Assembly (NCBI GenBank): GCA_964390725.1
Contig: CAYMIW010000013.1
Location: 9,086-73,085 of the forward strand
Direction of reading: 5' to 3'
Source of the DNA: an uncultured Syntrophomonadaceae bacterium
GTDB taxonomy: Bacteria; Bacillota; Dethiobacteria; DTU022
Length of the DNA: 64,000 bases
This document shows positions 1 to 64,000 of this stretch, in pieces. How positions within the stretch are numbered: the first letter of the stretch is position 1; every line of letters starts with the position of its first letter. A model generated the notes under the pieces. That model was not told the origin of the DNA, made no database searches, and saw only the letters and a list, made by a program, of their open reading frames with translations. The translations under genes and the position numbers were made by a program.

Positions 1-1139
1 GAACCATAGAATTCAATCATTATTTCGTTACATTCTTTATCAACATCCAAGTCCTTAAAATAGTCAGGATACATTATTTTAGCCATGTAAAGAGTTGACG
101 TAACTCCGGTGGTTGTATCATACCCACTCGCTGTTACTTTAACAGGATGCACATCTTCATTTTCTACCGCTGTAACTTCCCGTAGAATTGGGTCTCGAAG
201 AATGCTTCTTTTTGTATAATGCCCCGCGGCTTCATATTCATCGTCACCAGCATCGCCTTTGTATTCATTCATACTATTCAAAAAAATCACATCTGGATTC
301 CAAACGGCAATCTGCTCCAAGGAAATCTCATATGCATCAAAAGGTCCATAATCCATATTGTCAGCAACATTAATACCACCAGCTAAATTTATAGGTCCAT
401 AATTAACAAGCGTTCTTGAATTGCCTACCTGTGCAAAAACCCACAGAAAAGCTGTCTTCCTTTCCTCTTCGGGAATATTTTCGACAACGTCAGTCACCAT
501 CTGAATTTTTGACTCAGAATATTCAATCAATCTTTCAGCTCGCTCTTCTTTACCGACAATCTGTCCAACAATTCTTAGTATCTGGTAGTCCATTGCGCCT
601 AAATCTCCTATACATACTACCGGAATACTAGTTTGCTCTTGAATCGTGTCTGCCATGTCCGGAATCATCCATGATGCAAAAATCACATCCGGTTCATAAG
701 CCATGATTACTTGTACATTAGGCTCAGAACCTGTACCTGCATCAGGAATGTCATCAAGTAAATTTGGAAAAATCACTGACTCTGATACAAAAAAAGATGA
801 TTCTCCGCTTAGCATAGTTTTTATATTACCAGGTGCGGCCACCAATTTGTCTGTTGCACCCAACTGATACAATACTCTAATAGCTTCAAGCCCCGAAATA
901 TCGACTACTCTTTCAACATTTTTCTTAACTTCGACTTCTCTTCCGACTATGTCCGTTATTGTAATATAGTCTGCTTCATCGTCTTCCCCGGCGTTGCCAT
1001 CATCGGTAACTGTTACATCCTCGCTTACCGCATCGGAAGACTCATCAGACGGCCCTGCATTCTGAGCACATCCGAACACGCCTACGCAAAGTGACACGAA
1101 CAATAAAATAACTATGGTGTTTTTTAGAAATTTGTTCAT
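1..1139 (-). CDS. Partial (N-terminal about 380 aa) periplasmic-binding lipoprotein of the iron-siderophore/cobalamin (BtuF/FecB, TroA-like) ABC family. The C-terminus runs off the window start.
   Basis: Reverse-strand translation from the ATG at about 1139 gives MNKFLKNTIVILLFVSLCVGVFGCAQN..., a lipobox signal peptide. A long ORF of binding-protein character follows, resembling the 6497..7606 protein. An AGGAGG sits 6 nt upstream. The six-frame track omits it because no stop lies in the window. Confidence 0.65.
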   Translation of the reverse strand, partial: MNKFLKNTIVILLFVSLCVGVFGCAQNAGPSDESSDAVSEDVTVTDDGNAGEDDEADYITITDIVGREVEVKKNVERVVDISGLEAIRVLYQLGATDKLVAAPGNIKTMLSGESSFFVSESVIFPNLLDDIPDAGTGSEPNVQVIMAYEPDVIFASWMIPDMADTIQEQTSIPVVCIGDLGAMDYQILRIVGQIVGKEERAERLIEYSESKIQMVTDVVENIPEEERKTAFLWVFAQVGNSRTLVNYGPINLAGGINVADNMDYGPFDAYEISLEQIAVWNPDVIFLNSMNEYKGDAGDDEYEAAGHYTKRSILRDPILREVTAVENEDVHPVKVTASGYDTTTGVTSTLYMAKIMYPDYFKDLDVDKECNEIMIEFYG

Positions 1140-1279
1140 AACCATCCTCCTCTTATTTCTGTTTAATCTAAAAACACAATAAAAAACCTTCTCCAAAAGA
1201 GAAGGCAAAGTGCAAAAACTTAAAAATGTTAGTTAATAAATGCTAACACCCCCCTCTCATCTTCGTGAGAGAATCGTTG

Positions 1280-1430
1280 GAATTATTTGCGGCAGGTCTC
1301 CTGGCTTCGTTTCATCTTGATATTGCGCCTTCCCATTTTATCAACAGTGGCATTAGCAATTCAATCAACTACACAGTGGCGGGACCGCAACGGAATTTAA
1401 CCGTTTTCCCTATTAAGCACAATTAAGTAC
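1280..1430 (-). ncRNA. Cobalamin (AdoCbl) riboswitch upstream of the minus-strand binding-protein gene.
   Basis: The reverse complement reads ...AGGGAAAACGGTTAAATTCCGTTGCGGTCCCGCCACTGTG...GCCACTG...GGGAAGGCG...AGGAGACCTGCC. This is the B12-box core and the GCCACTG / GGGAAGGC 3-prime elements typical of the cobalamin riboswitch class. Confidence 0.7.
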
Positions 1431-1589
1431 ACCGCAATAATTATACTATTCAGTTTTCAACTCTTAACGCTCGTCAATAAAAAAAAACAGTTTTTTTACA
1501 TGGTTTTACAATAACTTTACTAAAATTTAAATAACCAGATTCAAAATAGCATAGCATTTTTGATTTGTCAATATACGTGTACCGAGACA

Positions 1590-1616
1590 TGTGTTTGCTC
1601 AGTGATATTGTCACCC
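1590..1616. repeat. Left copy of a perfect 27-bp inverted repeat (TGTGTTTGCTCAGTGATATTGTCACCC). A degenerate second copy (GCTCAGGGATAATGTCAC) lies at 1624-1641.
   Basis: The string is identical to the reverse complement of 5693-5719. It lies about 63 bp upstream of the transposase-like ORF start at 1679. Confidence 0.8.
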
Positions 1617-1678
1617 TAAGAATGCTCAGGGATAATGTCACTATGAGAGAGGAAAACTATCACTTGACCCAAAAATAG

Positions 1679-2040
1679 ATGATTAAGTTACAGGTAGTTG
1701 AAAAAGCATTAGAGGGTATGCTGACAGTTAAGGAAGCAGCGGCAGCGTTAGGGCTAAGCGAGAGGCAGGTGAAACGGCTAAAGGAAGGAGTAGCGGCTGA
1801 AGGACCTTCATTTATCATTCATAAAAACAGGAGTCGTACACCAACCAATGCAATTGCAGTTGAGACGAAGAAGGCAATAATCGATTTAAAGGAGTGGAGT
1901 TGCCCCGGTTTAATGAGCGTTTTGCGGTGGAACCGGTTTGTCCTGATTCTGTTTTTGCTGCTTTGGATCAAAGAATTAATCTTGATCACATTCTCTGCGT
2001 CAAAGAAGAGCGTAAGCTTGACGGTAATCATACTTTCTCT
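1679..2040 (+). mobile_element. Remnant of an IS transposase (HTH N-terminus, ISNCY/IS1202-like or IS481-like). It is frameshifted and truncated, so it is a pseudogene.
   Basis: MIKLQVVEKALEGMLTVKEAAAALGLSERQVKRLKEG...IIHKNRSRTPTNAIAVETKKAIIDLKE is a typical transposase HTH N-terminus. After about 75 aa the reading frame degenerates. A short transposase-like continuation (LPRFNERFAVEPVCPDSVFAAL) sits in the +1 frame, and no DDE domain follows. Confidence 0.5.
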
Positions 2041-2412
2041 TTATAAAGGGCGTTCTTACCAGATAAACTACCAGGGCTCCTCGGCACCGCCCAGGGCTAA
2101 TATTACTGTCCTCTACAGCCCTAAGTTCGGGGTGATGGCTGCTTACCAAGGCCAGGTTTATCCAACGCTGTCTGTGTTAACTCCTATCGTGAAACAAACT
2201 ATATCTAAAAATATTTCTCCTAAGATAACAGTAGAGACTAAACCGAATGATTCTCATCCATGGAAAGACTTTAATCGTGTTATCTTTATGAACAGTCTGA
2301 TCGTGAAATCTTAGAGGCTCTCTATAATTCAACTCTTGCATGGCGCTAACGTTCACCACTTAAAGGGGGGTGACATTTTCCCTGAGCATTGACAATTAAA
2401 TATTTTAGGGTC

Positions 2413-2447
2413 TTGACTGAATTATTGCTGATTATATATAATATAAT
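2413..2447 (+). promoter_or_regulatory. Sigma-A-type promoter for the Mn riboswitch and mntP.
   Basis: TTGACT, then an 18-nt spacer, then TATAAT (cttgactgaattattgctgattatatataat). It lies just upstream of the riboswitch. Confidence 0.4.
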
Positions 2448-2449
2448 AA

Positions 2450-2608
2450 TTCATGGGGGAGTAGTTGGCGTAATTTGCGCTGCAAGTCAACATACCGACT
2501 GAAACGGTCTGGCTTGCATTAAATAACGAGACTCATGTACGGCGTATGCTGTACCTGAGTCTTCCATAAAGACTTACAATTAGGTGCCATACGGCACCTA
2601 ATTTATTT
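2450..2608 (+). ncRNA. yybP-ykoY (Mn2+) riboswitch with a terminator-type expression platform.
   Basis: It carries the GGGGGAGTAG and GTCAACATAC motifs that I recall as the yybP-ykoY signature. A terminator hairpin (AGGTGCCATACGGCACCT plus a T-tract) at 2582-2606 sits immediately before the mntP RBS. Confidence 0.7.
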
Positions 2609-2620
2609 GAGGAGGAATTT

Positions 2621-3181
2621 ATGGGATTATTAGAGCTGTTTTTTGTAGCAATTGGTCTGTCAATGGATGCCTTCGCTGTAGCTATATGCAAAGGACTGAA
2701 CATGAGTAGGCAAAACTGGTTGCATAAATTTATCGTTGCCCTGTTTTTTGGTGTGTTTCAGGCTGTGATGCCTTTAATCGGATGGTTGCTGGGGAAACAG
2801 TTTGAGTCGTATATCAGCCGTTTTGATCACTGGATCGCTTTTGGACTGCTGATATTAATCGGCAGTAAGATGATCTTTGAAGTATTCAAAAAAGATGACT
2901 GTACTAGCGAGAGCAAAAACGATTTGAAAATAAAAGAGCTGACTCTGCTAGCTGTGGCAACCAGCATTGACGCTCTTGCAGTAGGTGTTTCTTTTGCCTT
3001 TTTAAGAGTTGCAATCGTTCCCGCAGTTTCACTGATTGGAGTAATTACATTTGTGCTCTCATTAATCGCCGTTAGTGCAGGGAATCGGCTTGGTGAAAAG
3101 TTTAAAGATAAGGCCGAGCTTGCAGGCGGGACAGTACTAATTCTTATTGGTACAAAAATTCTTCTCGATCATCTGCTCTAA
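2621..3181 (+). CDS. mntP: Manganese efflux pump MntP.
   Basis: The 186-aa product MGLLELFFVAIGLSMDAFAVAICKGL... shows the two-repeat MntP/YebN architecture (SxDAxAV motifs in both halves). A Mn riboswitch sits upstream. Confidence 0.85.
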   Translation: MGLLELFFVAIGLSMDAFAVAICKGLNMSRQNWLHKFIVALFFGVFQAVMPLIGWLLGKQFESYISRFDHWIAFGLLILIGSKMIFEVFKKDDCTSESKNDLKIKELTLLAVATSIDALAVGVSFAFLRVAIVPAVSLIGVITFVLSLIAVSAGNRLGEKFKDKAELAGGTVLILIGTKILLDHLL

Positions 3182-3457
3182 TATATCGATTAAATACAAT
3201 GCCTAATTGCCACTACAAGACTCTAACATAACAGCAGTTGGAGGGTAATTCACTTATTTAGAGAATTATGATGGTAAAGTGAAAGTCATATCTTAAGCGT
3301 TCTTACTTTAAGGGAATTCAGGCCATCTCTCTTTTTTGAGCATGAAAAGAGAGGCAGATTTCTATGTGTTATAGTTCTTGCCATAATATGAGCCTTAGGC
3401 AGTTTTACCCCTTAGCAAAATGAGAACCGCAAAGAATATGCCTAGTGAGGAGGGAAT

Positions 3458-3676
3458 ATGGTAAAGCGTTCATTGAAAGCTGCGATTGGTGTCAGCGTAG
3501 GTATCACAATAGGTGGAATTATTATTCCAAGAGTATTTATGTTTCCCCATCTGTATAATGATACATATCCGCCAATATTAGTTCATAGTATAATGTACTT
3601 TGTTGTTTCATATGTTGCTTGTTTTCTGTTTTTTTTGCTCTTTGAGTGGATCAAATTTAAGCTTAAACGCAACTGA
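3458..3676 (+). CDS. Small hypothetical membrane protein (72 aa, two predicted TM segments).
   Basis: An ORF with a hydrophobic profile and a GGAGGG RBS. No homology was recognised. Confidence 0.3.
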   Translation: MVKRSLKAAIGVSVGITIGGIIIPRVFMFPHLYNDTYPPILVHSIMYFVVSYVACFLFFLLFEWIKFKLKRN

Positions 3677-3774
3677 CTAATCTCTGTATTAGATAAGTTA
3701 TTCGCAGTAAATCTTAATAGCTTCAAGCAAAAATTCAGTGCATCCCTCAGCGATGGCATCGTAGTACATCAGGT

Positions 3775-3987
3775 GAGGTAAAGCAGCTTTCTTACACATA
3801 CTCTAAAGGTACGTCACCTGCAGTTAAGGATTTAAGTTTTTCTGTAAAACATGGTGAGGTTTTTGGTTTTCTTGGGTCCAGCGGGTCGGGAAAATCCACC
3901 ACGCAAAAAATCCTGATTGGGCTACATAGCAAAGATGCTACCTTAGAAGATGTCTTTATTAAGGTGACAGGGAGGAATCTGGCTTGA
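3775..3987 (+). pseudogene. ABC-transporter ATPase remnant. The Walker-A N-terminus is fused to the extreme C-terminus by an internal deletion.
   Basis: The in-frame translation reads ...YSKGTSPAVKDLSFSVKHGEVFGFLGSSGSGKSTTQKILIGL, then HSKDATLEDVFIKVTGRNLA and a stop. The Walker A box and C-terminal tail are present. The ABC signature and Walker B are missing. Confidence 0.5.
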
Positions 3988-4538
3988 AACAGCTTCTCTC
4001 TACTATATACTGTGACTTTTTAATCCAGCTCAGAAACGGGTTTTATACCGCAACTTTTTTTGTGTTATTATTTGTTGTGCTTGGTTTAAGCCGTTTGCCC
4101 AGGGTTGATTGGGGATGGCTTTTACCGCTGGTAATCCTTTTATATATGAACATGACAGCCTACTACTTTATTGCAGCACAGGTTCTGCTGGAAAAAGACG
4201 AAGGTGTTTCAGTAATACGTGCAGTTATGCCCTTTTCTCCCCTGCATTATCTCTGCTCTAAAATAGTAACACTTGGTTTTTTGGCAGTTGTAGAGAGCAC
4301 TGTGCTGGCAATTGCGGTTTACGGTTTTGACTATAATTGGCTCCCTTTTATCAGCGGCATTTTGCTAGCTTCTGCTTTTTATGCGCTTGTGGGGTTTATC
4401 AGTGTCACTCGTTATAATTCTTTGGAAGAATACCTGCTGCCTTCTGTGCTGTACGGTGCCCTTGCTTCTTTGCCACTAATTACAGGCTTAGCACAAATAA
4501 ATTCCATGATCTGTTTTTCTGCATCAGACATGCGTTGA
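3984..4538 (+). CDS. ABC-2 type permease-like membrane protein, probably a truncated partner of the degraded ATPase.
   Basis: 184 aa with several TM helices. It overlaps the ATPase remnant stop in the ATGA fashion typical of ABC-2 exporter pairs. Confidence 0.4.
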   Translation: MKQLLSTIYCDFLIQLRNGFYTATFFVLLFVVLGLSRLPRVDWGWLLPLVILLYMNMTAYYFIAAQVLLEKDEGVSVIRAVMPFSPLHYLCSKIVTLGFLAVVESTVLAIAVYGFDYNWLPFISGILLASAFYALVGFISVTRYNSLEEYLLPSVLYGALASLPLITGLAQINSMICFSASDMR

Positions 4539-4763
4539 AACTTTACCATTAATGCATTTTCACCCCTATTATTTATAGAATTAATAATAGTATCAGTAAT
4601 TTATTTGCTGTTATAAAAAAGCAATAATTTTAATTCTACTCTTTGTAGTTATGTTATAATTTTACATGTTTTTTTGATGAATGAGTCAATATCCATATTT
4701 AAGCAAGCACTATATTAATACTACTAAGTATTGGTGGCTGTAATTCAAACTGCCTCCAACACA

Positions 4764-5468
4764 CTATTCATCAAACTGAACAGTGAAATATCTCCTGGTA
4801 TTCTCTTCATGAAATTCAATTTTAACATTTCTGGTTACGCCTTTTACATAATTATCACTAACTATTAAGCCATTATCAAGAACTTGAATTTTATCTGAGT
4901 CCAGCTGAGGATAATAATCACTCAATCCTTTGTAGAATGCTAAAAAATCATCTCTGTTATAATCGGTAGCGTATTTTAAGTCAGACTGAAGGGTATCTTG
5001 ATAATAAGTAATCAGTCTATCATCTTTTACTAAATGAAACGGAATAATAAACTCAGTATCTAAATATTGAACCAAAGGACTGAAGAAGACATACGCATTC
5101 GGATATCCCTCAGACGTATTACGACTTGTAGTTACGGTTAAGACGACAACAGCATTTTCCCCGCCTGCATTTTCAATTTCAATTAATAACTTGCCCTTTT
5201 GGAACTCTGTTACAGTATAGTTAACTTCTTCAGAGGACAACTTGCGAACTTTTTCAGCCATTTCCGCAATAGAATATTTGCAGACAATTTTTGTTGATAG
5301 TGTCCCGTCCCTACTTCCATATTTAAATTCAAGGGGTATTTCTATTAGCTTATTTGAGAAAAAATCTTCTGTCCTTAATACGTCAATTTTCTTCCACCCT
5401 CCTGCTGCACAAGCAGTAAATAGCAGTATTGACATTATTAAAAAACATATCAGCAGCTTTATTCTCAC
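4764..5468 (-). CDS. Hypothetical lipoprotein.
   Basis: With a GTG start, the product is MRIKLLICFLIMSILLFTACAAGG..., a lipobox signal followed by about 210 aa of soluble domain. No family was recognised. Confidence 0.5.
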   Translation of the reverse strand: MRIKLLICFLIMSILLFTACAAGGWKKIDVLRTEDFFSNKLIEIPLEFKYGSRDGTLSTKIVCKYSIAEMAEKVRKLSSEEVNYTVTEFQKGKLLIEIENAGGENAVVVLTVTTSRNTSEGYPNAYVFFSPLVQYLDTEFIIPFHLVKDDRLITYYQDTLQSDLKYATDYNRDDFLAFYKGLSDYYPQLDSDKIQVLDNGLIVSDNYVKGVTRNVKIEFHEENTRRYFTVQFDE

Positions 5469-5692
5469 AAAATCACACATCCTTAGTTATTGTTAAAGAA
5501 ACTGGGCAGAATATGCAGCATTTATGCCCAGCTCTTCAATCCATCATGGACGAAAGAAAGTATAGCCTGTCATGACCCCACTATAGACAACGTGAGCTTG
5601 ATTGCTCCATCCATAGTGACAAATTATTTCTGTATTGTTACTGTTAACACCATAACCGACAACAGCGTGCCAGCCTGGATTATTACCGTGTA

Positions 5693-5719
5693 CGGGTGAC
5701 AATATCACTGAGCAAACAC
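5693..5719. repeat. Right copy of the 27-bp perfect inverted repeat (reverse complement of 1590-1616).
   Basis: GGGTGACAATATCACTGAGCAAACACA is the exact reverse complement of TGTGTTTGCTCAGTGATATTGTCACCC. Confidence 0.8.
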
Positions 5720-5789
5720 AAACAAGCCAACCTACTATTGACATATTTTTATGCATCATGCTATATTTGAGAAAATCATATATAGTGAA

Positions 5790-5945
5790 CGTAAGGTGCC
5801 CATGTATTGGGTGAAAAGGGAAGTCCGGTGAAAATCCGGCGTGGACCCACCACTGTAATAGGATACAAATCCCCAAGGTGCCACTGGAATTTATTTCTGG
5901 GAAGGCGGGGAGGAGGATAAGCCTAAAACCAGGAGACCTGCCTTA
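5790..5945 (+). ncRNA. Cobalamin riboswitch.
   Basis: GGTGCC...AAAAGGGAAGTCCGGTGAAAATCCGGCGTGGACCCACCACTGTAA...GCCACTGG...GGGAAGGCGGGG...AGGAGACCTGCC shows the B12 box and the conserved 3-prime elements. It lies upstream of the corrinoid-type ABC importer. Confidence 0.75.
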
Positions 5946-6064
5946 ATGTTGTAATGATAGATGAGGGGTTATCAGATATCATTGTGAAGTGGCTTAAGAT
6001 GGGAAAGTCTCTTAGTAAAATACTAAGAGACTTTTTTAGTTACTGCTAAAAGGAAAAAGTAAAT

Positions 6065-6252
6065 ATGCGGAAGAGGTATGCCATGAAGAGAATCGCATTT
6101 TATGGAAAAGGTGGAATTGGAAAGTCTACAGTAGTTTCTAATATGGCAATAGCTTTAGCATAATCTGGGCAAAAAGTAATGTTACTTGGATATGATCCAA
6201 AATCTGACTCTATTATAAACATTATAAATGCAAAAGAATCCCGACAGTTTTA
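6065..6252 (+). pseudogene. NifH/BchL-family (nitrogenase Fe-protein-like ATPase) N-terminal fragment, interrupted by an in-frame stop and truncated.
   Basis: MRKRYAMKRIAFYGKGGIGKSTVVSNMAIALA, then a TAA at 6161, then SGQKVMLLGYDPKSDS... This reproduces the NifH P-loop and switch-I N-terminus. Only about 60 codons are present. Confidence 0.55.
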
Positions 6253-6496
6253 GAACAAATGAAAAAGAATATTGAGGGTTTTTGTAATGAAATGCAAAAA
6301 GATAGTTCTGCCATTTTAATTCCGCTCTTTGGGGATAAACTGTCTGGTGATTTCCAATATGGAATACAACGCGCACAGAATTGTGTTGCTCAATATAAAA
6401 TAATTGACAGAAGGGATATGGAGAAAATAACAATCGATATAAATGATTATGTGCTTCTTTATACCCAGTCAAAATAAAAATCCAGGAGGGAATAAA

Positions 6497-7606
6497 ATGA
6501 AGTTAAAATATTTATTAGGGATAATGTTACTTGTAATATTTTGTATAATAACCCTACCAGCATGCAATACACCTAGTGAAAAAAGTAACTCGATCATAGA
6601 TGATGATCAAAGCGAAGTATCTCAAACAAGGATTATAAAAGATTTAAGTGGCAACGATATTGCAGTCCCTTATGCTAAAGATATAGAAAAGGTGATTATT
6701 GTTGCACCGCCATATCTTTCTTTCTTCCTATCTGTAGTTCAACAACCAGAGATGGTTGTTGGTGCACATCCTGGAGCTTTTAATATGGCTAACCCAGAAT
6801 TATTAAAAATAATGATGCCAAATCAGGGAAGTGTTAATACACAATTTCTTGATGGCTTTAAATCAAATACTGAAGAAGTATTATTAATGGATCCGGATAT
6901 TATCTTTATCTATGGAGAATTTCAAAGAGAAGGGTTAGAGAAAGTAGATATCCCAATTGTAAACCTGCAAGAATCTACAGGAGCTAATGTAGAGAGTTCT
7001 TCATTAGGAATTGTAAATCTTATGAGAGACATTTTTGAGATAAAGGGTGACAATTTATTTCAAAAAGAATGGGAACAATCTAACAAACTGGCTAAAGAAG
7101 TCTTTGAAAAGAATAAAAAAAATGAGCAACAAAGAGGATTAGTTGTTTTTTCAAATACTAGTGGGACCATAACTGTTCGAGGCGTTGGGTCTTTTGGCGA
7201 TGATTGGTTAAAAACATCAGGATTAATAAATGTTGTAGAAATGCAAGGAGACAATTTAGAAGTGTCCATGGAAGATATATATAATTGGGATCCAGATATT
7301 ATTTATACTATGGGCCCAGTGGGAGCTGAAACTATGATAGCCAACCAAGCTGAAGGACAGGACTGGTCATATGTTAATGCATTTAAGTCGGAGAGGATAT
7401 ATGATATTCCGGAAAGCTTAACAAAGTGGCATGCGGGTTCTCCAGATGCTCCATTAACACTGCTTTGGATGTTAAGTAAGAATTTCCCTGATGACTTTTC
7501 AGAGGAAGAATATAATGAGAAAATGAAACAATACTATAAGAATAATTATAGCATTGAACTTACTGATTCCTTATTAGAATCTATTTTGTATCCGATAAGG
7601 AATTAA
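6497..7606 (+). CDS. Periplasmic-binding lipoprotein of an ABC importer (BtuF/FecB-like, corrinoid or siderophore binding).
   Basis: MKLKYLLGIMLLVIFCIITLPACNT... is a lipobox signal and an AGGAGGG RBS precedes it. It is the first gene after the cobalamin riboswitch and is followed by FecCD permease and ATPase genes. Confidence 0.8.
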   Translation: MKLKYLLGIMLLVIFCIITLPACNTPSEKSNSIIDDDQSEVSQTRIIKDLSGNDIAVPYAKDIEKVIIVAPPYLSFFLSVVQQPEMVVGAHPGAFNMANPELLKIMMPNQGSVNTQFLDGFKSNTEEVLLMDPDIIFIYGEFQREGLEKVDIPIVNLQESTGANVESSSLGIVNLMRDIFEIKGDNLFQKEWEQSNKLAKEVFEKNKKNEQQRGLVVFSNTSGTITVRGVGSFGDDWLKTSGLINVVEMQGDNLEVSMEDIYNWDPDIIYTMGPVGAETMIANQAEGQDWSYVNAFKSERIYDIPESLTKWHAGSPDAPLTLLWMLSKNFPDDFSEEEYNEKMKQYYKNNYSIELTDSLLESILYPIRN

Positions 7607-7607
7607 A

Positions 7608-8624
7608 ATGGCTGAAAGGAAAATAGACAAATTTATTTTGTTTATGATATTTTCTCTATCTATAATACTGTGTTTGATATTTTTATCACTCTTCGTTGGG
7701 CGATTTTATGTATCGCCCAACGAAGTTATATCAGTATTAACATCTAAGTTGTTGAGCAGCTCAGTTGAAGAGATTAGCACAACTGTAGTTTGGGAAATTC
7801 GGTTTCCTCGATTACTATTAGCAATATTAGTGGGTGCTGGATTAGCTGCTTCTGGAGCGGCGTTTCAGGGGTGTTTTTATAATCCATTAGTTAGTCCAGA
7901 TATCCTTGGGGTTAGCTCAGGTGCGGGATTTGGTGCAAGCCTGGGAATATTATTAACAGGGGTATCTACAGGAGTCACAAGTATATTGGCCTTTGCATTT
8001 GGTTTAGTTAGCGTTTTACTTAGTTGGATATTGTCTAAGATGCGTAAAGGGGCTGAAATGCTATCTTTGGTTCTGTCTGGAATTATTGTTTCAGCAGTTT
8101 TTAATGCGCTAATATCTCTGGTGAAGTTAGTAGCTGATACAGATTCTTTGTTACCGGCTATTACTTTCTGGTTAATGGGTAGTTTTTCAGGTGCTACAAT
8201 AGAGACTATTAAATATGTAGCAATCCCAATAATTTTAGGTATTATTGCCTTGCTATTTTTGCGATGGAGAATAAATTTATTAACTCTTGGGGATGAAGAA
8301 GCTAAGTCTTTAGGGACAAACCCTGGGAGAATTCGGCTAGCTGTAATTATTTCTGCTACAGTCATTACTGCAACTTCAGTTATGGCTGCAGGGGTTATTG
8401 GGTGGGTTGGATTAATTGTACCAAACTTGTGCCGCATGATCGTAGGTGATGATTATAGAAGGTTATTACCAGCATCTTGTGTTGTCGGTGCGATTTTTAT
8501 GTTAATAGTAGACTTAGTTGCAAGATCATTAACGGCTGCAGAAATACCAATTGGCATTCTTACTGCTCTTATCGGTGCACCATTTTTTGCGCTAGTTTAT
8601 ATAAGAGGAGGGAAAGCTAGATGA
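7608..8624 (+). CDS. FecCD/BtuC-family ABC permease.
   Basis: 338 aa and polytopic. It has the conserved FecCD motifs (RxPRxLxA near the N-terminus and a glycine-rich C-terminal region). Confidence 0.85.
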   Translation: MAERKIDKFILFMIFSLSIILCLIFLSLFVGRFYVSPNEVISVLTSKLLSSSVEEISTTVVWEIRFPRLLLAILVGAGLAASGAAFQGCFYNPLVSPDILGVSSGAGFGASLGILLTGVSTGVTSILAFAFGLVSVLLSWILSKMRKGAEMLSLVLSGIIVSAVFNALISLVKLVADTDSLLPAITFWLMGSFSGATIETIKYVAIPIILGIIALLFLRWRINLLTLGDEEAKSLGTNPGRIRLAVIISATVITATSVMAAGVIGWVGLIVPNLCRMIVGDDYRRLLPASCVVGAIFMLIVDLVARSLTAAEIPIGILTALIGAPFFALVYIRGGKAR

Positions 8625-9391
8625 GATTATCCGTTCAAAAAGGGACATTTTACTATCACAAAAGTGAGCCTATTTTTACTAATGTTTCTTTTTTGTTAGA
8701 GCAAGGGCGAATTATGACAATATTAGGTTCTAATGGTATTGGGAAAACAACCCTTCTTAAATGTATTATGGGATTTAACAAATGGATATCTGGTAATTGT
8801 TTTGTTGATGATATGGAATTAAAGGAAATTGAAAAAGTTGATGGAATTGGATTTGTTCCGCAAGCTCATAGATCTGTTTTTAGCTTTAGTGTTGAAGAAA
8901 TGGTGTCTTTAGGTTGTGCAAGAAGGGTACCATTATTTGGGGTTCCTATAAAAGAAGATAAAACTAGTGTAAGGAGTGCTTTGCAAACAGTGGGGATTGA
9001 AAAACTATCAAATCGCCTATGCTCTCAACTAAGCGGAGGCCAACTCCAGCTTGTATATATAGCACGTGCGATAGTTAGTGAACCCCAATTAGTTATAATG
9101 GATGAGCCTGAAGCACATTTAGACTTTAAAAATCAATACATGATCCTTAATTTGATTGAAAAATTAAATATCGAAAAGAAAATATCTTTTTTGATCAATA
9201 CTCATTGTCCTGATCATGCTCTAAGAATATCTCATAATGCATTAATTTTAGGGAAAAATGAATATGTTACCGGAAAAGCAGAAGAAATAATTAATGCTAA
9301 TAATATTTTAAGTTATTTTGAAGTGCATACAAAAATATTTAAAATCCCTGGAATAACTAGGCCTGCTGATGCTTTTGTTGTTGTTGATTAA
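8621..9391 (+). CDS. ABC-transporter ATP-binding protein (BtuD/FecE-like).
   Basis: Walker A GSNGIGKTT, signature LSGGQLQ and Walker B VIMDEP. Its start overlaps the permease stop (ATGA). Confidence 0.85.
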   Translation: MRLSVQKGTFYYHKSEPIFTNVSFLLEQGRIMTILGSNGIGKTTLLKCIMGFNKWISGNCFVDDMELKEIEKVDGIGFVPQAHRSVFSFSVEEMVSLGCARRVPLFGVPIKEDKTSVRSALQTVGIEKLSNRLCSQLSGGQLQLVYIARAIVSEPQLVIMDEPEAHLDFKNQYMILNLIEKLNIEKKISFLINTHCPDHALRISHNALILGKNEYVTGKAEEIINANNILSYFEVHTKIFKIPGITRPADAFVVVD

Positions 9392-9410
9392 AGGAAAGGA
9401 GAATTTAAAA

Positions 9411-10409
9411 ATGAAATCTGCAAAAACAATGCCGGAGTATCCTGCTGGTAAAATATTGGGTATAACAAATAATATGCTAGAGGCTCAAATAATATATTCA
9501 GCGTTAGAACTTGAATTGTTTTCGCATATGGAGACTGGAAAAGATATTATTGAATTAAGCCATATGGCTAACTGTGATATAAGAAATTTAGAATTGATTG
9601 TAAAGGCTCTTGTGGCTATTGGTTATTTGAAAAAAGAGACTAATACTTACACAAACTTTCCTGAAATCAATTACTATTTAAATAAAAATAGTGATATGTA
9701 TATTGGTGAGCATATACTTTATTGGCGAGACATGACTAATTTGCATGATTTAACAAATCTCGTAAGACATGGTAGTTCTGCAGAAGGTCAAAACTTAAAT
9801 AATGGTGCAGATTTTTTTGATTTCCGCTCTATGGGAAAGAGTGCTTGTAATGTTATTTATACTGGTAGAGTTCAAAGTTTTATTAGCGCATTAGAAAAAT
9901 TGTTTAGCACTTCCGATGAAATTAACGTTTTGGACATGGGTGGTGGATCAGGAATCTTAGCATTAGAAACGGCTATAGCTTTCCCTAACTCACAGGTTAC
10001 AGTCTTTGATCAAGCAAAAGTAATTCCTATCACCATAGAAAATATTAAAAAATATGGGCTAGATAAAAGAGTCAATACAAAAACAGGGAATTTTGTTACT
10101 GACAACATTGGTAATAATTATGGTCTGATTATAGCAAGTGGTGTTATGGATTTTGCAGGTGATTTAGATCTTATGGCAAAAAAATTACATTCAGCACTAA
10201 ATAAAAAAGGGTATTTAATAGTAACGACTCACGCCATAAATGAGGATTATACTGCTCCTAAGCAGGCAATACTAGGGTGGTTATCATCAAGAATTAATGG
10301 TTTAGATATATTAAAAACAAATAAAATGATTTGTAACACTTTATATAATAATGGATTTCAAAATGTTTTTAGTAATGAAAATGGGTTTCATGGGTTAATA
10401 AAAAAGTAA
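9411..10409 (+). CDS. Class I SAM-dependent O-methyltransferase (family-2 type with N-terminal dimerisation domain).
   Basis: LDMGGGSG motif I. The overall layout resembles small-molecule O-methyltransferases. Its start at MKSAKTM follows the ATPase gene. Confidence 0.6.
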   Translation: MKSAKTMPEYPAGKILGITNNMLEAQIIYSALELELFSHMETGKDIIELSHMANCDIRNLELIVKALVAIGYLKKETNTYTNFPEINYYLNKNSDMYIGEHILYWRDMTNLHDLTNLVRHGSSAEGQNLNNGADFFDFRSMGKSACNVIYTGRVQSFISALEKLFSTSDEINVLDMGGGSGILALETAIAFPNSQVTVFDQAKVIPITIENIKKYGLDKRVNTKTGNFVTDNIGNNYGLIIASGVMDFAGDLDLMAKKLHSALNKKGYLIVTTHAINEDYTAPKQAILGWLSSRINGLDILKTNKMICNTLYNNGFQNVFSNENGFHGLIKK

Positions 10410-10820
10410 TGGCTCTTGAAATCGCCGGGATATCCGTTTCATGAATAGCCCCGCCCTCGACAAAGGGCATGAAGTCGTCGTAATACGCTTTCTCCAGCTT
10501 AAGGGATCTCATCGTCACGATGTTGCTTTCGTCCATTTTAAATTGGTAAAATAATTCGAAGATCTTGGGGTTATCCAATGAAGGACTCGGCTGTCATCCT
10601 GGCCTGCTGCTAAATAAGGCCTCCTCATAGATGATAGATTTTGTCGCGTCAACAAATTTGGACTTCACAAAGTCTTTTTTGATGTTTTTTGCATCTTTTT
10701 GAATGTCGCTCAACTCTCAGGCGGCGAGACTATCCCCGCCATTCGTGATAATGAAAAATTCACTTGACCCTGCATTGACTATTGTGATAGTATGCGAACG
10801 CACTACTCCTATAGTCTGAG

Positions 10821-11186
10821 GTGATTGAGTTGGAACTCATAAAGTTGTTTGACAGTGAATTGAAAATCATGGACATAATCTGGCGCGAGGGGAAAACCAC
10901 CGCCAGGCATATTAGCTTGATTGCCGCTACGGAAATCGGCTGGAACAAAAATACTACTTATACAGTTATTAAGAAGCTCATTGATAAGAACGCCGTTTGC
11001 CGTGAGGAACCGGGCTTCGTTTGCTTCGCGCTCATAAACCGCAGCGACGTTCAAAAAGACGAAACCGAGCGGCTGATTAATAAGCTCTGGGACGGCTCAA
11101 AGAAAGCGTTCTTTGCCGCCTTCATTGACGACCAGCTTGCCGAAGACGAGCTTGCCGAACTTAGAGCCCTGATAGAAAAGAAGTGA
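10821..11186 (+). CDS. blaI: BlaI/MecI/CopY-family transcriptional repressor.
   Basis: The 121-aa winged-helix product (ELKIMDIIWREGKTTARHI...TVIKKLIDKNAV...) is typical of penicillinase repressors. Confidence 0.7.
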   Translation: MIELELIKLFDSELKIMDIIWREGKTTARHISLIAATEIGWNKNTTYTVIKKLIDKNAVCREEPGFVCFALINRSDVQKDETERLINKLWDGSKKAFFAAFIDDQLAEDELAELRALIEKK

Positions 11187-11613
11187 CACCAATGCTATCC
11201 GAAATCTTTTACTGGGCGCTAAACATCAGCATCATCGGAGGAGCGACTGGGCTAATCGTTGCTATTGTGCGAAAGATACCAGGATTCCCGCGCTTCGCAG
11301 CGTATGCTCTATGGCTTCTGCCTTTGGTTAGGCTTTGGATTCCATTCGGCATAGCGAGCCGCTGGAGTTTGTTTGTGACGCCAAGGTTCTGAAAGCAATG
11401 GGCGAAGGTAAGGCAAAAGACTACGCCGCAGCGCTGCTGTCCTGTGCCGCCGGGCGAAGCTATTTCATCAGTGCCTTTGGCGGAGCGAAAATACAAATAC
11501 GCATTGAAAGCATTTTATCGTATAAGAGGCTGATCGTATTATCTACAGCAGCATTCGGTGTGCTGATCATCGCCATAAGCTTTGTTCTTATTACTAACGC
11601 CGTTGGAGGTTAA
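11183..11613 (+). pseudogene. BlaR1/MecR1 (M56 peptidase) sensor remnant. It is frameshifted and lacks the HEXXH region.
   Basis: N-terminal TM segment MLSEIFYWALNISIIGGATGLIVAIVRKIPGFPRF..., then a second frame reading HSEPLEFVCDAKVLKAMGEGKAKDYAAALL (a BlaR1-like motif). The two pieces lie in different frames and the gene is much too short. Confidence 0.5.
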
Positions 11614-11617
11614 GCCT

Positions 11618-12773
11618 ATGAAGCAGTTCTTCTGTTTAGTGATTGCGATCATCATCGCTTGCGCCATATCAGGCTGCGGTTCAAACCGGTAAACAGTTTC
11701 AGCCTGCACGAGACGCCGCAGATCTACGTTTTGCAAGATGGAGAACCATTCGCCATAATGCCAACAGTAACTCTTTACGAAAACGGCAACGCACGGCTCT
11801 CACAACCGCCCATCAGCAGCTTCGGACTGTTCACCATCGGGCGGTACGAGATAAACGAAAACGAATTAACGGTTACGCACAGCGAAAACGTAAGCGCGAC
11901 ATTTGAAATATCTGATAGCGGGGATACACTGACGCTGAAATCAGCGAGCTTGGGATTTACACAAGTCGGAGCAGTTTATAAATACCGTTCCAACGCTGAT
12001 TATTTAAGCCAATACCCCGAAATCGAAGGCGAAACGCTAAGCTAACAGTTGACGCTTTACACGAACTGGCGAAGAAAGCCCCAAATCTTACCGTCTCGGA
12101 CTTCGAGAAGTACGCGCATTTTGATATTGACCCGAATTACCATGTATTCGACGTTGACAGAGAATACACGCTCACAGTGATTTATGACATTGACGGCAAC
12201 ACAAGCTGCACGGTTGAGCGCAATTCGAGTGGCGAGAGTTCCCCGTTAAACCTAAACGGCTCAACTAATCTTGTTTTTGATTCATACCTCGGCTTGGCGA
12301 TCATTACAAAATACGAAACCCAAAAATGGCTTGATTATTTCATGGATGACGAACTGCCTTGGGACGAAAGCAAGAAACTGGCGCTTCCCGAATTTCCCGG
12401 CGTCATTTTTACTTGGACATCTGAAAAAGTGACAGCGGGAGATAAAGAACTATTCCAGGGAATGCCTGTATGGAACGTGTACCTGATGGACTTGACGAAT
12501 GACGGCAAGCCTGAGTTCTGTGCCTCAATTAGCTTCGGTTCCGGTATTATTGATAATCGCATCATTGTTTACGATTATGACGCAGATAAGGAATATCAAC
12601 TGGCTGACCGAATGCACTACGATTATTTTCTGTCCATGCAAGATGGGCTTCTTATGGCCACCCAAACCGGCTATATGGATAAAAAAACGCTCGTGTCAGC
12701 GGAACTGCAGCTTATTAACGGAGAGATTTTCAGGTTCGGTCGTTCAATGGAAGAAAAGAAGGAAACACCATAA
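11618..12773 (+). pseudogene. Lipoprotein gene broken by two frameshifts (signal peptide, then ORF 11659-12045, then ORF about 12048-12773).
   Basis: An ATG at 11618 gives MKQFFCLVIAIIIACAISGCGSNR and a stop. The sequence continues in the -1 frame to 12045. The third frame is open from about 12045 through 12773 and shows similar beta-rich repeats (TLTV... motifs). Confidence 0.4.
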
Positions 12774-12802
12774 ACGCTAAGGACGCATTGGACATTGCCA
12801 AC

Positions 12803-12811
12803 GGGGGGGGG
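12803..12811. repeat. G9 homopolymer tract.
   Basis: acgggggggggtatc. The tract lies between the frameshifted lipoprotein gene and the Y1-transposase stub. Confidence 0.9.
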
Positions 12812-12826
12812 TATCTTCAACTCCTT

Positions 12827-12919
12827 CGAATAGAGTATTAAGAAGTTATTGCGAGCATTACCACGGGAAGTAACATGATGTACTGCTCCAGGATATTCAA
12901 TACGTAGTAGCCTGTCCAT
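12827..12919 (-). mobile_element. N-terminal stub (about 31 aa) of an IS200/IS605-type Y1 (HUH) transposase or RAYT.
   Basis: MDRLLRIEYPGAVHHVTSRGNARNNFLIL matches the conserved YHVxxRGN N-terminus of Y1 transposases. The rest of the ORF is non-homologous junk. Confidence 0.5.
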
Positions 12920-13030
12920 AGAAACAGGCTATTGTGAAGTTTGCTTGATTGCAAAACCTGACCCCAATATGTTCGGGCTTTGGTAAAGTTTTCATGGTAT
13001 AGTTTAGTCATAACGATTCCTCCACAAAAA

Positions 13031-13600
13031 TCACATGGATTTCAAGTTGTTATTGAGCCTGTCAACGATTTTTTCAAAATCTCTTTGTCGCGCTTCTTCT
13101 GTCTTAAATGAAAAGTATCTCCTTGTGTATGTGCGCCGAACAGACGGCGACATATTATTAAAATTCTCATAAGCCGGAGATATGCCGCAGAGTTTTTCGG
13201 TGAACGATTCAATATGTTCATCGGTTATCGGATTGCCTTTGGGGGCATCCCATGTTCCATTCTTTTTCGCTGTTTCCACGGCGTTCTCACCCAATTCGGT
13301 CATAATGCCTTTTTGCCGCAACACTTCAACCGTTTTCTTGTTCTTTTCAGACCAACTGCTTTTTATGCGGCGTTTCGTAAAATATTTCAAGTATTTGGTG
13401 TTGTCAATGCTCTGCACCCGACCGTCAATCCATCCGAAACAAAGAGCTTCCTCCAAAGCATCGTTAGCAGATAAGGTAACAACTGCTTTCGTCTTTCCGA
13501 ATACGAGCCATACGCCCTCGCTTGTTTCAGAATTGTTCTGTAGCCATGCACGGAAATCCTCGCGGGTTGAAAATAGTAATTCGGTTATATCTACTCTCAT
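13031..13600 (-). CDS. YdeI/OmpD-associated family protein (DUF1801-like).
   Basis: 189 aa with N-terminal FREDFRAWLQNN, a GWIDG motif and a C-terminal RRxYxxxY segment, all typical of this family. Confidence 0.6.
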   Translation of the reverse strand: MRVDITELLFSTREDFRAWLQNNSETSEGVWLVFGKTKAVVTLSANDALEEALCFGWIDGRVQSIDNTKYLKYFTKRRIKSSWSEKNKKTVEVLRQKGIMTELGENAVETAKKNGTWDAPKGNPITDEHIESFTEKLCGISPAYENFNNMSPSVRRTYTRRYFSFKTEEARQRDFEKIVDRLNNNLKSM

Positions 13601-13748
13601 AATTATTTCTCACTTTCGTTTAGGCTGTTAAGGATTTTTCCCATAGTTTGGCCAAAAGAACCAGCTGTAGTGCCATTCCTCTTGCTTTCATCCACTATGT
13701 TAACCATAGCACAGGTTCGTTTATAGATAGCAAGTTAGACATGGCTTG

Positions 13749-16454
13749 TCATAGATCTCCTCTATCCATAATTTCTACAAACGCTCTGACCACCAGAGGA
13801 TCATATTTCCACCCGGCACAAGCTTTAATTTCTTCAATTGCTTCTTCTTTGCTAAGCTTAGCAATACTATACTTGTTAGTTCTAAAATCATAGCATTCGG
13901 CAACAGCAATAATCCGTGCTGTTATTGATATCTCTTCTTCTTTTAAACCTTTTGGATAACCCGTTCCATCCCAGTGTTCGTGGTGCTGTAGCGCCCCTCC
14001 GGCTACATCCATAGTGTCGTTAAAGAGATTAAGGATCCTGTAACCTGCAGTTGCATGTTTTTTCATCTCGAGCCGTTCATCTTCATCTAATCGACCAACT
14101 TTTTTCAATATATCATCATTAAGAATCACTTTCCCAATATCATGATAATAACCAGCATCTTTAATTCTCCGCACCTCTTCAGCAGGTAAACCAAGTTGTA
14201 ATGCAATTTTTCCACTTAGTTTACTAACATTCTGGGCGTGTAATTTTTCTCTTTCAGACTTAAAATGCAGGGAATTCACAATGCGCTTCAGCTGCTGATT
14301 ACTGTAATCCTTATACAGAATGCTCTTATTAATGTACATCGCTTCTTCTGCATCTTTAAAAAGCACCGCAAAGTCATCGCTTGTCTTTAATTTGGTTGCT
14401 CTACCCAAAGCTATGCTTCCCTTTATTGCTTTGTATCCAACCTTTTCAACATTATCTTGAATCCGTTTTGCCGTAGCATCTGCATCCTCAGCTCCTGTCC
14501 GCGGCAGAAGGATTAAAAACTCATCTCCGCCGATCCTGGCGCTAATATCATCTGCCCGGCAGGTTTTTTTTATCGCTGCGCTAATCTTCTTCAGCAATAT
14601 ATCTCCTACTTCATGCCCAAAAATATCATTGGTTAATTTTAATCCATTTATGTCGCCAACAATAATGCTAAAAGGAAGGTTCCTTTCAACATCTAGACGA
14701 TTTAGCTCTTCATATACGAATGACCGGTTATAGAGCCCGGTTACCGAATCATGGTAGGAGAGATATTTAACTCTATCTTCCACTTGTTTTCTTTCAGTGA
14801 TATCGAGAAAGGTTACCACACCACCGACAACTTCTCCATTTTTGATCTGGGGATATGAATGGTATTCAACATCAATAAATGTTCCGTCTGCTTTCCAGAA
14901 CACTTCATCATCAACATCTACACCCCTACCCCTATTAATTGCCCTGATGATTTTACAATCATCTAACATTATCATTGTTCCGTCACGGCGACTGTGATGT
15001 ATTTGGTCATGCATATTTTTTCCAAGCAATTCATCCTGGCTTTGATAACCAAGCAACTTCACGCAGCTTATATTACAAAATTTACTAATACCATCCAAAT
15101 CAACACCATATATCCCTTCAGCTGTTGAATCCAGGATCAACTGCAGATGATCTTTGTTATCCTCCAGGGCTGCATTAGCTTTATGTAAATCCTTGGTTCT
15201 TTCTTCAACGCTTGCTTCCAGGTTGTTGATCAGAAATTGCATTTTAGTGGCAATGTTATTGACGCTTTCTGATATAATCCCTATTTCATCTTTTCTGATA
15301 ACCTCTACCCGCTTTGACAAGTCTCCCGAGGATATCTCTTCGGAAGTCTGTAGCAAGTTTTTCATCGGCCGGAGGAATTTGCCGATGATTACATAATATA
15401 GAATGATTGAAAATATAAGAGCTATGACAACAAGGATGGCAGTCAGGCGGATGCTTTGAATAACGTTAATCAAATAAAGACTTTCCGGTATGGCTGAAAT
15501 AACCACCCAATCGATCCCGGAAGCTTTAATTTCCCTTATGGCAACAAATAGTTTCTCCTCTTCACCCTCAAAAATACTGTAAGAACCATTTGTCTGAAAG
15601 TGATTTTCATAAGCCTGCCGGATATCATTGTTAACAAGATCTCTAATGCTATAACGGTCTAAATTACCGTCCTCAAGAAGAGCAAAATTTTTCTCTCCCA
15701 TTGAATTAGCCACTAGTGCTCCTGTATCTTTCTCAACGATAACGGCATACCCATTGTACTCGCGCGTTGCATCTTCCAGAACTGTTCCGATGCCCGAGAG
15801 AAGCATGTGTGTTCCAATTACTCCCTGTAGTTCGCCTGCGCTATTGTAAACCGGCCTTGCAGACGATACTGTTAAGTCATCCATTATAAAATGCTTATAT
15901 ATAGGTGAAAAGATGGGCCCGTCGGTCTCAACTGCAGCCTGAAACCAAGCGCGGGTGCGGGGATCAAATAATCCAGCCTGCACAACAAGCTCCCCGGCAG
16001 TTAAGTCCTCCTTCACCGCATAATACCAGGAATTGCCGTCGGTTTCTGTATTATTTCTCATGATTTCAATAATGTTATCACTATTCCGACGCGCCCCGTA
16101 GTATTCACCATTTACTGTGCCAAAGCTAAAACTATAGACCTCATCTTCTTGCGCCTGGAGAACGCCAACAAAAAACTTCTCCCGGACCACTTCATCCGAC
16201 AGATTGAGAATGCCGTTTTCTATAATCTTATGATTGACTTCGTTGATATGTTCGGGGACATGGATTAAAGTAACTACTTGATCATAAATATTATTGCTTA
16301 TGCTTTTGGCGATCTGTTCGGTTGTTTCTTCGGCAGTTGTCCGCCATCTGTTAAAAACAAGTGATCCAATACCAAGAGTCATAGTTAACATGATAAGTAC
16401 AAACATGATGATAATAATCCCTTTAATCGGAATAATTCCGATCGGATTTTTCAT
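13749..16454 (-). CDS. Sensor protein with dCache, HAMP, PAS, GGDEF and HD-GYP domains (dual c-di-GMP synthase and phosphodiesterase).
   Basis: 901 aa. Domains in N-to-C order are a TM, a periplasmic Cache-like region, a second TM, HAMP, PAS, a GGDEF domain with RIGGDEF, and a C-terminal HD-GYP (YYHDIGK ... HHEHWDGTGYP). Confidence 0.85.
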   Translation of the reverse strand: MKNPIGIIPIKGIIIIMFVLIMLTMTLGIGSLVFNRWRTTAEETTEQIAKSISNNIYDQVVTLIHVPEHINEVNHKIIENGILNLSDEVVREKFFVGVLQAQEDEVYSFSFGTVNGEYYGARRNSDNIIEIMRNNTETDGNSWYYAVKEDLTAGELVVQAGLFDPRTRAWFQAAVETDGPIFSPIYKHFIMDDLTVSSARPVYNSAGELQGVIGTHMLLSGIGTVLEDATREYNGYAVIVEKDTGALVANSMGEKNFALLEDGNLDRYSIRDLVNNDIRQAYENHFQTNGSYSIFEGEEEKLFVAIREIKASGIDWVVISAIPESLYLINVIQSIRLTAILVVIALIFSIILYYVIIGKFLRPMKNLLQTSEEISSGDLSKRVEVIRKDEIGIISESVNNIATKMQFLINNLEASVEERTKDLHKANAALEDNKDHLQLILDSTAEGIYGVDLDGISKFCNISCVKLLGYQSQDELLGKNMHDQIHHSRRDGTMIMLDDCKIIRAINRGRGVDVDDEVFWKADGTFIDVEYHSYPQIKNGEVVGGVVTFLDITERKQVEDRVKYLSYHDSVTGLYNRSFVYEELNRLDVERNLPFSIIVGDINGLKLTNDIFGHEVGDILLKKISAAIKKTCRADDISARIGGDEFLILLPRTGAEDADATAKRIQDNVEKVGYKAIKGSIALGRATKLKTSDDFAVLFKDAEEAMYINKSILYKDYSNQQLKRIVNSLHFKSEREKLHAQNVSKLSGKIALQLGLPAEEVRRIKDAGYYHDIGKVILNDDILKKVGRLDEDERLEMKKHATAGYRILNLFNDTMDVAGGALQHHEHWDGTGYPKGLKEEEISITARIIAVAECYDFRTNKYSIAKLSKEEAIEEIKACAGWKYDPLVVRAFVEIMDRGDL

Positions 16455-16667
16455 TTTTTATCCTGCCTTATTATTTTTATGAACTCTTAGCAGCTTCATT
16501 TTGTGAATCATAAATATTATAACACTTGCTTAAACTTTAATCTAAATACTTTGGTTTTTCCTGTATATTCACCGTTTTGGCTCAACATCCCGCATATTCA
16601 TTCGGAATTAAAGCGGCTTGCTTAAAAGCATTGTTTCACCAACCATTCTTCTACTTCATAAAAAAAT

Positions 16668-16697
16668 AATGGCCATGAAAACAATGGCCATTATCAA
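16668..16697. terminator. Perfect palindromic hairpin (ATAATGGCCAT-N7-ATGGCCATTAT), a possible bidirectional terminator.
   Basis: 11-bp perfect arms. It lies in the 690-bp gap between the FmdE-like gene end and the GGDEF gene start. No clear U-tract follows. Confidence 0.3.
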
Positions 16698-17144
16698 AAT
16701 ACAGCTTCAAAATTAAAGAAGCCGGGGCATGCAATATTGCATTTATTGCTTAATCTTACGCACCGCCCTGCTAACTGAGGCATAGTGAAGACCTAAAAGC
16801 TCGGCAACAATGCTCAGAGCAAAGTTTTCCAACCTCATTTACTTCATTATGCCGCGCACAATCTGCAGATCTTCTGGCGTTGCGTCCCATTTAATCTATG
16901 GTTTTCGACCAAGAAGAATTGCATCAAATACAGTCATGTTTAACGATTTATTATCCTGATCTACATATGTCAGAGAGCCTCTGGCCATACTGATTACCAT
17001 AACCACTCAGGTGTTAACACCTAAACTCCTTGTCGTATCAGACCCGTTTCCCATTGCATTGTAATTCCAGCGGTTAAACATAAAAATATCAGGGTTGCGA
17101 AAAAATTATTGCAACGTATGCATGTCCGAAAAAAAATAGCTTTT

Positions 17145-18134
17145 TTATTTGTTTTGCTTTGCAGCACACACCTGGCAGCATAAGCCCTTATACCCGGGTA
17201 CGCATTTTTTTAAGTCAACAATTTCATTACAGATTGAGCATTTGCTGTAATGAGTGCAGCCCTGAAAACGGGGTGGGTGTATACTGACGATTGTTTTTTT
17301 AAAAAGCTGTTCATCGCTTAAATCTAAAATTTCATGAACGGCATTGTTGACAGCTATGCTATATTCTTCAATTTCAGTCTGCGAGGCTTTGCCTGAGGCA
17401 ATTCGTTGATCTATATCAACGGCACTGTCAATGATGAGAGCCTCGTCGTTAATGAGACTCAAACGCAAAACATTCACCGGCAGGTATCCTTCACCGGAGA
17501 GGCCAAAGTAGTATACCTGCTTACCCAGATCATAGGCAAAGAAATTCTGGTTGCCAATGGTACAGCCTGTCATAAGCTGAACAGCCTCAATTCCTGAACC
17601 CATGTTTTCCGCCAACGCGAACTGTGTGGAGGTTTTTTCCCGATCAAAACCCAGTTCGATACAGGCCAGAACCGAGGCCCGATAACCGACCGCAAGCTCT
17701 GGACAAACATGACCGTGATAGTGAGCCAGATTGGCAAGCTCCGCTGGTAATAATGAATAGTTGCCGACCGCATTCAGGTTGCCTTTACTCAATAACTGCG
17801 ATACTCTATTATATAGAGGTCCACTTTCTATGTTATGAAGATACTCTCCATTTACTTTGTACTTCAACAGCCACCTGCCCTGATTTAGGTCTTGCTGCCC
17901 TTTCATAAACTCAAAAGCCAGACAGTAGATACCTGTTGATGTTAGTACTAAATACTGTGGATTTTCTTCAATACTCTTAAATTTGTGCAGTAGCTTTAAA
18001 ACTTCATAGTGTTCACCACGCCATTTGAAACCGAGCGGAAGATTTTGTGAGCTGTCATACTGCACCAGCACCAGTTGCTGTATAAACTGAACATCTTCTT
18101 GTTCTATTTTTTTCATTAACTGTTTAATATTCAA
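17145..18134 (-). CDS. FmdE/FwdE-domain protein with an N-terminal extension and a C-terminal Cys4 zinc ribbon.
   Basis: HYHGHVCPELAVGYRA is the hallmark FmdE motif. The C-terminus has CSICNE...CCQVCAAKQ cysteine pairs. About 120 N-terminal residues have no recognised family. Confidence 0.6.
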   Translation of the reverse strand: MNIKQLMKKIEQEDVQFIQQLVLVQYDSSQNLPLGFKWRGEHYEVLKLLHKFKSIEENPQYLVLTSTGIYCLAFEFMKGQQDLNQGRWLLKYKVNGEYLHNIESGPLYNRVSQLLSKGNLNAVGNYSLLPAELANLAHYHGHVCPELAVGYRASVLACIELGFDREKTSTQFALAENMGSGIEAVQLMTGCTIGNQNFFAYDLGKQVYYFGLSGEGYLPVNVLRLSLINDEALIIDSAVDIDQRIASGKASQTEIEEYSIAVNNAVHEILDLSDEQLFKKTIVSIHPPRFQGCTHYSKCSICNEIVDLKKCVPGYKGLCCQVCAAKQNK

Positions 18135-18254
18135 TTTCTTGGACCCCTGTCCGGTAATTATGTCAGCCTTAAAATCAGGACATTCGTCAAATTAATAGTA
18201 GCACAAATAAATATAATGTGCTACTATTAATTAAATGATATAACTGCCGTATTT

Positions 18255-19619
18255 TTATAGTCTGCGGATCTGATCAGCCAGATACTGCAGTTTTTTTCTT
18301 CTCACAGAATTAATGCAGCAAAGAAACTGGCGGAACTTTTCGTGCCATTCTTTTTCGTGTTCTGGAAAATAATCGTATACTTCCGTACAGTCTTGGGTGG
18401 GCAGCCGCTGAATCAGAAAAGCCAAAACCGTATCGTCCAGCGTATGAAATAGTTCGGTGTATTCATCATCAAAGAGGCAGCAGGCACCAAGCAAATCAAC
18501 CAGATCGGAGATACTACAAACTTCCTGTTGTATAATAGTTAATTTATCTGAGACAAACCGGCAGCTTCTGATTTCCTCCGTCAGGATCCGAAATGCTTCA
18601 TTGGTTAACATCTGGCCTTCCGAAAACTCTAAGATTTCGGAAGTGCCCTCTTGGTTAAAGCTAATAAACAGCTTGGCTAAATCGTATTCTTTCAAACCTA
18701 TATTTAGCCGTGCAGTTATATCCTGAGCAGTTATCTCAATATAATTTTGCATGAAGGAGTCTTTTACACAAAAATACCTGCATAGAACTCCGGTAGCATC
18801 CTTTAGATGATTGCCCAGTTTATTCTGGTGAAGGTTGGCTAACTGTTGCTTAATTTTTTCAATGTCTGTTTGATCAATCATAAGCTGACACAGATCTTTT
18901 TTTGCCAAAGTAGAGCCAACCAGGTTTGTGATCACAATTGCAAATATATTGATAAGCAAGCCTTCATAGTGTTCATGATAACCCTGAAGTAAGCGGTGCA
19001 GGTCTTGTGCCAAAAATTTTTTGCAGAACTCATTTTCCAACCAAAGCTTGTGCAGGTAATCTTCAATATATTCAACGCCTGTCAGAAGCATTTGATCATG
19101 GCTTAATGGATAATCAATACCTGCCGGGATATCGTGAGCGGCATATTCAAGGTCATAAGACGAAAAGAATAGCGGCAGGCCATTGTCAATGGTATCATTA
19201 TAAGCCTCAACTTTCGTTTGCAGTCTGTTTTCCTGAATGGCTATAAGCTTTTTTTCTGATAGACCTACTTTTTCTTTCAGAAGCACTTTACCTTTTTCGT
19301 ATAATGTTTTCAGTTTCTCTTCCTTAACCAGAGCAAGACAGGCATCTTTGTTTGCTGAATTTTTTAGTGTTAACCCGATTGTGTAAAAAATGGATTGCAG
19401 TAATCCCTGGGCTTTTTCAACAGGCAGTGAACTGCTGGCACCACCCGTTAACTGCTCTGTCAGTTCAGATAATAATTGAAGACTTTGCACCTGCACCCCT
19501 GACAATACATCATCTGAAATCATATTTTTGTGGTAAGCTTCTTCAAGCAGTGACTGGAAGAAATGCGCCGGATCCAAGCTTTCTATTTTAATGCTTTGTT
19601 TTACCAGTTTACTCATCAT
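18255..19619 (-). CDS. Hypothetical protein (about 454 aa, soluble). Its start overlaps the stop of the upstream gene.
   Basis: A long ORF. Its MMSKL start lies in ATGATGAGTAA, which contains the TAA of the 174-aa upstream ORF. No motifs were recognised. Confidence 0.5.
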   Translation of the reverse strand: MMSKLVKQSIKIESLDPAHFFQSLLEEAYHKNMISDDVLSGVQVQSLQLLSELTEQLTGGASSSLPVEKAQGLLQSIFYTIGLTLKNSANKDACLALVKEEKLKTLYEKGKVLLKEKVGLSEKKLIAIQENRLQTKVEAYNDTIDNGLPLFFSSYDLEYAAHDIPAGIDYPLSHDQMLLTGVEYIEDYLHKLWLENEFCKKFLAQDLHRLLQGYHEHYEGLLINIFAIVITNLVGSTLAKKDLCQLMIDQTDIEKIKQQLANLHQNKLGNHLKDATGVLCRYFCVKDSFMQNYIEITAQDITARLNIGLKEYDLAKLFISFNQEGTSEILEFSEGQMLTNEAFRILTEEIRSCRFVSDKLTIIQQEVCSISDLVDLLGACCLFDDEYTELFHTLDDTVLAFLIQRLPTQDCTEVYDYFPEHEKEWHEKFRQFLCCINSVRRKKLQYLADQIRRL

Positions 19620-20097
19620 AATCCTCCCCGGCATCATATTCTTCTTCAGCTTCACCAGAACAATACATGCCAAAACGAATGCTGCGTGCCAGGGTTTCCA
19701 GTTCACGGTTCTGTAGCAACTCAATTGACCCCTGGCAGTTATGATCAAAATAGTCTTTCATTAAGGACAACAGTTCATCATCACCGATTTCATCGAGCAT
19801 TTCATTTTTAAAGTAGTAGAATGTCTCTAATAAATCGAACAGGTTTTCAGCATAGTTGTCTTTAAAAAGGAAGGGAGAATTGCAGAAGGTCAGGATCAGC
19901 TTTTGAATAATGCCTCCGGTAAACTCAACGCGCCCGTGACGGAGCAGTGTTTCGGTTTGTGCCTCCACAAGTTGACGAGCTTCTTTTGCTGTCAAATCTA
20001 AGCCATAATAACATGTAACATCATTGCATTTGATAATTTCATCAACCGTCAGCTTTTGCCGCATCATTGCAGGATTGAATAAAACAAGCTGATTCAT
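19609..20097 (-). CDS. Hypothetical protein (about 162 aa) with an acidic C-terminal tail.
   Basis: Start MNQLVLFNPAMM preceded by AGGAGG 7 nt upstream. The C-terminus reads SGEAEEEYDAGEDYDE. It is the first gene of a three-gene operon. Confidence 0.5.
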   Translation of the reverse strand: MNQLVLFNPAMMRQKLTVDEIIKCNDVTCYYGLDLTAKEARQLVEAQTETLLRHGRVEFTGGIIQKLILTFCNSPFLFKDNYAENLFDLLETFYYFKNEMLDEIGDDELLSLMKDYFDHNCQGSIELLQNRELETLARSIRFGMYCSGEAEEEYDAGEDYDE

Positions 20098-20126
20098 TTT
20101 TAACCTCCTGATTTTTATGCAGGATA

Positions 20127-20155
20127 TTGACAAACGAACTTATATATGATATGAT
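20127..20155 (+). promoter_or_regulatory. Near-consensus sigma-A promoter facing away from the three-gene operon, into a 480-bp ORF-free region.
   Basis: TTGACA, a 17-nt spacer, then TATGAT (ttgacaaacgaacttatatatgatatgat). Confidence 0.35.
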
Positions 20156-20197
20156 AGCATTGAGGGAGTATATTAGTTATCCTATAACGCCACCTTC

Positions 20198-20232
20198 CAT
20201 ATTAGCATTGATTGTTTAAGCAGTCAATGTGT
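20198..20232 (-). promoter_or_regulatory. Candidate promoter of the three-gene operon.
   Basis: On the minus strand: TTGACT, a 17-nt spacer, then TAATAT. It lies about 100 nt upstream of the 20097 start. Confidence 0.3.
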
Positions 20233-20630
20233 TTTTGGTTTTTCAAAAATTAATGTCTGCACAGCGATAACTGCCCCGGGGGCGGAAATGTTATCAGATT
20301 ACCCTGTTAAAATACATGGATATAGTCATCTATGAAGTATACTCTGAGCCTCATTGGCATCATGAATACTCACTGCCTGTGGCCAATTATAATGGCAAGA
20401 GACCTATTAAGTTGACTCAAGTGAATCTATTAACGAGTATCCCTACCGAACTTGTCTGGGATGTTAGGGTTAAGCCTTATCCCTTGTAGTACAGATCCAC
20501 TCTGCAAAATGTCACAAAATAAAACAAGCGTCTTCCGCTCAAAACGGAAACCGCTTTTTTTATGCATTTTCAGATAAAATTATACCACCTGCTGACAAAA
20601 TACTCTTTTATCAATAGATGGTAGTTGAAT

Positions 20631-20984
20631 TGGTGGAGGCGGCGGGAATCGAACCCGCGTCCGAAGGCCCAGCAACAGAAGCATCTACAAGCTTAGTTCC
20701 GGCTTTGTGTGTCGCGCCTCCGGCTCCCCGGAACAGGATCCTTCAGCGCCAGCTCCGTTAATTTTCCCGCATAAGAGGTGGAGCGACCGCTTAAACAGTA
20801 GGCCGGATTAGTGACACCCCTGATCTTTCCCCCGGCCGGGGAAAGGAGGGATGCGCTACTTTAGATTAAGCAGCGAGTGCGTAATTCGGTTTGGCGTTTA
20901 TAGCCTTTCCATGTTTTTAACCAGGTCATGGTCCTGGACCTGCAGCTTCTGTCTCAAAAACCCCCGTCGAATCCTAACGCCCCC
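20631..20984 (-). ncRNA. ssrA: tmRNA (SsrA).
   Basis: The minus strand begins GGGGGCGTTAGGATTCGACGGGG and ends GCGGGTTCGATTCCCGCCGCCTCCACCA. These are the canonical tmRNA 5-prime end and the tRNA-like 3-prime end. smpB lies immediately upstream. Confidence 0.85.
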
Positions 20985-20997
20985 AAACTTTAATTAA

Positions 20998-21456
20998 TCA
21001 TTCACCACGTTGTCTTTCGCGAAACGCTCTTTCCATTTCGCGCTTGCTGTCATGTTCGGCAATATCCCGCCGTTTGTCATACAGTTTTTTACCACGGGCC
21101 AATCCCAGCTCAAGCTTAACCAGTCCTTTTGTTAAATATATCTTCAGCGGAATCAGGGCATAACCTTTTTCGGTTATTTTACCGTACAATCTCGATATTT
21201 CAATTTTATGCATCAAGAGCTTGCGTACCCGCAGAGGATCATGGTTAAAACGGTTACCCTGTTCATACGGGCTTATATGCATATTATACAGGTACATCTC
21301 TCCATTTTCAATGCGGGCATAGCTGTCTTTCAGGTTAACCCGGGCATTGCGGACTGACTTCACCTCGGTACCTTTAAGCACAATACCTGCTTCATAGGTT
21401 TCCTCTACATGGTAGTCATGCCGCGCCTTGCGGTTGGTGCTGATAATCTTTTCCAC
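20998..21456 (-). CDS. smpB: SsrA-binding protein SmpB.
   Basis: 152 aa. [34 protein letters not shown] is the canonical SmpB N-terminus. Confidence 0.9.
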
Positions 21457-21479
21457 TTTAGTATCTCCAGTTATATAGT

Positions 21480-22046
21480 TTACAGCTTAAATGGATTGCC
21501 CCATTTGTTTTTGAATACAATTTCCTCTATTTCCATGCGGGGCCGCTTCGAAGATACTGTTTCGGGTATACCAAGCGGTGTCAGGGCTACAACCCTGTAT
21601 TCGGAAGGCACACCACAGGCGGTACGAACAGTTTCTTCGTCAAAAAACCCTACCCAACAGGTACCTAAACCTTCTGCATGGGCGGCCAGCATCAACTGTT
21701 GCATGGTAATTCCGGCATCAAGCATGTAAAAATCTTTGCCATCTTTATCTCCGGAAGCCTGGGGATCTGCACAAAGCACGATCACAAGCGGAGCTGTTTC
21801 AGTAACAGCACGGCGGGCAGGGTTGCTCTCGGGCATACATGCCGATATAGCTTCCCTCTGTTCCTTTTCACTGACCACAATGAACCTCCAGCACTGCTGG
21901 TTCTTCCATGACGGTGCTACCCGGGCAGCTTCAAGAACAAGCTTCAATTTATCCTCCGGGACAGGATCCGTTTTATACTTTCGTACGCTACGCCTCTCAT
22001 TTAATGCTTCATAAGTATCCACTGAGTAACCTCCTTTAAAATACAA
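21480..22046 (-). CDS. Nitroreductase-family protein.
   Basis: 188 aa. [11 protein letters not shown]...[12 protein letters not shown] is the nitroreductase-fold signature. Confidence 0.8.
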
Positions 22047-22052
22047 ATTTAT

Positions 22053-24203
22053 CTAAGCATCTGTTTCTGGAACAAATGTTACCTGACCTTCTTCCCGGTT
22101 GGCCCTGATTACCTTAACTTTAACTTCATCTCCCAGTTTATAACGTTTACCACTCCGCTCACCGGTCAGCGAAGCCGCCCGCTCATTGTATACATAATAA
22201 TCATCTTTCAGCTCATTAACCGGTATCATACCCTCAATTGTATTATCAAGTTCAACAAATAACCCGAAACCAGCTACCCCGCTCACTATACCAGTATATG
22301 TTTCACCGATTTTTTCCTCCATGAATTGTGCTTTTTTCATTTCAATACTGGCTCTTTCGGCTTCAACCGCTGCTCTTTCCCGCTCGGAAGAGTGACGGGC
22401 AATATCGGGAAAGCGCGAGTGGAGCTTCTTGATTTTCTCCCTGGTTAATCCACTGCCTCTTAATTTTTCCTTTAAAATCCGGTGAACTACCAGGTCAGGA
22501 TATCGTCTGATCGGCGAAGTAAAGTGGCAGTAACAAGCGGAAGCAAGACCGAAATGCCCTTCATTTTCAGCACTGTACAAAGCCTGGGGAAGTGAACGCA
22601 GCACCAGGTAACGTATTAGCTTCTCAGTTTTTTCTCCCTTTGTCTGATCAAGCAAACTATTCAAATGTTTTGGCTTGAGCACCTTAATATTTGATAATGA
22701 TCCTATGCCCATCAAGGTCAGGGTTTCCCGCAGGAGAGCTAGTTTTTCCTCGGTTGGCAGGGCATGTACCCTGTATACACAGGGAAGTTTTCGTTTATAT
22801 AAATGTTCAGCAACAGCTTCATTGCAATAAATCATAAACTCTTCGATAAGCGATTCAGAGCGCCCCATAACTCTCTTTCCTACTGCTATCGGAACTCCTT
22901 CCGCATCTATTTCGATCTTAGTTTCCGGCATATCAAGATCAAGGGCACCACGCTTCATTCTGCGTTTGCGAAGTATTTCAGCAAGCTCAGACATACTATC
23001 TATCACTTGAGGCAGATCTTTGTTAGTAAAAGTTTTTTTAACATCGGCACCGTTAAAATATGCCTCAACCTGCTGGTATGTAAGCCGTTCAGTAACCTTG
23101 ATCACGCTGGCTGAAAACTTAGCGTCCACAAGCTCGCCCTGACGGTCAATATCCATAATAACGCTCACTGCCAGTCGGTCCTTGTCGGCCTGCAAACTAC
23201 AAAGATTTTCCGACAGCCGGGGCGGCAGCATATGGATAACCCTGTCAACCAGGTATATGCTGGTCCCCCGTTTGAAAGCTTCACGATCAATTGGCTTGCC
23301 CTGTCTCACGTAATGCGACACATCGGCAATATGCACACCCAGAGTGTAGATACCGTTTTTTTCTTCCAGAGATACTGCATCGTCAAAATCGCGAGCTGAT
23401 TCATCATCGATAGTAACCATGCGGGTTTCCCTTAAATCTAATCGGTCGTCTTCTTTCACTGCCTGGGCTATTGAGTCTTCACCGGGCAGATCTTCAACAA
23501 ATTTAATTACTGCCGGTGGAAATTCGCCGGGCAGCTCATAGCGATGTTTAAAGGTTAGCATCTCTGCCCCGGCACTTCCGGCCCGACCCAGGTGCTCCAC
23601 AACCCGACCCCGGGAAGGGCGGTTACCCTGGGACCATTTTTCTATTTCCACTATTACCTTGTCCCCCGGACGCGCTTTTTTCAAATCATCTGAAGAAACC
23701 TGCACCGGAGAAGGCATGCGGTTATCATCGGGTTCTACAAACAATCTTTTTTTCTCCTTTTTCAGGGTCCCTACTACACGACTGCTGCCCCGCTTGATAA
23801 TCCCTATAACCGTGCCTTCACGCCGGCGGCTACCTCTCTTATCATCAATTCGTACAACTACCCGGTCGCCGTGAGCTGCACTATTGAGGTTTCTCGAATT
23901 TATGTAGATATCTTCCGATCGTGCATCAGGTTTTAGAAAAGCAAAGCCTCTTTTATTACCCTGCAGCACTCCCGTTATATAACCAAGACGGTCAGGTAAA
24001 CCAAATCGACCCCTGGCTGTTTTTACAACCAAGCCCTCATTTTCCATTCTTTTTAAACTGCCAAGAAGCAGGGCTTTATCCTGGCGGTTTATTCTCAGGG
24101 CTCCAAGAATCTGCTCAGGAGTTAGTGACTTTTGCCGCCCCTCTTCCAGGAGACGCAGCACTTTATCGCGCAGGGGATTAACAAGATTTTTTTTCTCACT
24201 CAT
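22053..24203 (-). CDS. rnr: Ribonuclease R.
   Basis: 716 aa with an RNB catalytic core and a C-terminal S1 domain. It sits in the conserved secG-rnr-smpB-ssrA arrangement. Confidence 0.9.
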   Translation of the reverse strand: MSEKKNLVNPLRDKVLRLLEEGRQKSLTPEQILGALRINRQDKALLLGSLKRMENEGLVVKTARGRFGLPDRLGYITGVLQGNKRGFAFLKPDARSEDIYINSRNLNSAAHGDRVVVRIDDKRGSRRREGTVIGIIKRGSSRVVGTLKKEKKRLFVEPDDNRMPSPVQVSSDDLKKARPGDKVIVEIEKWSQGNRPSRGRVVEHLGRAGSAGAEMLTFKHRYELPGEFPPAVIKFVEDLPGEDSIAQAVKEDDRLDLRETRMVTIDDESARDFDDAVSLEEKNGIYTLGVHIADVSHYVRQGKPIDREAFKRGTSIYLVDRVIHMLPPRLSENLCSLQADKDRLAVSVIMDIDRQGELVDAKFSASVIKVTERLTYQQVEAYFNGADVKKTFTNKDLPQVIDSMSELAEILRKRRMKRGALDLDMPETKIEIDAEGVPIAVGKRVMGRSESLIEEFMIYCNEAVAEHLYKRKLPCVYRVHALPTEEKLALLRETLTLMGIGSLSNIKVLKPKHLNSLLDQTKGEKTEKLIRYLVLRSLPQALYSAENEGHFGLASACYCHFTSPIRRYPDLVVHRILKEKLRGSGLTREKIKKLHSRFPDIARHSSERERAAVEAERASIEMKKAQFMEEKIGETYTGIVSGVAGFGLFVELDNTIEGMIPVNELKDDYYVYNERAASLTGERSGKRYKLGDEVKVKVIRANREEGQVTFVPETDA

Positions 24204-24330
24204 TTTTTGGCATCTCCTTAAACTATCAAATACAGTCGATTGTTATGCCGGACTAATACTTTGGTAAATTAATAAAAAAGCAGGGGACTGTGCATTCCCC
24301 TGCCATTATACCATTGAAACCTTTAGGTCG

Positions 24331-24579
24331 TTAACTCAGAACAACCATAACAATTGTCAGAGCCATGAAAGCTATGGCAATGTAAGTGGTAACTTTGCCC
24401 AGCTTGTCGTCCAGTCCCTTTTTTTTGCCAACCAGCGATTGAGCTCCACCAGCAATGGCTCCAAGACCGGCGCTGCGTCCCGATTGCAACAGGACAATGG
24501 CAATTAAGGCCAGGCACATGATAAGATAAATAATATTTACAACAAGTCCGATCATTATTAAATACCTCCAGTAATTCAT
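24331..24579 (-). CDS. secG: Preprotein translocase subunit SecG.
   Basis: Small two-TM protein with a glycine-rich loop (LLQSGRSAGLGAIAGGAQSL). The true start may be the internal Met (MIGLV...). Confidence 0.75.
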   Translation of the reverse strand: MNYWRYLIMIGLVVNIIYLIMCLALIAIVLLQSGRSAGLGAIAGGAQSLVGKKKGLDDKLGKVTTYIAIAFMALTIVMVVLS

Positions 24580-24638
24580 CAGTTGAAGCTGAGCAAACGA
24601 TATTTTACCACATTTTCGCTAATAACACAAATGCCGAA

Positions 24639-25922
24639 CTAAATATTAAGCATGTTTTTTAAATTTTTCCCTCCGTAAATAGCACCCTTACCCAGCTCTT
24701 CTTCAATGCGCAGTAGCTGGTTATATTTGGCTACCCTGTCAACACGGGAAGGAGCACCTGTTTTGATCATACCGGCGCCCGTGGCCACGGCAAAGTCGGC
24801 TATAAAACTGTCGTCCGTTTCGCCTGAACGGTGAGAAACCATACAGCTGTAACCAGCGCCGGCACCCATTGCCATTGTTTCCAGGGTTTCACTGAGCGAA
24901 CCAATCTGGTTAAGCTTGATCAAAATGGAATTGGCTATACCCGAACTGATACCCCGGCTTAAGCGTCGGGGATTTGTTACAAATAAGTCATCGCCAATTA
25001 TTTTCAGCTTATTTCCTGCTGCTTTTGTAAACTCTGCCCAGCCGTCCCAGTCTTCTTCATCATGACTATCTTCAATACTAATCAGCGGAAAACGCCGGGC
25101 CAGGTTGAGATAATAGTTATTAAGTTCAGCAGATGTATATGCCCGACCTTCCAGGTGATAAGCTCCGTCCCGATAAAACTCGCTGGCTGCAGCGTCCAGG
25201 GCCAGGCATACTTCTTCTCCCGGTTTGTAACCTGCCACTCCAATTGCCTCGACTATAGCTTCCAATGCAGCTTCACTTGATTCAAGGTTGGGAGCAAAAC
25301 CACCTTCATCACCCACGTTGGTGTTTAGACCGCGTGACTTTAAAATACCCTTCAATTTATGAAACACCTCAGTACCCATGCGCAGTGCTTCTCTGAAACT
25401 ATCAGCCCCTAGGGGGACAATCATAAATTCCTGGATATCCATATTGTTATCGGCATGACTCCCTCCATTCAAGATATTCATGAATGGAACAGGCATTAAT
25501 ACCGCTTTTATTCCGCCAATATAGCGATAAAGTGGCAGACCGAGCATTATTGAAGCAGCACGGGCTGCCGCCATTGAAACTGCCAGTATGGCGTTGGCGC
25601 CAAGCTTCGATTTGTTTTCTGTACCGTCGATTTCGATCATGGTGCGATCAATTTCTTCCTGGTTGAGCACGTTCATTCCGCATAATTCCGGAGCAAGGAT
25701 ATCATTCACATTCTTAACAGCCGTAAGGACTCCTTTACCGAGGTAGCGGTTCTTATCACCATCGCGAAGCTCAACTGCTTCAAAAGCTCCGGTTGAGGCC
25801 CCGGAAGGCACAGCAGCCCGTGCTGTCCATCCGCCCTGCAAAAAAAGATCAACTTCAATGGTCGGGTTACCACGTGAATCAAGAATTTCTCTTGCCTTAA
25901 TATCCTGAATCATTTCTTCCAT
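24639..25922 (-). CDS. eno: Enolase.
   Basis: 427 aa. ...[18 protein letters not shown]... plus the conserved enolase C-terminal motifs. Confidence 0.95.
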
Positions 25923-25937
25923 GTAAATCTCCTCCTG

Positions 25938-27473
25938 TTACTTTTCCGCTTTCAGCATACTCTTTCCGGTCATCTCTGGTGGAATAGGAAGACCGGCCAG
26001 TTCAAGCACTGTTGGGGCAATATCCGCTAAAACACCCTGTGAGCGAACATTTACATTTCCTGCTCCAAGCAGGATAAATGGAACCGGATTAGAGCTGTGT
26101 GCAGTCAGGGTTTCACCGTTGCCATTTAACATTTCCTCGGCATTACCATGATCGGCACATATAATTACCGCCCACTGCCGGGGCAGTGCTTCCTTTATAA
26201 TATCGCCCACGGCCCTGTCAACAGTTTCGACAGCTTTAACTGCAGCATCCTGGTTTCCTGTATGACCAACCATATCGGCATTGGCAAAATTGGCAACAAT
26301 CAGTGGGTGTTTACCTGCTTTAATGGATTCAGTTATTTTTTCGGCAACTTCGGGCGCACTCATCTCCGGCTGCAGATCATAAGTAGCTACTTTTGGCGAA
26401 GGAACCAGGATGCGATCTTCTCCGGGAAAAGGTTTTTCCCGCCCCCCGCTGAAGAAAAAGGTTACATGGGCATATTTTTCTGTTTCGGCTATGCGTACCT
26501 GGGGCAAATTGTTTTCGGCATATGTTTCACCAAGGGTATGCTTGAGATCATCGAGCGTAAAGGCAACCGGCAGATCAAATTCCCGATCATATTTGGTCAT
26601 GGTAACATAATACGGCTTAACCGGATCATTGCCCCGCTTAAATTCATTAAAGCTTTGATCAGTCAGGGCGCGGGTAATCTGGCGTGCACGATCAGGTCTA
26701 AAATTAAAGAATATAACACTGTCTTCATTTTTTATTGTTGCCAGCGGTTTGCCTTTGTCATCAACAATTACCGTTGGTTTGACAAACTCGTCACCTTCTT
26801 CGCGTTCATAGGCCTGATCAAGCGCGTCAAGCGAGTTCAAAGCGGTTAACCCTTCACCCCTGGTATAAGCGCGATAAGCCTTTTCAACCCTGTCCCAGCG
26901 TTTATCCCTGTCCATGGCATAATACCGGCCACAAACCGTTGCCACATAACCGTTATTGTGCTCTGCTGAAAATTCGGCCAGTTTTTCCAGGTAAGGCCGC
27001 GCCCCAAAAGGTATCGTATCACGGCCATCGAGAATGGCATGAACGTAATACTTTTTCACACCCTGCTGTTCAGCCATGTTCAACAAAGCCATGAGGTGAT
27101 TCAGGTGACTGTGAACACCGCCATCCGACACCAGTCCAACCATATGTAAAACCCCACCCTGTAGTTTAGCTTTTTTCATAGCTGTTATTAATACAGGGTT
27201 TTCATAGAATTGACCGGTTTCAATCGCCTTGCTGATCCTGGTTAATTCCTGGTAAACAACCCTGCCTGCGCCAAGATTAAGGTGCCCAACCTCAGAATTA
27301 CCCATCTGGGCGGGAGGCAGACCAACCGCTTCACCAGAAGCATTGAGGCGGGCTCGCGGATATTCTCTGCTGAGCTTGTCCATGTTAGGGGTAGAGGCCT
27401 GCATTATAGCATTGCCCTCTTTTTTATCGCTTTCGCCCCAGCCATCAAGGATTAAAAGAAGGACTTTTTTCAA
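25938..27473 (-). CDS. gpmI: 2,3-bisphosphoglycerate-independent phosphoglycerate mutase.
   Basis: 511 aa with the N-terminus MKKVLLLILDGWG. Confidence 0.95.
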   Translation of the reverse strand: MKKVLLLILDGWGESDKKEGNAIMQASTPNMDKLSREYPRARLNASGEAVGLPPAQMGNSEVGHLNLGAGRVVYQELTRISKAIETGQFYENPVLITAMKKAKLQGGVLHMVGLVSDGGVHSHLNHLMALLNMAEQQGVKKYYVHAILDGRDTIPFGARPYLEKLAEFSAEHNNGYVATVCGRYYAMDRDKRWDRVEKAYRAYTRGEGLTALNSLDALDQAYEREEGDEFVKPTVIVDDKGKPLATIKNEDSVIFFNFRPDRARQITRALTDQSFNEFKRGNDPVKPYYVTMTKYDREFDLPVAFTLDDLKHTLGETYAENNLPQVRIAETEKYAHVTFFFSGGREKPFPGEDRILVPSPKVATYDLQPEMSAPEVAEKITESIKAGKHPLIVANFANADMVGHTGNQDAAVKAVETVDRAVGDIIKEALPRQWAVIICADHGNAEEMLNGNGETLTAHSSNPVPFILLGAGNVNVRSQGVLADIAPTVLELAGLPIPPEMTGKSMLKAEK

Positions 27474-28237
27474 TGTAAGACCGCCTTTCGGGCAGCGGTA
27501 ATCAAATTGATAAAGGTGCCTGTTGCAAGGCTGGCTCCGCCAACCAGTGCTCCGGCAACCGAGGGAAGAGTAACAAAAGATCCAATATTGTCAGGTTTAA
27601 CACTGCCGCCATACTGTATTCTTAGACGGGAGGCCACTTCTACACCCAATTTTTCACGAACAAGGTCATGGATATAGTCTCCGGCGTTCCCGGCATCTTC
27701 AGCTGTAGCAGCCCGACCCGTTCCGATTGCCCAGACAGGTTCATACGCGATAACCAGATTATTTATTGCTTCCGGGTTTAGCCCTTCAAATGCCGACACA
27801 AGCTGTCTCTGCAGGACTAACTCAGTGGCACCGTTGTGTCGTTCATCTTCTGTTTCCCCGACACAGAGAATCGGTTTCAAGCCTTTGTTAAAAGCAGCTT
27901 TGACTTTTCTGTTAATCTGCATATCGTTCTCACCAAAAATATGCCGCCGCTCGGAGTGACCGATAATTACATACTCAACTCCATATTCAAGAAGCATACT
28001 GGCAGCTATCTCTCCTGTAAATGCGCCTTTCTCTTCCCAATGAATATTTTGTGCTCCCACCTTAATCTTACTGCCCTGCAGTATTTCACCCGCAGTGGGA
28101 AGAGCTGTGAAAGGAGGGCAGATTATAACATCCACCCCTTCGAAGTTGCTTTCTTCTTTCTGCAGCTCACGGCAAAAAGCAGCCGTTTCGGCTGCAGTTT
28201 TATGCATTTTCCAATTTGCAGCAATAATTAGATTCAT
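27470..28237 (-). CDS. tpiA: Triosephosphate isomerase.
   Basis: 255 aa. AANWKMHK... and AYEPVWAIGTG motifs. Confidence 0.95.
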   Translation of the reverse strand: MNLIIAANWKMHKTAAETAAFCRELQKEESNFEGVDVIICPPFTALPTAGEILQGSKIKVGAQNIHWEEKGAFTGEIAASMLLEYGVEYVIIGHSERRHIFGENDMQINRKVKAAFNKGLKPILCVGETEDERHNGATELVLQRQLVSAFEGLNPEAINNLVIAYEPVWAIGTGRAATAEDAGNAGDYIHDLVREKLGVEVASRLRIQYGGSVKPDNIGSFVTLPSVAGALVGGASLATGTFINLITAARKAVLH

Positions 28238-28271
28238 TTACTTCACTCCCCTGTTCGGCATTATGGGTTTG

Positions 28272-29456
28272 CTATCGATCCAGAAGGGCAGTAATACCGG
28301 GCAGTTCTTTTCCTTCCCAGAATTCCAGGGTAGCTCCGCCCCCGGTGGAAATAAAATTAATTTGTTCACTTAGTTTAAGCATTTCAATAGCGGCAACGAG
28401 ATCTCCACCACCAACAACAGAGTATGCCTTACTTTCAGCAATACCCGAAGCCACCTCGCCGGTACCACGATCAAACGGCGGTATTTCAAATACTCCAAGG
28501 GGCCCGTTCCAAACTACCATCGCCGATTCTTTTATTACTGATTTGAACCTGGTGGTAGTTTCAGGTCCAATATCTACAGCCTTCCAACTACCGGTTACCT
28601 CTTCCGGTTTAAAAGTATGGTGAGGAGATCCTGGCTTAAGTTCTTCTACTGCAACCAGATCATTCGGCAGTAATAACCTACAACGGCTTTCTTTAGCCTG
28701 TTCGATTAAAGCAGCTGCTGTTTCAACCTGCTCTTTCTCGTAAAAAGACGAACCCAGGTCAAACCCGGCAGCAACCAGAAAAGTATTGGCCATTCCGCCG
28801 CCTACCAGGAGATTATCGGCAAGCTCAAAAAAACGTCGAATAACATTTATTTTATCGGAGACTTTAGCACCTCCTAAAATGGTCGTCAGCGGCCTCTGTG
28901 GTTCGTCCAGGCAGCGCGACAGCTCTTCAATTTCTTTTTTCATCAACATACCTGCTACAGCAGGTATGTAAGCAGCAACTCCAACCGTTGAAGCATGGGC
29001 CCGGTGCGCAGTTCCAAAAGCATCATTAACATAATAATCAAAAGGTTGGGCAAGCTGCCGGGCAAAAGCAGGGTCGTTTTTCTCCTCTTCCGGTGCAAAA
29101 CGAACATTTTCCAACATCAGCAGTTCGCCGTCCTTCATCGCCTGCACTTTTTCTTCAACTTCCGACCCGACAACAGAATCAATCTTGGGCACATGCATTT
29201 CAATCAGTTCAGACAGTCTCTTCGCCACCGGGTCCATTTTCAGGGAATCAACACTTTTCCCTTTCGGCCTCCCAAGATGAGAAACCAGGACCAACCTGGC
29301 TCCTTCTTTAATCAGAGTTTCTATTGTTGGAAGAGCAGCCCTGATCCGGCTGTCGTCACGAACCCTGTTTCCTTCCAGTGGCACATTAAAATCAACTCTC
29401 ATCAATATATTTTTACCCCGGGGATCAATATCTTCGATACTTTTTTTGTTTATCAT
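28272..29456 (-). CDS. pgk: Phosphoglycerate kinase.
   Basis: About 394 aa from MINKKSIEDID. VDFNVP and the C-terminal GGGA motifs are present. The ORF track's upstream extension is probably not translated. Confidence 0.95.
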   Translation of the reverse strand: MINKKSIEDIDPRGKNILMRVDFNVPLEGNRVRDDSRIRAALPTIETLIKEGARLVLVSHLGRPKGKSVDSLKMDPVAKRLSELIEMHVPKIDSVVGSEVEEKVQAMKDGELLMLENVRFAPEEEKNDPAFARQLAQPFDYYVNDAFGTAHRAHASTVGVAAYIPAVAGMLMKKEIEELSRCLDEPQRPLTTILGGAKVSDKINVIRRFFELADNLLVGGGMANTFLVAAGFDLGSSFYEKEQVETAAALIEQAKESRCRLLLPNDLVAVEELKPGSPHHTFKPEEVTGSWKAVDIGPETTTRFKSVIKESAMVVWNGPLGVFEIPPFDRGTGEVASGIAESKAYSVVGGGDLVAAIEMLKLSEQINFISTGGGATLEFWEGKELPGITALLDR

Positions 29457-29477
29457 CTTCCCACCATCCGGAATCAA

Positions 29478-30896
29478 TTATTTGCGGCGCTTATATGAAG
29501 CAGGTATGGAGAGTTCTTCCCGGTATTTTGCAACAGTTCTCCTGGAAATATCAATGCCTTCTTTTTGCAGCATCTCAGCCAAACTTTGATCACTCAGTGG
29601 TTTATCCGGCTTTTCGGCTTCAATCATTTCACGTATATATGTCTTAATGCTGTGCGAAGAAAAATCCTTACCACCGGCCCCCGATAAGCCACTTGAAAAG
29701 AAAAACTTTAGAGGATACATCCCCCTGGGGGTCTGAATATATTTGTTTGAAGTAGCCCTGCTGACCGTAGACTCATGGACGCCTATATTGGCGGCCACCT
29801 CTTTTAAAGTTAAAGGTTTTAGCCTTTTAATCCCGTAATTAAAAAAGTCTTTTTGAATATCGACAATCTGCTGCGAAACTCTGAAAAGAGTCAGCCTTCT
29901 CTGTTCTATACTGCGGATCAGCCAAAATGCTTTTTCTATTTTATTCTTGATAAAAGATGAAAGCTGATCATCATCATTTGATCCCGTTCGTAGCATCTGC
30001 TGGTAAAAGGGACTGATTGTAAGCTGCGGTATGCCATTTTCATTTCCCACCACTATATAATCATCATCAACCTTCTCAACGATAACATCAGGAACAATAT
30101 AGCGTGTCTCCTCCCCTTCCCCGTAAACAGAACCGGGTTTCGGGTTAAGGGTTCGAATTAGCTTAACAGCCTCTTCAACTTTGCTTTCATCGTATCCGAG
30201 CCTGGCTGCTATGTAGCGAAAACGACCATCTGCAGCAGCAGGTAAAAACTTTCTAACAATCTCTTCAGCAAGATTGTTACGTTCATCCAATTTATCCAGT
30301 TGCAGAAGCAGGCATTCCTGAAGGTTCCGGCAGCCTATCCCGGTCGGTTCTAGTTTCTGGACAATATCAAGTGCTTCTTCCAGCTCTTCAACCATAATCC
30401 CAACAGCCAGGGAGAGATCCTGTAAATCTTCCTGGAGATAACCGTTGTGATCGAGATTACCGGCCAAAAAAGCGGCTGCGTTATATTGACGGGGAGAAAG
30501 AACCTGCAGGCGAAGCTGTTCAAGAAGGTCTTCAAGCATGGTTCGGCAGGAACCGGCACAGTTTTCCACGGTTGGCTGATAGTCTGGGATAATTCCCAAG
30601 GCCCCCGATGGATAAGATCTTTTATCAAGGTCCATCTCCCTGAAATATTCTTCCCAGGAAAAATCTTCATTCTGATCTCGTTCAGGAGCTTCAGCCTGCT
30701 GCTGAACGGGCTCTTCCTCTTTCTCACTTTCTCTTGGTTCCTGAATTTCAAGCACAGGATTGTTCAATAGTTCTTCCTGGATGTGATCCTGCAGCTCCAT
30801 CGAAGAATACTGAAGCAGCGTTATCGCCAGCTTTAGCTCCGGTGTAATGATCAGCTTTTGACTTTGTTCTAACTTGAGGTTATAATCCAGTTTCAC
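29478..30896 (-). CDS. rpoN: RNA polymerase sigma-54 factor.
   Basis: 472 aa with a Gln/Leu-rich region I (MKLDYNLKLEQSQKL...LKLAITLLQYSSMELQ) and a C-terminal RpoN box ARRTVAKYRE. Confidence 0.85.
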   Translation of the reverse strand: MKLDYNLKLEQSQKLIITPELKLAITLLQYSSMELQDHIQEELLNNPVLEIQEPRESEKEEEPVQQQAEAPERDQNEDFSWEEYFREMDLDKRSYPSGALGIIPDYQPTVENCAGSCRTMLEDLLEQLRLQVLSPRQYNAAAFLAGNLDHNGYLQEDLQDLSLAVGIMVEELEEALDIVQKLEPTGIGCRNLQECLLLQLDKLDERNNLAEEIVRKFLPAAADGRFRYIAARLGYDESKVEEAVKLIRTLNPKPGSVYGEGEETRYIVPDVIVEKVDDDYIVVGNENGIPQLTISPFYQQMLRTGSNDDDQLSSFIKNKIEKAFWLIRSIEQRRLTLFRVSQQIVDIQKDFFNYGIKRLKPLTLKEVAANIGVHESTVSRATSNKYIQTPRGMYPLKFFFSSGLSGAGGKDFSSHSIKTYIREMIEAEKPDKPLSDQSLAEMLQKEGIDISRRTVAKYREELSIPASYKRRK

Positions 30897-31045
30897 TGCA
30901 TACTCTCCAATTGTTGTTATTTAGTCCCCGGTAAATAATAACAGCTCAACTGCAGCTGTTATTGATAATACAGCGTTTCTTTTTTGATCTTCGACACAAT
31001 ATAGCGAAATCCTTCCTGTGATTTGTCTAACTGGCATGCTTTTTG

Positions 31046-32002
31046 CTAATATCTTTGTTCCCTTTTTTCTAATATTTTTTCCATTTGCCGGAAACGGTTG
31101 TTCATTCCCGATTTACTAACCGGGGGATCTAACAGTTCACCAAGCTCCTTCAGGGAGGCTTCAGGATGATTAATCCGCAGCACAGCTGCCTCTTTCAAGG
31201 CGGGGGATAGATTATTCAACCCGATTAAAGCATCCAGTGCCTCGATATTATCTAGCTGTTGCCGGGCAGAAGCAACCACTTTTTCCAGGTTTGCAGTTTC
31301 AAAATTAACCAGGCGGTTTACCTGGTTGCGCATACTTTTTATCACTCGCTGACTTTCCAGATCAAGCAGGGCCGTTCCTGCTCCTACAATACGTAAAAAA
31401 TCTGCCACTGCTTCTGCATTTTTAAAATATATATAGTATGCATCCTTTCTTTTCCTAATCAAAGGTTCCAGGTTAAAAGTTTTTAGCACCTTTTGATAAA
31501 CCTGGGCGTCTTCATGATCACCACAGTTAATCTCAAGGTGATAACCGGAACGGCCTGATACAGATATACTACCCCCTGCAAGAAATATACCTCTCAGCAG
31601 GGCTTTTTTACAACAGGTCCTCCTGGGCAGCGAAGCATGCCGGCGGGGTAGGCTCAGGTATGGGCCGGCTTCTTTTAAATTCAAATAAACCAGGAGGGAA
31701 TCAACCTGCTCGCGCCCCTGCACCAGAACTAATAGCTTGTTCTTACCAAAAAGCTTTTCCTTCTGCCTTATAATAGATGGTGACTGCACACCGGACTGTC
31801 TCAAAAGATTAAACAGACGCCTCGCTACAGCGAGATCATCAAGGTGAATACTGAGCAGGTGAGCATCGCGTCGGATCGTATAGTAACCGTGTCTCAATAA
31901 AAATGCTTTCAGCTCCCACGAACTGCAGCAATTATTCTCATTATCCACCCTGGCCAGTTCATTTTTAACTCGTTTAGTTAAAGTCAATACAGGCTCCTCC
32001 AT
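31046..32002 (-). CDS. whiA: Sporulation/cell-division regulator WhiA.
   Basis: 318 aa with a LAGLIDADG-like N-domain and a C-terminal HTH. It starts MEEPVLTLTKRVKNELA. Confidence 0.9.
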   Translation of the reverse strand: MEEPVLTLTKRVKNELARVDNENNCCSSWELKAFLLRHGYYTIRRDAHLLSIHLDDLAVARRLFNLLRQSGVQSPSIIRQKEKLFGKNKLLVLVQGREQVDSLLVYLNLKEAGPYLSLPRRHASLPRRTCCKKALLRGIFLAGGSISVSGRSGYHLEINCGDHEDAQVYQKVLKTFNLEPLIRKRKDAYYIYFKNAEAVADFLRIVGAGTALLDLESQRVIKSMRNQVNRLVNFETANLEKVVASARQQLDNIEALDALIGLNNLSPALKEAAVLRINHPEASLKELGELLDPPVSKSGMNNRFRQMEKILEKREQRY

Positions 32003-32865
32003 TATTCTTTATGGATATCCCTGTGTTCAACGACCAGGTTAAATTTTGAGCCAAGGGTTCGCCCCAGTTCTTCAGCTAGAAATACAGAACGATGCTTTCC
32101 ACCCGTGCAGCCGATGGTTATAATGAGGCTGGTTTTTCCTTCCTTAACATAGAAAGGTATAGAATACTGAAGCAGTTCCCGAACCATGTTGAAATACCTG
32201 GCGGTTTCCGGCCAGCGCCATAAATATTCCTGCACCTGCTCATCCTCGCCCGTCAGGGCTTTAAGGTGATCAACATAATGCGGGTTTGGTAAAAAGCGAA
32301 CATCAAATACAAGGTCGGCATCCGGGGGAAGACCGTATTTAAACCCAAATGATATAATCCGAATCTGCATATTCCGATCACGCTTCTCCGGTTCATACAG
32401 CTCAACAATTTTTGTTTTCAACTCCCAGGGTTTCATTAAAGAAGTGTCTATCTCCCTGTTAGCTTTGCCACGCAGCTCACTGAGCACTTCCCGCTCCTTT
32501 TGGATCGCTTCGGGAAGGCTGAGGCTGCCAAGTGGATGACGTCTGCGGGTTTCCTTGTAGCGGCGAATCAGGACATCGTCATCAGCGGCTAAAAAAAGTA
32601 TCTCATAATCTACATCCGATTTTTCAAGCTCACTCAGGGCTTCAAAAAGATCTTCAAAAAATGCCGCTCCACGCATATCACAAACCAGGGCCACTTTTTT
32701 ATTATCGGATTGAACAAATATATCAATAAACTTGGGGATAAGGGTGGGGGGCATATTGTCAACACAGTAATAACCAAGGTCTTCAAAACAGTTCAAAGCA
32801 TGACTTTTCCCCGCCCCGGACAACCCAGTTATTAAAACAAGTCGCAGGTTGTCAGTTTCGCTCAT
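32002..32865 (-). CDS. rapZ: RNase adaptor protein RapZ (YvcJ).
   Basis: 287 aa. Walker A GLSGAGKS and the conserved C-terminal domain. Confidence 0.9.
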   Translation of the reverse strand: MSETDNLRLVLITGLSGAGKSHALNCFEDLGYYCVDNMPPTLIPKFIDIFVQSDNKKVALVCDMRGAAFFEDLFEALSELEKSDVDYEILFLAADDDVLIRRYKETRRRHPLGSLSLPEAIQKEREVLSELRGKANREIDTSLMKPWELKTKIVELYEPEKRDRNMQIRIISFGFKYGLPPDADLVFDVRFLPNPHYVDHLKALTGEDEQVQEYLWRWPETARYFNMVRELLQYSIPFYVKEGKTSLIITIGCTGGKHRSVFLAEELGRTLGSKFNLVVEHRDIHKE

Positions 32866-32902
32866 TTCTCAGAACCTCCATTTTATTTTTGGGCACGCTA
32901 AA

Positions 32903-33727
32903 TCACCCACTGGAAAGATCTAGCACATAACGTTCAATTACTTCGGCCACTCCATCCTCAACATTGGAAGCAGTAACAAGATCAGCCGCTTCTATTACCT
33001 CCGTCCTGGCATTGGCCACAGCCACACCCAGTCCGGCATAAGTTATCATATCAAGGTCATTATGCCCATCGCCAAAAGCTACTATTTCTTCCGGCCTGAT
33101 ACCTTCTTTTTCAGCCAGCCAGCGCAGGGTCTGCCCCTTGGTTGCCCGTTTTTCAGTTAATTCAAGAAAGTTGGGGCGAGACTGCAAAATGGCAAGCTCG
33201 GAACCGAATTTTTCCCTTAAATCTCTCTCAAGCTCATCGATGGTACCGTCCCACTGAATAATGCTCATTTTAGATGGTTCTAAGCTGTTATCCCTGAGAA
33301 ACGGACCAAGACTCCCCACCGCCTTTAAACCCATATGGGCCATAGACTGGTAGAAGCGGGAATAATCGTTTTCTTCTTTAATATATAATTCGTCGTCAAT
33401 GAAAAGATTAACATAGTTACCACGTCTTTCAGCCTCTTCAGCAACTGCGACAGCAACCGTATTGGAAATTGGCCTGTGCAGGATCAGTTCTCCGCTTGTT
33501 GATTTCTTCACCATGGCCCCATGGTAGTTGATCAGGGGGCAATCGCCATCAAGTCCCATCTGCTGCAGGTAATGAACGCTGGTTTTATACATACGCCCGG
33601 TAGCAATAACAAAACGAACCCCGGCATCAACTGCCCGGCGTACTGCTTTTTTGTTGCGGCTGGAAATCTCCGATTTTTCATTGAGCAGGGTATCGTCCAG
33701 ATCCGTTGCTATCATTTTATAATGCAT
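32903..33727 (-). CDS. Cof-type HAD-IIB family hydrolase.
   Basis: MIATDLDDTLL is HAD motif I, and GDGHNDLDM is motif IV. Confidence 0.75.
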   Translation of the reverse strand: MHYKMIATDLDDTLLNEKSEISSRNKKAVRRAVDAGVRFVIATGRMYKTSVHYLQQMGLDGDCPLINYHGAMVKKSTSGELILHRPISNTVAVAVAEEAERRGNYVNLFIDDELYIKEENDYSRFYQSMAHMGLKAVGSLGPFLRDNSLEPSKMSIIQWDGTIDELERDLREKFGSELAILQSRPNFLELTEKRATKGQTLRWLAEKEGIRPEEIVAFGDGHNDLDMITYAGLGVAVANARTEVIEAADLVTASNVEDGVAEVIERYVLDLSSG

Positions 33728-33763
33728 ATTCTTTCCACCTCAACAACAGTATAGCACATCATA

Positions 33764-35617
33764 TTAGCGGCTTTCATTGAAATAGCTTACGATTCTTCCG
33801 GCCAGGGATGGGCTGACACCCCGCACCCGGACTAAATCTTCAGCTTTTGCCCGGCGAATATTTTCCATGCTGCCGAAGTGTTCAAGCAAAGCTGCACGTC
33901 GTGATGGGCCAACCCCGGGAACAGATTCCAGCGAGGAACGAATGGCCGCCTTACTTTTGCGGTTGCGGTGGCCGCTGACTGCAAAACGGTGCACCTCGTC
34001 GCGAATGCGCTGAAGCATTTGCAACAGGGGGTCCTGGGCAGCCATTCGCACCGGCATGGTACTGCTTTCCAGGAAAAGCCTATCGGGGTTTTTAGCCAGC
34101 GAAACAAACGGTACTGTTTCCAGGTTTGTGCCGCGTACTGCTTTCCGGGCTGAATTTAGCTGCCCCCTGCCTCCGTCAATTAGAAGCAGATCGGGCAGGG
34201 GCCAGTCTCCTCGTTTAGCCCTTCTGGACAAAACTTCTTTCAGGGCACCGTAGTCATCACCGGGATCTGCCTGCCTGATATTAAAGTGTCTGTATGCCTT
34301 GTTGTAAGGTTCCCCATCAAGAAAGACCACCATCGCGCCAACGGGTTCATCTCCCCTTAAATGTGAAATGTCATATGCTTCAACTCTTTCAGGGGCGTTT
34401 TCCAACCCCACCAGGCGGCCTAACTCAACCAGGGGATTTTCTGCAAAACCGGACTGCGCAGCCTGTTCTTCCTCCAGGTGCAACATACCATTCCGGAAAG
34501 CAAGGTCAACCAGTTTCCTCAGGGAACCTCGTTTTGGCAGATGTAGTCTTACCTTGCGTCCCGCTTTGGTTCTTAACCACTCTTCAAGCAGTTTCAACTC
34601 TGCCGGCTCAACTGAAAGGAGAATTTCCCGCGGTATGGATTCTACCCGATGGTAATAGGATTTTATAAAAGAACTGATAATTACCTGATCATCTATTTCA
34701 TCAGTTCCCTGAAGGGAAAAATGTTCCTGCCTGAGAAGCTTGCCCCTTCTAACCTGAAACAGCTGAACTGCCACGCGTTTTTCCAGGCGGACCAGGGCCA
34801 GAATATCACGATCAGGGCTGTTCTCCGCCTGGAGCATTTTCTGCTGCTGACCCGTTATCTGCTGCAGGGTCTGCAGGCGATCCCGCAGGCGTGCGGCTTC
34901 TTCGAACTGTTCCGAGGCTGCTGCCTGGTTCATCTTTAGTTTAAGATTCTCTTCCAGTTCTCCGTGGCGACCCTGTAAAAACATTTCTATCTGCCTGACC
35001 ATCTCGTTATATTCCTCCGGCTGAACCGCTGCCTGACCGCGACAGGGTGCCAGGCAGCGGTTCATCTGGTAGTTAAGACAAGGTCTTGTCCCGGAAGGAT
35101 TTCCGTCAAGCGGCTGTCGACATCGGCGCAGGGGGAATATTGCCCCCAGGAATTGCATCGTTTCTCTTACTGCCCCCACATCGGTATAAGGACCAAATCT
35201 TTTTTCTACCCGGTCCGGGTGGGTCTGATACCTACCTCTTTTTGAACCTTTTTGAGATAACCGCAGCAGTTCCAGGCGGGGATATAGTTCAGGCGTTATC
35301 AGCAGATAAGGGTAATCTTTGTCATCCTTCATGATCACGTTAAAGCGGGGCCTGTACTCCTTGATCAGGCTACATTCAAGGATAAGCGCTTCAACTTCAC
35401 TGTCGGTAACTATATAATCAATGTCGTCCAACCGGCCCTGCAGGGATTGTAACCGGGGTGAACCGGAAACATTATCAGCCAGGTAAGAACGTACTCGCTT
35501 ACGCAGTGATATTGCTTTCCCAACATATATAACCCGGTCATTCTTGTCCTTAAGCAGATAAACTCCCGGCTGGTCTGGTAAGCGGCTCACTTTTTCTTTC
35601 AACTGCTCCAGTGACAT
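33764..35617 (-). CDS. uvrC: Excinuclease ABC subunit C.
   Basis: 617 aa with an N-terminal GIY-YIG (GVYLLKDKNDRVIYVGKA) and a C-terminal HhH. Confidence 0.95.
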   Translation of the reverse strand: MSLEQLKEKVSRLPDQPGVYLLKDKNDRVIYVGKAISLRKRVRSYLADNVSGSPRLQSLQGRLDDIDYIVTDSEVEALILECSLIKEYRPRFNVIMKDDKDYPYLLITPELYPRLELLRLSQKGSKRGRYQTHPDRVEKRFGPYTDVGAVRETMQFLGAIFPLRRCRQPLDGNPSGTRPCLNYQMNRCLAPCRGQAAVQPEEYNEMVRQIEMFLQGRHGELEENLKLKMNQAAASEQFEEAARLRDRLQTLQQITGQQQKMLQAENSPDRDILALVRLEKRVAVQLFQVRRGKLLRQEHFSLQGTDEIDDQVIISSFIKSYYHRVESIPREILLSVEPAELKLLEEWLRTKAGRKVRLHLPKRGSLRKLVDLAFRNGMLHLEEEQAAQSGFAENPLVELGRLVGLENAPERVEAYDISHLRGDEPVGAMVVFLDGEPYNKAYRHFNIRQADPGDDYGALKEVLSRRAKRGDWPLPDLLLIDGGRGQLNSARKAVRGTNLETVPFVSLAKNPDRLFLESSTMPVRMAAQDPLLQMLQRIRDEVHRFAVSGHRNRKSKAAIRSSLESVPGVGPSRRAALLEHFGSMENIRRAKAEDLVRVRGVSPSLAGRIVSYFNESR

Positions 35618-35630
35618 TGTTTTCCCCTGT

Positions 35631-38438
35631 TTAAAGTATTTTCTTTAACCACTGCCCGGTAATTGAATCAGGACAGGCTGCTACATCCTCGGGAGAACCG
35701 GAGGCTACCACCATTCCACCTCCGTCGCCTCCTTCAGGACCAAGATCAATCAGGTAATCGGCCCTTTTAATAACCTCCAGGTTGTGTTCAATAACCACCA
35801 CACTGTTACCGCTTTCAACCAGGCGTTCCAGGATAATAAGCAATTTGCTGATGTCATCGAGATGCAAGCCGGTAGTCGGCTCGTCCAGAATATAAAGGCT
35901 GCGTCCGTTACTTCGCCGGGATAGTTCGGTCGCCAGCTTAACCCGCTGCGCCTCACCTCCCGAGAGTGTGGTTGCCGGCTGGCCCAGCCTTATGTAACCC
36001 AGACCAACATCAAAAAGCAGCTGCAGCTTGCGTTCAATTTTCGGTATAGCCGAGAAAAAATTTAAGGCTTCTTCGACAGACATGGCCAGGACATCAGCAA
36101 TATTCTTTTCTTTATAGTAAACCTCGAGTGTTTCCCGGTTATATCGCTTACTTCCACATACTTCACAGGGCACATATACATCGGGCAGAAAATGCATTTC
36201 AATTCTCAGGATACCGTCACCCCTACAGGCTTCGCAGCGCCCGCCTTTAACATTAAAGCTGAATCGCCCCTGCTTATAACCGCGGCGACGCGATTCCGCT
36301 GTTTTGGAAAATAGCTCGCGAATTCCGTCGAATAAGCCGGTGTAGGTAGCCGGGTTTGAACGGGGAGTACGGCCAATCGGTGACTGGTCAATTTCAATTA
36401 CCTTGTCCAAATGCTCTATTCCTTCAATTACCCGGTGTTTGCCTGCCTGAACTCTTGAGCGGGTCAGTTTACGCGATAACCCTTTCGAAAGAATATCATT
36501 GATCAGTGTACTCTTACCCGAACCCGATACTCCCGTCACGCAGCTAAATAGACCAAGAGGTATGCCAACATCAATGTCTTTCAGGTTATGCTCACATGCC
36601 CCCCTGACCCAAAGCCAGCGCTCATTGGTTTTTCTCCGCTGTTCTGGTACGGTAACAGAACGCCTGCCTGCGAGATAATCTCCGGTAATCGAAGCCTCGG
36701 CTGCTGTTATATCGTTCACTGTACCCTGGGCGACTATTTCTCCTCCTCCGGCTCCCGCTCCCGGTCCGATATCTACCAGGTGATCAGCGCTGCGAATAGT
36801 TTCTTCATCGTGTTCAACCACCAAAACTGTGTTACCTAGATCCCGTAACCTTTTCAGTGTGTCGATCAATCGGGCATTATCTCTCTGGTGCAGGCCAATA
36901 CTCGGTTCATCAAGAATATATATTACCCCGGTCAATCCGGAACCGATCTGGGTGGCAAGACGAATCCTCTGGGCCTCGCCGCCCGAGAGAGTAGCCGCTG
37001 CCCTGTCCAGGGTCAGGTATTGTAACCCCACGTTACGCAGAAACTGCAAACGCTCACCAATTTCTTTCAGCACCTGCTTTGCTATTTTTTCTTCCCTGGA
37101 GTTCAACTCCAGTTTATCGAAAAAGACTGATGCCTCTTCAACAGTTAAAGCAGAAATATCAGCTATATTGCGCCCGGCCAGCAGCACAGAAAGGCTGGAA
37201 GGTTTTAAACGCCGTCCCTTGCATACAGGGCAGGGCCTTACCTGCATATAGCGCTCCAGTTCATTTCTTATATCCTCCGATTCGGTTGCCCCGTAGCGAC
37301 GTTCAAGCAATCTTAATACACCGGGAAACGCCTTGCGGTAGTTACGCACTTTTTTAAACATGTTTACATAGCGAAAATTTATTTTTTCTGACGAACCATA
37401 CAATATTTTTTCTTTTAAATCCGCTTTAATATCACGAAAAGGCATATCCAGGTCTACATCCCAAGCTTTTGCCGCTGAATTTAGAAACTGCTGGTAATAA
37501 TTCTGACCTGAAAATGGGTGAATTGCCCCTTCATTCAGGGACAACTCCGGATAAGGGATGACCAGCTCGGCGGCAAACTCGGCTTTTGTCCCCAGGCCGC
37601 TGCATTCTGGACAAGCTCCGTACGGGGTGTTAAAAGAAAAAATCCTCGGGCTGATTTCATCGAAACTAAACCCACACTGGGCACAGGCCAGGTTTTCACT
37701 AAAAAGTGTTTCACCGACTCCTGCGGCTTCAACTAATACTAACCCCTCACTGAGTTTAAGCGAAGTCTCAATAGAATCTGCCAGGCGCGACTGGATCCCT
37801 TCACGAATTATCAAGCGGTCTACAACAACCTCAATTGTATGTTTTTTCTGTTTATCCAGTATTATTTCTTCTTCAAGATCATGAACTGCTCCGTCCACCC
37901 TGATTCTGACATAGCCCTTGCGCCGCATATCTTCAAACAGCTTCACGTATTCTCCCTTACGGCTTCTCACCAGGGGAGCCAGCACCTGGATACGGGTTTC
38001 TTCGGGAAGTTCAACTATTTGATCAACCATCTGCTGGACAGCCTGGCTGCTGATCGGTATCTCGCAATTCGGACAAAAAGGCCGGCCGATCCGGGCAAAA
38101 AGCAGACGGATATAATCATATATTTCAGTTACCGTCCCTACCGTTGAACGAGGGTTACGCGATGCTGTTTTTTGATCAATCGATATTGCCGGTGATAAAC
38201 CTTCAATATGATCAAGGTCAGGTTTATCCATCTGACCCAGAAACTGGCGGGCATATGCTGATAGAGATTCTACATAACGTCTCTGTCCTTCAGCATATAT
38301 GGTATCAAAAGCAAGCGAAGATTTTCCCGATCCGCTCAGCCCGGTAAATACAATCATTTTATTTCGCGGCAGGGAGAGATTAATATTCTTCAGGTTATGC
38401 TCTCTCGCTCCGCGAATAATTATTTCTCCTGATAACAA
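35631..38438 (-). CDS. uvrA: Excinuclease ABC subunit A.
   Basis: 935 aa with tandem ABC ATPase modules and zinc fingers. Confidence 0.95.
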
Positions 38439-38451
38439 TTACTTCAGCTCC

Positions 38452-40464
38452 TCAAATCTGTTTTTCCAGTTCAAAAATCAGGTCTCTCAATTCAGCCGCT
38501 CGCTCAAAAGCCAGTTCCCGTGATGCCTGAAGCATTTCCTTCCGCAGCTTCTCAACTGTTTTTCGACGTTTTTGAACAGGCAGGGAACGGTATTCTTCCG
38601 GCATATAAGCCGCTTCGCCCTCTGCCGCCACTGTTGCTTCGATCAGTGAACGGATAGGCTTGATAATCGTTGTTGGAACTATGTCATGTTCTTCATTATA
38701 GGCAATCTGAATCTGGCGCCGCCGCTCTGTCTCACCAATTGCCCTGCTCATTGAAGGGGTTATCGTTTCCGCATACATAATAACCCGTCCTTCAACATTC
38801 CGGGCAGTCCGCCCGATAGTCTGAATCAACGACCTTTCCGAGCGAAGGAAACCTTCTTTGTCAGCATCAAGAATAGCAACCAGGGTAACCTCGGGCAGGT
38901 CAAGTCCTTCCCTGAGCAGGTTGATCCCAATTAAAACATCGAATTCTCCCGAACGTAAACCCCTGATTATTGTCATACGCTCAAGAGCATCAATGTCTGA
39001 ATGCATATAGCGAACCCTGATACCCATATTCTTGTAAAAATCGGTCAGATCTTCTGCCATCCGCTTGGTCATAGTTGTCACCAGTACGCGTTGACCTTTT
39101 TCAGCCCGAACCTTTATTTCACCATAAAGATCATCAACCTGACCTTCTGCCGGGCGCACTTCAACCAGGGGATCAACCAGGCCGGTCGGCCTGATAATCT
39201 GCTCGATAACATCCGTGCTGTGCTCCTGCTCCCAGGGGCCCGGGGTTGCAGAAACCAGGATTACCTGGTCAATTAAAGCCTCAAATTCATCAAATTTAAG
39301 CGGTCGGTTATCCAGGGCAGAAGGCAACCTGAAACCGTGTTCCACCAAAGTACTTTTACGCGAATAATCCCCCTTGTACATTCCATTAATCTGGGGAATG
39401 GTTATGTGAGACTCATCTATCACCAGCAGCATATCTTCCGGGAAATAGTCAATCAGGGTTGCCGGGCGGCTGCCGGCCAATCGGCCGTCAAGGTGACGTG
39501 AATAATTCTCGATGCCGCTGCAAAAACCTATTTCCTGCATCATTTCAATATCATAATTGGTACGCTGCTCCAGGCGCTGGGCTTCGAGCAACCTGTCCCG
39601 ACTACGGAAATATTCTAACCGTTCATGCAGCTCTTCTTCGATATCAGCAATAGCCCGCTTCAGCTCGTCCGGTGCTGTCACATAGTGCGTTGCCGGGAAA
39701 ATTGCTGCATGCATCCGGTCAGCAATTACTTTACCGCTAAGCAAATCTATTTCCCTGATTCGTTCAATTTCATCGCCAAAAAGTTCTACCCGCAAGGCAG
39801 CTTCCGAGAGTGATGCAGGAATAATTTCCACCACATCGCCCCGGACCCGGAAAGTGCCCCGGTGAAAATCAATTTCATTACGCTCGTAATGTATAGCCAC
39901 CAGTCGGTTAATAATATCATCACGACTGATTCTGTTTCCCGGCCGCAGAGAAAGAACCTGGTCCTGATATTCGGCCGGGGAACCTAGGCCATAAATACAG
40001 GAAACCGACGCCACTATAATTACATCTTTCCTTTCCAGGAGTGAACTGGTGGCAGAGTGACGCAACTTATCAATTTCGTCGTTTATAGAAGAATCTTTCT
40101 CTATATATGTGTCACTGGAAGGCAGGTAAGCCTCCGGCTGATAATAATCGTAATAACTGATAAAGTATTCAACAGCATTGTCTGGAAACAGCTCCTTGAA
40201 TTCACTGCATAACTGGGCAGCCAGTATTTTATTCGGTGCCATAACCAGGGTTGGTCGCTGCACTTCTTCTATAACATTGGCTATGGTAAATGTTTTCCCG
40301 GAGCCGGTAACTCCAAGCAGGGTCTGGTAACTGGAGCCCCGGCGCAGTCCTTGCACCAGGGCTTTGATTGCTTGCGGCTGATCACCTGAAGGTTTATGAT
40401 CCGCCTTGATCTTGAAAGGTTTGTTATCGATCAGGAGGCACCTCCATCTACCTGTACTATTCAA
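38452..40464 (-). CDS. uvrB: Excinuclease ABC subunit B.
   Basis: 670 aa. Helicase motifs (GVTGSGKT), a beta-hairpin and a C-terminal UvrC-interaction region. The first about 9 codons of the ORF may be untranslated. Confidence 0.95.
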
Positions 40465-40503
40465 GGAAATTTAATCTTTAAAATACTGCTAAATTTTTAA
40501 TTG

Positions 40504-41082
40504 TTAGCTTAGAAATTGTTCCATTACAACCATCGCCAGACCGATAATAATGAAAAGCAATGCTGTGCCAGCTTTCAGGTATAACGGCTTTAAACGGGAG
40601 ACAATCCTGCTACCAAGGAATACAGCAAGCAGGTGATTGCATAATATTGCTGCCATAGCTCCGGCAAATACAGCAACCGGGTAGCCTGTTCCCGCAGCCA
40701 GCATCATTGTTGCAAGCTGGCTTTTGTCACCGAATTCAGCTAAAAAAACCAGGCACATAGTCGGCAGCAAACCACCCCTGCAATTTACCGGATCCTCTTT
40801 CTTTTCCCGACGGAAACCGTAATAAAGGCCGATTAAAATAAATATCAGGCCGGCGATAACCGAAACAAGGTTGTGGGGAATGTATTTATAGATAAAACTC
40901 CCGGCAATAACCGCCAACCCCATTACCGCGCCCATGGCAATTAAAGCTCCACTCAGAACCTGTGGCGCTGGATAACGACAGGCCATAGTCATGGTTATCA
41001 GTTGGGTTTTATCACCAAATTCTGCAACAAATACTGCTAAAAACGCAGCTACTGCTGCTGCTATCAATAGTAGCACCACCAA
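40504..41082 (-). CDS. UPF0016 (GDT1/TMEM165/MneA-like) cation transporter.
   Basis: 192 aa with two repeats, each carrying an E-x-G-D-K-(T/S) motif (AEFGDKTQ and AEFGDKSQ). Confidence 0.7.
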   Translation of the reverse strand: MVVLLLIAAAVAAFLAVFVAEFGDKTQLITMTMACRYPAPQVLSGALIAMGAVMGLAVIAGSFIYKYIPHNLVSVIAGLIFILIGLYYGFRREKKEDPVNCRGGLLPTMCLVFLAEFGDKSQLATMMLAAGTGYPVAVFAGAMAAILCNHLLAVFLGSRIVSRLKPLYLKAGTALLFIIIGLAMVVMEQFLS

Positions 41083-41169
41083 AAATTGATTTATTCAGGA
41101 ACCTGGGACAATAAGGTTGATTAGTATTTTGTGATCTTCACAAAAATTTTAACCAAATCATCCAACCTT

Positions 41170-42555
41170 TCAGCTACTACTCCTGAAAAAGTTTTTAATC
41201 TTCATTTTCAGGCGTTTAAATTTCACCCGGGGATCATTTCGCTTAAGCTGAAGATAAACAGGGGAATCGGCTGAAGGCACCGGGATCACTCCCAGGGTCG
41301 CACCCCGCTGCAGCAGGTAGCGAAAACTACTTCTATTTAACTTTGACTGAAAGGATTCGCCTTTTTCTCCTTCGTCTTGATTCTTTTTCTTCAAAATAAG
41401 CGAGAAAGTCTCATTTTTGCGGTATCCTTCCAACAAAACCAAAAAGTAGCTTTCTTCAATTTTACGTAACAGCTCTTCTCCCCCGTTGACCTGGTCGGAA
41501 TTGATCCTGGTAATTCTGTCTCCCGTTTGTAATCCTGCTTCTTCAGCTGCTGATCCGGGTATTACCATAAGAAGGGTTACACCCTGATCATCAACCTCAT
41601 AACAGGGAGTTTTTTTAGTATCCAGCTTCTTACTATACAGGATAAGCAGCTCATGACCCAATGGAGCAAAGATAACTCCCGGTAAAACCAGGAATGACAA
41701 GTACTCTGAAGAGATAGCAATAATGAGCAGTATAATGCTGTATAATGCCAGCCACTTGGATGAAAATAGTGTTTTAACCCGGGGTCCCGCAGTAAAGGCC
41801 AGGTCGGAATAACCAAGCCCGGCTGCCACCGGGATAACCATGTATTGAAGGCTCTGCCCTTCACCGGGCTGAATAACAGATTTAAGAATCGGCCACCAAT
41901 CCGGCATGGAAACACCGACAATTTCAGTCTGGGCTACTACAGTTACCAGTAAGGCTACAAGGGGGAGCGGCCAAAATCGCTGCAATGTAAAAGCTCCCAC
42001 AACTTTTCCATCATCCTGCTTCAGGTAAATCGGGCTGCTGCCCCAGTGGCCGCCAATATAGATCAGCATAGCTTCAACAAGGTGCAGCAAACCTATTAAA
42101 ACCAGCAGCGCCGGTATATGAATCTTCAACAGGGAATCAATTATTCCCAACTCGATCAACCCGGGGAAAATCGGCAGCATTATATATTTCACCAGGAGTA
42201 CAGCAACCGCTACTATTCCACCGGCATAAGAAAAACAGAGATAGCGCGGGTTGATCAGTAGCAGCAAAAGGGCAACCGGCCAAATAAAATAAAGACCTAT
42301 TTGCTCCAGGGAAAGACCAAGCAAAACCAGGATGACCGAAGCAATAAAACCTCCCAGGAGCCCCAACCCCAGCGAGGTAAGCATTTGCCTGCCAATGGGG
42401 TTTATTACTCGTCCATACAAACTTTCCTCGGTTGCAGCCACCCGGCGGTATTGCAAAAATACCAGGAACAGGACAATCCAGAAAATTGGCATTATCAGGG
42501 TCAGCGCAAAGGTTGCCAGGAATATCTGACCTATGTCAAAGATAAACTGCACCAC
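41170..42555 (-). CDS. Polytopic membrane protein with a C-terminal PDZ domain.
   Basis: 461 aa. Multiple TM helices, then GSAAEEAGLQTGDRITRINSDQV, which is a PDZ motif. Confidence 0.5.
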   Translation of the reverse strand: MVQFIFDIGQIFLATFALTLIMPIFWIVLFLVFLQYRRVAATEESLYGRVINPIGRQMLTSLGLGLLGGFIASVILVLLGLSLEQIGLYFIWPVALLLLLINPRYLCFSYAGGIVAVAVLLVKYIMLPIFPGLIELGIIDSLLKIHIPALLVLIGLLHLVEAMLIYIGGHWGSSPIYLKQDDGKVVGAFTLQRFWPLPLVALLVTVVAQTEIVGVSMPDWWPILKSVIQPGEGQSLQYMVIPVAAGLGYSDLAFTAGPRVKTLFSSKWLALYSIILLIIAISSEYLSFLVLPGVIFAPLGHELLILYSKKLDTKKTPCYEVDDQGVTLLMVIPGSAAEEAGLQTGDRITRINSDQVNGGEELLRKIEESYFLVLLEGYRKNETFSLILKKKNQDEGEKGESFQSKLNRSSFRYLLQRGATLGVIPVPSADSPVYLQLKRNDPRVKFKRLKMKIKNFFRSSS

Positions 42556-42559
42556 TTAG

Positions 42560-44050
42560 CTATTCCCCTCCCAAAACTGTCCACAATCCAGGTTTATCAA
42601 ACATGTCAAGAGCATAATTCAACTGTTCATCATTTTCACCGGCTGCCCGGTCGAGGGCTTCTCTCAATACAACCCAGGTTTGATCATTAAAGGTACCGCT
42701 ACCGGCAAGTCCGCCATCTTCCTGGAAAGCGGTAAGAGCAATCCTCGTCTGGGTATCAAAGAAACCGGTTACCTTAATGTTGTAATCAAGCTGCTCTAGC
42801 ATTAACTGCAACATCTCTACATCCGGTCCAAAATCCCCCTCTTCAAGACTTCCCGGGAAAAAGTAGCGATAATAACGGAGGATTTCCGGCATCTCCACTT
42901 CGAAATCAGGCTCTATACCGTGCTTGTGAATATCATGGCCGGAAGGTGTAAAATACCTGGCCATGGTTAAGAGTATGGCATTTTCACCCGAGAGCTGGGC
43001 CAGCTGCTGAACTGAAGCCTTGCCGAAAGTAGTTTTTCCTACCAGCAGGGCAGCACCACGATCCTGCAGGGCCCCGGCCAGCAGTTCAGCCGAACTGGCT
43101 GAATCCTCATTGATCAGCACCGCTATCGGGTATGGTTTCTTTTCCGCGCTGGAATAGTAAATTGTCTTAACTTCGTCGTTGCGACCGACCAACCTGACGA
43201 TTTCTCCTTCGGGAACTAACAGCTTAGCCACTTCCACTGCCTGATCAACCAAGCCCCCTGGATTATTACGCAGGTCAATAATCAACCCTTTGTTCAATCC
43301 GCTTTGCTCCATCTGGTTAAATTTACCACTGAATTCATTAAAAGTATTGCTGTCAAAACTCTCAATTCTAATATAACCGAGACCATCGGAAAGCATCTCA
43401 CCAAAAACTGTTCCGATACTAATCTCTTCCCGATCTACCAGCAGGCTGATCGGATCATCCGCACCCGGTCTTTTAACCAAAACCTCAACCATGGTGCCAT
43501 CAGGACCTCTCAGTAACTCAACCGCACGGTTGAGACCCTGCCCGGTCAGTTCATGACCATCAGCTTCAAGAAGGCGATCTCCAGGCATTAATCCTTTTCT
43601 GGCAGCTGGAGACTCCGGAAAGGTTTCATAGACAACGATATTCTGGTAAGCCTCAATAATACGAACACCAATACCGCTGTACGAACCCCTGGTTTCACTG
43701 ATAAACTCTTCAAGTTCAACCGGATCATAAAACCTGACCTGGGGATCTTCCAGGCTTTGAACCATACCTTTTACAGCGCCTTCAATCAAGTGCTGCTTAT
43801 CTACGGGGTCATAATAATAATTAGAGATCACATCAATTGCTTCAAAAATGATCACCGCATCAGGATCAACCTGGTTGGCTGCGGGTTCATACCTGATAAC
43901 TGTAGATGACTGATCTCCACCAGTGTCGGTGTCGTTATTTCGCATAGCCGAATAATAGGTAATCATGTTAGTTGCGATTAATACCACAACAAATATAATC
44001 AGCAAGATAAAGATTGTTTTTCTACTGCTGTTTTCTGTCATTGTTAACAT
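42560..44050 (-). CDS. ctpB: Carboxy-terminal processing protease (S41) with a PDZ domain and a C-terminal peptidoglycan-binding domain.
   Basis: 496 aa with a PDZ domain, an S41 core and a C-terminal PG_binding_1-like repeat. Confidence 0.8.
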   Translation of the reverse strand: MLTMTENSSRKTIFILLIIFVVVLIATNMITYYSAMRNNDTDTGGDQSSTVIRYEPAANQVDPDAVIIFEAIDVISNYYYDPVDKQHLIEGAVKGMVQSLEDPQVRFYDPVELEEFISETRGSYSGIGVRIIEAYQNIVVYETFPESPAARKGLMPGDRLLEADGHELTGQGLNRAVELLRGPDGTMVEVLVKRPGADDPISLLVDREEISIGTVFGEMLSDGLGYIRIESFDSNTFNEFSGKFNQMEQSGLNKGLIIDLRNNPGGLVDQAVEVAKLLVPEGEIVRLVGRNDEVKTIYYSSAEKKPYPIAVLINEDSASSAELLAGALQDRGAALLVGKTTFGKASVQQLAQLSGENAILLTMARYFTPSGHDIHKHGIEPDFEVEMPEILRYYRYFFPGSLEEGDFGPDVEMLQLMLEQLDYNIKVTGFFDTQTRIALTAFQEDGGLAGSGTFNDQTWVVLREALDRAAGENDEQLNYALDMFDKPGLWTVLGGE

Positions 44051-44121
44051 CTCCTGTAAAAATATGCTACATTACTATAACTTATTAACGAAAATGCCTT
44101 CCTATAATCATACCATATATG

Positions 44122-44167
44122 GGCAAAAAAAGTTAAACCACCCTGCTATACTGTCAGAGTGGTTAAC
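44122..44167 (-). terminator. Rho-independent terminator downstream of asnS.
   Basis: On the minus strand, the hairpin GTTAACCACTCTG...CAGGGTGGTTTAAC is followed by TTTTTTT. Confidence 0.4.
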
Positions 44168-44193
44168 ATTATCAAATTTATTAAATTGATGCT

Positions 44194-45588
44194 TTAAAAC
44201 TCGCAGGAATTAACGGTCCGTGGAAAGGGAATTACATCCCTGATATTAGCCACCCCGGTCAGGTACATCAGTGCCCTTTCAAAGCCCAGTCCGAACCCGG
44301 CATGTTTAACCCCGCCAAAATGCCTTAAATCAAGATACCATTGGAGATCGTCAGGGTTGATATTAAATTCGGCCATTCTTTCAATCAATTTTTCGGGGCG
44401 TTCTTCCCTCTGGCTGCCGCCGATTATCTCACCAACACCGGGCGCCAGCAGGTCCATGGCAGCAACAGTTTTCTGATCATCATTTAAACGCATATAAAAC
44501 GCCTTGATCTCCTTCGGATAGTCGGTTACAAAAACCGGGCGTCCAAACTCTCTTTCCGAAAGATAACGTTCATGCTCTGTCTGCAGATCACGGCCCCAAT
44601 CCACCGGGTATTCAAATTTTTCGCCAGACTTTTGGAGTAAACTAATTGCCTCACTGTATGTAATGCGAGCAAATTCTGCTTTTACAATACTCTCGAGTCT
44701 GTCTTTTAAGCCTTTATCTACATACTGGCTGAAAAATGCCATCTCTTCAGGAGCATTCTCTAACAGGTGTGAAATCAGATATTTAACCATATCTTCGGCA
44801 AGATCCATATTGTCCTGAAGATCGGCAAAAGCTATCTCGGGCTCGATCATCCAAAACTCTGCAGCATGCCTGGGAGTGTTGGAGTTTTCTGCCCGAAATG
44901 TAGGGCCAAAGGTATATACTTTACGGAAAGCCATGGCAAAGGCTTCTGCTTCAAGCTGCCCACTAACAGTCAGGTTGGTTTTCTTGCCGAAAAAGTCCTC
45001 ACTAAAATCAACTATATTTTCTTCAGTAAGCGGAGGAGAGAGCGGGTTCAGTGTAGTTACCCTGAAAATCTCGCCCGCACCCTCTGCATCATTAGCAGTA
45101 ATAATGGGAGCGTGCATATTAACAAATCCTCTCTCCTGAAAAAAACTGTGCACGGCAAACGATAAGATCGATCTCACCCTGAAAACAGCAGTAAACAGGT
45201 TTGTCCGGGGACGCAGGTGAGCTACTTCTCTTAAATATTCCCTGCTGTGCCTTTTAGGCTGGATGGGATAATCAGGAGAAGAATCCCCTTCAACTATCAC
45301 TGCATCAGCTTTAATTTCAAAAGGTTGCCTTGCATCGGGAGTCAATACCAGGCGTCCGCTTACCGAAATTGCTGCCCCCACCCCGAGTCTGGCTATGTAA
45401 TCATAATCATCAAGAGACTCCCGTTCATATACTACCTGGACAGGATTGAAAAAGGTTCCGTCATTAAGAGCAATAAAACCGAACGATTTTTGGTCGCGAT
45501 TACTCCTGATCCAACCGCTTACAACCACTTCACGGTCATTGTAAGACTCTGCACAACCATAGATCTGCTTCACTGTTACACTATTCAT
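44194..45588 (-). CDS. asnS: Asparaginyl-tRNA synthetase.
   Basis: 464 aa with an OB-fold N-terminus and class II aaRS motifs. Confidence 0.9.
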
Positions 45589-45719
45589 TTTTGTCCTCCT
45601 TGACTATATAACAAGATCCGGGGATGTTTACTGCAAACAACTCAGGCAATAAAAAGGAGCCGGCGATTTGCTTGAACAAACCTCAGGCCCCCATAAACTT
45701 CAATCGGTAGGGATACCTG

Positions 45720-46919
45720 TTAAAAATAATTCATTGGGTTGTAGCGATAATCCGCTCCCCCGCTGGGATAAGTCCGCACAGCAGGTTTGTTGAATTCTCT
45801 TACTTCAAAATGAAGGTGAACACCGGTACTGTAACCGGTTGTGCCTGCCCGGCCGATTCGCTGTCCCCTGGTGACAATATCGCCAACCTTAACCAGCAAA
45901 CTGCTCATGTGGGCATAGAGAGTTACCGTGCCTCCGCCATGATCGACCATAATACAGTTGCCGTATCCACCATTCCACCCGGAGAAAATTACCTTACCTT
46001 CTTCTGCGGCAATTATATAATTGGCAGCCCCATTGTGTGGAGCCATGTCTACTCCACCGTGCCAGGCCTGCGCACCGCTGAATGGATCCCTTCGCCAACC
46101 ATAACCGGAAGAAATCCAGGTTGGCGCTTCAATAGGATAATGAAGTACTCCGTGCAGGCCGGAAAACTGGCTGGCTGCTTCAGCAAGGAGTTTACGAATT
46201 ACTTCGTCTAACTGCTGCGCTTCATTTTCAAGATCCTGAATCGCTTTCATGTTCAGGGCTATTTCTCCCTGCAAATCTGTTAAAATTATATTGCGATCCC
46301 CGGCTGCCCGCTCCAGTTCATTTTCATTGGCTGCCACCTGGGCGCGCATATTTTCGAGATTGCGTTTCTTTGCCTCCAGCTCTTCTTTCCAGGTGTGAAT
46401 AATATCTCTTTCATCCTGGATTTCTTCTATTAATCGCAGGTCGTTGCCGGCAATTAAACTTAAATTATGCAAGCGGGTTAAAAAATCTGAAAAACTGCTT
46501 GATTCAAAAAGTACTTCCACGTAAGAAATAACCCCGTGTTGTTGTATAGCTCTCAGACGAAGTTTAAGCAAATCTTCCTGGTAACGAAGCTGTTCTTCAG
46601 CCTCAGCAAGCTCTTCTTCAACCTGGCCAATCTCTCCTTCTACCACAGCGATATCACCGGCCAGACGTTCCTGTTCCTGCCTCAGCTCATGAATACGCGT
46701 CTCCAGCTGCTGAAGTTCTTCCTGCAGGGCAGCTTCACGGTTTAACCGCTGTTCCAGAGCGCTTCTTTCTTCCCTTTGTCTTTTCTCTAATTCTTCCAGT
46801 TCCTGTTGTCTGGTTTCAATTTCTTCAGTGAGGTTGGCGTATACGGGCAGCGTAGAAGAAACGATCAGGAAAAACGCCAGGATCAAGTAAATGAACCATC
46901 TTAAGATACCGGTTTTCAT
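45720..46919 (-). CDS. M23-family peptidoglycan metalloendopeptidase with an N-terminal coiled coil (EnvC-like).
   Basis: 399 aa: a signal/TM segment, a long coiled coil, then a C-terminal LytM domain (HGGVDMA...HLHFEV). Confidence 0.8.
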   Translation of the reverse strand: MKTGILRWFIYLILAFFLIVSSTLPVYANLTEEIETRQQELEELEKRQREERSALEQRLNREAALQEELQQLETRIHELRQEQERLAGDIAVVEGEIGQVEEELAEAEEQLRYQEDLLKLRLRAIQQHGVISYVEVLFESSSFSDFLTRLHNLSLIAGNDLRLIEEIQDERDIIHTWKEELEAKKRNLENMRAQVAANENELERAAGDRNIILTDLQGEIALNMKAIQDLENEAQQLDEVIRKLLAEAASQFSGLHGVLHYPIEAPTWISSGYGWRRDPFSGAQAWHGGVDMAPHNGAANYIIAAEEGKVIFSGWNGGYGNCIMVDHGGGTVTLYAHMSSLLVKVGDIVTRGQRIGRAGTTGYSTGVHLHFEVREFNKPAVRTYPSGGADYRYNPMNYF

Positions 46920-46960
46920 TACCTACTTCCTCCCTGTTATCATAAATCTTTATATTATCT

Positions 46961-47890
46961 CTATACTCGCAAAAACCTGCCCATCGAAAAGGCACTGCCC
47001 AGAATGCCCAGAATTGTCCCCAGGGGCACCAGATACTTTGCTAATTCCATCATAACCTGCTCTACAGGAAGTAGACTGAGAAACAGCAGGTTGTTCAAAG
47101 TTACCCACTCCACAGAGTGGATGTAGATATAATAAAGGGCAAGCAAGGGCAGTACTGCTCCGAAAAAACCCATGAACAAACCTTCCAATATAAAAGGCCA
47201 GCGGATAAACCAATTTGTTGCTCCCACATATTTCATAATCGCTATTTCTTTCTTACGCATCATCACGGTCAGCTTTATCGTATGTGAAATCAAAAACACT
47301 GCCGTGATAGCCAATCCGGCCATCAATGCCAGAACGACAAGCTGGATTACCTGGGTAACAGAAAACAGGTTTTCTACATACCCTTTCCCGTAAAAAACAT
47401 TGGAAACACCAGGGTATGTTTCAAACTCCGCTGCCAGGTCAGCTACAGTTTCAGGCACAATTGTTTTAACTTCGTAAGAAGCCAGGAGAGGATTATCCAG
47501 TTCACTGTCATAACCCTCCAACATCCCGCCAAGTTGAGGGCGCAGCCGGCTCATGTGCTCTTCACTGGAAACATAGTGCACTTCGGCAACACCTTGATGG
47601 GCACCAATCCGCTCCCCCAGCTCGGTTTGCTGATCGCTGGTTGCAAATTCATCGATAAATACCACAATTTCGACCTGTTCCCTGACGGTATCAGTAATGT
47701 GCCCCACGTTTAAAGTAACCATCATGAAAAGGCCAAGCATTAATAGTGTAACAACAACAACTCCTGTTGAAGTTATACACATCCAGCGGTTTCTGTATAA
47801 ACCTTTAAACGTCTCACCTATGACATATATAAAGCCACTAATGAACATGGGAATAAAACCCCTTTTGCTCATCACCAACCAGTCGACCAC
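46961..47890 (-). CDS. ftsX: Cell-division ABC-like permease FtsX.
   Basis: 309 aa with four TM helices and a large extracellular loop. It sits immediately downstream of ftsE. Confidence 0.85.
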   Translation of the reverse strand: MVDWLVMSKRGFIPMFISGFIYVIGETFKGLYRNRWMCITSTGVVVVTLLMLGLFMMVTLNVGHITDTVREQVEIVVFIDEFATSDQQTELGERIGAHQGVAEVHYVSSEEHMSRLRPQLGGMLEGYDSELDNPLLASYEVKTIVPETVADLAAEFETYPGVSNVFYGKGYVENLFSVTQVIQLVVLALMAGLAITAVFLISHTIKLTVMMRKKEIAIMKYVGATNWFIRWPFILEGLFMGFFGAVLPLLALYYIYIHSVEWVTLNNLLFLSLLPVEQVMMELAKYLVPLGTILGILGSAFSMGRFLRV

Positions 47891-48527
47891 TTTCGAGATA
47901 CATGACTCGTTTCTTAAACTTATCTACAATATCGCGATTATGAGTCGCTACCAGGACAGTTGTCCCCCTGAGGTTTATGCTGCGCAGCAGGTTCATGATA
48001 TCAAGGGTTGTTCCGGGATCCAGATTCCCTGTGGGTTCATCTGCAATAATCATCGCCGGACGATTGGCGATTGCCCTGGCCAAGCCCACCCGCTGCTGTT
48101 CGCCTCCTGAAAGATCACAGATCCTGGCGTCACCTTTCCCCTGAAGACCGACCAGCCCTAAAACATGGGGAACCCGTTTACGAATTTCACGCCGCGTAGC
48201 CCCGGTTACCATCATGGCAAAAGCAACATTGTCATATGCTGTTCTGTCTTCGATTAGACGAAAATCCTGGAACACCATACCAATATTACGCCTCAGGTAA
48301 GGCAACCGGTGTCTTGGTAACTTTCCCACGTCTCTGCCAAAAATTTTAAGAGTGCCTTCTGAAGGTATCAATTCCCTGATTATCAGCTTCAGCAGGGTCG
48401 ATTTACCAGCCCCGCTTGAACCGACGAAAAATACAAACTCGCCACGATCAATAAAAAAAGATACATCTTCCAGGGCATTATCCCCGTTTTTTGTGTATTT
48501 CATGCACAAATCTTTTGCTTCAACCAT
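47838..48527 (-). CDS. ftsE: Cell-division ATP-binding protein FtsE.
   Basis: 229 aa. Walker A GSSGAGKST and signature LSGGEQQR. Confidence 0.9.
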   Translation of the reverse strand: MVEAKDLCMKYTKNGDNALEDVSFFIDRGEFVFFVGSSGAGKSTLLKLIIRELIPSEGTLKIFGRDVGKLPRHRLPYLRRNIGMVFQDFRLIEDRTAYDNVAFAMMVTGATRREIRKRVPHVLGLVGLQGKGDARICDLSGGEQQRVGLARAIANRPAMIIADEPTGNLDPGTTLDIMNLLRSINLRGTTVLVATHNRDIVDKFKKRVMYLESGRLVGDEQKGFYSHVH

Positions 48528-48685
48528 GCAGTCAGACCTTCCTGCAATTACTTTACATAATGTTTTTCTACAGTTAATATATTCTTCCTGCTAGACATAT
48601 TAATGTATTTTTACTTATTTTGCAAATTATTCATAAGTCACCGGGACACTGATCAAGTTGATAGCCAGTTATGTTTTAAATAATT

Positions 48686-49558
48686 CTAATGCTGCTGTAA
48701 TTTTTTAAATCCTTCACCATGAACCTCGGTAGCATTGCCAATGATAACAAAAGCGCCCGGGTCAACCTCATGAATAATCTCCTTCAGCCTGGTAATCTGC
48801 TGCCTGGTAATGACACAGAGCAGGACTTCCCTTGTTTCACGGGTGTATCCACCTGAACCCTCCAACCAGGTCACACCGCGTCCCAGTTCATGAAGAAGTC
48901 TTTCATTAATTGCTTCACCGTTCCGGGTTATAATGATCACCGACTTAGCCAGGCCTAGACCTTCAAGTATGGCATCAATCACCTTGACACTGACGAATAG
49001 TGATAGCGCTGCATACATTGCTGCTTCACTTCCGAAAACAAACACAGCCAGGGCCAGAACAATTAAATCTCCCCAGAGCATGGCCTGCCCCGGACTGATA
49101 CCCCATTTTTTTGCAAGAATCAAAGATAACAGGCTGGTTCCCCCGGTTGAACCACGGTAACGAAACACTAACCCCGAGCCAACCCCCATCACTACCCCGC
49201 CATAAACAGCCGCAAGTAGCAAATCATTGGTAGCAGGAGGAAGCAGGTGTGCAGTCACTTCCAGGGCCAGCGAAAAGAGTACAGTACCCAGCAGGCTCTG
49301 CATAACAATACGCGGACCCAGTATCAGGTAACCGGCAACAAAAAGAGGGATGTTTAAGATTATTACTGTTATACCAACAGGTGAACTAATCAGGTAGTGA
49401 AGAACCACCGCCAGACCGCTGATTCCACCGGGAGCCAGCATATTCGGCACCATGAACATATTGTAGCCGACAGCAAGAATAACTGCTCCGGCCGTGATAC
49501 CGGAAAAGTCAAGCAATACCGTTTTCAAACCCTTCTTGTCGACTTTAATTTTTTTCAT
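48686..49558 (-). CDS. YitT-family membrane protein (DUF161 plus DUF2179).
   Basis: 290 aa, five TM helices and a C-terminal soluble domain. Confidence 0.7.
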   Translation of the reverse strand: MKKIKVDKKGLKTVLLDFSGITAGAVILAVGYNMFMVPNMLAPGGISGLAVVLHYLISSPVGITVIILNIPLFVAGYLILGPRIVMQSLLGTVLFSLALEVTAHLLPPATNDLLLAAVYGGVVMGVGSGLVFRYRGSTGGTSLLSLILAKKWGISPGQAMLWGDLIVLALAVFVFGSEAAMYAALSLFVSVKVIDAILEGLGLAKSVIIITRNGEAINERLLHELGRGVTWLEGSGGYTRETREVLLCVITRQQITRLKEIIHEVDPGAFVIIGNATEVHGEGFKKLQQH

Positions 49559-49567
49559 TGCTACCTC

Positions 49568-50690
49568 CTATTTCCTGATCGGAATCTTTCCGCGGGCCTT
49601 CCAGCGAAGAAAAGCCTCAATAAAGGGATCAAGCTTGCCATCCATAACTGCTTCTACCTGGCCTACCTCTGCCCCGGTGCGGTGATCTTTAACCAGGGTG
49701 AAAGGGTGAAATGTGTATGTACGAATTTGACTGCCAAATCCGATCTCCCTCTGATGACCCCGTTCTGCATTGATCTGCTCTTCCTGCTCCTGCCTGTGCA
49801 ATTCGGCCAATCTGGCCTGCAGAACACGCATTGCCTGTTGACGGTTACTGTGCTGTGACCGATCATTCTGGCATGATACAACTATGCCGGTCGGGATATG
49901 GGTAATCCGCACTGCTGAGTCAGTTTTATTAACATGCTGACCACCCGCTCCACTGGCTCGGTACGTATCTATTTTCAGATCATCAGGGTTTATTACCAGC
50001 TCTTCCTCTTCTACTTCCGGAATTACATCAACTGAAGCAAAAGATGTATGGCGTCTCTTAGATGTATCAAATGGGGAAATTCGGATCATACGATGTACGC
50101 CTTTTTCCGCCTGCAGGTAGCCATAAGCGGCATGGCCTCGAACAATAAACGTAGCACTTTTTATACCGGCTTCATCATCATTGAGAATATCAACCAGTTC
50201 CACCTGGTAATCTTTCTGTTCACACCAGCGCAAATACATGCGCAGCAGCATCTCAGCCCAATCCTGAGATTCCAACCCTCCGGCACCGGGGTGCAGCGAT
50301 ACAATTGCATCGCAAAAATCATATCTTCCGCTGAAAAGTGTTTCAAGCTCCAAAGAGTCAAGCATTTCACCAATTTTTTCAATCAAGGGGCCAACTTCTT
50401 TACAGACCTCCGAGCCTGCATTTTCATCTTCGGCAGCCAATTCCAGGAACACCCCGGCTTCTTCTACCAGCTGGTCAATATCCTGGATTGGCCGAAGCTG
50501 TTCCCGCAGAGCTCCCTGCTTCTTCATTACCTCCTGGGCTTCGGAACTATCATCCCAGAAATCAGGTTTAGCAGCCTGTTTCTCCAGATCGTTCAGCTTT
50601 ATCAGCTTATGATCATATTCAAAGAGAAGCCCTCATTTCTTCAAGCCGCTCCTGCTGAGCAACCAGTATATCGCCATACTCTTTCAGCAT
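49568..50690 (-). CDS. prfB: Peptide chain release factor 2, requiring a programmed +1 frameshift.
   Basis: Frame 0 reads MLKEYGDILVAQQERLEEMRASL, then the CTT TGA slippery stop. The +1 frame continues EYDHKLIKLNDLEKQ...MKKQGALREQL... to the GGQ motif and the C-terminus. Confidence 0.9.
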
Positions 50691-50698
50691 AAAAGCAC

Positions 50699-53600
50699 CT
50701 ACTTTCCACAACATTTCTTATATTTTTTGCCACTGCCGCAAGGGCAGGGATCATTGCGTCCGATCTTTTCCACGGTGACCGGCTCCTGTTTTGGCTTGGT
50801 TGCCTTACCCCCGGCGGCAGCAGGTGTTCTGTCGTTTTTTCCACGCTGATCAGGCGGTGGAGCACTTCCGCCGCCAACTGCCCTAATTGCAGGCCTGTAA
50901 CCTGTAGCCTCTCCTGTGACAGCTTCGCGGCGCGGCGCTGCCGTTACCTGGACATGATAAATAGTTCTTACCACATCAGCCTGGATCTGACGAATCATAT
51001 CTTCAAACATATCAGCACTCTGCAGGCGGTATTGAACCAGGGGATCACGCTGGCCATACGCCTGAAGATGAATCTCGTGTCTCAGCTGATGCATCACATC
51101 AATAAAGTACATCCAGTGCCGGTCAACTGTCCGCAGCAGCACAACTCTCTCAAGCTCCCTCATGATTGAAGCAGTAAGCTCTGCTTCACGCGCTTCGTAA
51201 AATGAGTGTGCCTCTTCGATTAAAACAGGACGGAGATCTTCTTTTTCTTTGTCGATCAGATCTTTGACAGGTACAGTTCCCTTGCGCAAGAAAAGATCTT
51301 CAGCTCTTTCAAGCAGGGCCCGGGCATATTCATCATCCAGAAAACCCTGTTCGATTGTATATTCCTGGATAATCCTGTCAATAATCTCTTCAACCATATC
51401 GAGGATTGGCTGTTTCATGTTTTCGCCTTCAAGAACACGCTGCCGCTGCCCGTAAATAACTTCCCTCTGCTGGTTTAAAACATCGTCATAATCAATCAGG
51501 TTACGACGAATTTCAAAGTTTCGCGCTTCAACTTTTTTCTGGGCATTTTCAATCGCCCTGCCAACCAGACCATGATCGATAGGCATATCTTCATCGATGC
51601 CGAAACGATCCATCATTGAAGCAATATTGCTTCCACCAAAAAGCCTCATCAAGTCATCTTCCAGCGAAACAAAAAATTGTGATGAACCCGGATCCCCCTG
51701 CCGTCCCGAGCGACCTCTCAGCTGGTTATCTATCCGCCGGCTCTCATGGCGCTCCGTTCCCAGAACATGCAACCCTCCCAGGTTTATTACTTCTTCGCGC
51801 TCTTTTTTGGTTTCGCTTAGAGCATCATCAATCAGTTCAGTATAACGGTTTTGCCATTTTTCACGATCTTTTTCATCAAGATCTGCTTCTTCAGTTTTGA
51901 ATTCATTCAACAGTCGTTCCCTGACCAGGTATTCCGGATTACCACCGAGGATAATATCTGTGCCCCGTCCGGCCATGTTTGTTGAAATAGTTACGGCGTT
52001 CCTGCGACCGGCCTGGGCAATAATATATGCTTCACGCGAGTGATTAACCGCATTGAGCACTTCATGTTCTACATCCTGGCGTTTAAGCATCTTGCTGAGC
52101 ATTTCCGATCTTTCTACTGAAATTGTTCCCACCAGAACAGGCTGCCCCCGTTGGCTGCATTCAATAATTTCTTCCACAACTGCTTTGAACTTGGCCCGCT
52201 CTGTTTTATAAATAATATCTGGCATTTCTTCCCTGATCAACGGCCTGTTGGTAGGAATAGCAACAACATCCATCCCGTAAATTTTACGAAATTCTTCTTC
52301 TTCGGTGAGAGCCGTCCCGGTCATTCCGGCGATTTTGCCATACATGCGAAAATAGTTCTGGAACGTTATTGAAGCAACGGTGCGCGTGGCGGCCTGAACC
52401 TCCACTCCTTCCTTGGCTTCAATGGCCTGGTGCAACCCGTCCGAGTAGCGCCGGCCCGGCATCAAACGGCCGGTAAATTCATCAACAATCAGCACTTTCC
52501 CATCCTGAACAACGTAATCAACATCACGTTCGAATAGGGAATAAGCTTTTATCAACTGGTCAAAGTAATGGCGATGCTCAGAAGCTTTTTCAGATTCATG
52601 TTCGTCAACCAGTTCTTCTTCCTCGGCACGTTCTTTTCCCAACTGCAATAGTTTTAAGAGCTGGGGATTAACCCGTTCCAGCTCACGGTACCCTTTGTCC
52701 TTGATATCAGCCAGGCGCGATGTTTCATCTATAATATAGTAGAGCTCTTCATCAAGATGGTTAAGCCGTTTCTCGGTCATTAATACCTGCTTGGTCCGTT
52801 CAACCATCTTTTCTATTCCCGGCTCTTTCATCATTTTCAACAAATTTTTATTTTTAGGGGAGCCGCGTCTGGCCAATAAAAGTTTTTCGGCTGCTTCTTC
52901 GGGATTTCCCTCTTCAAGATCGCGCTTCGCCGCATTTAGTAAATCTACAACCAGTTTACTCTGGCGGCGGATCAGGTGTTCAACCTCTTTTTTCCAGCGC
53001 CCGTATTCTTCTTTTGCTTCAACTCGGCTACTAATAATTAAAGGAGTGCGGGCTTCGTCAATGAGAATGCTGTCAACCTCGTCAACAATGGCAAAGTTCA
53101 GACCCTGCTGCACCATATCCTGCTTGTAAAGAACCATGTTATCGCGAAGATAATCAAACCCGAGTTCATTATTAGTAGCATAAATAATATCACTGCTATA
53201 GTTTTCCCGGCGTTCAGCAGGTTCAAGACCCTGAACCACCAACCCTACCGTCAGGCCGAGGAATTCATAAATTGGGCCCATCCACTCACGGTCCCGCCGG
53301 GCCAGGTAATCATTAACCGTTACTATATGCACGCCTTTGCCAGTTAATGCATTAAGGTAAGCCGGCAGGGTAGCAACAAGAGTTTTTCCTTCACCTGTTT
53401 TCATTTCGGCAATCCGCCCCTGGTGTAAAACAATAGCGCCGAGCACCTGTACATCAAAAGGCCTCATACCTGTTTTTCTGTAGGCTGCCTCCCGGGCCAG
53501 GGCATAAGCCTCGGGCAGGATATCATCAAGGGTTTCTCCGCCGGCAAGACGTTCTTTTAATAATTCGGTCTGCCGGGGAAATTCACTCTCTTCCAGCGCT

Positions 53601-53704
53601 GAAGCCCATTCTTCCAAAGCATTAACCCGGTCAACGGTTTTCTCCAGGCGTTTTACTTCTTTTTCATTGGGGTCACCAAATAATTTTTTCATAAATGCAG
53701 CCAT
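50699..53704 (-). CDS. secA: Preprotein translocase ATPase SecA.
   Basis: Start MAAFMKKLFGD with a GAAAGGAG RBS. The C-terminus CPCGSGKKYKKCCGK is the zinc-binding tail. The upstream 37 codons in the ORF track are probably not translated. Confidence 0.95.
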   Translation of the reverse strand: MAAFMKKLFGDPNEKEVKRLEKTVDRVNALEEWASALEESEFPRQTELLKERLAGGETLDDILPEAYALAREAAYRKTGMRPFDVQVLGAIVLHQGRIAEMKTGEGKTLVATLPAYLNALTGKGVHIVTVNDYLARRDREWMGPIYEFLGLTVGLVVQGLEPAERRENYSSDIIYATNNELGFDYLRDNMVLYKQDMVQQGLNFAIVDEVDSILIDEARTPLIISSRVEAKEEYGRWKKEVEHLIRRQSKLVVDLLNAAKRDLEEGNPEEAAEKLLLARRGSPKNKNLLKMMKEPGIEKMVERTKQVLMTEKRLNHLDEELYYIIDETSRLADIKDKGYRELERVNPQLLKLLQLGKERAEEEELVDEHESEKASEHRHYFDQLIKAYSLFERDVDYVVQDGKVLIVDEFTGRLMPGRRYSDGLHQAIEAKEGVEVQAATRTVASITFQNYFRMYGKIAGMTGTALTEEEEFRKIYGMDVVAIPTNRPLIREEMPDIIYKTERAKFKAVVEEIIECSQRGQPVLVGTISVERSEMLSKMLKRQDVEHEVLNAVNHSREAYIIAQAGRRNAVTISTNMAGRGTDIILGGNPEYLVRERLLNEFKTEEADLDEKDREKWQNRYTELIDDALSETKKEREEVINLGGLHVLGTERHESRRIDNQLRGRSGRQGDPGSSQFFVSLEDDLMRLFGGSNIASMMDRFGIDEDMPIDHGLVGRAIENAQKKVEARNFEIRRNLIDYDDVLNQQREVIYGQRQRVLEGENMKQPILDMVEEIIDRIIQEYTIEQGFLDDEYARALLERAEDLFLRKGTVPVKDLIDKEKEDLRPVLIEEAHSFYEAREAELTASIMRELERVVLLRTVDRHWMYFIDVMHQLRHEIHLQAYGQRDPLVQYRLQSADMFEDMIRQIQADVVRTIYHVQVTAAPRREAVTGEATGYRPAIRAVGGGSAPPPDQRGKNDRTPAAAGGKATKPKQEPVTVEKIGRNDPCPCGSGKKYKKCCGK

Positions 53705-53717
53705 CAGGTTACTCCTT

Positions 53718-54830
53718 TCAGCGGGTCGGAGCCAATTCTTCGCACAAAGCCCACATGCTACCCGAAACCAGGGAATGCCCTCCCAACACGACCGGTATGG
53801 GACAATCTTTCGCAAGACGGGTAAATTCCTTCAACCAGGGATTCTCAACCTGTTCCCAGCAGCCGAGATCCGATAAAAATCGATCACTGTCACTCAGTTC
53901 AAGTTTATAATGATACATTAAAACCCTGCTGTCAATAAAGGCACAGCGGGCCAGTTCCGGCAAATAGCGGAAAAATTTATGCAGCCCGGCGTGCTCAAGC
54001 AGAAGGCCAAGCAATGATATTACCTGACCCTTATCTATACGGCCCAGTGATTTCATGCCTCTTTCTTCGGAAAAGACCCGCAGGCGCAGCTTTAATAACT
54101 CGTTAAGCCTGCCAATAATAGGCGCTCCGACACGACCGATTAATACAACATCCTCGTACTCGGCTGATAGCACAGCTTTTGCTTTTTCCAAAGTACTGTA
54201 GTCTAAACTCAACTTGTCAAGCATTTGCCTGGTCCTCGTATCACAAAAGGGACCGGCTCCGAGAACAAGCAGATCAGTTGGGGTATCTATGTCAAACAAA
54301 AGGCCCAGAGAATGAGGCATCAGCTCCATTTCAAGGCCAAGTTGATCTCTTAAAGTAAGGGCCAGGCTGTTATCCATCGCAGGTAGTTCGGTGTCTTGCA
54401 GGTCAGCGGTTACAGTAAAAGCAACCATGTCCGCTGATTGTGTATTATTGGTATATACAAAACGATCCCTCTGTGTCAGCTTTCTGCAGATCATCTCCAG
54501 CTCATTGACTGTGATCAGAGGACAACCCGCTCCGTTCAGACAAAATACTCTATCCAGTCTGTGCTTTTTAATTACTGCTTTCAGCTCGTTACCAAAATGA
54601 AATTGTTCGCCTGTAAGTGAATTCAGGGTCACCTCTGCTCCCAATGAAGTAGCAGGCTCGACAAGTTCAGGCCGATTAGTATGCAGGTAGATCCGTTCAA
54701 GACAACCAACCTTTTTCATCTTTTCGAGATTGTCAAGCAGCGCGGCCTGCCGGACATCCACCATTATCTTTTCAATAGTACTACAGGGATTCGACCCCTC
54801 AAATATTACTGCACTGACACCCATCTTCAT
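53718..54830 (-). CDS. Hypothetical two-domain protein. The N-terminal half resembles MobA/CofC-like NTP transferases.
   Basis: 370 aa. LFDIDTPTDL resembles the D-x-D-T-P-E-D-L motif of MobA/CofC-type nucleotidyltransferases. The C-terminal 170 aa were not recognised. Confidence 0.35.
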   Translation of the reverse strand: MKMGVSAVIFEGSNPCSTIEKIMVDVRQAALLDNLEKMKKVGCLERIYLHTNRPELVEPATSLGAEVTLNSLTGEQFHFGNELKAVIKKHRLDRVFCLNGAGCPLITVNELEMICRKLTQRDRFVYTNNTQSADMVAFTVTADLQDTELPAMDNSLALTLRDQLGLEMELMPHSLGLLFDIDTPTDLLVLGAGPFCDTRTRQMLDKLSLDYSTLEKAKAVLSAEYEDVVLIGRVGAPIIGRLNELLKLRLRVFSEERGMKSLGRIDKGQVISLLGLLLEHAGLHKFFRYLPELARCAFIDSRVLMYHYKLELSDSDRFLSDLGCWEQVENPWLKEFTRLAKDCPIPVVLGGHSLVSGSMWALCEELAPTR

Positions 54831-54899
54831 TCAAAAAGACCTCTTCTCAAACCATTCCATACATCATTGGGCAGTTTATGCTCTGTTTCCGGGGAGCTT

Positions 54900-55439
54900 C
54901 TATTCAGGTTCAATTAAACCATAATTCCCGTCTTTACGCTTATAAACCACATTGACAGCATCATTTTCGTCACTGGTATAGACAAAGAAGTTGTGACCCA
55001 GAAGATCCATTTGCAAAATGGCTTCCTCGGTGCTCATTGGCTTCAGAGTAAAGCGCTTGGTTTTAACCAGTTTTGGTGCTTCTTCTTCGCTTCTTTCCAC
55101 AGCCTCGTTTGCCGCATGCTTCTCGCTTATCACACGGACTCCCTGCTGCCGCAGCGATTTATTCATCCTGGTTTTATATTTTTTAACCTGTCTCTCGAGT
55201 TTGTCGACAACCATATCAATGGAAGCATACATATCACCTGTTGATTCTTCGCCTCTTAAGATTAAACCATTTAAATTCATTGTAACCTCAACAATATGTT
55301 CATCGCGAATAACGCTTAAAACAACCTGGACGTCGGTAGCCTTATCAAAATGCTTTTCAAGTTTGCCAAGTTTTTTTTCAGCATAATCAATAAGCGCCGG
55401 TGTTGCTTCAATGTTTTTACCGCGAACTGAGATTCTCAT
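54900..55439 (-). CDS. hpf: Ribosome hibernation promoting factor (long form).
   Basis: 179 aa. MRISVRGKNIEATPALIDYAEKKL N-domain and a C-terminal dimerisation domain. Confidence 0.9.
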   Translation of the reverse strand: MRISVRGKNIEATPALIDYAEKKLGKLEKHFDKATDVQVVLSVIRDEHIVEVTMNLNGLILRGEESTGDMYASIDMVVDKLERQVKKYKTRMNKSLRQQGVRVISEKHAANEAVERSEEEAPKLVKTKRFTLKPMSTEEAILQMDLLGHNFFVYTSDENDAVNVVYKRKDGNYGLIEPE

Positions 55440-55527
55440 TTATATCTACCTCCCGCTTTATAGTATAAGAACTATAATACTATAAATACTATTCCCCAGT
55501 CCAGTACAAAATCCTGCCTGAGACATT

Positions 55528-56283
55528 TTAGTCCCTTGAACGACGATTATAAGCTATAGCAGCTGCATGGACCAGCGCTCCCTCATTTTTTAAAACAGAA
55601 GCGGCTTCATTCATGGTGGAACCTGTTGAAAATATGTCATCAACCAGCAGTATCCTTGTGCCCGGAGCAAATTCGCCATTTACTTTAAATGCTCCCCTGA
55701 TATTTTCACGTCTTTCCCTGCGAGAGATAGTTGTCTGTGAGCAAGTGTTGATAACGCGTTTTAAAAGATTTACACAGGGAACTCCCAGTGCCCGGGCAGC
55801 ACTGCGGCCCACCAGTTCACTCTGGTTATAGCCTCTTTCACACTCCCTTGATCTGTGTAACGGCACGGGAACAACCAGGTCGAAAAACATTCGTGTTGCT
55901 CCAGCAATTTCACTGCCCAGCCACAACCCGAGAGGCCTGGCCAGACTGCGCCGTTGACGGTATTTTAAATTATGAAGCATATCACGCCAGCCTGTCTCAT
56001 AAAATGAAAGGCAATAGAGGCTCTCTATGGGATACCACCCGGGCAGGCATTTACACGACGGCAATTCAAATCCATACTGTTCACAAATAGGGCATACATA
56101 ACCTGCATAGGTATAAGTGTCGGCACAGGTTGAACAAAGGGGAACTATAAGCCGGCCCGGTAAGACAGTTCGGCATATAAGGCAGCGTTCGGGATAGAGC
56201 AGGCTTAGCAGAGAATCAATTATGCCGGTTTTGTTTCTTCTGATAACCGGGCCCGGGTTACCATTATTGATCAATCGGTCCAC
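55528..56283 (-). CDS. comFC: ComF-family protein (competence protein ComFC; PRTase fold with N-terminal zinc finger).
   Basis: 251 aa with an N-terminal CxxC...CxxC and C-terminal PRTase motifs (LLVDDIFSTGST). Confidence 0.75.
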   Translation of the reverse strand: MDRLINNGNPGPVIRRNKTGIIDSLLSLLYPERCLICRTVLPGRLIVPLCSTCADTYTYAGYVCPICEQYGFELPSCKCLPGWYPIESLYCLSFYETGWRDMLHNLKYRQRRSLARPLGLWLGSEIAGATRMFFDLVVPVPLHRSRECERGYNQSELVGRSAARALGVPCVNLLKRVINTCSQTTISRRERRENIRGAFKVNGEFAPGTRILLVDDIFSTGSTMNEAASVLKNEGALVHAAAIAYNRRSRD

Positions 56284-58474
56284 CCCTGCTTAACCTTTTA
56301 CTGAGACTGCTGTATCTTTTCTCGGCCTTGTTATTACGCACTGCAATGGCCAGAGCTTTTTTACTGCCTACAAGAACAGCCAGCTTACGGGCCCTGGTAA
56401 TTCCTGTGTAGAGAAGATTCCTCTGTAAAAGCATATAGTGCTGGGTTAAAACCGGCATAATAATAACCGGATATTCACTACCCTGGCTTTTATGAACCGA
56501 AACGGCATACGACAGAACAAGTTCGTCAAGCTCTGTAAAATCATAAGAGACCGGTCTCGGCAGCAACATCTCCCGGAATGTTACCACGAGTTCGCCTTCT
56601 TCCCGGTCAATGGCTGTTATTATACCTATATCGCCATTGAAAACTTCTTTCTGGTAATTATTTCGGATCTGCATAACCTTGTCGCCCAGTCTGTATAATA
56701 CTCCCCTGGCCGTCGTTTCAGGTTTACCACGGGCGGGGGGGTTTAATGCTTCCTGAAGCAATAGGTTAAGCCGATCTACCCCGGCTGCAGTTTTACGCAT
56801 TGGGGTCAGTACCTGTAGATCCAACAGGGGATCGTACGGCCCATAATTAGGCAGCCGCTCACGGCAGAGCTGAACGACAAGCTTTGCCGCATGTTCGGCA
56901 TCCTCTTCATTTATAAAGAAAAAATCTTTATTCTTTATATTTAAATAAGGCATTTCACCCTGGTTAACCCGGTGGGCGTTAACTGTAATCATACTTTCAC
57001 GCGCCTGCCTGAATATGTGGCCCAGCCGAATACAGGGGATTTCACCCGATTCAATCAAATCACGCAACACATTGCCGGCTCCCACCGCAGGGAGCTGGTC
57101 AATATCACCGACCATAATTAACCGGCAGCCATAGGGGAGAGCTTTTAGCAGATTATACATCAGCAATAAATCAACCATTGAAGCTTCATCTATAATAACC
57201 ACCTGTCCGTCGACAGGGTTCTTTTCGTTACGCTGAAAACGGAAACCTTCACCTTCGGAAAAGCTGTACTCCAGTAAACGGTGAATTGTGAAAGCTTCCT
57301 GTGAGGTGGCTTCTGTTACCCTTTTTGCGGCACGACCAGTGGGAGCTGCCAGGATTACCCGCTGTTTCATTTCCTGAAACACCCTCAGGAGCGCTTTAAT
57401 AGTTGTTGTTTTACCTGTTCCCGGCCCCCCTGTAACTACCAAAACCCCATTTTCAATAGCCCTGCCCAAAACTTCAAGCTGTTCATCGGTTAAGTGAGCA
57501 CTGTCGTGCCTGACCTTACCAAGTGCCTGGTTTGCTTCCAACGCAGCAAAAGGTTTAACGTTACTGCCCAGCTGTTGTAAAAGTCGGGCAGCACCATGTT
57601 CGGCCTGGTAGAAAGGTGCGTAATAAACGCCCAGTTCATCATCCTCTTCCAGATGCAGCTTTCCTGCTTGAACCAAATGCTTCAGCTGCTTTGAAAAAAA
57701 ATCTTCCTCCAGCTCTTTACCATTAACGGCAAGTAGTTCTCCTACCCTTTCAAGCAAAACCGGCGCAGGCAGAAACACGTGTCCCTGCTCGGATGCACGA
57801 CTCAGTGTGTAGGTGATTGCCGACTGTACTCGTTCGGGCGCTCCTGCGGGCAATCCCATCTGGCGGGCAATTTTATCAGCCGTTTTAAAACCAATACCAA
57901 AAACATCCTCAGCCATCCGGTAGGGATTCTCCTGCACGCAGCTGACTGTTTCCGAACCATAGCGGCGATAAAGACGCATGGCCTGATTGACGGTAACACC
58001 GTAACTCTGCAGAAATACCAGGACATTCTGTATATCTTTATACTGGCTGTAGCTTTTGATAATGTTCGCTGCTTTTACTGTCCCGATACCTTCTATTTCC
58101 TGCAGGCGGTGAGGTTCTTTTTCCATTATTTCCAGGGCATCTAAGCCAAAAGCTTTAACAATACGCTCCGCGGTGACTGGTCCAATACCCTTAATTAAAC
58201 CGGAAGCCAGGTAACTTTTCATCCCTTCTTCGGTTACCGGCATCAGTCTTTCCCATTGTTCAACCTCCAGCTGCTTTCCGTAGCGTTTATGCACCTGCCA
58301 TTCGCCCTTTATTTGCAGATTTTCACCTTCCTGCAGCGGAGGGAAACTACCGACAATAACCAGAGACTTACCATCGCTGCAGCGAAAGCTGCCAACAAGG
58401 TAAGCGCTTTCTTCGTTATAGTACCTGATCTTTTCCAGGGTTCCCTCGAATTTTTCCAGCAGTCTATCCCCCAA
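56264..58474 (-). CDS. recD2: RecD2-like SF1 ATP-dependent DNA helicase.
   Basis: 736 aa with N-terminal HhH/OB domains and Walker A VTGGPGTGKTT. Confidence 0.85.
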   Translation of the reverse strand: MGDRLLEKFEGTLEKIRYYNEESAYLVGSFRCSDGKSLVIVGSFPPLQEGENLQIKGEWQVHKRYGKQLEVEQWERLMPVTEEGMKSYLASGLIKGIGPVTAERIVKAFGLDALEIMEKEPHRLQEIEGIGTVKAANIIKSYSQYKDIQNVLVFLQSYGVTVNQAMRLYRRYGSETVSCVQENPYRMAEDVFGIGFKTADKIARQMGLPAGAPERVQSAITYTLSRASEQGHVFLPAPVLLERVGELLAVNGKELEEDFFSKQLKHLVQAGKLHLEEDDELGVYYAPFYQAEHGAARLLQQLGSNVKPFAALEANQALGKVRHDSAHLTDEQLEVLGRAIENGVLVVTGGPGTGKTTTIKALLRVFQEMKQRVILAAPTGRAAKRVTEATSQEAFTIHRLLEYSFSEGEGFRFQRNEKNPVDGQVVIIDEASMVDLLLMYNLLKALPYGCRLIMVGDIDQLPAVGAGNVLRDLIESGEIPCIRLGHIFRQARESMITVNAHRVNQGEMPYLNIKNKDFFFINEEDAEHAAKLVVQLCRERLPNYGPYDPLLDLQVLTPMRKTAAGVDRLNLLLQEALNPPARGKPETTARGVLYRLGDKVMQIRNNYQKEVFNGDIGIITAIDREEGELVVTFREMLLPRPVSYDFTELDELVLSYAVSVHKSQGSEYPVIIMPVLTQHYMLLQRNLLYTGITRARKLAVLVGSKKALAIAVRNNKAEKRYSSLSKRLSRGGPIDQ

Positions 58475-58571
58475 TCACTTACCCTGCCGCCCGGAAACCG
58501 GTTTTTTTAACGGCTGGTTTTTATGCTAATAGCTCAGCTATTTATCAGTAATTTATAGGTTATTTTCCAGT

Positions 58572-59378
58572 TTATTTTTTGAGCGGGCCAATTTTATTTT
58601 TCCGGTAAGCATTGGAAAAATTGCGGCAATGGCGATCTCGACCCATCAGGGCCTCAACAGCAAGCATTGTAGTCATTATATCCCTGTTCAACGGATCCAT
58701 AATAGCCGAATCCATCCCCTCATAAAGGGCCAGGGCCAGGAAATTCTGGTTGACCACTTTGCGTAAAGGCATCCCAAAAGAAATATTGCTGAGCCCTGAA
58801 GTAACCTTTATTGTAGGGTAAATCTCTTTCACCGCTTTCAGGGTGCCAGCGAATCGTTTGAAAGATTCATTGTCGGTGGAAAGGGTCATAACCAATGGAT
58901 CAACATGAATACGGGAAGGGTCTATATTATAACTTTTTGCTTTTTCAACAATTTTTTTAGTGATATCAACCCTGGTCTGCACATCTGCAGGGATACCCCG
59001 GTTATCACAGGTCAGGGCAACTATGTCCCATTCCGTTCCCTCGACTAACGGAAAGATAACCTCGCACTTATCTCCTTCATCTGAAACTGAATTAATCAAA
59101 CCAGGCCGTTTCGCCCTGTTAATTACCTGCTTGATTATATCAGCGTTGGGACTGTCGATGGATAATGGCACATCCACTACATCCTGGACCAGGTCAATCA
59201 GCCATTCAAGAGTTTCTACCTCTTTTTCGGGTACCGTGCCGGCACAGACATCAATATAATCGGCACCTGCTTCTGCCTGACGTAAAGCCAGGCTCTGAAT
59301 AAAAGCAGCATTTTTTGCATCAATTGCTTCCCTGACACTGGGAATGGTTCCATTAATTTTTTCTCCTATTATTATCAC
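58572..59378 (-). CDS. Pterin-binding methyltransferase of the methyl-THF:corrinoid type (MtrH/AcsE-like).
   Basis: 268 aa beginning MIIIGEKINGTIPSVREAI... with ...GADYIDVCAG..., a pterin-binding TIM barrel. Confidence 0.65.
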   Translation of the reverse strand: MIIIGEKINGTIPSVREAIDAKNAAFIQSLALRQAEAGADYIDVCAGTVPEKEVETLEWLIDLVQDVVDVPLSIDSPNADIIKQVINRAKRPGLINSVSDEGDKCEVIFPLVEGTEWDIVALTCDNRGIPADVQTRVDITKKIVEKAKSYNIDPSRIHVDPLVMTLSTDNESFKRFAGTLKAVKEIYPTIKVTSGLSNISFGMPLRKVVNQNFLALALYEGMDSAIMDPLNRDIMTTMLAVEALMGRDRHCRNFSNAYRKNKIGPLKK

Positions 59379-59534
59379 GAAAATTACTCCTCCTTTAACT
59401 TCGTCAAATGAAATTGTCGTTTAACCTCGTATATTGTATTTAATCATATCCAGCCCTCATTTTATTGTCAACAAAACCCCCGGTCAGAGGCTGATGCCTC
59501 TAAGCGGGGGCCGTTGTTTAATCACTTTTAATTG

Positions 59535-60722
59535 TTAGAGCACTTCCCTGAGTAGATCCGCCTTGTCCAATTTTTCCCAGGGCAAATCAAGCTCAGGCCG
59601 TCCAAAATGACCATAAGCTGCAAGACGCTGGTAAATAGGGCGGCGCAGGTTAAGACGCTCTATGATTGCAGCCGGACGGAGATCAAAGTGTTTGCGAACC
59701 AGGTTTTCAATTACCGGCACCGGCACTTTTTCGGTGCCATAAGTTTCAACCATAATTGAAACCGGCTTTGAAACCCCAATGGCATAAGCCACCTGCAGCT
59801 GGCACTTCGAAGCCAGGCCTGCAGCAACAATATTTTTCGCCACGTGGCGGGCAGCATAAGATGCAGAACGATCTACTTTTGTCGGATCTTTGCCCGAAAA
59901 TGCTCCTCCTCCATGGGCGGCATAACCACCGTAGGTATCCACGATAATTTTACGTCCGGTCAGCCCGGCATCACCCTGGGGACCACCGACAACAAAACGG
60001 CCGGTCGGATTGATCAGGAACCTTGTTTCTTTATTGAGTAATTCAGCCGGAATGATTTTCTTGATTACCTGTTCCACCAGGTCACTTTCTATTTGCTCCA
60101 GGGTAACCTTATCACTGTGCTGTGCTGAAACCACAATAGTTTCAACATGGGAAGGTCGTCCTTCCCGGTAAGCTATGCTCACCTGGGTTTTACCATCAGG
60201 CCGTAAATATTTAAGAATACCTTTTTTTCGCACCAGCGCCAGCTGCTGGGCCAGTTTATGGGCCAGTGAAATCGGTAAAGGCATCAGTTCCGGGGTTTCA
60301 TCACAGGCAAACCCAAACATTAAACCCTGGTCACCAGCCCCGGTAAGATCAAATGGATCTGCCTGTTCGCTGCTCCTGGTTTCCAGGGCCCGGTTAACTC
60401 CCTGGGCGATATCGGGCGATTGTTCATCAATTGAACTAAGCACCGCACAGGTTTCTCCATCGAAACCGAACTTGGCCCTGGTATAACCGATTTCCTTAAC
60501 CTTATCCCTGACCACTTTCGGTATATCGACATAACATTCAGTTGTTATTTCTCCCGAAACCATGACAAGACCCGTTGTAACCAGGGTTTCTGCTGCCACC
60601 CTGCCCTGGGGATCCTGTTCCATTATTGCATCCAGTATGGCATCGGATATTTGATCGGCCAACTTATCAGGATGCCCTTCGGTTACGGATTCTGAGGTGA
60701 ATAAATAGCTATTCTGAAACAC
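59535..60722 (-). CDS. metK: S-adenosylmethionine synthetase.
   Basis: 395 aa. [31 protein letters not shown]... Confidence 0.95.
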
Positions 60723-60772
60723 TTATATTGCCTCCTTTAGAACTGGATTGTATGTAATGAAAAGCGCCAAAA

Positions 60773-60916
60773 TAAAAAAACCTCTTTCGGTCCAAGAGGC
60801 TCGATGGCACACCTCATCTCCCGGAGTCTTTTGACCCCGCAGCAATTGGCACCGTGGCTACTATGCCCGGTTGCCGGGATTCATCGGGGCTGTCCCTCCT
60901 CCACTCTTGATAAGAG
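60773..60916 (-). ncRNA. SAM-I (S-box) riboswitch with terminator, in the metK leader.
   Basis: The minus strand reads CTCTTATCAAGAGTGGAGGAGGGACAGCCCCGATGAATCCCGGCAACC...CCACGGTGCCAATTGCTGC...GAGATGAGG. It is followed by the hairpin CCTCTTGGACCGAAAGAGG and a T-run. Confidence 0.75.
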
Positions 60917-61005
60917 TATTTTTATTCGGTTATATTAGAATAATACATCAGCAAATACAGCAAGTCAACAGCATCAAGCACCGTTGTGTAAGGGTCCCGT
61001 TCTGT

Positions 61006-61653
61006 TTATTTCTGCCAGGCATCTTGCAGTATTGCTATTACTTCCCTGTCTTCAACCTGGCTAAAGTCTTTGTAGAACTGGCCGACTGCAGCAAAATTAA
61101 CCGGCGCTTCAAGGTAAATCAGGGCATCAACTTCCTTGTTCAGTTCTTCCAGAGTTTCCGGTGGACCGACCGGGACTGCAAGAACCAGTTCGGCCGGGTT
61201 CTGCTTGACTATAGAACGCAGGGCTGCCAGCAGAGTATATCCTGTTGCCACACCATCGTCCACTAGTATGACAAGCTGATTTTCAATAAAGGGTACTGGC
61301 CGCTTACCCCTGTATAGCGCAAGACGACGTTTAATTTCAGCTCGCTCACGCCCGGCTGCCTCTTCAATGTAATCAGGAGATATACCTATTCGGGAAATCA
61401 ACGTTTCATTCAGCATTAAAAACCCATCGCCACCGGTAGCCCCAATAGCCAGCTCATGCTGGTGAGGAGCCCCAATTTTACGGGTTATGATCAAATCGAG
61501 TTCACCGCCCAGAGCATCATGTATCGGATCGGCAACCACAATTCCACCCCGCGGAACGGCCAGAATCAGAGGATCACGGCCCCGGTAAGATACCAGCCGG
61601 GAGGCAAGCCGCTCCCCGGCTTCCCTGCGATCCCTGAACATCATCTTCATCAT
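61006..61653 (-). CDS. Type I phosphoribosyltransferase-family protein.
   Basis: 215 aa. The PRPP-binding motif VILVDDGVATGYT is present. Confidence 0.7.
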   Translation of the reverse strand: MMKMMFRDRREAGERLASRLVSYRGRDPLILAVPRGGIVVADPIHDALGGELDLIITRKIGAPHQHELAIGATGGDGFLMLNETLISRIGISPDYIEEAAGRERAEIKRRLALYRGKRPVPFIENQLVILVDDGVATGYTLLAALRSIVKQNPAELVLAVPVGPPETLEELNKEVDALIYLEAPVNFAAVGQFYKDFSQVEDREVIAILQDAWQK

Positions 61654-61662
61654 CTCCTTTAT

Positions 61663-62418
61663 CTAAAGATCCAGCCTTTTAAACAATTCGCCAGATTCCT
61701 TTACCGCCGGTGATTCAGGAGGAAGATCAAACAGTGCTTTAGCATTCAAATCATAATCGGATACCATGGGATCATGAGGTATTTCACCAAAAAGATCTAG
61801 CCCGCTCTTTTTAATCTCCTGCTCCAGCTGTATAGAATCGCCTTCCCGGCTGCGACCGATTACCATACCCATCATTGATACTGCTATCTGAACATTTTCA
61901 ACAATATCTTTAACTCTTCCCGCCGAGCGGATTCCACGGGCAGTTGAATCGCTGGTAACGATAAGCAGATCGATCATCGGTAAAAGACGACGGCTCAAAT
62001 GCTCCAAACCGGCTTCGTTGTCGATAACCATGTAATCATAATTTTTACTCAGTTTTTCGAGGTATCTTTTCAGGAGATCATTTGGATAACAATAACAACC
62101 GGGTCCCTGGGGGTTACCCATCACAACCAGGTCGAATGAATCTTCTTCAACCATAGCCTGCATTAACTGCGATTCAATAAAAATATCCTTGGTCATCCCG
62201 GTCGGTACAGCATCCGGTTTTTTTGTATCCTCCAAAATAGTGCCTATCGTTTTGTATACTTCAACTCCCAGGGCTTCATTTAAGTTGGCATTGGCATCTG
62301 CATCAACAGCAAGAATACTTTTACCCGGGTTGTTTTCAATCAGGTAGCGAATCAGCAATGCCGATAAAGTAGTCTTGCCGGTTCCGCCTTTACCTGCGAC
62401 CGCTATACGTTTTGTCAT
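61663..62418 (-). CDS. cooC: CO-dehydrogenase nickel-insertion ATPase CooC (MinD/ParA family).
   Basis: 251 aa. A deviant Walker A (GKGGTGKTT) and the CooC-typical CxC motif (GPGCYCYP). Confidence 0.7.
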   Translation of the reverse strand: MTKRIAVAGKGGTGKTTLSALLIRYLIENNPGKSILAVDADANANLNEALGVEVYKTIGTILEDTKKPDAVPTGMTKDIFIESQLMQAMVEEDSFDLVVMGNPQGPGCYCYPNDLLKRYLEKLSKNYDYMVIDNEAGLEHLSRRLLPMIDLLIVTSDSTARGIRSAGRVKDIVENVQIAVSMMGMVIGRSREGDSIQLEQEIKKSGLDLFGEIPHDPMVSDYDLNAKALFDLPPESPAVKESGELFKRLDL

Positions 62419-62483
62419 ATCTCCAGCCTCCTGTTCTGTTTTATCAATTGCAAAATTTACAAAGTCAGATTACCTATACTATA

Positions 62484-63803
62484 TTATAATCTTCCTGACA
62501 ACGCTTCTTCAAGCTGGCCGATGTTACTGCAGGGCCACATTTCCACCTGTTCTGCTATCAATCCAACTGAGCGGTAGTCGGGCCAGCGATCAGCTGCCAG
62601 GGGATTGAGCCAGATTACTCTTTTAATCTTTTCTTTTATCTTAACCAGCGCTTTAAGGGCATCATCAAGGGCCATTGTTTTTGTATCGCTGACGATGATA
62701 ACGGTAGTTTTAGAGTTAAGCCTGTCTGTATGTACTTCTTCCAGCGAACGCAGCGCAGCTCCAAGGTCGGTACCCCCACCCCAGGTTTTGCTGTGACGGA
62801 TAACCCAGTCTAACAGAAATTGCAAACTGTTTCTTCCTTTTAAAACATCAGTTAAATCTTCAAGAGTATCGGAAAAGCTGAAACAGGAAAGATCGCGAAC
62901 CACTTCATGAAGATTGTATAAAAAGTGAATAACAAAGGTGCTGTAATTCTTCATTGAAGCTGATACATCGCACAATAATAATATTTGTTCCCTTGAGCGA
63001 TGCTTCGGTTTATACTTTAAATTAAAGATAAGCCCACCATATTGCATATTGTCGCGTAGTGAACGGCGGAGATCAAGTTTTCCGCTGCGGGGACCGCTGC
63101 GCCTGCGGCGTAATATTTGAACTGCCATTTTGCGAGATAGTTTTTTTAATAATTCTTCTGCCGCAGGGAGTTCAGAGGCAGCAATTGTTTCAATATCAAC
63201 TTCTCGCAATAAATCACTTTCGCCTGATATATTTCCTGTGCCTGCGCCAGAGGCTGTGCCAGCCGCTGAATTTTCTATTTTTTCCTGGCTGCGGCAATAA
63301 CGCAAATGGCTTTTTACAACGTTTTCCAGGATCGGCTTAAACTGTGGCTCAACCCGGTTGCCATTTTCAGTCTGTTGAACAAAATCCTGAATGCTGTTCC
63401 TCTTTTCAGGTGGCAAATTAGAATACTGTTTAAGCTCCTCATTACTTAATTGCAGCAATTCCCCTTTAAATTTTAAATCAGCCGCAGCCTGTTCCAGCTG
63501 TCTTGATAACTGTTCTTCTTGCAGAAGCACCTCTTCATTCCGCTTGCGATGCTCATCAAGTGGAACAAAGTAATGATCAAAAAGACGGCTGAAAAGGGGT
63601 TGATCTTTTTTATTTTTAACCAGGGTTGCCTGCAGTGCTGCCTTGAAAGTATCCCGCGAAGAAATATCAATCACCGTTAGAGCCCGTAAGGCATCGATCA
63701 TCTCCGTTGTACCGACAGGCAAACCTTCCTGCCGGAGCAGCCCGGCAAATACAGCAAGGTTTTTTTCCAGGTATTGCTCTTTTATTTTTACATTTTGCTG
63801 CAT
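62484..63803 (-). CDS. CoxE-like VWA-domain protein.
   Basis: 439 aa. The N-terminal CoxE-type region (...FSRLFDHYF...) is followed by a C-terminal VWA domain with a MIDAS motif (DVSASM). Confidence 0.65.
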   Translation of the reverse strand: MQQNVKIKEQYLEKNLAVFAGLLRQEGLPVGTTEMIDALRALTVIDISSRDTFKAALQATLVKNKKDQPLFSRLFDHYFVPLDEHRKRNEEVLLQEEQLSRQLEQAAADLKFKGELLQLSNEELKQYSNLPPEKRNSIQDFVQQTENGNRVEPQFKPILENVVKSHLRYCRSQEKIENSAAGTASGAGTGNISGESDLLREVDIETIAASELPAAEELLKKLSRKMAVQILRRRRSGPRSGKLDLRRSLRDNMQYGGLIFNLKYKPKHRSREQILLLCDVSASMKNYSTFVIHFLYNLHEVVRDLSCFSFSDTLEDLTDVLKGRNSLQFLLDWVIRHSKTWGGGTDLGAALRSLEEVHTDRLNSKTTVIIVSDTKTMALDDALKALVKIKEKIKRVIWLNPLAADRWPDYRSVGLIAEQVEMWPCSNIGQLEEALSGRL

Positions 63804-64000
63804 TCGCAGGTGTCACCACCGTTCGCAGCCTGTCCAAGCACCCTGTCTACCCCCTGGATGCCGATATCCCGGTTGAAAAGCTGCTGATCACTGCGGGTTT
63901 TAAGCAGCAAATTCAGCGTGCTGGCAACCATCTTACCATCAAGACAGCTGCAGTTCAGGGAAACCAGGGCTCTTGCCCAATCCAGGGTTTCTGCTATCGA
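63789..64000 (-). CDS. C-terminal part of a MoxR/CoxD-like AAA+ ATPase (partial; continues beyond the window end).
   Basis: The reverse translation ends ...SIAETLDWARAL...GDTCECSKM then a stop. This resembles the MoxR lid and C-terminal region. Its stop overlaps the VWA gene start by 14 nt. Confidence 0.5.

Follow-up and report, generated by a model that had tools for sequence, protein, structure and literature searches.

Why would a bacterium place two B12 riboswitches on opposite strands a few kilobases apart, each ahead of genes for an importer, and what would these importers bring into the cell? We examined this question in a 64,000-nucleotide stretch of DNA (the window) from an uncultured Syntrophomonadaceae bacterium.

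Two cobalamin riboswitches with predicted expression platforms

An earlier note on this DNA had proposed cobalamin riboswitches on both strands, and its approximate coordinates agree with ours: the Rfam model RF00174 scores both regions above its gathering threshold of 31.5 bits (Rfam cmscan), each alignment spanning positions 1–189 of the 189 in the model. The core of aptamer 1 keeps the conserved GCCACUG and AGCCAGGAGACCUGCC. The regulatory elements of the two loci are:

1176-1206, minus strand: terminator-like hairpin (1186-1206, 9 bp) with T-run, expression platform of riboswitch 1 (scan, RNA fold)
1274-1451, minus strand: cobalamin riboswitch aptamer 1 (RF00174, 107.8 bits, E = 5e-26, model 1–189)
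1543-1571, minus strand: promoter-like site toward riboswitch 1, TTGACA-17-TATTTT, TG-extended (consensus match only)
5738-5767, plus strand: promoter-like site before aptamer 2, TTGACA-18-TATATT, TG-extended, 11/12 matches (consensus match only)
5777-5959, plus strand: cobalamin riboswitch aptamer 2 (RF00174, 112.4 bits, E = 2.3e-27, model 1–189)
6000-6044, plus strand: terminator hairpin (~6000-6038, 18-bp stem) with U-run, expression platform of riboswitch 2 (RNA fold)

At riboswitch 1, the terminator scan returned one site against 0.2 expected. The hairpin at riboswitch 2 folds with −25.3 kcal/mol (z = −5.7), a value that 0 of 200 shuffled sequences equalled; the simple scan missed it because its stem is AT-rich. 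The two promoter-like sites lie just outside the arms of an inverted repeat that bounds the DNA between the loci, the first 18 nt outside the left arm and the second 17 nt outside the right arm and ~10 nt before aptamer 2; a second promoter candidate for riboswitch 1 is located at 1440-1467. From these elements we predict that both are transcription-terminating OFF switches, each importer being repressed when corrinoid is plentiful.

An intact importer-reductase cluster at locus 1

Consistent with the proposal that each riboswitch precedes a binding-protein lipoprotein gene, a Peripla_BP_2 open reading frame is found downstream of both aptamers. At locus 1 this is:

1-1139, minus strand (start at 1139, running past position 1): SBP1, lipoprotein substrate-binding protein (Peripla_BP_2, E = 4e-23; lipobox VFGC)

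The window holds the first 379 of the 399 SBP1 codons. A contig that is 100% identical to window positions 1-13181 (L001) extends the locus leftward and reveals, directly after SBP1, the permease and ATPase that had been expected there (FecCD, 366 aa, and ATPase, 263 aa). Three nitrogenase-like (NFL) genes come next, giving the order riboswitch - SBP1 - FecCD permease - ATPase - NflD - NflK - NflH, with the five genes from permease to NflH lying immediately to the left of the window. What we term the type 1 cluster is intact in this copy.

A decayed cluster of a second type at locus 2

Riboswitch 2 does head a complete FecCD permease and ATPase, as the earlier note held; the locus also carries a methyltransferase gene and the remains of nitrogenase-like genes:

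6083-6238, plus strand: nifH-like relic, first ~52 codons, in-frame TAA at 6161-6163 (NCBIfam NifH/CfbC/nitrogenase-reductase-like, E = 1e-17)
6244-6477, plus strand: C-terminal relic of a short NifK-like gene, including the ORF 6259-6477 (tblastx)
6497-7606, plus strand: SBP2, lipoprotein substrate-binding protein, 369 aa (Peripla_BP_2, E = 2e-12)
7608-8624, plus strand: FecCD-type permease, 338 aa (PF01032, 309.9 bits)
8621-9391, plus strand: ABC ATPase, 256 aa (PF00005, 98.2 bits)
9411-10409 (longest ORF from 9369), plus strand: SAM-dependent O-methyltransferase, 332 aa, Methyltransf_2 and dimerisation domain (Pfam)

The relics occupy the ~540 nt between aptamer 2 and SBP2. The nifH piece is 52–63% identical to the N-termini of NifH-like proteins from related clusters, and the NifK-like relic matches residues ~95–154 of a 176-aa Oxidored_nitro protein at locus L038 with 32% identity (tblastx); their joint E-value is 2.6e-24. 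Between them lies a deletion junction at ~6239-6243, where ~2.2 kb has been lost. SBP2 shares 42–51% identity with binding proteins inside intact nitrogenase-like clusters, and the methyltransferase, part of the same gene string as SBP2, permease and ATPase, has orthologues (46–54% identity) adjoining the transporter at four related loci (L035, L038, L039 and L040). The ancestral type 2 order is riboswitch - NifH' - D' - short K' - SBP2 - permease - ATPase - methyltransferase; at locus 2 the reductase genes have been destroyed by the ~2.2-kb deletion and the stop codon, and the transporter and methyltransferase reading frames are intact. From gene spacing, we infer that the genes of each cluster are co-transcribed.

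The DNA between the two loci

The loci are separated by a block with the following features:

1590-5720, no strand: 4.1-kb block whose ends form a perfect 27-nt inverted repeat (1590-1616 / 5694-5720)
1621-2390: ISNCY-type transposase remnant with its own 21-nt inverted repeats (95%)
2621-3181: MntP
3984-4538: FLQE3/ABC-2 permease fragment
4764-5480, minus strand: uncharacterised lipoprotein gene

No 27-nt match of this kind is expected by chance (0 expected). Residues 5–71 of the transposase match NF033594 at 60.8 bits (cutoff 250), the remainder of the ORF (1679-2314) is without a match, and no complete ISNCY transposase gene was found in the block. A single divergent B12-regulated region may later have been split by this 4.1-kb insertion: its inverted repeats are of insertion-sequence type and lie within 17–18 nt of both outward promoters. 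Against a split, the block lacks a target-site duplication, as direct repeats are missing next to 1590 and 5720, and of the 23 and 18 contigs read, none of those listed as spanning the interval has an insert-free allele. Relatives carry the two cluster types apart, by ~135 kb in one Sporobacter contig. The block would be decayed mobile DNA that bears no relation to importer or reductase function.

Conservation of the riboswitch and of cluster composition

The riboswitch is kept ahead of the nitrogenase-like genes in intact relatives from Clostridia, Sporobacter, a human-gut organism and Acetobacterium woodii. RF00174 precedes the NFL operon at type 1 loci L007, L008, L026 and L019/L025, and at type 2 loci L036/L037/L044 (human gut), L038 and A. 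woodii DSM 1030 (100.5 bits); among these riboswitch-headed loci, identity is only 42–74% for NflD and 43–68% for D'. Counting against a B12-related role, it was not seen at two bacterial type 1 loci, from a Desulfobacter (L021) and a Firmicutes MAG related to Desulfofundulus (L041), and Rfam detected it at none of 11 loci from a large group of more distant NFL-transporter clusters.

Another reading is that the systems serve iron-siderophore or haem uptake, with the riboswitch association incidental. Source annotations do name homologues 'iron complex transport system substrate-binding protein', and the PDB matches include proteins that bind siderophores or haem. Nevertheless, RF00174 is conserved ahead of the genes at nine or more divergent bacterial loci and at every one of the eight examined species-level relatives of SBP2 (≥42% identity; the window counted as one, L035, L036/L037/L044, L038, L039, L040, L045/L046 and A. 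woodii L123), and siderophore and haem equivalog scores all fall far under the NCBIfam cutoffs. We find this explanation hardly credible.

Tight linkage of NFL and transporter genes extends across Bacteria and Archaea; the gene order is conserved, and neighbouring genes overlap or are closely spaced. Class I methyltransferases recur across the clusters. Related clusters in Methanothrix occur with CobN-like chelatases, whose genes stand beside it at six archaeal loci, and Methanothrix loci hold 2–5 tandem SBP paralogues. The reductase is dispensable for the transporter, since L035, L039 and L040 contain SBP2-type modules without NFL genes and locus 2 has lost its own. At the riboswitch-headed L025, a NikA-like SBP_bac_5 system replaces the FecCD type in front of NflDKH, and L041 encodes a DUF4198 protein, two features that suggest metal uptake. 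In A. woodii, a Nik-like system adjoins the cluster.

A nitrogenase-like reductase with three cluster cysteines

NflH (L001 1984-2739; PF00142) contains the P-loop and the two cluster-bridging cysteines (GKGGIGKST, GVGCAGRG, DVVCGGFAMP) and scores 351.5 bits against CfbC (cutoff 402) and 336 against NifH (cutoff 394). NflD and NflK match NifE/NifD/BchB models (NCBIfam), the best match of NflK being BchB at 119.6 bits (cutoff 490; NifE, 83.5 against 505). Every NCBIfam score for a characterised family (CfbC/CfbD, BchL/N/B, BchX/Y/Z, NifH/D/K/E/N) is under its cutoff. The structural model of NflD (pLDDT 87.8) adopts the nitrogenase component-1 subunit fold, with TM scores of 0.7–0.78 to MarD, NifK, NifEN and BchB and identities of only 14–19% to solved structures.

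Three cysteines of NflD (C34, C59 and C121), conserved without exception across 27 family members, are the equivalents of NifD C62, C88 and C154; by motif reading, the equivalent of Cys275, a FeMo-cofactor ligand, is absent. In this motif alignment, MNLVFERTS of NflD stands opposite LNLVHCYRS of NifD. No cysteine is conserved across the NflK family, and no NifB, NifE or NifN genes are found nearby in the cluster neighbourhoods. Retention of the three cluster cysteines with loss of the Cys275 equivalent is the pattern of [4Fe-4S]-only NFL enzymes. Read from sequence, the cysteine pattern, the lack of NifB/E/N, the CobN-like neighbours and the methyltransferases suggest tetrapyrrole-type chemistry for this reductase.

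Several known systems share parts of this arrangement. DPOR (BchLNB), COR (BchXYZ) and CfbCD likewise combine a NifH-like ATPase with a D/K-type catalytic component, carry three cysteines on one subunit, and have neither FeMo-cofactor ligands nor NifB/EN. They differ in that their genes belong to pigment or F430 pathways, whereas the NFL genes here stand beside an importer under a B12 riboswitch; in addition, the Asp ligand of BchB in DPOR is not conserved, with Thr in NflK by motif reading. A previous survey noted 'NifEN-like with NifH and ABC transporter' sequences in C. botulinum (CLM_0808/0809), A. oremlandii (Clos_0313/0314), C. cellulovorans and M. labreanum, reporting no riboswitch and offering only 'coupling metal transport to cofactor assembly' (Dos Santos et al., 2012; PMC3464626). 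Those sequences resemble ours in pattern: ABC transporter genes are co-located, the NifE/D-like subunit carries three cysteines of the P-cluster type, and the NifN/K-like one has none that is conserved. Finally, the Group VI paralogues of Elusimicrobia are orphan NFL proteins without P-cluster and FeMo-cofactor ligands, for which tetrapyrrole reduction has been proposed (bioRxiv 10.1101/765248; PMC13474568). Group VI is accompanied by many radical SAM genes and occurs in Elusimicrobia, Gracilibacteria and Myxococcales. In the clusters described here, the companions are genes for type II importers, for methyltransferases or for CobN-like chelatases, and the hosts are Clostridia, a Desulfobacter and Methanothrix.

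The reductase, importer and methyltransferase might also replace a B12-dependent reaction when B12 is scarce, in the manner of metE and nrd, for example in sulfur or methionine salvage akin to methylthio-alkane reductase. Repression by a B12 riboswitch is a known pattern for B12-independent isozymes. Mar and Isr, characterised NFL enzymes of Group IV, do serve sulfur metabolism, and a Cys275 equivalent and a nearby NifB-like gene are typical of Mar-type enzymes (PMC13474568). NflD and its neighbourhood have neither, and the operons hold no sulfur-metabolism genes. FecCD/Peripla_BP_2 importers are not known to carry small sulfur compounds, and we consider such a bypass quite improbable.

Binding proteins without a match to BtuF

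SBP1 and SBP2 both belong to the Peripla_BP_2 (cluster A) fold family and have a lipobox, and at both loci a FecCD permease and an ABC ATPase adjoin the binding-protein gene, as in type II importers. In this they resemble E. coli-type BtuFCD, from which these operons differ by adding a nitrogenase-like reductase, a methyltransferase or both; the two binding proteins are also ~100 residues longer than E. coli BtuF. The earlier note had called them BtuF-like. However, NCBIfam returned no BtuF family at E ≤ 0.01, BtuF was not among the phmmer matches in the PDB or those of a family-profile search at E ≤ 1, and it was absent from the Foldseek top 50 for the AlphaFold model of SBP2 (pLDDT 89.8). 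Compared with known structures, the binding proteins group with metal-chelate and siderophore-type binders and not with BtuF. Of that first interpretation, the aptamers and type II importer operons stand and the BtuF-like label lacks support; the nitrogenase-like genes had been overlooked.

The structure closest to the SBP2 model is 4ovk (27% identity), which has no ligand assigned. The characterised folds nearest to SBP2 are H. pylori CeuE (Ni-His2), H. influenzae MolA (molybdate) and Yersinia YiuA (iron chelates), with TM scores of 0.66–0.69 by query length and sequence identities of only 16–20%; none of the three is known to be regulated by a B12 riboswitch. These folds bind small metal chelates or oxyanions and no tetrapyrroles, an observation that runs against a tetrapyrrole ligand. 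Five tryptophans are invariant in the SBP2 family, and no histidine or cysteine is.

A rival reading, close to that of the earlier note, takes the two systems as ordinary corrinoid importers of the BtuFCD type that differ in their specificity for cobamides or cobinamide; the NFL genes would then be co-transcribed with them but accessory or unrelated in function. BtuFCD homologues in Firmicutes are commonly regulated by B12 riboswitches, BtuC is the top NCBIfam match of both permeases, the tandem SBP paralogues of Methanothrix fit a family of related ligands, and SBP2-type transporters also occur without NFL genes. Yet neither permease reaches a BtuC equivalog cutoff, both scoring far below (219.4 bits against 461 and 213.5 against 334 for permease 1; 214.8 against 461 and 189 against 334 for permease 2). 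Together with the missing BtuF match and the tight, ordered NFL-transporter linkage across Bacteria and Archaea, this makes two ordinary importers unlikely.

Alternatively, the importers could take up a cobalt (or nickel/cobalt) chelate for de novo B12 synthesis, with the NFL reductase helping to release or process the metal complex. The ligands of CeuE, MolA and YiuA, the NikA-like system of L025, the Nik-like system of A. woodii and the DUF4198 protein of L041 all favour this, and cobalt transporters are known under B12 riboswitch control. On the other hand, no nitrogenase-like enzyme is known to act on simple metal chelates, the invariant residues of SBP2 are unlike typical metal-ion sites, and CobN-type chelatases work on tetrapyrroles. 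We regard cobalt acquisition as possible, if rather unlikely.

A proposed role in B12-related acquisition

We give about an even chance to the reading that both loci are conserved clusters pairing an importer with an NFL reductase, repressed by B12 riboswitches and feeding B12-related uptake. Under B12 starvation, the cell would import a B12-related compound. We favour a tetrapyrrole of the corrinoid type or a precursor that is incomplete or oxidised; the main alternative is a cobalt chelate. The NifH-like ATPase would supply the D/K component with low-potential electrons. This component probably holds a single [4Fe-4S] cluster ligated by the three D-subunit cysteines and would reduce the imported compound in an ATP-driven reaction. 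In some clusters the reduced compound may then be methylated or metallated, feeding the cobamide pool. Both loci would thus represent acquisition modules induced by B12 starvation, combining import, ATP-driven reduction and sometimes methylation. Their linkage to the riboswitch provides a first regulatory hint at what this uncharacterised nitrogenase-like reductase family does.

Results

Scanning the whole window with Rfam at gathering threshold returned four matches, including two full-length cobalamin aptamers on opposite strands, both to be set against an RF00174 threshold of 31.5 bits. The features of the two loci are as follows.

Regulatory elements and genes of locus 1 (minus strand, left edge of the window) and locus 2 (plus strand)
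1274–1451, minus strand: cobalamin aptamer 1 (RF00174), full-length, 107.8 bits, E 5e-26
1176–1206, minus strand: riboswitch 1 terminator, a 9-bp GC-rich hairpin and T-run
1543–1571, minus strand: near-consensus outward promoter just upstream of riboswitch 1
Start 1139, continuing past the window edge, minus strand: SBP1, a Peripla_BP_2 lipoprotein, downstream of riboswitch 1
5738–5767, plus strand: near-consensus outward promoter just upstream of riboswitch 2
5777–5959, plus strand: cobalamin aptamer 2 (RF00174), full-length, 112.4 bits, E 2.3e-27
~6000–6044, plus strand: riboswitch 2 terminator, an 18-bp hairpin and U-run (-25.3 kcal/mol, z -5.7)
6497–7606, plus strand: SBP2, downstream of riboswitch 2
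7608–8624, plus strand: FecCD permease
8621–9391, plus strand: ABC ATPase
9411–10409, plus strand: Methyltransf_2-type methyltransferase

Riboswitch regulation here is real and of a well-known kind: the Rfam check bears out the two opposed cobalamin riboswitches proposed in the earlier note, which was also correct in describing a lipoprotein gene of the binding-protein family after each and a permease and ATPase at locus 2. Because a terminator sits downstream of each aptamer, the simplest reading of both riboswitches is as OFF switches that terminate transcription, and we infer that the operons they head are co-transcribed and respond to ligand. Elsewhere the window carries a SAM riboswitch (60811–60916, minus strand, 81.5 bits) ahead of metK (59535–60722, minus strand), which is followed by a gene for a pterin-binding-domain protein (58572–59378, minus strand), and a tmRNA gene (20631–20984, minus strand, 186 bits) adjoining RNase R (22053–24203).

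Permease and ATPase genes of locus 1 had been predicted to lie beyond position 1, and both are present on L001 (ENA ERZ27252295, 76 kb), a contig that we recovered by exact look-up of the MntP protein and that is identical to window 1–13181 at every base. On L001 the riboswitch 1 operon runs through SBP1 (399 aa), a FecCD permease (366 aa) and an ABC ATPase (263 aa), then through two Oxidored_nitro proteins, NflD (442 aa) and NflK (423 aa), and a Fer4_NifH protein, NflH (251 aa); the operon encodes a complete nitrogenase-like (NFL) enzyme as well. Past this intact operon and outside the window, L001 holds a truncated SBP1 paralogue without its N-terminus (822–1541, 239 aa, just past the end of nflH) and an NflK-like Oxidored_nitro fragment (1–580); L001 1–1541 looks like a further, decayed copy of a cluster of the same type.

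NflDKH is a real yet uncharacterised branch of the nitrogenase superfamily. Against the CfbC model (cutoff 402) NflH reaches 351.5 bits, and against NifH (cutoff 394) 336 bits; the best curated-model matches of NflK and NflD are DPOR BchB and NifE, all far under the family cutoffs, and sequence matches in the PDB are weak (best E 1e-16 for NflD and 2e-21 for NflK). An attempt to place NflD in a characterised clade by structure failed: its AlphaFold model (pLDDT 87.8) lies at about equal Foldseek distance from MarD, NifD/K, NifEN and BchB/N (TM 0.7–0.78, 14–19% identity). NflD has three invariant cysteines (C34, C59 and C121), which we take to correspond by motif to C62, C88 and C154 of NifD. 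An equivalent of Cys275 is absent from NflD, no conserved cysteine occurs anywhere in the NflK family, and NifB/E/N genes were not found in the NflDKH neighbourhoods inspected. On these grounds the cluster chemistry of NflDKH appears to resemble that of tetrapyrrole reductases more closely than that of nitrogenase or Mar.

At locus 2, the 540 nt separating riboswitch 2 from SBP2 are not an empty leader and hold relics of nitrogenase-like genes. Window 6083–6238 codes for a NifH-like N-terminus of ~52 residues (MKRIAFYGKGGIGKST...), broken by an in-frame TAA at 6161; NifH/CfbC models recognise it at E 1e-17, and it shares 52–63% identity with the N-termini of NifH-like proteins. In another frame, 6244–6423 aligns with residues ~95–154 of an Oxidored_nitro protein of 176 aa, and taken together with the nifH piece the match has an E-value of 2.6e-24. 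Family searches with a 72-aa ORF at 6259–6477 and with ORFs at 5242–5699 gave no matches, and the 72-aa ORF is explained solely by tblastx. Relative to L038, a locus with the full gene set, the window has lost ~2.2 kb; D' is gone altogether, along with most of nifH' and the first half of K'. The ORFs for transporter and methyltransferase remain intact, with normal ATPase motifs. We identify locus 2 as a decayed sister cluster of importer and NFL genes.

The locus 2 methyltransferase could not be matched with any known enzyme. In the PDB it comes closest to an uncharacterised protein and to O-methyltransferases of the DsyB and natural-product types, and its matches to BchU and CbiT are weak and far below cutoffs. 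A gene for a BlaI/Penicillinase_R-type repressor comes after it (window 10830–11186); in sister contigs a Peptidase_M56 fragment is next, and the contigs vary here, which indicates strain variation.

The earlier note also labelled both binding proteins BtuF-like. They share the PF01497 fold family and nothing more specific, and the label is contradicted by that note's own criterion, namely grouping with ferric-siderophore binders rather than with BtuF-like proteins. No NCBIfam BtuF model matched SBP1 or SBP2, whose best matches (archaeal PGF-CTERM, ferrichrome, SstD and IsdE models) were all far under cutoff. With phmmer against the PDB, SBP1 matched TM0189 (2etv), 4ovk and YiuA, and SBP2 matched 4ovk, MolA and Ni-binding CeuE; a profile built from 18 SBP2 relatives, a family with five invariant tryptophans, still retrieved no BtuF at E≤1. 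The SBP2 structural model (pLDDT 89.8) gave as top Foldseek matches 4ovk (which has no assigned ligand), Helicobacter pylori CeuE with Ni-His, 4pag, 4hn9, MolA and YiuA, followed by haem and siderophore binders, with no BtuF in the top 50. Ligand class in the Peripla_BP_2 fold is hard to infer from sequence, and SBP1 and SBP2 may still bind corrinoid; ordinary BtuFCD function is unlikely for the two systems and iron uptake very improbable. Riboswitch-linked Peripla_BP_2 proteins should not automatically be given the name BtuF.

Between the loci lies a block (1590–5720) with a perfect inverted repeat of 27 nt at its ends (0 expected by chance); neither the rest of the window nor unrelated loci contain a further copy. 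Within the block, what is left of an ISNCY transposase, its N-terminal part, lies between the arms of a related 21-nt inverted-repeat pair (1621–1641 and 2370–2390), and the remainder is taken up by MntP, a fragment of a permease and an unknown lipoprotein gene. Each 27-nt arm stands 17–18 nt outside the -35 box of a TG-extended promoter that faces outwards into a riboswitch (1543–1616 and 5694–5767), and because this arm-promoter-riboswitch geometry is alike at both ends, the ends are mirror images in layout; the sequence from arm to promoter differs between them, and the leader DNA of the two loci aligns at the 27-nt repeat only. The suggestion that this 4.1-kb block was inserted between two divergent promoters, splitting one B12-regulated region, fits the placement of the arms just outside both promoters. 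Against it, the block flanks show no target-site duplication, and the listed contigs that span the interval all have the same arrangement, with no insert-free allele among them (23 contigs via MntP and 18 via permease 2, by exact look-up). The two transport systems are moreover just 19–35% identical (19% for SBP1 and SBP2, 34% for the permeases, 35% for the ATPases), values on which, together with the leader alignment, we also rejected a recent duplication; locus 2 is more AT-rich (GC 31–38%, versus 39–40% at locus 1); and relatives do not have the two types of cluster side by side, one Sporobacter contig placing them ~135 kb apart.

The locus 1 type of cluster (SBP1, permease, ATPase, NflDKH) is colinear in a Clostridia MAG (L007), a Sporobacter (L008) and L026, with RF00174 immediately upstream in each. 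L026, the closest such relative, has a divergent pair of cobalamin riboswitches (5463–5676, minus strand, and 6183–6383, plus strand), the minus-strand one heading unrelated genes for an SseB_C-domain protein, two unknowns, a cysteine desulfurase and SufE. In a second Sporobacter (L019/L025) the order is riboswitch, methyltransferase, NikA-like transporter, two MsbA-like ABC proteins, NflDKH. The cluster occurs without a detectable riboswitch in Desulfobacter L021 and a Desulfofundulus-related Firmicutes MAG (L041). In Methanothrix and related archaea, NflDKH is accompanied by a single permease/ATPase pair and as many as five SBP1 paralogues in tandem. Six of these loci (L010, L014, L015, L016, L023 and L042) also have CobN-like chelatase genes, large members of the CobN/Mg-chelatase family (~1230–1270 aa) that adjoin NflDKH and the binding-protein arrays; L042 has two copies. 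One locus, L012, has a single NflDKH flanked by both transporter types. Because an exhaustive phmmer search with NflD gave only 54 cluster representatives at E≤1e-30, the NflD clade is small.

The intact counterpart of locus 2 is found in a human-gut organism (L036/L037/L044), in the order RF00174, NifH' (248–249 aa), D' (429–436 aa), a short K' (176 aa), SBP2-like protein, FecCD permease and ATPase; L038 has this order plus the methyltransferase. Acetobacterium woodii DSM 1030 has the same order but a full-length K (397 aa), with a 100.5-bit cobalamin riboswitch directly before the nifH-like gene; in CP002987.1 this riboswitch occupies ~10488–10670, and the genes from nifH-like to methyltransferase occupy ~10865–17679. 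Four loci (L035, L039, L040, L045) have a methyltransferase-transporter module without NFL genes that is still headed by a riboswitch. A metagenome scan with the SBP2 family gave 80 loci, in which the riboswitch was restricted to relatives of at least 45% identity. That every SBP2 relative has a riboswitch was rejected: the riboswitch is confined to relatives of at least 42% identity, and none was found in those of 26–39% identity (nhmmer profile; Rfam on 17 loci). At ≤34% identity, 37 of 70 SBP2 relatives belong to a third, more distant cluster type, H-D-K-SBP-permease-ATPase (L054–L122, metagenome), with a different K motif (HDAGGC) and, in the 11 loci examined, no Rfam family upstream, riboswitch included. 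The pairing of importer and NFL genes is therefore widespread, and B12-riboswitch control is the mark of two subclades in particular.

Several neighbouring genes were also observed. In L036/L037, larE-, larB- and larC-like genes (ThiI/QueC, AIRC and Ni_insertion; 4127–6808) immediately precede the NFL cluster that the riboswitch heads; larE, larB and larC act in nickel-pincer cofactor synthesis. In A. woodii (L123 16874–21293; CP002987.1 ~18.5–22.9 kb), the NFL cluster and a MarR gene are followed directly by a second UbiE-type methyltransferase and a Nik/Opp-type ABC importer, an arrangement that echoes the methyltransferase and NikA-like genes ahead of NflDKH in Sporobacter L025. Locus 2 has FmdE-domain and DUF6179 genes at a distance of a few kb (window 17145–19748, minus strand), and DUF6179, DUF6323 and DUF2284 genes lie near SBP2-type modules (L039 1–2492; L040 17703–18353); such neighbours may reflect shared synteny or a functional link.

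Discussion

The regulated entities in this window are two importer and NFL reductase clusters, one intact and one degraded: the aptamers are of the B12 type and have terminators, and importer and NFL genes share conserved operons. NifEN-like genes beside NifH and ABC transporter genes have been described in some clostridia and methanogens, with the same cysteine pattern and no mention of a riboswitch (Dos Santos et al., 2012; PMC3464626). According to a 2026 review of NFL enzymes, which makes no link to B12 riboswitches, most NFL clades have no known function, establishing those functions ranks among the greatest challenges of the field, and gene context has been of little help to date (PMC13474568). 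Our literature search, with subscription literature partly covered, found no paper joining nitrogenase-like or nifH genes to a cobalamin riboswitch, corrinoid or cobamide; B12-riboswitch control of these clusters appears to be new to the searchable literature.

We suggest a mechanism in which both operons would be transcribed when corrinoid is scarce, the importer would bring a substrate into the cell, and NflH, as ATPase, together with NflDK would reduce it in the cytoplasm. There is an even chance that this substrate is a tetrapyrrole or of corrinoid type, feeding the cobamide pool, a reading favoured because of the cluster chemistry, the archaeal CobN-like chelatases and the recurrent class I methyltransferases. 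More tentatively, and at somewhat less than even confidence, riboswitch-controlled NFLs could constitute a functional class new to the nitrogenase superfamily and serving cobamide supply, acting as cytoplasmic ATP-driven reductases of an imported corrinoid-related tetrapyrrole. Their substrate might then be an oxidised or incomplete precursor or a corrinoid cobalt centre, and in some lineages a SAM methyltransferase or CobN-like chelatase would help. The main rival, uptake of cobalt chelates, draws on the structural neighbours of SBP2, the Nik-like systems and DUF4198, and carries a small though appreciable likelihood; that the clusters provide a B12-independent bypass is improbable.

A cobalamin riboswitch directly before NFL genes is a concrete and testable functional clue, and one that recurs in divergent Clostridia, a human-gut organism and the model acetogen A. 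woodii; it indicates that B12 should affect expression of the NFL genes and that the supply of cobamide or cobalt is the enzyme's probable role. The window itself offers a natural comparison, an intact cluster beside one that lacks the reductase and retains transporter and methyltransferase. For B12 biology, the riboswitch regulon gains a new kind of gene set, and if the cobamide-supply proposal is true, it would represent a previously unknown route of B12 salvage or remodelling in acetogens, gut Clostridia and Methanothrix.

What the first reader, a model, noticed from the sequence alone, without database searches (positions are those of the whole stretch)
1590..5719. Perfect 27-bp inverted repeats bracket a 4.1-kb cargo segment
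TGTGTTTGCTCAGTGATATTGTCACCC at 1590-1616 is repeated exactly as its reverse complement at 5693-5719. A degenerate extra copy sits beside the left end. The left repeat lies about 60 bp upstream of a decayed transposase HTH N-terminus, the usual geometry of an IS end. Between the repeats lie the transposase remnant, a Mn riboswitch with mntP, a small membrane-protein ORF, an internally deleted ABC-2 exporter pair and a lipoprotein gene. The whole unit sits between two cobalamin-riboswitch loci. It looks like a non-autonomous or decayed composite transposon, or an invertible segment, that moved a Mn-efflux module into the B12 uptake locus. No target-site duplication is visible.
Basis: seen in the sequence. 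Interest (0 to 1): 0.6.

Follow-up and report, generated by a model that had tools for sequence, protein, structure and literature searches.

The report
Insertion-sequence debris at two promoters
The two perfect 27-bp inverted repeats are the left ends of two separate, now-defective copies of one insertion sequence, not the ends of a gene-carrying transposon, and each sits 17-18 bases upstream of a promoter, which is where this group of elements appears to insert as a rule.

Summary
The repeat is real: 1590-1616 (+) and 5694-5720 (-), 27/27, with none expected by chance.

It is the left terminal repeat (IRL) of an IS1202-family element with a 17-bp target duplication, like the ISTde1 subgroup. 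The left copy belongs to an 805-bp element, 1590-2394. This element has both ends, a nonsense codon, frameshifts and a 625-bp deletion of the catalytic core. The right copy is a 27-bp solo stub fused to the tail of a truncated cysteine-peptidase gene.

Each IRL lies 17-18 nt from the -35 box of an outward-facing promoter, one for each of the two divergent cobalamin-riboswitch operons. In 26 of 30 independent insertions of four related elements, the IRL has this same geometry (background 1.25%). The two ends therefore arrived separately.

The 4.1-kb unit has no target duplication. No recombinase gene lies nearby. Eleven contigs from the same population are about 100% identical and collinear with the window.

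The composite-transposon and invertible-segment readings are not supported. The 27-mer is identical across elements only 71-88% alike, so its perfection does not indicate a recent event.

The by-product may be new: I found no report that this group inserts just upstream of promoters.

The parts
1543..1571 (-). Promoter P1 of the left cobalamin-riboswitch operon: TTGACA (1571-1566), 17 nt, TATTTT. It points away from the IS.
   Evidence: Promoter scan, 10/12 with an extended TG. It lies upstream of riboswitch 1451-1274.
1572..1589 (.). 18-nt segment between the P1 -35 box and the IRL. This is the position that is duplicated on insertion in intact relatives.
   Evidence: Flank table and distance distribution. 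No second copy of the adjacent 17-mer 1573-1589 (ATACGTGTACCGAGACA) in the window.
1590..2394 (+). IS-A: an 805-bp defective IS1202-family element with both termini (TGT...ACA).
   Evidence: Collinear alignment with intact copies L022 and L024. 625 nt of the DDE core are missing, with the junction near 1895-1906. 87.7% identical to L008 over the first 301 nt.
1590..1616 (+). IRL outer repeat L1. This is the 27-mer of the finding.
   Evidence: An identical 27-mer begins many related elements.
1621..1641 (+). Subterminal repeat L2, a second presumed transposase-binding site. With L1 it carries a TTGTCA-17-GATAAT promoter-like site (1608-1636) facing the transposase gene.
   Evidence: The IS1202 family is described as having an extra internal Tnp-binding site (PMC10132070).
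1643..2314 (+). Transposase pseudogene. ATG at 1643, GAG>TAG nonsense at 1676-1678, HTH region 1679-1897, core deleted, frameshifted C-terminal pieces at 1894-2043 and 2042-2314.
   Evidence: NF033594 positions 1-67 and 274-320; HTH_28/HTH_29; alignment.
2365..2394 (+). IRR of IS-A: GGGGGGTGACATTTTCCCTGAGCATTGACA. It matches IRL at 22 of 27 positions, and its tip is TTGACA. The two right-end repeats seen in L023/L024 are present as a single repeat here.
2413..2442 (+). Promoter-like site P_mnt: TTGACT-18-TATAAT. Its -35 box lies 18 nt from the IRR of IS-A, an unusual geometry for a right end.
   Evidence: 11/12. Only 1 of 14 independent right-end flanks shows this.
2444..3181 (+). Putative Mn (yybP-ykoY) riboswitch at 2444-2608 and mntP at 2621-3181.
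   Evidence: Rfam RF00080, 22.4 bits, below the cut-off of 45. PF02659, 190 bits.
3458..3676 (+). 72-aa membrane-protein ORF with no family hit.
3760..4538 (+). Decayed ABC exporter pair: an ATPase with an internal deletion (about 3760-3987) and a truncated FLQE3/ABC-2 permease (3984-4538).
   Evidence: Translation; PF24686.
4764..5480 (-). Lipoprotein-like ORF, 238 aa as listed here. Population contigs call it at 234 or 223 aa.
5547..5693 (-). C-terminal fragment of a cysteine-peptidase gene. About 160 N-terminal residues are missing and the fragment is fused directly to the IRL stub.
   Evidence: NF045837 positions 160-204 of 240.
5694..5720 (-). IS-B: a solo 27-nt IRL stub in inverted orientation. 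Similarity to the IS stops exactly after CACCC.
   Evidence: The same junction occurs in independent population contigs.
5721..5737 (.). 17-nt segment between the IS-B stub and the P2 -35 box.
5738..5767 (+). Promoter P2 of the right cobalamin-riboswitch operon: TTGACA-18-TATATT. It points away from the stub.
   Evidence: 11/12, with an extended TG. Riboswitch at 5777-5959.

Best explanation
The 27-mer pair is debris from two independent insertions of one IS1202-family element. This element makes a 17-bp target duplication, as the ISTde1 subgroup does.

Elements of this clade insert with the IRL one duplication length (17, sometimes 18 nt) upstream of the -35 hexamer of a sigma-70-type promoter that points away from the element. 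The window holds two divergent promoters, one for each cobalamin-riboswitch operon, and each attracted one copy.

- IS-A (1590-2394, rightward orientation) kept both ends. It lost its catalytic core to a 625-bp deletion and carries a nonsense codon and frameshifts.
- IS-B (inverted orientation) was almost wholly removed. The deletion ran from just inside its IRL into a neighbouring cysteine-peptidase gene and left a 27-nt stub at 5694-5720.

The repeats are perfect because this IRL is nearly invariant across the clade. It is presumably the transposase-binding site. Perfect identity therefore does not indicate a recent event.

Shown: the anatomy, the family assignment, the target geometry, the absence of a duplication, and the invariance of the 27-mer.

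Inferred: the order of events, the deletion that made the stub, and that the DNA between the two elements (mntP, ABC remnants, lipoprotein, peptidase tail) is resident, decaying chromosomal DNA rather than cargo.
For: - IS-A is collinear with intact copies from TGTG... to ...TTGACA, apart from a 625-nt internal gap. Its IRR at 2365-2394 matches the IRR of intact elements.
- The transposase pieces hit NF033594. Intact relatives pass that model's cut-off (407-447 bits against 250) and are about 32% identical to ISKpn21-family transposases.
- A 17-bp target duplication was found in L024, L049, L055, L056, the L002 mini-element and a Paenibacillus copy.
- Both window IRLs lie 18 and 17 nt from TTGACA boxes of promoters that score 10/12 and 11/12 and lead into the two riboswitches.
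- 26 of 30 independent IRL flanks show a full promoter at this distance, against 1.25% of random positions (P about 1e-45). The -10 box is enriched beyond the -35 box (16 of 24 against 4.3%, P = 7e-17).
- The 17-mers flanking the 4.1-kb unit are unrelated.
- The exact 27-mer starts elements whose bodies are only 71-88% identical.
- Solo IRL stubs of about 27 to 110 nt occur at other promoters in other genomes.
- Eleven contigs from the same population are 99.97-100% identical and collinear with the window.
Against: - IS-A has no target duplication either. Its right flank is not the expected copy of 1573-1589.
- The IRR of IS-A lies 18 nt from a strong outward promoter (P_mnt). Canonical insertions followed by homologous recombination cannot produce this geometry. 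So at least one further IS-mediated event, such as an adjacent deletion, a reverse-orientation insertion or IS-IS recombination, has reshaped the DNA to the right of IS-A.
- I cannot show that the interior is ancestral here. The closest relatives found are too distant for an empty-site test.
- The exact stop of the stub at the 27-nt boundary is unexplained. It also occurs in L002.
- Orientation data come from consensus assemblies, not reads.
Confidence: 0.75

Rival explanations
1. Composite or non-autonomous transposon. The two inverted IRLs act as the ends of a 4.1-kb unit that a transposase supplied in trans moved, with mntP, into the B12 locus in one event.
For: Two perfect inverted IRLs bracket the genes. 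Intact relatives of the element exist in the same metagenome series (L022).
Against: - The unit has no 17-bp duplication, although the clade makes one.
- Both ends carry their own -35 box at the canonical distance. A single insertion would give this only with identical 17-mers on both sides.
- The right end is only the 27-nt outer repeat and lacks the subterminal site.
- The unit was found only at this locus, in one clonal population.
- The left IRL already pairs with its own IRR.
Confidence: 0.06
2. Invertible segment. The 27-bp repeats are recombination sites for programmed inversion of the 4.1-kb segment.
For: Perfect inverted repeats flank the segment.
Against: - No invertase or recombinase gene is among the called genes within about 9 kb on either side of the pair (L012).
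- The segment is far larger than typical promoter invertons.
- All 11 population contigs have the same orientation.
- The repeats are fully explained as IS ends shared with many other loci.
- From general knowledge, 27 bp is a poor substrate for RecA-dependent inversion.
Confidence: 0.03
3. IS-mediated rearrangement. The two IRLs did insert separately, or IS-B arose from IS-A by intramolecular transposition to P2. The DNA now between them was then brought in or reordered by IS-driven events: an adjacent deletion to the P_mnt target, an inversion, or recombination with IS copies elsewhere. On this reading mntP was not originally between the two B12 operons. It overlaps the best explanation and differs only on where the interior came from.
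For: - IS-A lacks its duplication.
- Its IRR sits 18 nt from the P_mnt -35 box, the canonical target distance, which 13 other right-end flanks do not show.
- A second case, the L002 mini-element E1, also sits between two divergent promoters at canonical distances without a duplication.
- The IS1202 literature attributes missing duplications to recombination between copies (bioRxiv 10.1101/2022.12.17.520857).
Against: - The simple replicative-inversion model predicts the reverse complement of 5721-5737 next to the IRR of IS-A. It is not there.
- No partner junctions are visible in the 64-kb window.
- Base composition of the interior is like that of the flanks.
Confidence: 0.3

Closest known systems
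IS1202 family, ISTde1 subgroup (Siguier et al., bioRxiv 10.1101/2022.12.17.520857; Harmer and Hall, PMC10132070)
   Same: Intact relatives are about 1.43-1.47 kb. They have TGT...ACA termini, imperfect terminal repeats of about 27 bp, an extra subterminal repeat, a 443-462 aa HTH+DDE transposase homologous to ISKpn21, and 17-bp target duplications. They occur in Firmicutes, and copies without duplications are frequent.
   Different: Those papers report no target specificity for the 15-17-bp subgroup. Here the IRL sits 17-18 nt upstream of promoter -35 boxes. The window copies are defective: one is internally deleted and the other is a 27-nt stub.
ISAba32/ISAjo2 subgroup of the IS1202 family, which targets XerC/XerD (dif, pdif) sites
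   Same: Insertion is orientation-specific with the IRL proximal, at a fixed distance from a short protein-binding DNA site. Tandem insertions occur at the same site, as seen here at the smpB promoter in L055.
   Different: That subgroup makes 5-6-bp duplications and targets the XerC arm of dif-like sites. Here the duplication is 17 bp and the neighbour is a sigma-70-type promoter.
Composite transposons such as Tn10 and Tn5
   Same: Inverted IS ends bracket unrelated genes.
   Different: The unit has no duplication. One flank is only a 27-nt stub and both outer ends are left ends. Each end has its own target signature, and no second copy of the unit was found.
Solo IS ends and MITE-like internal-deletion derivatives
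   Same: IS-A (805 bp) and the L002 mini-elements (93 and 125 bp) keep their ends and lose the core. The 27-nt stub is a solo end.
Promoter-proximal targeting by eukaryotic retrotransposons (Ty1/Ty3 at Pol III genes, Tf1 at Pol II promoters) and Tn7 at attTn7 (general knowledge)
   Same: Insertion occurs at a fixed short distance from a transcription-related landmark and leaves the neighbouring gene intact.
   Different: The enzyme classes and hosts differ. No tethering factor is known here. This is an analogy in how it works, not family membership.

Membership tests
IS1202 family (ISTde1-like subgroup) | Transposase of about 440-460 aa with an N-terminal HTH and a DDE core, homologous to IS1202-group transposases | tested here: met
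   Intact relatives P0001, P0037 and P0012 score 407-447 bits on NF033594 (cut-off 250). P0001 is about 32% identical to ISKpn21-family transposases. The window's remnant matches profile positions 1-67 and 274-320 only.
IS1202 family (ISTde1-like subgroup) | 5'-TGT ... ACA-3' termini with imperfect terminal inverted repeats of about 24-27 bp | tested here: met
   The IRL is TGTGTTTGCTCAG... and the IRR is ...CTGAGCATTGACA, matching at 22 of 27 positions.
IS1202 family (ISTde1-like subgroup) | An additional internal transposase-binding repeat next to the terminal repeat | tested here: met
   L2 at 1621-1641. Two right-end repeats in L023 and L024.
IS1202 family (ISTde1-like subgroup) | Target-site duplication of 15-17 bp | tested here: met
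   17 bp in L024, L049, L055, L056, the L002 mini-element and the Paenibacillus copy. Neither window copy retains one.
IS1202 family (ISTde1-like subgroup) | [quoted passage not shown] | not tested
The subgroup assignment rests on duplication length only.
Composite transposon | Direct target duplication flanking the whole unit | tested here: not met
   ATACGTGTACCGAGACA and AACAAGCCAACCTACTA are unrelated.
Composite transposon | Two IS copies, or two complete functional ends, bracketing the cargo | tested here: not met
   The left side is a defective IS with its own right end. The right side is only the 27-nt outer repeat, without the subterminal site.
Composite transposon | The unit is found at more than one locus, or an empty site exists in relatives | tested here: inconclusive
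   The unit was seen only at this locus, in one clonal population. The nearest relatives share 53% and 41% identity in the flanking protein and have a different upstream context.
Invertible DNA segment (inverton) | A site-specific recombinase encoded in or beside the segment | tested here: not met
   No recombinase family is among the called genes within about 9 kb on either side of the pair in L012, or among the interior ORFs.
Invertible DNA segment (inverton) | Both orientations present in sequence data | tested here: inconclusive
   All 11 contigs from at least 9 assemblies show one orientation. Consensus contigs can hide minority orientations, and raw reads were not available.

The most novel reading that the evidence does not exclude
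A clade of IS1202-family insertion sequences selects sigma-70-type promoters as its target. The clade is defined by NF033594-type transposases with 42-100% identity and is found in Bacillota. Each element inserts in one orientation, with the IRL exactly one 17-bp duplication upstream of the -35 hexamer. The promoter is left intact and can be targeted again; tandem copies at one promoter were observed.

Both -35 and -10 boxes are enriched at the sites, and the right tip of the element is itself TTGACA. So recognition may involve either the hexamer, read by the same transposase surface that reads the right tip, or promoter DNA bound by RNA polymerase holoenzyme.

I found no description of this in the literature I could search.
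Probability: 0.6. Interest if true: 0.72.

Novelty: new variant of a known kind. Interest (0 to 1): 0.5.

Why it matters
The repeat pair itself is ordinary. It is decayed insertion-sequence material and should not be read as a Mn-efflux transposon or as a phase-variable switch.

What matters is the rule that explains it. A widespread group of bacterial insertion sequences seems to home to the upstream edge of promoters with single-turn precision and fixed orientation.

If the rule is mechanistic, three things follow:
- It would be a bacterial DNA-transposon counterpart of promoter-tethered retrotransposons.
- It would add a second, different target to the site-specific repertoire of the IS1202/TnsB-like transposases, after XerCD sites.
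- It would offer a natural marker of active promoters in uncultured Bacillota and a possible tool for inserting DNA at promoter-proximal safe sites.

It also explains why these elements and their stubs accumulate in divergent intergenic regions such as this one.

Tried and rejected
- **Empty-site test.** A metagenome scan with the flanking BtuF-like protein found nothing. A homologue search gave nearest relatives at 53% and 41% identity. Their operon is conserved but their upstream neighbours differ, so no conclusion was possible.
- **Lipoprotein look-up.** An exact look-up of the 238-aa lipoprotein found nothing. The 234-aa form exists only in the same population. Its 56%-identical homologues (L057, L058) have no peptidase neighbour, so they give no synteny information.
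- **Replicative intramolecular inversion from IS-A to P2.** This predicts the reverse complement of 5721-5737 after position 2394. It is not there.
- **Divergent target duplication around IS-A.** The two 18-mers match at only 5 of 18 positions by direct comparison of the sequence. That is too different given the intact 27-mers.
- **The TGTCAA hexamer as part of the element.** Rejected because the duplications abut TGTG... and ...TTGACA directly, and the sequences between differ at every site.
- **Short IRL stubs as evidence of a special truncation mechanism.** Stub lengths are about 27-110 nt. This more likely reflects assembly bias, because only remnants shorter than a read assemble within long contigs. 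I left it as a note.
- **Organism name.** The cluster look-up returned no names.
- **Rfam at gathering threshold.** It does not call the Mn riboswitch. It appears only in E-value mode.

Full report
**Observation.**

The 27-mer TGTGTTTGCTCAGTGATATTGTCACCC is at 1590-1616 on the + strand. There are no other matches with up to three mismatches in the 64-kb window, and none in 100 shuffles.

A 19-nt core, TGCTCAGNGANANTGTCAC, occurs four times. It lies within both 27-mers, at 1623-1641 (+), and at 2370-2388 (-).

**What the left repeat belongs to.**

The ORF pieces at 1679-1897 and 1894-2043 match NCBIfam NF033594 (ISNCY family transposase) at profile positions 1-67 and 274-320. The first piece also hits HTH_28 and HTH_29.

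I fetched intact relatives through the repeat core and through transposase homologues. Alignment with them shows that window 1590-2394 is collinear with a 1.43-1.47-kb element from its first base (TGTG...) to its last (...GAGCATTGACA).
- 625 nt covering the catalytic core are missing.
- A GAG>TAG change lies at 1676-1678.
- The C-terminal part is frameshifted.

The right terminal repeat (2365-2394) matches the left one at 22 of 27 positions. So the left 27-mer already has its own partner. It bounds an 805-bp defective element, which I call IS-A. The 'degenerate extra copy' (1621-1641) is a subterminal repeat. Intact copies have a matching pair at the right end (L023, L024).

**Family.**

Intact relatives score 407-447 bits on NF033594 against a cut-off of 250. 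They are about 32% identical to ISKpn21-family transposases on plasmids. ISKpn21 is a member of the IS1202 family (bioRxiv 10.1101/2022.12.17.520857).

The family is described as follows (PMC10132070):
- about 1.5 kb long, with TGT...ACA ends;
- transposases of 441-457 aa;
- an extra internal transposase-binding site;
- three subgroups with duplications of 5-6, 15-17 and 27-28 bp.

I found 17-bp duplications around L024 (CATATTTTTGAGATTAA), L049, L055, L056, a 125-bp mini-element in L002, and a Paenibacillus copy. The element is therefore ISTde1-like by this criterion. I did not place it on the transposase tree.

**What the right repeat is.**

Similarity between 5720-5694 (read on the - strand) and the element stops exactly after the 27th base. 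It is identical to the left end, not to the right end, which differs at five positions.

The DNA inside the repeat (5693-5547, - strand) encodes the last 49 or so residues of a cysteine peptidase (NF045837 positions 160-204 of 240). This is therefore a solo left-end stub of a second, oppositely oriented copy, which I call IS-B. The simplest origin is a deletion running from just inside the terminal repeat into the neighbouring peptidase gene. That is an inference.

Comparable stubs of about 27 to 110 nt exist in other genomes. One in L002 also stops after 27 nt, where it forms part of a 93-bp mini-element.

**Why the two ends are separate events.**

In every locus recovered with the left-end sequence, the outside flank carries TGTCAA about 17 nt from the element. 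Read on the other strand, this is TTGACA followed 16-18 nt later by a TATAAT-like hexamer. That is a sigma-70-type promoter pointing away from the element.

I compiled 30 independent left-end flanks from four related elements.
- 26 have a combined match of at least 9 of 12, with the -35 box 15-18 nt from the end (19 at exactly 17 nt). At random positions in the same DNA the figure is 1.25% (P about 1e-45).
- Given a good -35 box, a good -10 box is present in 16 of 24 sites, against 4.3% of background hexamers (P = 7e-17).
- The promoters lie upstream of genes in the right orientation, for example infC-rpmI-rplT, a cold-shock gene and smpB.
- Of 14 independent right-end flanks, 13 show nothing of the kind.

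In the window, an independent promoter scan ranks three sites highest in 1400-6000:
- (-) 1571-1543, TTGACA-17-TATTTT, which leads to the riboswitch at 1451-1274;
- (+) 5738-5767, TTGACA-18-TATATT, which leads to the riboswitch at 5777-5959;
- (+) 2413-2442, TTGACT-18-TATAAT, upstream of the putative Mn riboswitch.

The first two lie 18 and 17 nt from the two 27-mers. Each left end thus has its own target signature.

A single insertion of a 4.1-kb unit would give one signature and a 17-bp direct repeat. The two flanking 17-mers are unrelated.

**Why the repeats are perfect.**

The same 27-mer starts elements whose bodies are 71-88% identical, and it occurs in at least a dozen unrelated loci. 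Its identity reflects constraint on the terminal repeat, not a recent event.

**Mobility and inversion.**

The mntP protein and its neighbourhood were found on contigs from at least nine assemblies of what is evidently one population. All 11 contigs are 99.97-100% identical to the window, with the same order and orientation. The called genes within about 9 kb on either side of the pair include no recombinase. I found no second copy of the unit anywhere.

The closest relatives of the flanking BtuF-like protein are 53% and 41% identical. They keep the operon but not the upstream context, so an empty-site test was not possible.

**The interior.**

- mntP is intact.
- The Mn riboswitch is plausible but below Rfam's threshold.
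- The ABC ATPase has lost its middle and the permease is truncated.
- The peptidase lacks its N-terminal two thirds.
- A NifH-like gene after the right riboswitch is also a pseudogene.
- Composition does not set the interior apart from the flanks.

This looks like a decaying, IS-affected intergenic region rather than a cargo module.

**What remains unexplained.**

IS-A has no duplication. Its right end lies 18 nt from the -35 box of the mntP promoter, the canonical distance but with the 'wrong' end. The L002 mini-element E1 shows the same arrangement between two divergent promoters.

Canonical insertions followed by homologous recombination always keep the left end next to the promoter, so some other event is needed. 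It could be a reverse-orientation insertion, a transposase-mediated adjacent deletion to a second promoter target, or an original site with back-to-back promoters followed by recombination. This leaves room, perhaps 30%, for the mntP segment having been brought next to IS-A by IS-driven rearrangement. That would still not be transposition of the 1590-5720 unit.

**Mechanistic reading of the targeting (inference).**

The right tip of every element examined is TTGACA, and the left tip is not. After insertion, each copy of the 17-bp duplication is bordered by a TTGACA hexamer. One comes from the promoter and the other from the element's right tip. One hypothesis is that the transposase surface that reads the right tip also reads the promoter's -35 box on the left-end side. 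This would set both distance and orientation.

The strong -10 enrichment argues instead for recognition of whole promoters, possibly bound by RNA polymerase. So does one insertion inside a coding region that still has TTGACC-17-TATAAT. Survival bias against intragenic insertions could also contribute to the -10 enrichment.

The 17 duplicated bases cover roughly -52 to -36 and show an A-rich tract where an UP element would lie.

In L055, two different elements sit in tandem at the smpB promoter. The newer one lies between the promoter and the older one, with the 17-mer repeated. The target therefore survives insertion and can be reused.

The left end carries TG-n-TATTGT at positions 14-22. Abutted right and left ends would therefore form TTGACA-16 nt-TATTGT, the kind of junction promoter expected for copy-out-paste-in elements. 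This is an inference (compare).

**Literature.**

The two IS1202-family papers report XerCD-site targeting only for the 5-6-bp subgroup, and no target preference for the 15-17-bp subgroup. Further full-text searches found no report of promoter-proximal targeting by these elements. The held library does not include ISfinder or TnPedia, so prior description there cannot be excluded.

**Verdict.**

Its main claim, a composite transposon or an invertible cargo segment, is wrong. The repeat pair itself is of low interest. The rule uncovered while explaining it, insertion of this IS clade 17 nt upstream of promoter -35 boxes, is well supported statistically and appears not to have been described. 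That accounts for the intermediate overall score.

Noticed in passing
window 1543-1589 and 5721-5767; loci L001-L011, L022-L024, L027-L056, L063: Elements of this IS1202-family clade sit with the IRL 17 (sometimes 15-18) nt upstream of the -35 box of a complete sigma-70-type promoter that points away. This holds for 26 of 30 independent sites against 1.25% background, and the -10 box is also enriched. It holds for five elements with 42-100% transposase identity.
   Followed up: yes
window 2394-2442; L002 3461-3553: The right end of IS-A lies 18 nt from a strong outward promoter (TTGACT-18-TATAAT, presumably for mntP). Only 1 of 14 right-end flanks shows this. The 93-bp mini-element E1 in L002 has the same arrangement: both ends at the canonical distance from divergent promoters, with no duplication. 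Canonical insertion plus recombination does not explain it.
   Followed up: partly
L055 380-2005; L052 114-3002: Two different elements of the clade lie in tandem at the smpB promoter, arranged AGTCAA | 17-mer | IS1 | same 17-mer | C | IS2. The promoter target therefore survives insertion and is reused.
   Followed up: partly
L001, L002, L003, L005, L009, L010, L011, L030, L031, L033, L037, L038; window 5694-5720: Solo left-end stubs of about 27 to 110 nt next to promoters outnumber full-length copies in assembled contigs. Assembly bias is a likely contributor, because only remnants shorter than a read assemble in context.
   Followed up: partly
window 1608-1636 and the right tip 2389-2394: A TTGTCA-17-GATAAT promoter-like site spans the two left-end repeats and faces the transposase gene. 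The right tip is an outward TTGACA. Abutted ends would give TTGACA-16 nt-TATTGT with an extended TG, which would be a junction promoter.
   Followed up: no
window 6084-6260: The first gene after the right cobalamin riboswitch is a NifH/CfbC-like ATPase pseudogene. It reads MKRIAFYGKGGIGKS..., has an in-frame stop after about 26 codons and then decays. Together with the ABC and peptidase remnants, this suggests the whole neighbourhood is eroding.
   Followed up: no
window 1-1139 and leftwards (L012 1984-8519); L025, L026: The left riboswitch controls a conserved operon: a BtuF-like binding protein, FecCD, an ABC ATPase, two nitrogenase-like Oxidored_nitro proteins and a NifH-like ATPase. The order is kept in relatives that are only 41-53% identical. 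Its function was not examined.
   Followed up: no
window 2444-2608: The yybP-ykoY (Mn) riboswitch upstream of mntP scores only 22.4 bits against a gathering score of 45, although the GGGGAGUAG and GUCAACAUAC cores are present. It may be divergent or damaged.
   Followed up: partly
window 20631-20984 and 60811-60916: A tmRNA gene (186 bits) and a SAM riboswitch (81.5 bits) lie on the - strand elsewhere in the window.
   Followed up: no
L063 (Paenibacillus cellulosilyticus NZ_CP054613.1, 55006-59253): A 42%-identical relative is inserted inside an IS3-type orfB coding region with a 17-bp duplication (GATCCAGATGCTGAGTT). The flank still reads TTGACC-17-TATAAT on the opposite strand. This hints that promoter-like sequence, not intergenic location, is what the element recognises.
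   Followed up: partly

Follow-up and report, generated by a model that had tools for sequence, protein, structure and literature searches.

In the solved structures of the FmdE family, the metal ligands are His15, His17, Cys19 and Cys55 in 2GLZ, and the fourth of them is Cys61 in 2GVI; formylmethanofuran dehydrogenase operons hold only 13 of the 208 family members, and regulatory or RNA-binding roles have been suggested for the zinc-finger forms (PMC2954224). Our literature search for 'FmdE-like' proteins yielded nothing useful, and a search for DUF6323 and DUF6179, by name and by Pfam accession, returned no mention of either family. One member of each of these three families is encoded next to the tmRNA gene (ssrA; 20631-20984, assigned by ARAGORN and Rfam) in the window, i.e. 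the whole 64-kb stretch of DNA analysed here, with all three ORFs and the tmRNA on the minus strand. Gene 1 (20097..19609), preceded by a ribosome-binding site, encodes a DUF6323 protein of 162 aa, gene 2 (19619..18255) a DUF6179 protein of 454 aa, and gene 3 (18134..17145) a long-form FmdE-family protein of 329 aa, which is separated from gene 2 by a gap of exactly 120 nt (18254..18135). An earlier, sequence-only reading had described these three ORFs with the correct lengths, and the translational coupling of genes 1 and 2, the 120-nt gap, and the FmdE core and Cys4 motif of gene 3 are likewise all present. It had joined them into one operon, and the neighbourhood survey that it had called for does not bear this out: the operon is not supported because FmdE was found in none of 80 DUF6179 loci and the DUF6323/DUF6179 pair in none of 30 loci of long-form FmdE genes, both by tblastn and with profile HMMs. 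We read the locus instead as two independent units, adjoining each other only in the lineage of the window, and put the probability of this explanation as a whole at roughly 0.7. Unit 1 (~20227 to 18255, minus strand) would be a self-contained bicistronic module of DUF6323 and DUF6179, and unit 2 (~18232 to 17145) a long-form FmdE-family metalloprotein gene with its own upstream palindrome.

The neighbourhood of ssrA had been put forward as a common integration hotspot that lends weight to the cluster. The window is 100% identical to the metagenome contig L082 over 9145 to 20702 and 76-85% (~82%) identical from 20703 on, which places the breakpoint (20702/20703) 72 nt inside the 3′ end of the tmRNA gene. 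Since identity is complete downstream of the breakpoint and only ~82% upstream of it, this suggests that the position next to ssrA reflects a recently exchanged block of DNA. This lends the hotspot idea partial support, but the other signs of integration are missing: even with up to 3 mismatches allowed, the 25-nt 3′ end of ssrA has a single occurrence in the 64-kb window, so that there is no direct repeat, no Phage_integrase-type ORF is found among the annotated ORFs in the 20.7 kb downstream of ssrA, and a scan of the 80 loci for smpB shows it next to the pair in just 1 of them. The position beside ssrA is most likely no sign of a functional link. It could also be that the identical block ending in ssrA is a chimera of metagenome assembly, which we regard as possible though rather unlikely. 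The tmRNA gene is conserved with exact runs, one of them of 107 nt, and the contigs concerned (L081, L082 and L084) were all assembled within a single study, from samples that are related. However, the exact run extends only 72 nt into the tmRNA gene, and a chimera formed at k=141 therefore also needs the non-coding sequence downstream to be identical over 68 nt or more; moreover, L084 ends exactly at 20702 and spans 11.5 kb of the block without a further break.

The two genes of unit 1 form a close pair. Gene 1 starts with an ATG, 8 nt downstream of an AGGAGG, and its end overlaps the start of gene 2 by 11 nt (GAT TAT GAT GAG TAA / ATG ATG AGT AAA, the ATGATGAGTAA overlap); gene 2 encodes 454 aa from its first ATG and 453 aa in public gene calls, which take the second one. 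In 77 of the 80 genome loci, DUF6179 is immediately preceded by DUF6323 in the same orientation, the other three being cut by contig ends, and at least three protein clusters (P0084, P0271 and P0307) are natural fusions of the two. DUF6323 and DUF6179 are thus obligate partners: at every locus where the sequence permits the test, the two genes abut or overlap. No third partner emerged, the best other neighbour family occurring in 15 of the 80 loci. The family of pairs counts 2,724 representatives, DUF6323 being conserved at ~60% and DUF6179 at ~43% identity, and public data hold no ~80%-identity orthologue of either pair protein, while FmdE orthologues at that level do exist.

The gene 1 protein matches DUF6323 (PF19848) with 160.3 bits (cut-off 30.6, E=2e-47) over profile positions 1-125 of 127, and its homologues fall into 96 clusters, each single-domain and of ~165 aa. 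It is strongly acidic (pI 4.3, which is also the DUF6323 median; net charge -17), soluble and all-helical, with seven helices in an AF2 model of pLDDT 84. The acidic C-terminal tail noted earlier is real: the protein ends in EAEEEYDAGEDYDE, residues 148-162 fall below pLDDT 50, as expected of a disordered tail, and its acidic and aromatic character is conserved among DUF6323 proteins. Matches to EF-hand_7, seen in 7 of 35 DUF6323 members, were rejected, as the loops are of insufficient length and lack Gly and Glu where the canonical motif has them; a DNA-binding domain was not found with Pfam. The gene 2 protein, acidic as well (pI 4.9, net charge -21), soluble and all-helical (AF2 model, pLDDT 88), matches the whole of DUF6179 (PF19677; 288.2 bits, cut-off 25, E=7e-86, profile positions 1-272 of 272). 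The statement that it had no recognisable motifs was mistaken, since it belongs, like the gene 1 protein, to a Pfam DUF family. Similarities of DUF6179 to MgtE_N and DUF6178 were confined to 1-2 members each and were set aside. The many invariant polar residues of DUF6179 comprise a GGxSSS loop, K86, YNDT, a D-Y-P loop, E195-N196 and N224.

All three proteins are new members of already catalogued, uncharacterised families, and in finding no established function for any of them the earlier reading was right. Nothing significant was found in NCBIfam, PADLOC gave no match even at E<=1, and in PHROGs the DUF6179 protein alone had matches, all at chance level (best E=0.045); a Foldseek comparison with viral structures returned no match. 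The proposed search of Pfam and PDB profiles was informative in part: each protein could be assigned to a Pfam family and the FmdE protein to PDB entries, but profile searches of PDB sequences found no relative of the pair among solved structures, the one with DUF6323 giving chance-level matches only (best E=0.14) and the one with DUF6179 being empty.

Upstream of gene 1, the promoter scan predicts two sigma-A-type promoters on opposite strands. P1 (20199..20227, minus strand; TTGACT-17-TAATAT with a TG), ~100 nt upstream of the ATG, would serve as the sense promoter of genes 1 and 2. It has an equivalent (ATTGAC-17-TGnTAnAnT) in most of the Desulfosporosinus, Clostridium and Herbinix-type loci, and 36 of 76 loci reach a forward (sense) score of >=11, as against 0.8% of shuffles. 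P2 (20127..20155, plus strand; TTGACA-17-TATGAT with an upstream TG, 11/12 match), predicted at the sequence level, is near-consensus and is directed away from gene 1, whose ATG lies 29 nt from it. Such an opposite-strand near-consensus promoter within ~110 nt upstream of DUF6323 is present not only in the window: a P2 score of >=10 is reached in 69 of 76 loci and one of >=11 in 55, the background at the latter threshold being 0.8% of shuffles and 2.8% of the other genes of the same loci. A terminator-like hairpin with a T-run (20205..20240, plus strand) overlaps the -35 element and spacer of P1, and a P2 transcript ending there is predicted to be ~70-85 nt long. In 51 of 69 loci (12% of shuffles), a hairpin followed by a U-run lies no more than 150 nt from the P2 start, its CCATTGA..TCAATGG form recurs after P2, and the predicted RNAs have a median length of 78 nt. 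Their sequence is not conserved between the two types of loci, in which P2 stands face to face or back to back with the sense promoter, and no Rfam match to a riboswitch or other known RNA was found upstream of gene 1. The strong antisense or divergent P2, opposing the sense promoter, would tune expression of the pair by transcriptional interference or by a short antisense RNA. This conserved promoter architecture may be previously undescribed.

From the conservation patterns, the coupling of the genes and their fusion, we infer that DUF6323 and DUF6179 would form a cytoplasmic hetero-complex, in which DUF6179 would provide a ligand-binding or catalytic pocket, and DUF6323, better conserved and with its acidic/aromatic tail, would serve as a small partner or as a regulatory subunit. 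The full description, a two-subunit cytoplasmic enzyme or ligand-binding complex of a helical fold new to solved structures, nearly ubiquitous in Clostridia and of unrecognised function, whose expression would be set by a conserved promoter-interference or antisense-RNA switch driven from the near-consensus outward-facing sigma-A promoter, is possible but rather unlikely to hold in its entirety. One could also imagine, though we think it unlikely, that the pair is no enzyme but an acidic binding or decoy complex, serving as a chaperone, mimic or regulator of a basic partner such as a nucleic-acid-binding protein, RNA polymerase or the ribosome machinery. The extreme negative net charge of both proteins, the conserved acidic/aromatic tail and the sigma-A consensus promoters on the module are consistent with this, as is the better conservation of DUF6323, which would be expected of a protein docking onto conserved machinery. 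However, the invariant polar residues of DUF6179 are unusually many and typical of a pocket or active site, and no partner gene is linked to the pair.

Gene 3 encodes 329 aa from a TTG start, and an identical protein is present in public data. It matches PF02663 with 74.1 bits (cut-off 22.9; residues 140-279) as well as the PDB entries 2GLZ and 2GVI, and its homologues form 43 clusters of 320-339 aa. The protein consists of an N-domain (residues 1-100), a linker, the FmdE core (140-279) and a C-terminal CxxC..CxxC. The N-terminal part, described earlier as an unknown domain of 120 aa, is a real extension, but comprises a conserved domain of ~100 aa and, behind it, a linker of ~35 aa that varies. 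It reaches 18.8 bits against DUF6504 (PF20114), below the cut-off of 24.2, and such sub-threshold matches occur in 16 of 35 homologues (best E=9.5e-5). Across these 35, H140, H142, C144, S180, C191, C299, C302, C320 and C323 are invariant. HYHGHVCPELAVGYRA, at residues 138-153, contains the FHGHxC-type motif as Y139-H140-G141-H142-V143-C144 (YHGHVC); of the four residues that ligate the metal in the solved FmdE proteins, three are thereby kept (His140, His142 and Cys144), and the fourth position aligns with the invariant Ser180. The C-terminal cysteines form a CxxC-N17-CxxC pattern, a putative Cys4 finger.

In other genomes, the neighbours of long-form FmdE genes include transporters of the FecCD/BtuF, ZnuA, Nik/Opp and CbiMQ types, and further CobW, CbiA-like ATPases, flavin reductases, SAM methyltransferases and short FmdE paralogues. 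The association with transporters is recurrent, not universal, as neither the locus L117 nor the window has an adjacent one. The long-form protein would be an accessory metal-handling protein for Zn, Ni or Co, or for corrinoid, and would serve such uptake systems as a chaperone or sensor. Between genes 2 and 3 lies a perfect 16-bp palindrome (AATTAATAGTAGCACA-N11-TGTGCTACTATTAATT; 18190..18232, minus strand), and the intergenic RNA is predicted to fold with -31.7 kcal/mol (z=-3.9), no shuffle folding as well. A 79%-identical FmdE orthologue, which sits in a different neighbourhood behind a different upstream gene, has a homologous 17-bp palindrome with compensatory changes in the arms. The palindrome of the window, which lacks a strong U-tract, is probably an insulating hairpin or an operator of the gene 3 unit. 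No Rfam family matched directly upstream of the FmdE genes, cobalamin riboswitches lying near but not directly upstream, and a supposed antiterminator copy in front of some of them is in fact a tRNA-Sec gene in divergent orientation.

This palindrome raises the question of whether the FmdE protein could itself be a metal-sensing, nucleic-acid-binding regulator that acts on it or on GTA(A/G)CAC(G)AA repeats in front of its own gene, a reading that we consider improbable. The compensatory changes argue for it, as do the roles proposed for the zinc-finger forms in the structure paper, the covarying small hairpins with an ACGAA loop at some loci, and the motif CACGAA, detected post hoc (10 of 16 upstream regions; background 4.4%; p=1.6e-10). 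However, the motif was replicated in only one of four new loci and is missing from the window's own palindrome, some of the hairpins may just serve the genes before them as terminators, and no DNA- or RNA-binding domain was detected in the protein with Pfam.

A mobile toxin-antitoxin-like or defence cassette on an ssrA-linked island, in which the small acidic gene 1 product neutralises that of gene 2, is a very unlikely explanation of the pair. It would account for the overlapping two-gene operon with the small gene first, the differing neighbours of the pair between genomes, the inverted repeat CCATTGAC-N11-GTCAATGG that overlaps the sense promoter in many loci, the location of the window copy within a block 100% identical between diverged lineages, and the missing ~80%-identity orthologues. 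Yet PADLOC and PHROGs gave no hits, DUF6323 has a pI of 4.3 and no DNA-binding domain, an integrase or transposase is linked to the pair in none of the 80 loci, and the natural fusions would be lethal in a toxin-antitoxin system; the pair rather looks like a conserved lineage gene, with its close relatives in related genera. Finally, the single operon proposed at the outset, its three products cooperating in a new pathway, is scarcely tenable, as the common strand, the short spacing, the lack of a strong U-tract in the intervening hairpin and the fact that four metagenome contigs, from the lineage of the window or a sister one, keep the arrangement have to be set against the complete lack of the triad in the 80 and 30 loci surveyed, the FmdE orthologue located elsewhere with the same palindrome upstream, and the fact that the four contigs amount to one DNA block, 100% identical where compared. 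Some read-through from gene 2 into gene 3 may still occur in the lineage of the window, because the two lie on the same strand, 120 nt apart, with a palindrome that has no strong U-tract between them.

With the two-unit reading, a misleading operon is resolved into its real units. DUF6323 and DUF6179 constitute a very large, strictly paired family (thousands of sequence clusters) found only in anaerobic Firmicutes, among them Clostridium botulinum and C. sporogenes, and they are a clear structural and genetic target because they have no known function, structure or fold relative; the conserved outward-facing consensus promoter offers a testable handle on their regulation. The recurrent link of FmdE to genes for the uptake of Zn, Ni, Co and corrinoid suggests for bacterial FmdE-like proteins a part in metal trafficking rather than in methanogenesis.

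The locus may be compared with known systems at several levels. It resembles genomic islands at the 3′ end of ssrA in that a breakpoint between lineages lies inside that end with an identical block downstream, but differs from ssrA-integrated islands in lacking the integrase in the 20.7 kb downstream and the repeat of the ssrA end within the window. The promoters pR and pL of coliphage 186 form a convergent, face-to-face switch, and in window-type loci, too, a strong sigma-70-type promoter is predicted to face a weaker one, with starts ~30-45 bp apart; there is, however, no phage context at the pair loci, and in a second set of these P2 is back to back with the sense promoter. The window copies of DUF6323 and DUF6179 match their Pfam families over the full length, in the same two-gene order as nearly all members, and no feature sets them apart. 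Gene 3 shares its Pfam domain with the FmdE/FwdE subunit of methanogen formylmethanofuran dehydrogenase operons, but its host is a bacterial Firmicute, and no fmd/fwd catalytic genes occur within 8 kb of it or in the annotated homologous loci. With 2GLZ (Desulfitobacterium hafniense, B8FYU2) and 2GVI (Thermoplasma, Q9HJ63) it has the FHGHxC-type motif in common and retains the second motif as E183, Q186 and T192, and, at the level of the sequence pattern, its four C-terminal cysteines are reminiscent of the family's treble-clef finger forms (PMC2954224). In contrast to both structures, it adds the conserved ~100-aa N-domain and linker, has Ser180 in place of Cys55 (2GLZ) or Cys61 (2GVI), and carries an invariant Cys191 in a TGCT motif; judged by the alignment, serine as the putative fourth ligand defines a distinct FmdE subfamily.

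All the features that the sequence-only reading had listed, namely three ORFs, an overlap, a 120-nt gap, an FmdE segment and a C-terminal Cys4 motif, are found on the minus strand. Gene 1 (20097..19609, minus strand; 162 aa) has AGGAGG 8 nt 5′ of its ATG and encodes a protein with the C-terminus EAEEEYDAGEDYDE. It overlaps gene 2 (19619..18255, minus strand; 454 aa) through ATGATGAGTAA, and after a gap of exactly 120 nt comes gene 3 (18134..17145, minus strand; 329 aa), which starts with TTG and encodes both the HYHGHVCPELAVGYRA segment and the four C-terminal cysteines. The tmRNA (20631-20984, minus strand) comes after smpB, a nitroreductase gene and rnr. Public databases already contain identical proteins, 162, 453 and 329 aa long. 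The Pfam match of gene 1 is to DUF6323 (160 bits) and that of gene 2 to DUF6179 (288 bits), so that the description of the 454-aa protein as having no recognisable motifs does not hold; residues 140-279 of gene 3 match FmdE (74 bits), and residues 17-55 match DUF6504 below threshold. None of the three proteins had a significant match in NCBIfam, PADLOC or PHROGs, and no mention of DUF6323 or DUF6179 was found in the papers searched. The proteins are members of catalogued but uncharacterised families. In the gene 1 leader (20104-20124, minus strand), UCCUG (20124-20120) can pair with CAGGA (20110-20106) in the Shine-Dalgarno region, which may form a small hairpin masking the ribosome-binding site, and similar CCUU/AAGG pairings are visible at other loci. 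The 690 nt between the FmdE stop and a GGDEF/HD-GYP gene (16455-17144) contain no called gene, and a terminator-like hairpin lies within them at 16695-16665 (minus strand).

The proposal that the three genes form one operon is contradicted by their distribution. We fetched 80 genome loci encoding a DUF6179 relative at 27-47% identity, from Desulfosporosinus, Clostridium, Dethiobacter, Thermincola, Pseudobacteroides, Herbinix, Oscillospiraceae, Halanaerobiales and other taxa. DUF6323 lies immediately 5′ of DUF6179 in 77 of them, and the remaining three start at a contig end. No FmdE protein is encoded at any of the 80, which also gave no match to a profile HMM of the long-form FmdE protein (FmdE-long), and the absence is reciprocal, since DUF6179 and DUF6323 profile HMMs found no match in 30 FmdE-long loci. 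All-against-all clustering of the flanking ORFs of the 80 loci revealed no other recurrent neighbour of the pair, the best being a HAD-like hydrolase (15/80). As judged from gene neighbourhoods, the locus is two unrelated units, the DUF6323-DUF6179 pair and FmdE-long, and both are new members of such uncharacterised families. The earlier interpretation is supported in part, for the genes themselves but not for the three-gene operon, and no new mechanism is demonstrated by our analysis of the locus.

The link between genes 1 and 2 is as strong as genomic evidence permits, because the two are strictly adjacent, are translationally coupled in the window, and occur as fusions: three independent protein clusters (P0084, P0271 and P0307) carry both domains in one polypeptide of ~595 aa. 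The family is large: when 1.84 billion cluster representatives were searched with a profile, it had 2,724 matches at E≤1e-3, of which 1,459 reached E≤1e-30. Neither protein has a convincing membrane segment, and the confident AF2 models (pLDDT 84 for DUF6323 and 88 for DUF6179) are entirely helical, with the final 15 residues of DUF6323 disordered. Profile searches against PDB sequences and Foldseek searches against viral structures for fold relatives of the pair were empty or at chance level. Among 33 diverse DUF6179 members, the polar residues S64, K86, T143, Y155, D169, Y170, E195, N224, D372 and E386 are invariant, and S62, S63, E68, Y140, E183 and N196 nearly so, a pattern seen more typically in pockets for ligand binding or catalysis than in scaffolds. 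Our best guess is that the two proteins form a cytoplasmic two-subunit complex in which the pocket would belong to DUF6179, with DUF6323 as the small partner that it always requires. A serious rival is that the pair is a non-enzymatic acidic complex serving in binding or as a decoy. Both proteins are strongly acidic (median pI 4.3 for DUF6323 and 4.9 for DUF6179; net charge −17 and −21), and the DUF6323 tail has a conserved character, with ~40% acidic residues, several aromatics and the typical end E-[DE]-[YW]-[DY]-E; the rival has to be weighed against the invariant polar residues of DUF6179.

Most loci have a motif, CTATAnCACAAA-N11-13-TGTCAA, 5′ of DUF6323. Read on the opposite strand it is TTGACA, 17 nt and TGTGnTATAGT, which makes a near-perfect sigma-A promoter carrying the TRTG extension of Gram-positives. 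In the window this predicted promoter, P2 (20127-20155, plus strand), matches at 11/12 positions and is directed away from gene 1. It scores at least 10 in 69 of 76 loci and at least 11 in 55 of 76; scores of at least 11 occur in 0.8% of shuffles and in 2.8% of 142 other genes of the same loci that have a co-directional upstream neighbour. The loci fall into two types according to the layout of P2 and of P1, the putative sense promoter of genes 1 and 2. In window-type loci P1 (20227-20199 in the window, minus strand) reads ATTGAC-17-TGnTAnAnT and lies ~100 nt 5′ of the ATG; it therefore faces P2, and the two predicted transcripts share ~30-45 nt. In the second group, which includes many uncultured Bacillota, Oscillospiraceae and Aminipila, P2 and the sense promoter lie back-to-back. 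A hairpin followed by a U-run lies within 150 nt of the predicted P2 start in 51 of 69 loci (12% of shuffles), at 20205-20240 (plus strand) in the window, giving predicted RNAs of ~35-45 nt or 70-85 nt. At many loci of the window type, the hairpin takes the form of an inverted repeat, CCATTGA..TCAATGG, that overlaps P1, and two loci have G-U wobble pairs valid only on the P2 strand. Since the body of the RNA is not conserved between the two locus types, we favour an effect of P2 in cis, which could be promoter interference or a short antisense RNA. With its universal coupling, the lack of any fold relative found and a conserved outward-facing consensus promoter, the pair is a reasonable experimental target.

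The position beside ssrA, a gene whose usual neighbour is smpB, had been taken to add weight to the cluster. A scan for smpB, not for ssrA itself, found it at one of the 80 pair loci. The window contains the ssrA 3′ end a single time, and no integrase occurs among the annotated ORFs downstream of ssrA. A second metagenome contig, L082 (ERZ27252296 k141_87467), is 100.0% identical to the window over 9145-20702, 9145 being the end of the fetched locus, and from 20703 on is 76-85% identical across smpB, the nitroreductase gene, rnr, secG and eno. Identity thus drops at a point within the tmRNA, 72 nt from its 3′ end, and the contig L084, from another sample, ends exactly at 20702. Orthologues of gene 1 or gene 2 at ~80% identity were not found in databases, where their closest further relatives share 62% and 47%; FmdE, by comparison, has orthologues at 76-81% identity. 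Most simply read, these alignments suggest that a block of at least 11.5 kb, ending on one side in ssrA, was exchanged recently, and contig bookkeeping indicates that it may be ~30 kb. The identical block ending in ssrA may also be an assembly chimera. The remark on ssrA gains partial and unexpected backing from such a block; no functional link among the three genes follows from it. G+C content is 38-42% downstream of ssrA (13000-20500) versus 43-48% in the smpB-rnr-eno region (20500-26000). The one gene resembling a mobile element that was seen downstream of ssrA (1679-2314, plus strand) encodes a 211-aa protein with HTH_28/HTH_29/HTH_23 domains as at transposase N-termini.

The gap between genes 2 and 3 holds a perfect 16-bp palindrome (18190-18232), and the intergenic RNA containing it folds with −31.7 kcal/mol (z=−3.9). 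A homologous perfect 17-bp palindrome (about 7950-7990) precedes the 79%-identical FmdE orthologue of L085, where the upstream gene is GyrI-like, with the outer stem altered on both arms in a compensatory manner (AATAGTAGCAC/GTGCTACTATT in the window, AATGGTAGCAC/GTGCTACCATT in L085). Because it is kept despite a different upstream gene, the palindrome is, on this comparison, part of the FmdE unit, which it probably insulates from upstream transcription or serves as an operator. A candidate extended −10, TGACATAAT (18165-18157, minus strand), was read directly in the sequence 3′ of the palindrome. Of 16 regions 5′ of FmdE-long genes, a post-hoc k-mer test found CACGAA in 10 (p=1.6e-10) and GTAACA in 7; as the enrichment was replicated in just one of four additional loci, we keep it as a lead. 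The same lead covers GTA(A/G)CAC(G)AA and CC-ACGAA-GG hairpin motifs, whose enrichment 5′ of FmdE-long genes (L088, L091, L093, L095, L096-L102, L106 and L116) was likewise replicated in just one of four further loci. Genes for tRNA-Sec adjoin FmdE-long in metagenome loci (L098 3501-3591 and 2027-2116, L101 5657-5746, L102 8497-8589; all minus strand), one copy lying directly 5′ and divergent in L098 and L101.

Among ten diverse homologues examined, FmdE-long neighbours recurrently include FecCD/Peripla_BP_2/ABC transporters (L085, L088, L115), ZnuA/ABC-3 (L089, L090, L116), transporters of the SBP_bac_5/Opp-Nik type (L090, L091, L116, L118), CbiM/CbiQ (L089, L118) and CobW (L088), along with CbiA-like ATPases, flavin reductases, SAM methyltransferases and short FmdE-zinc-finger paralogues. 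This list is consistent with a Pfam census covering 140 flanking ORFs at 23 loci, and no fmd or fwd genes were present at any FmdE-long locus examined. Within 7-16 kb, the window also has two FecCD-type transporters under cobalamin-riboswitch control, together with a methyltransferase and MntP. From these neighbourhoods we infer that FmdE-long would be a metal-handling or corrinoid-handling accessory. Metal and corrinoid genes are plentiful downstream of ssrA (window 1274-1451, minus strand; 2621-3181, 5777-5959 and 6443-10409, plus strand; L119 1-8519). Both window riboswitches control FecCD/Peripla_BP_2-type ABC transporters, one set carrying an O-methyltransferase gene, the gene set that lies beside FmdE-long in L088. 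Nitrogenase-like Oxidored_nitro and NifH-like genes lie just past the window start.

Full-length relatives of gene 3 form a small family (43 clusters, 320-339 aa) whose alignment has four parts: a conserved N-domain with invariant I18, D27, P33, L34, F36, W38, E44, V45, G68, L72, W88 and L90, with sub-threshold DUF6504 matches in 16 of 35 members; a variable linker (~residues 100-135); the FmdE core; and an invariant CxxC-N17-CxxC. We mapped gene 3 onto the solved FmdE structures 2GLZ and 2GVI using the published description of their metal site, in which Zn/Ni has four ligands, the fourth being Cys55 in 2GLZ and Cys61 in 2GVI (PMC2954224). Gene 3 has counterparts of three of the four ligands (H140, H142 and C144), and the dimer-interface motif is kept (E183, Q186 and T192). 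Cys191, in a TGCT motif (codon near 17562-17564, minus strand), is invariant in the long form. Unlike in 2GLZ and 2GVI, however, the position of the fourth ligand is occupied throughout the long-form subfamily by an invariant serine, Ser180 (codon near 17595-17597, minus strand).
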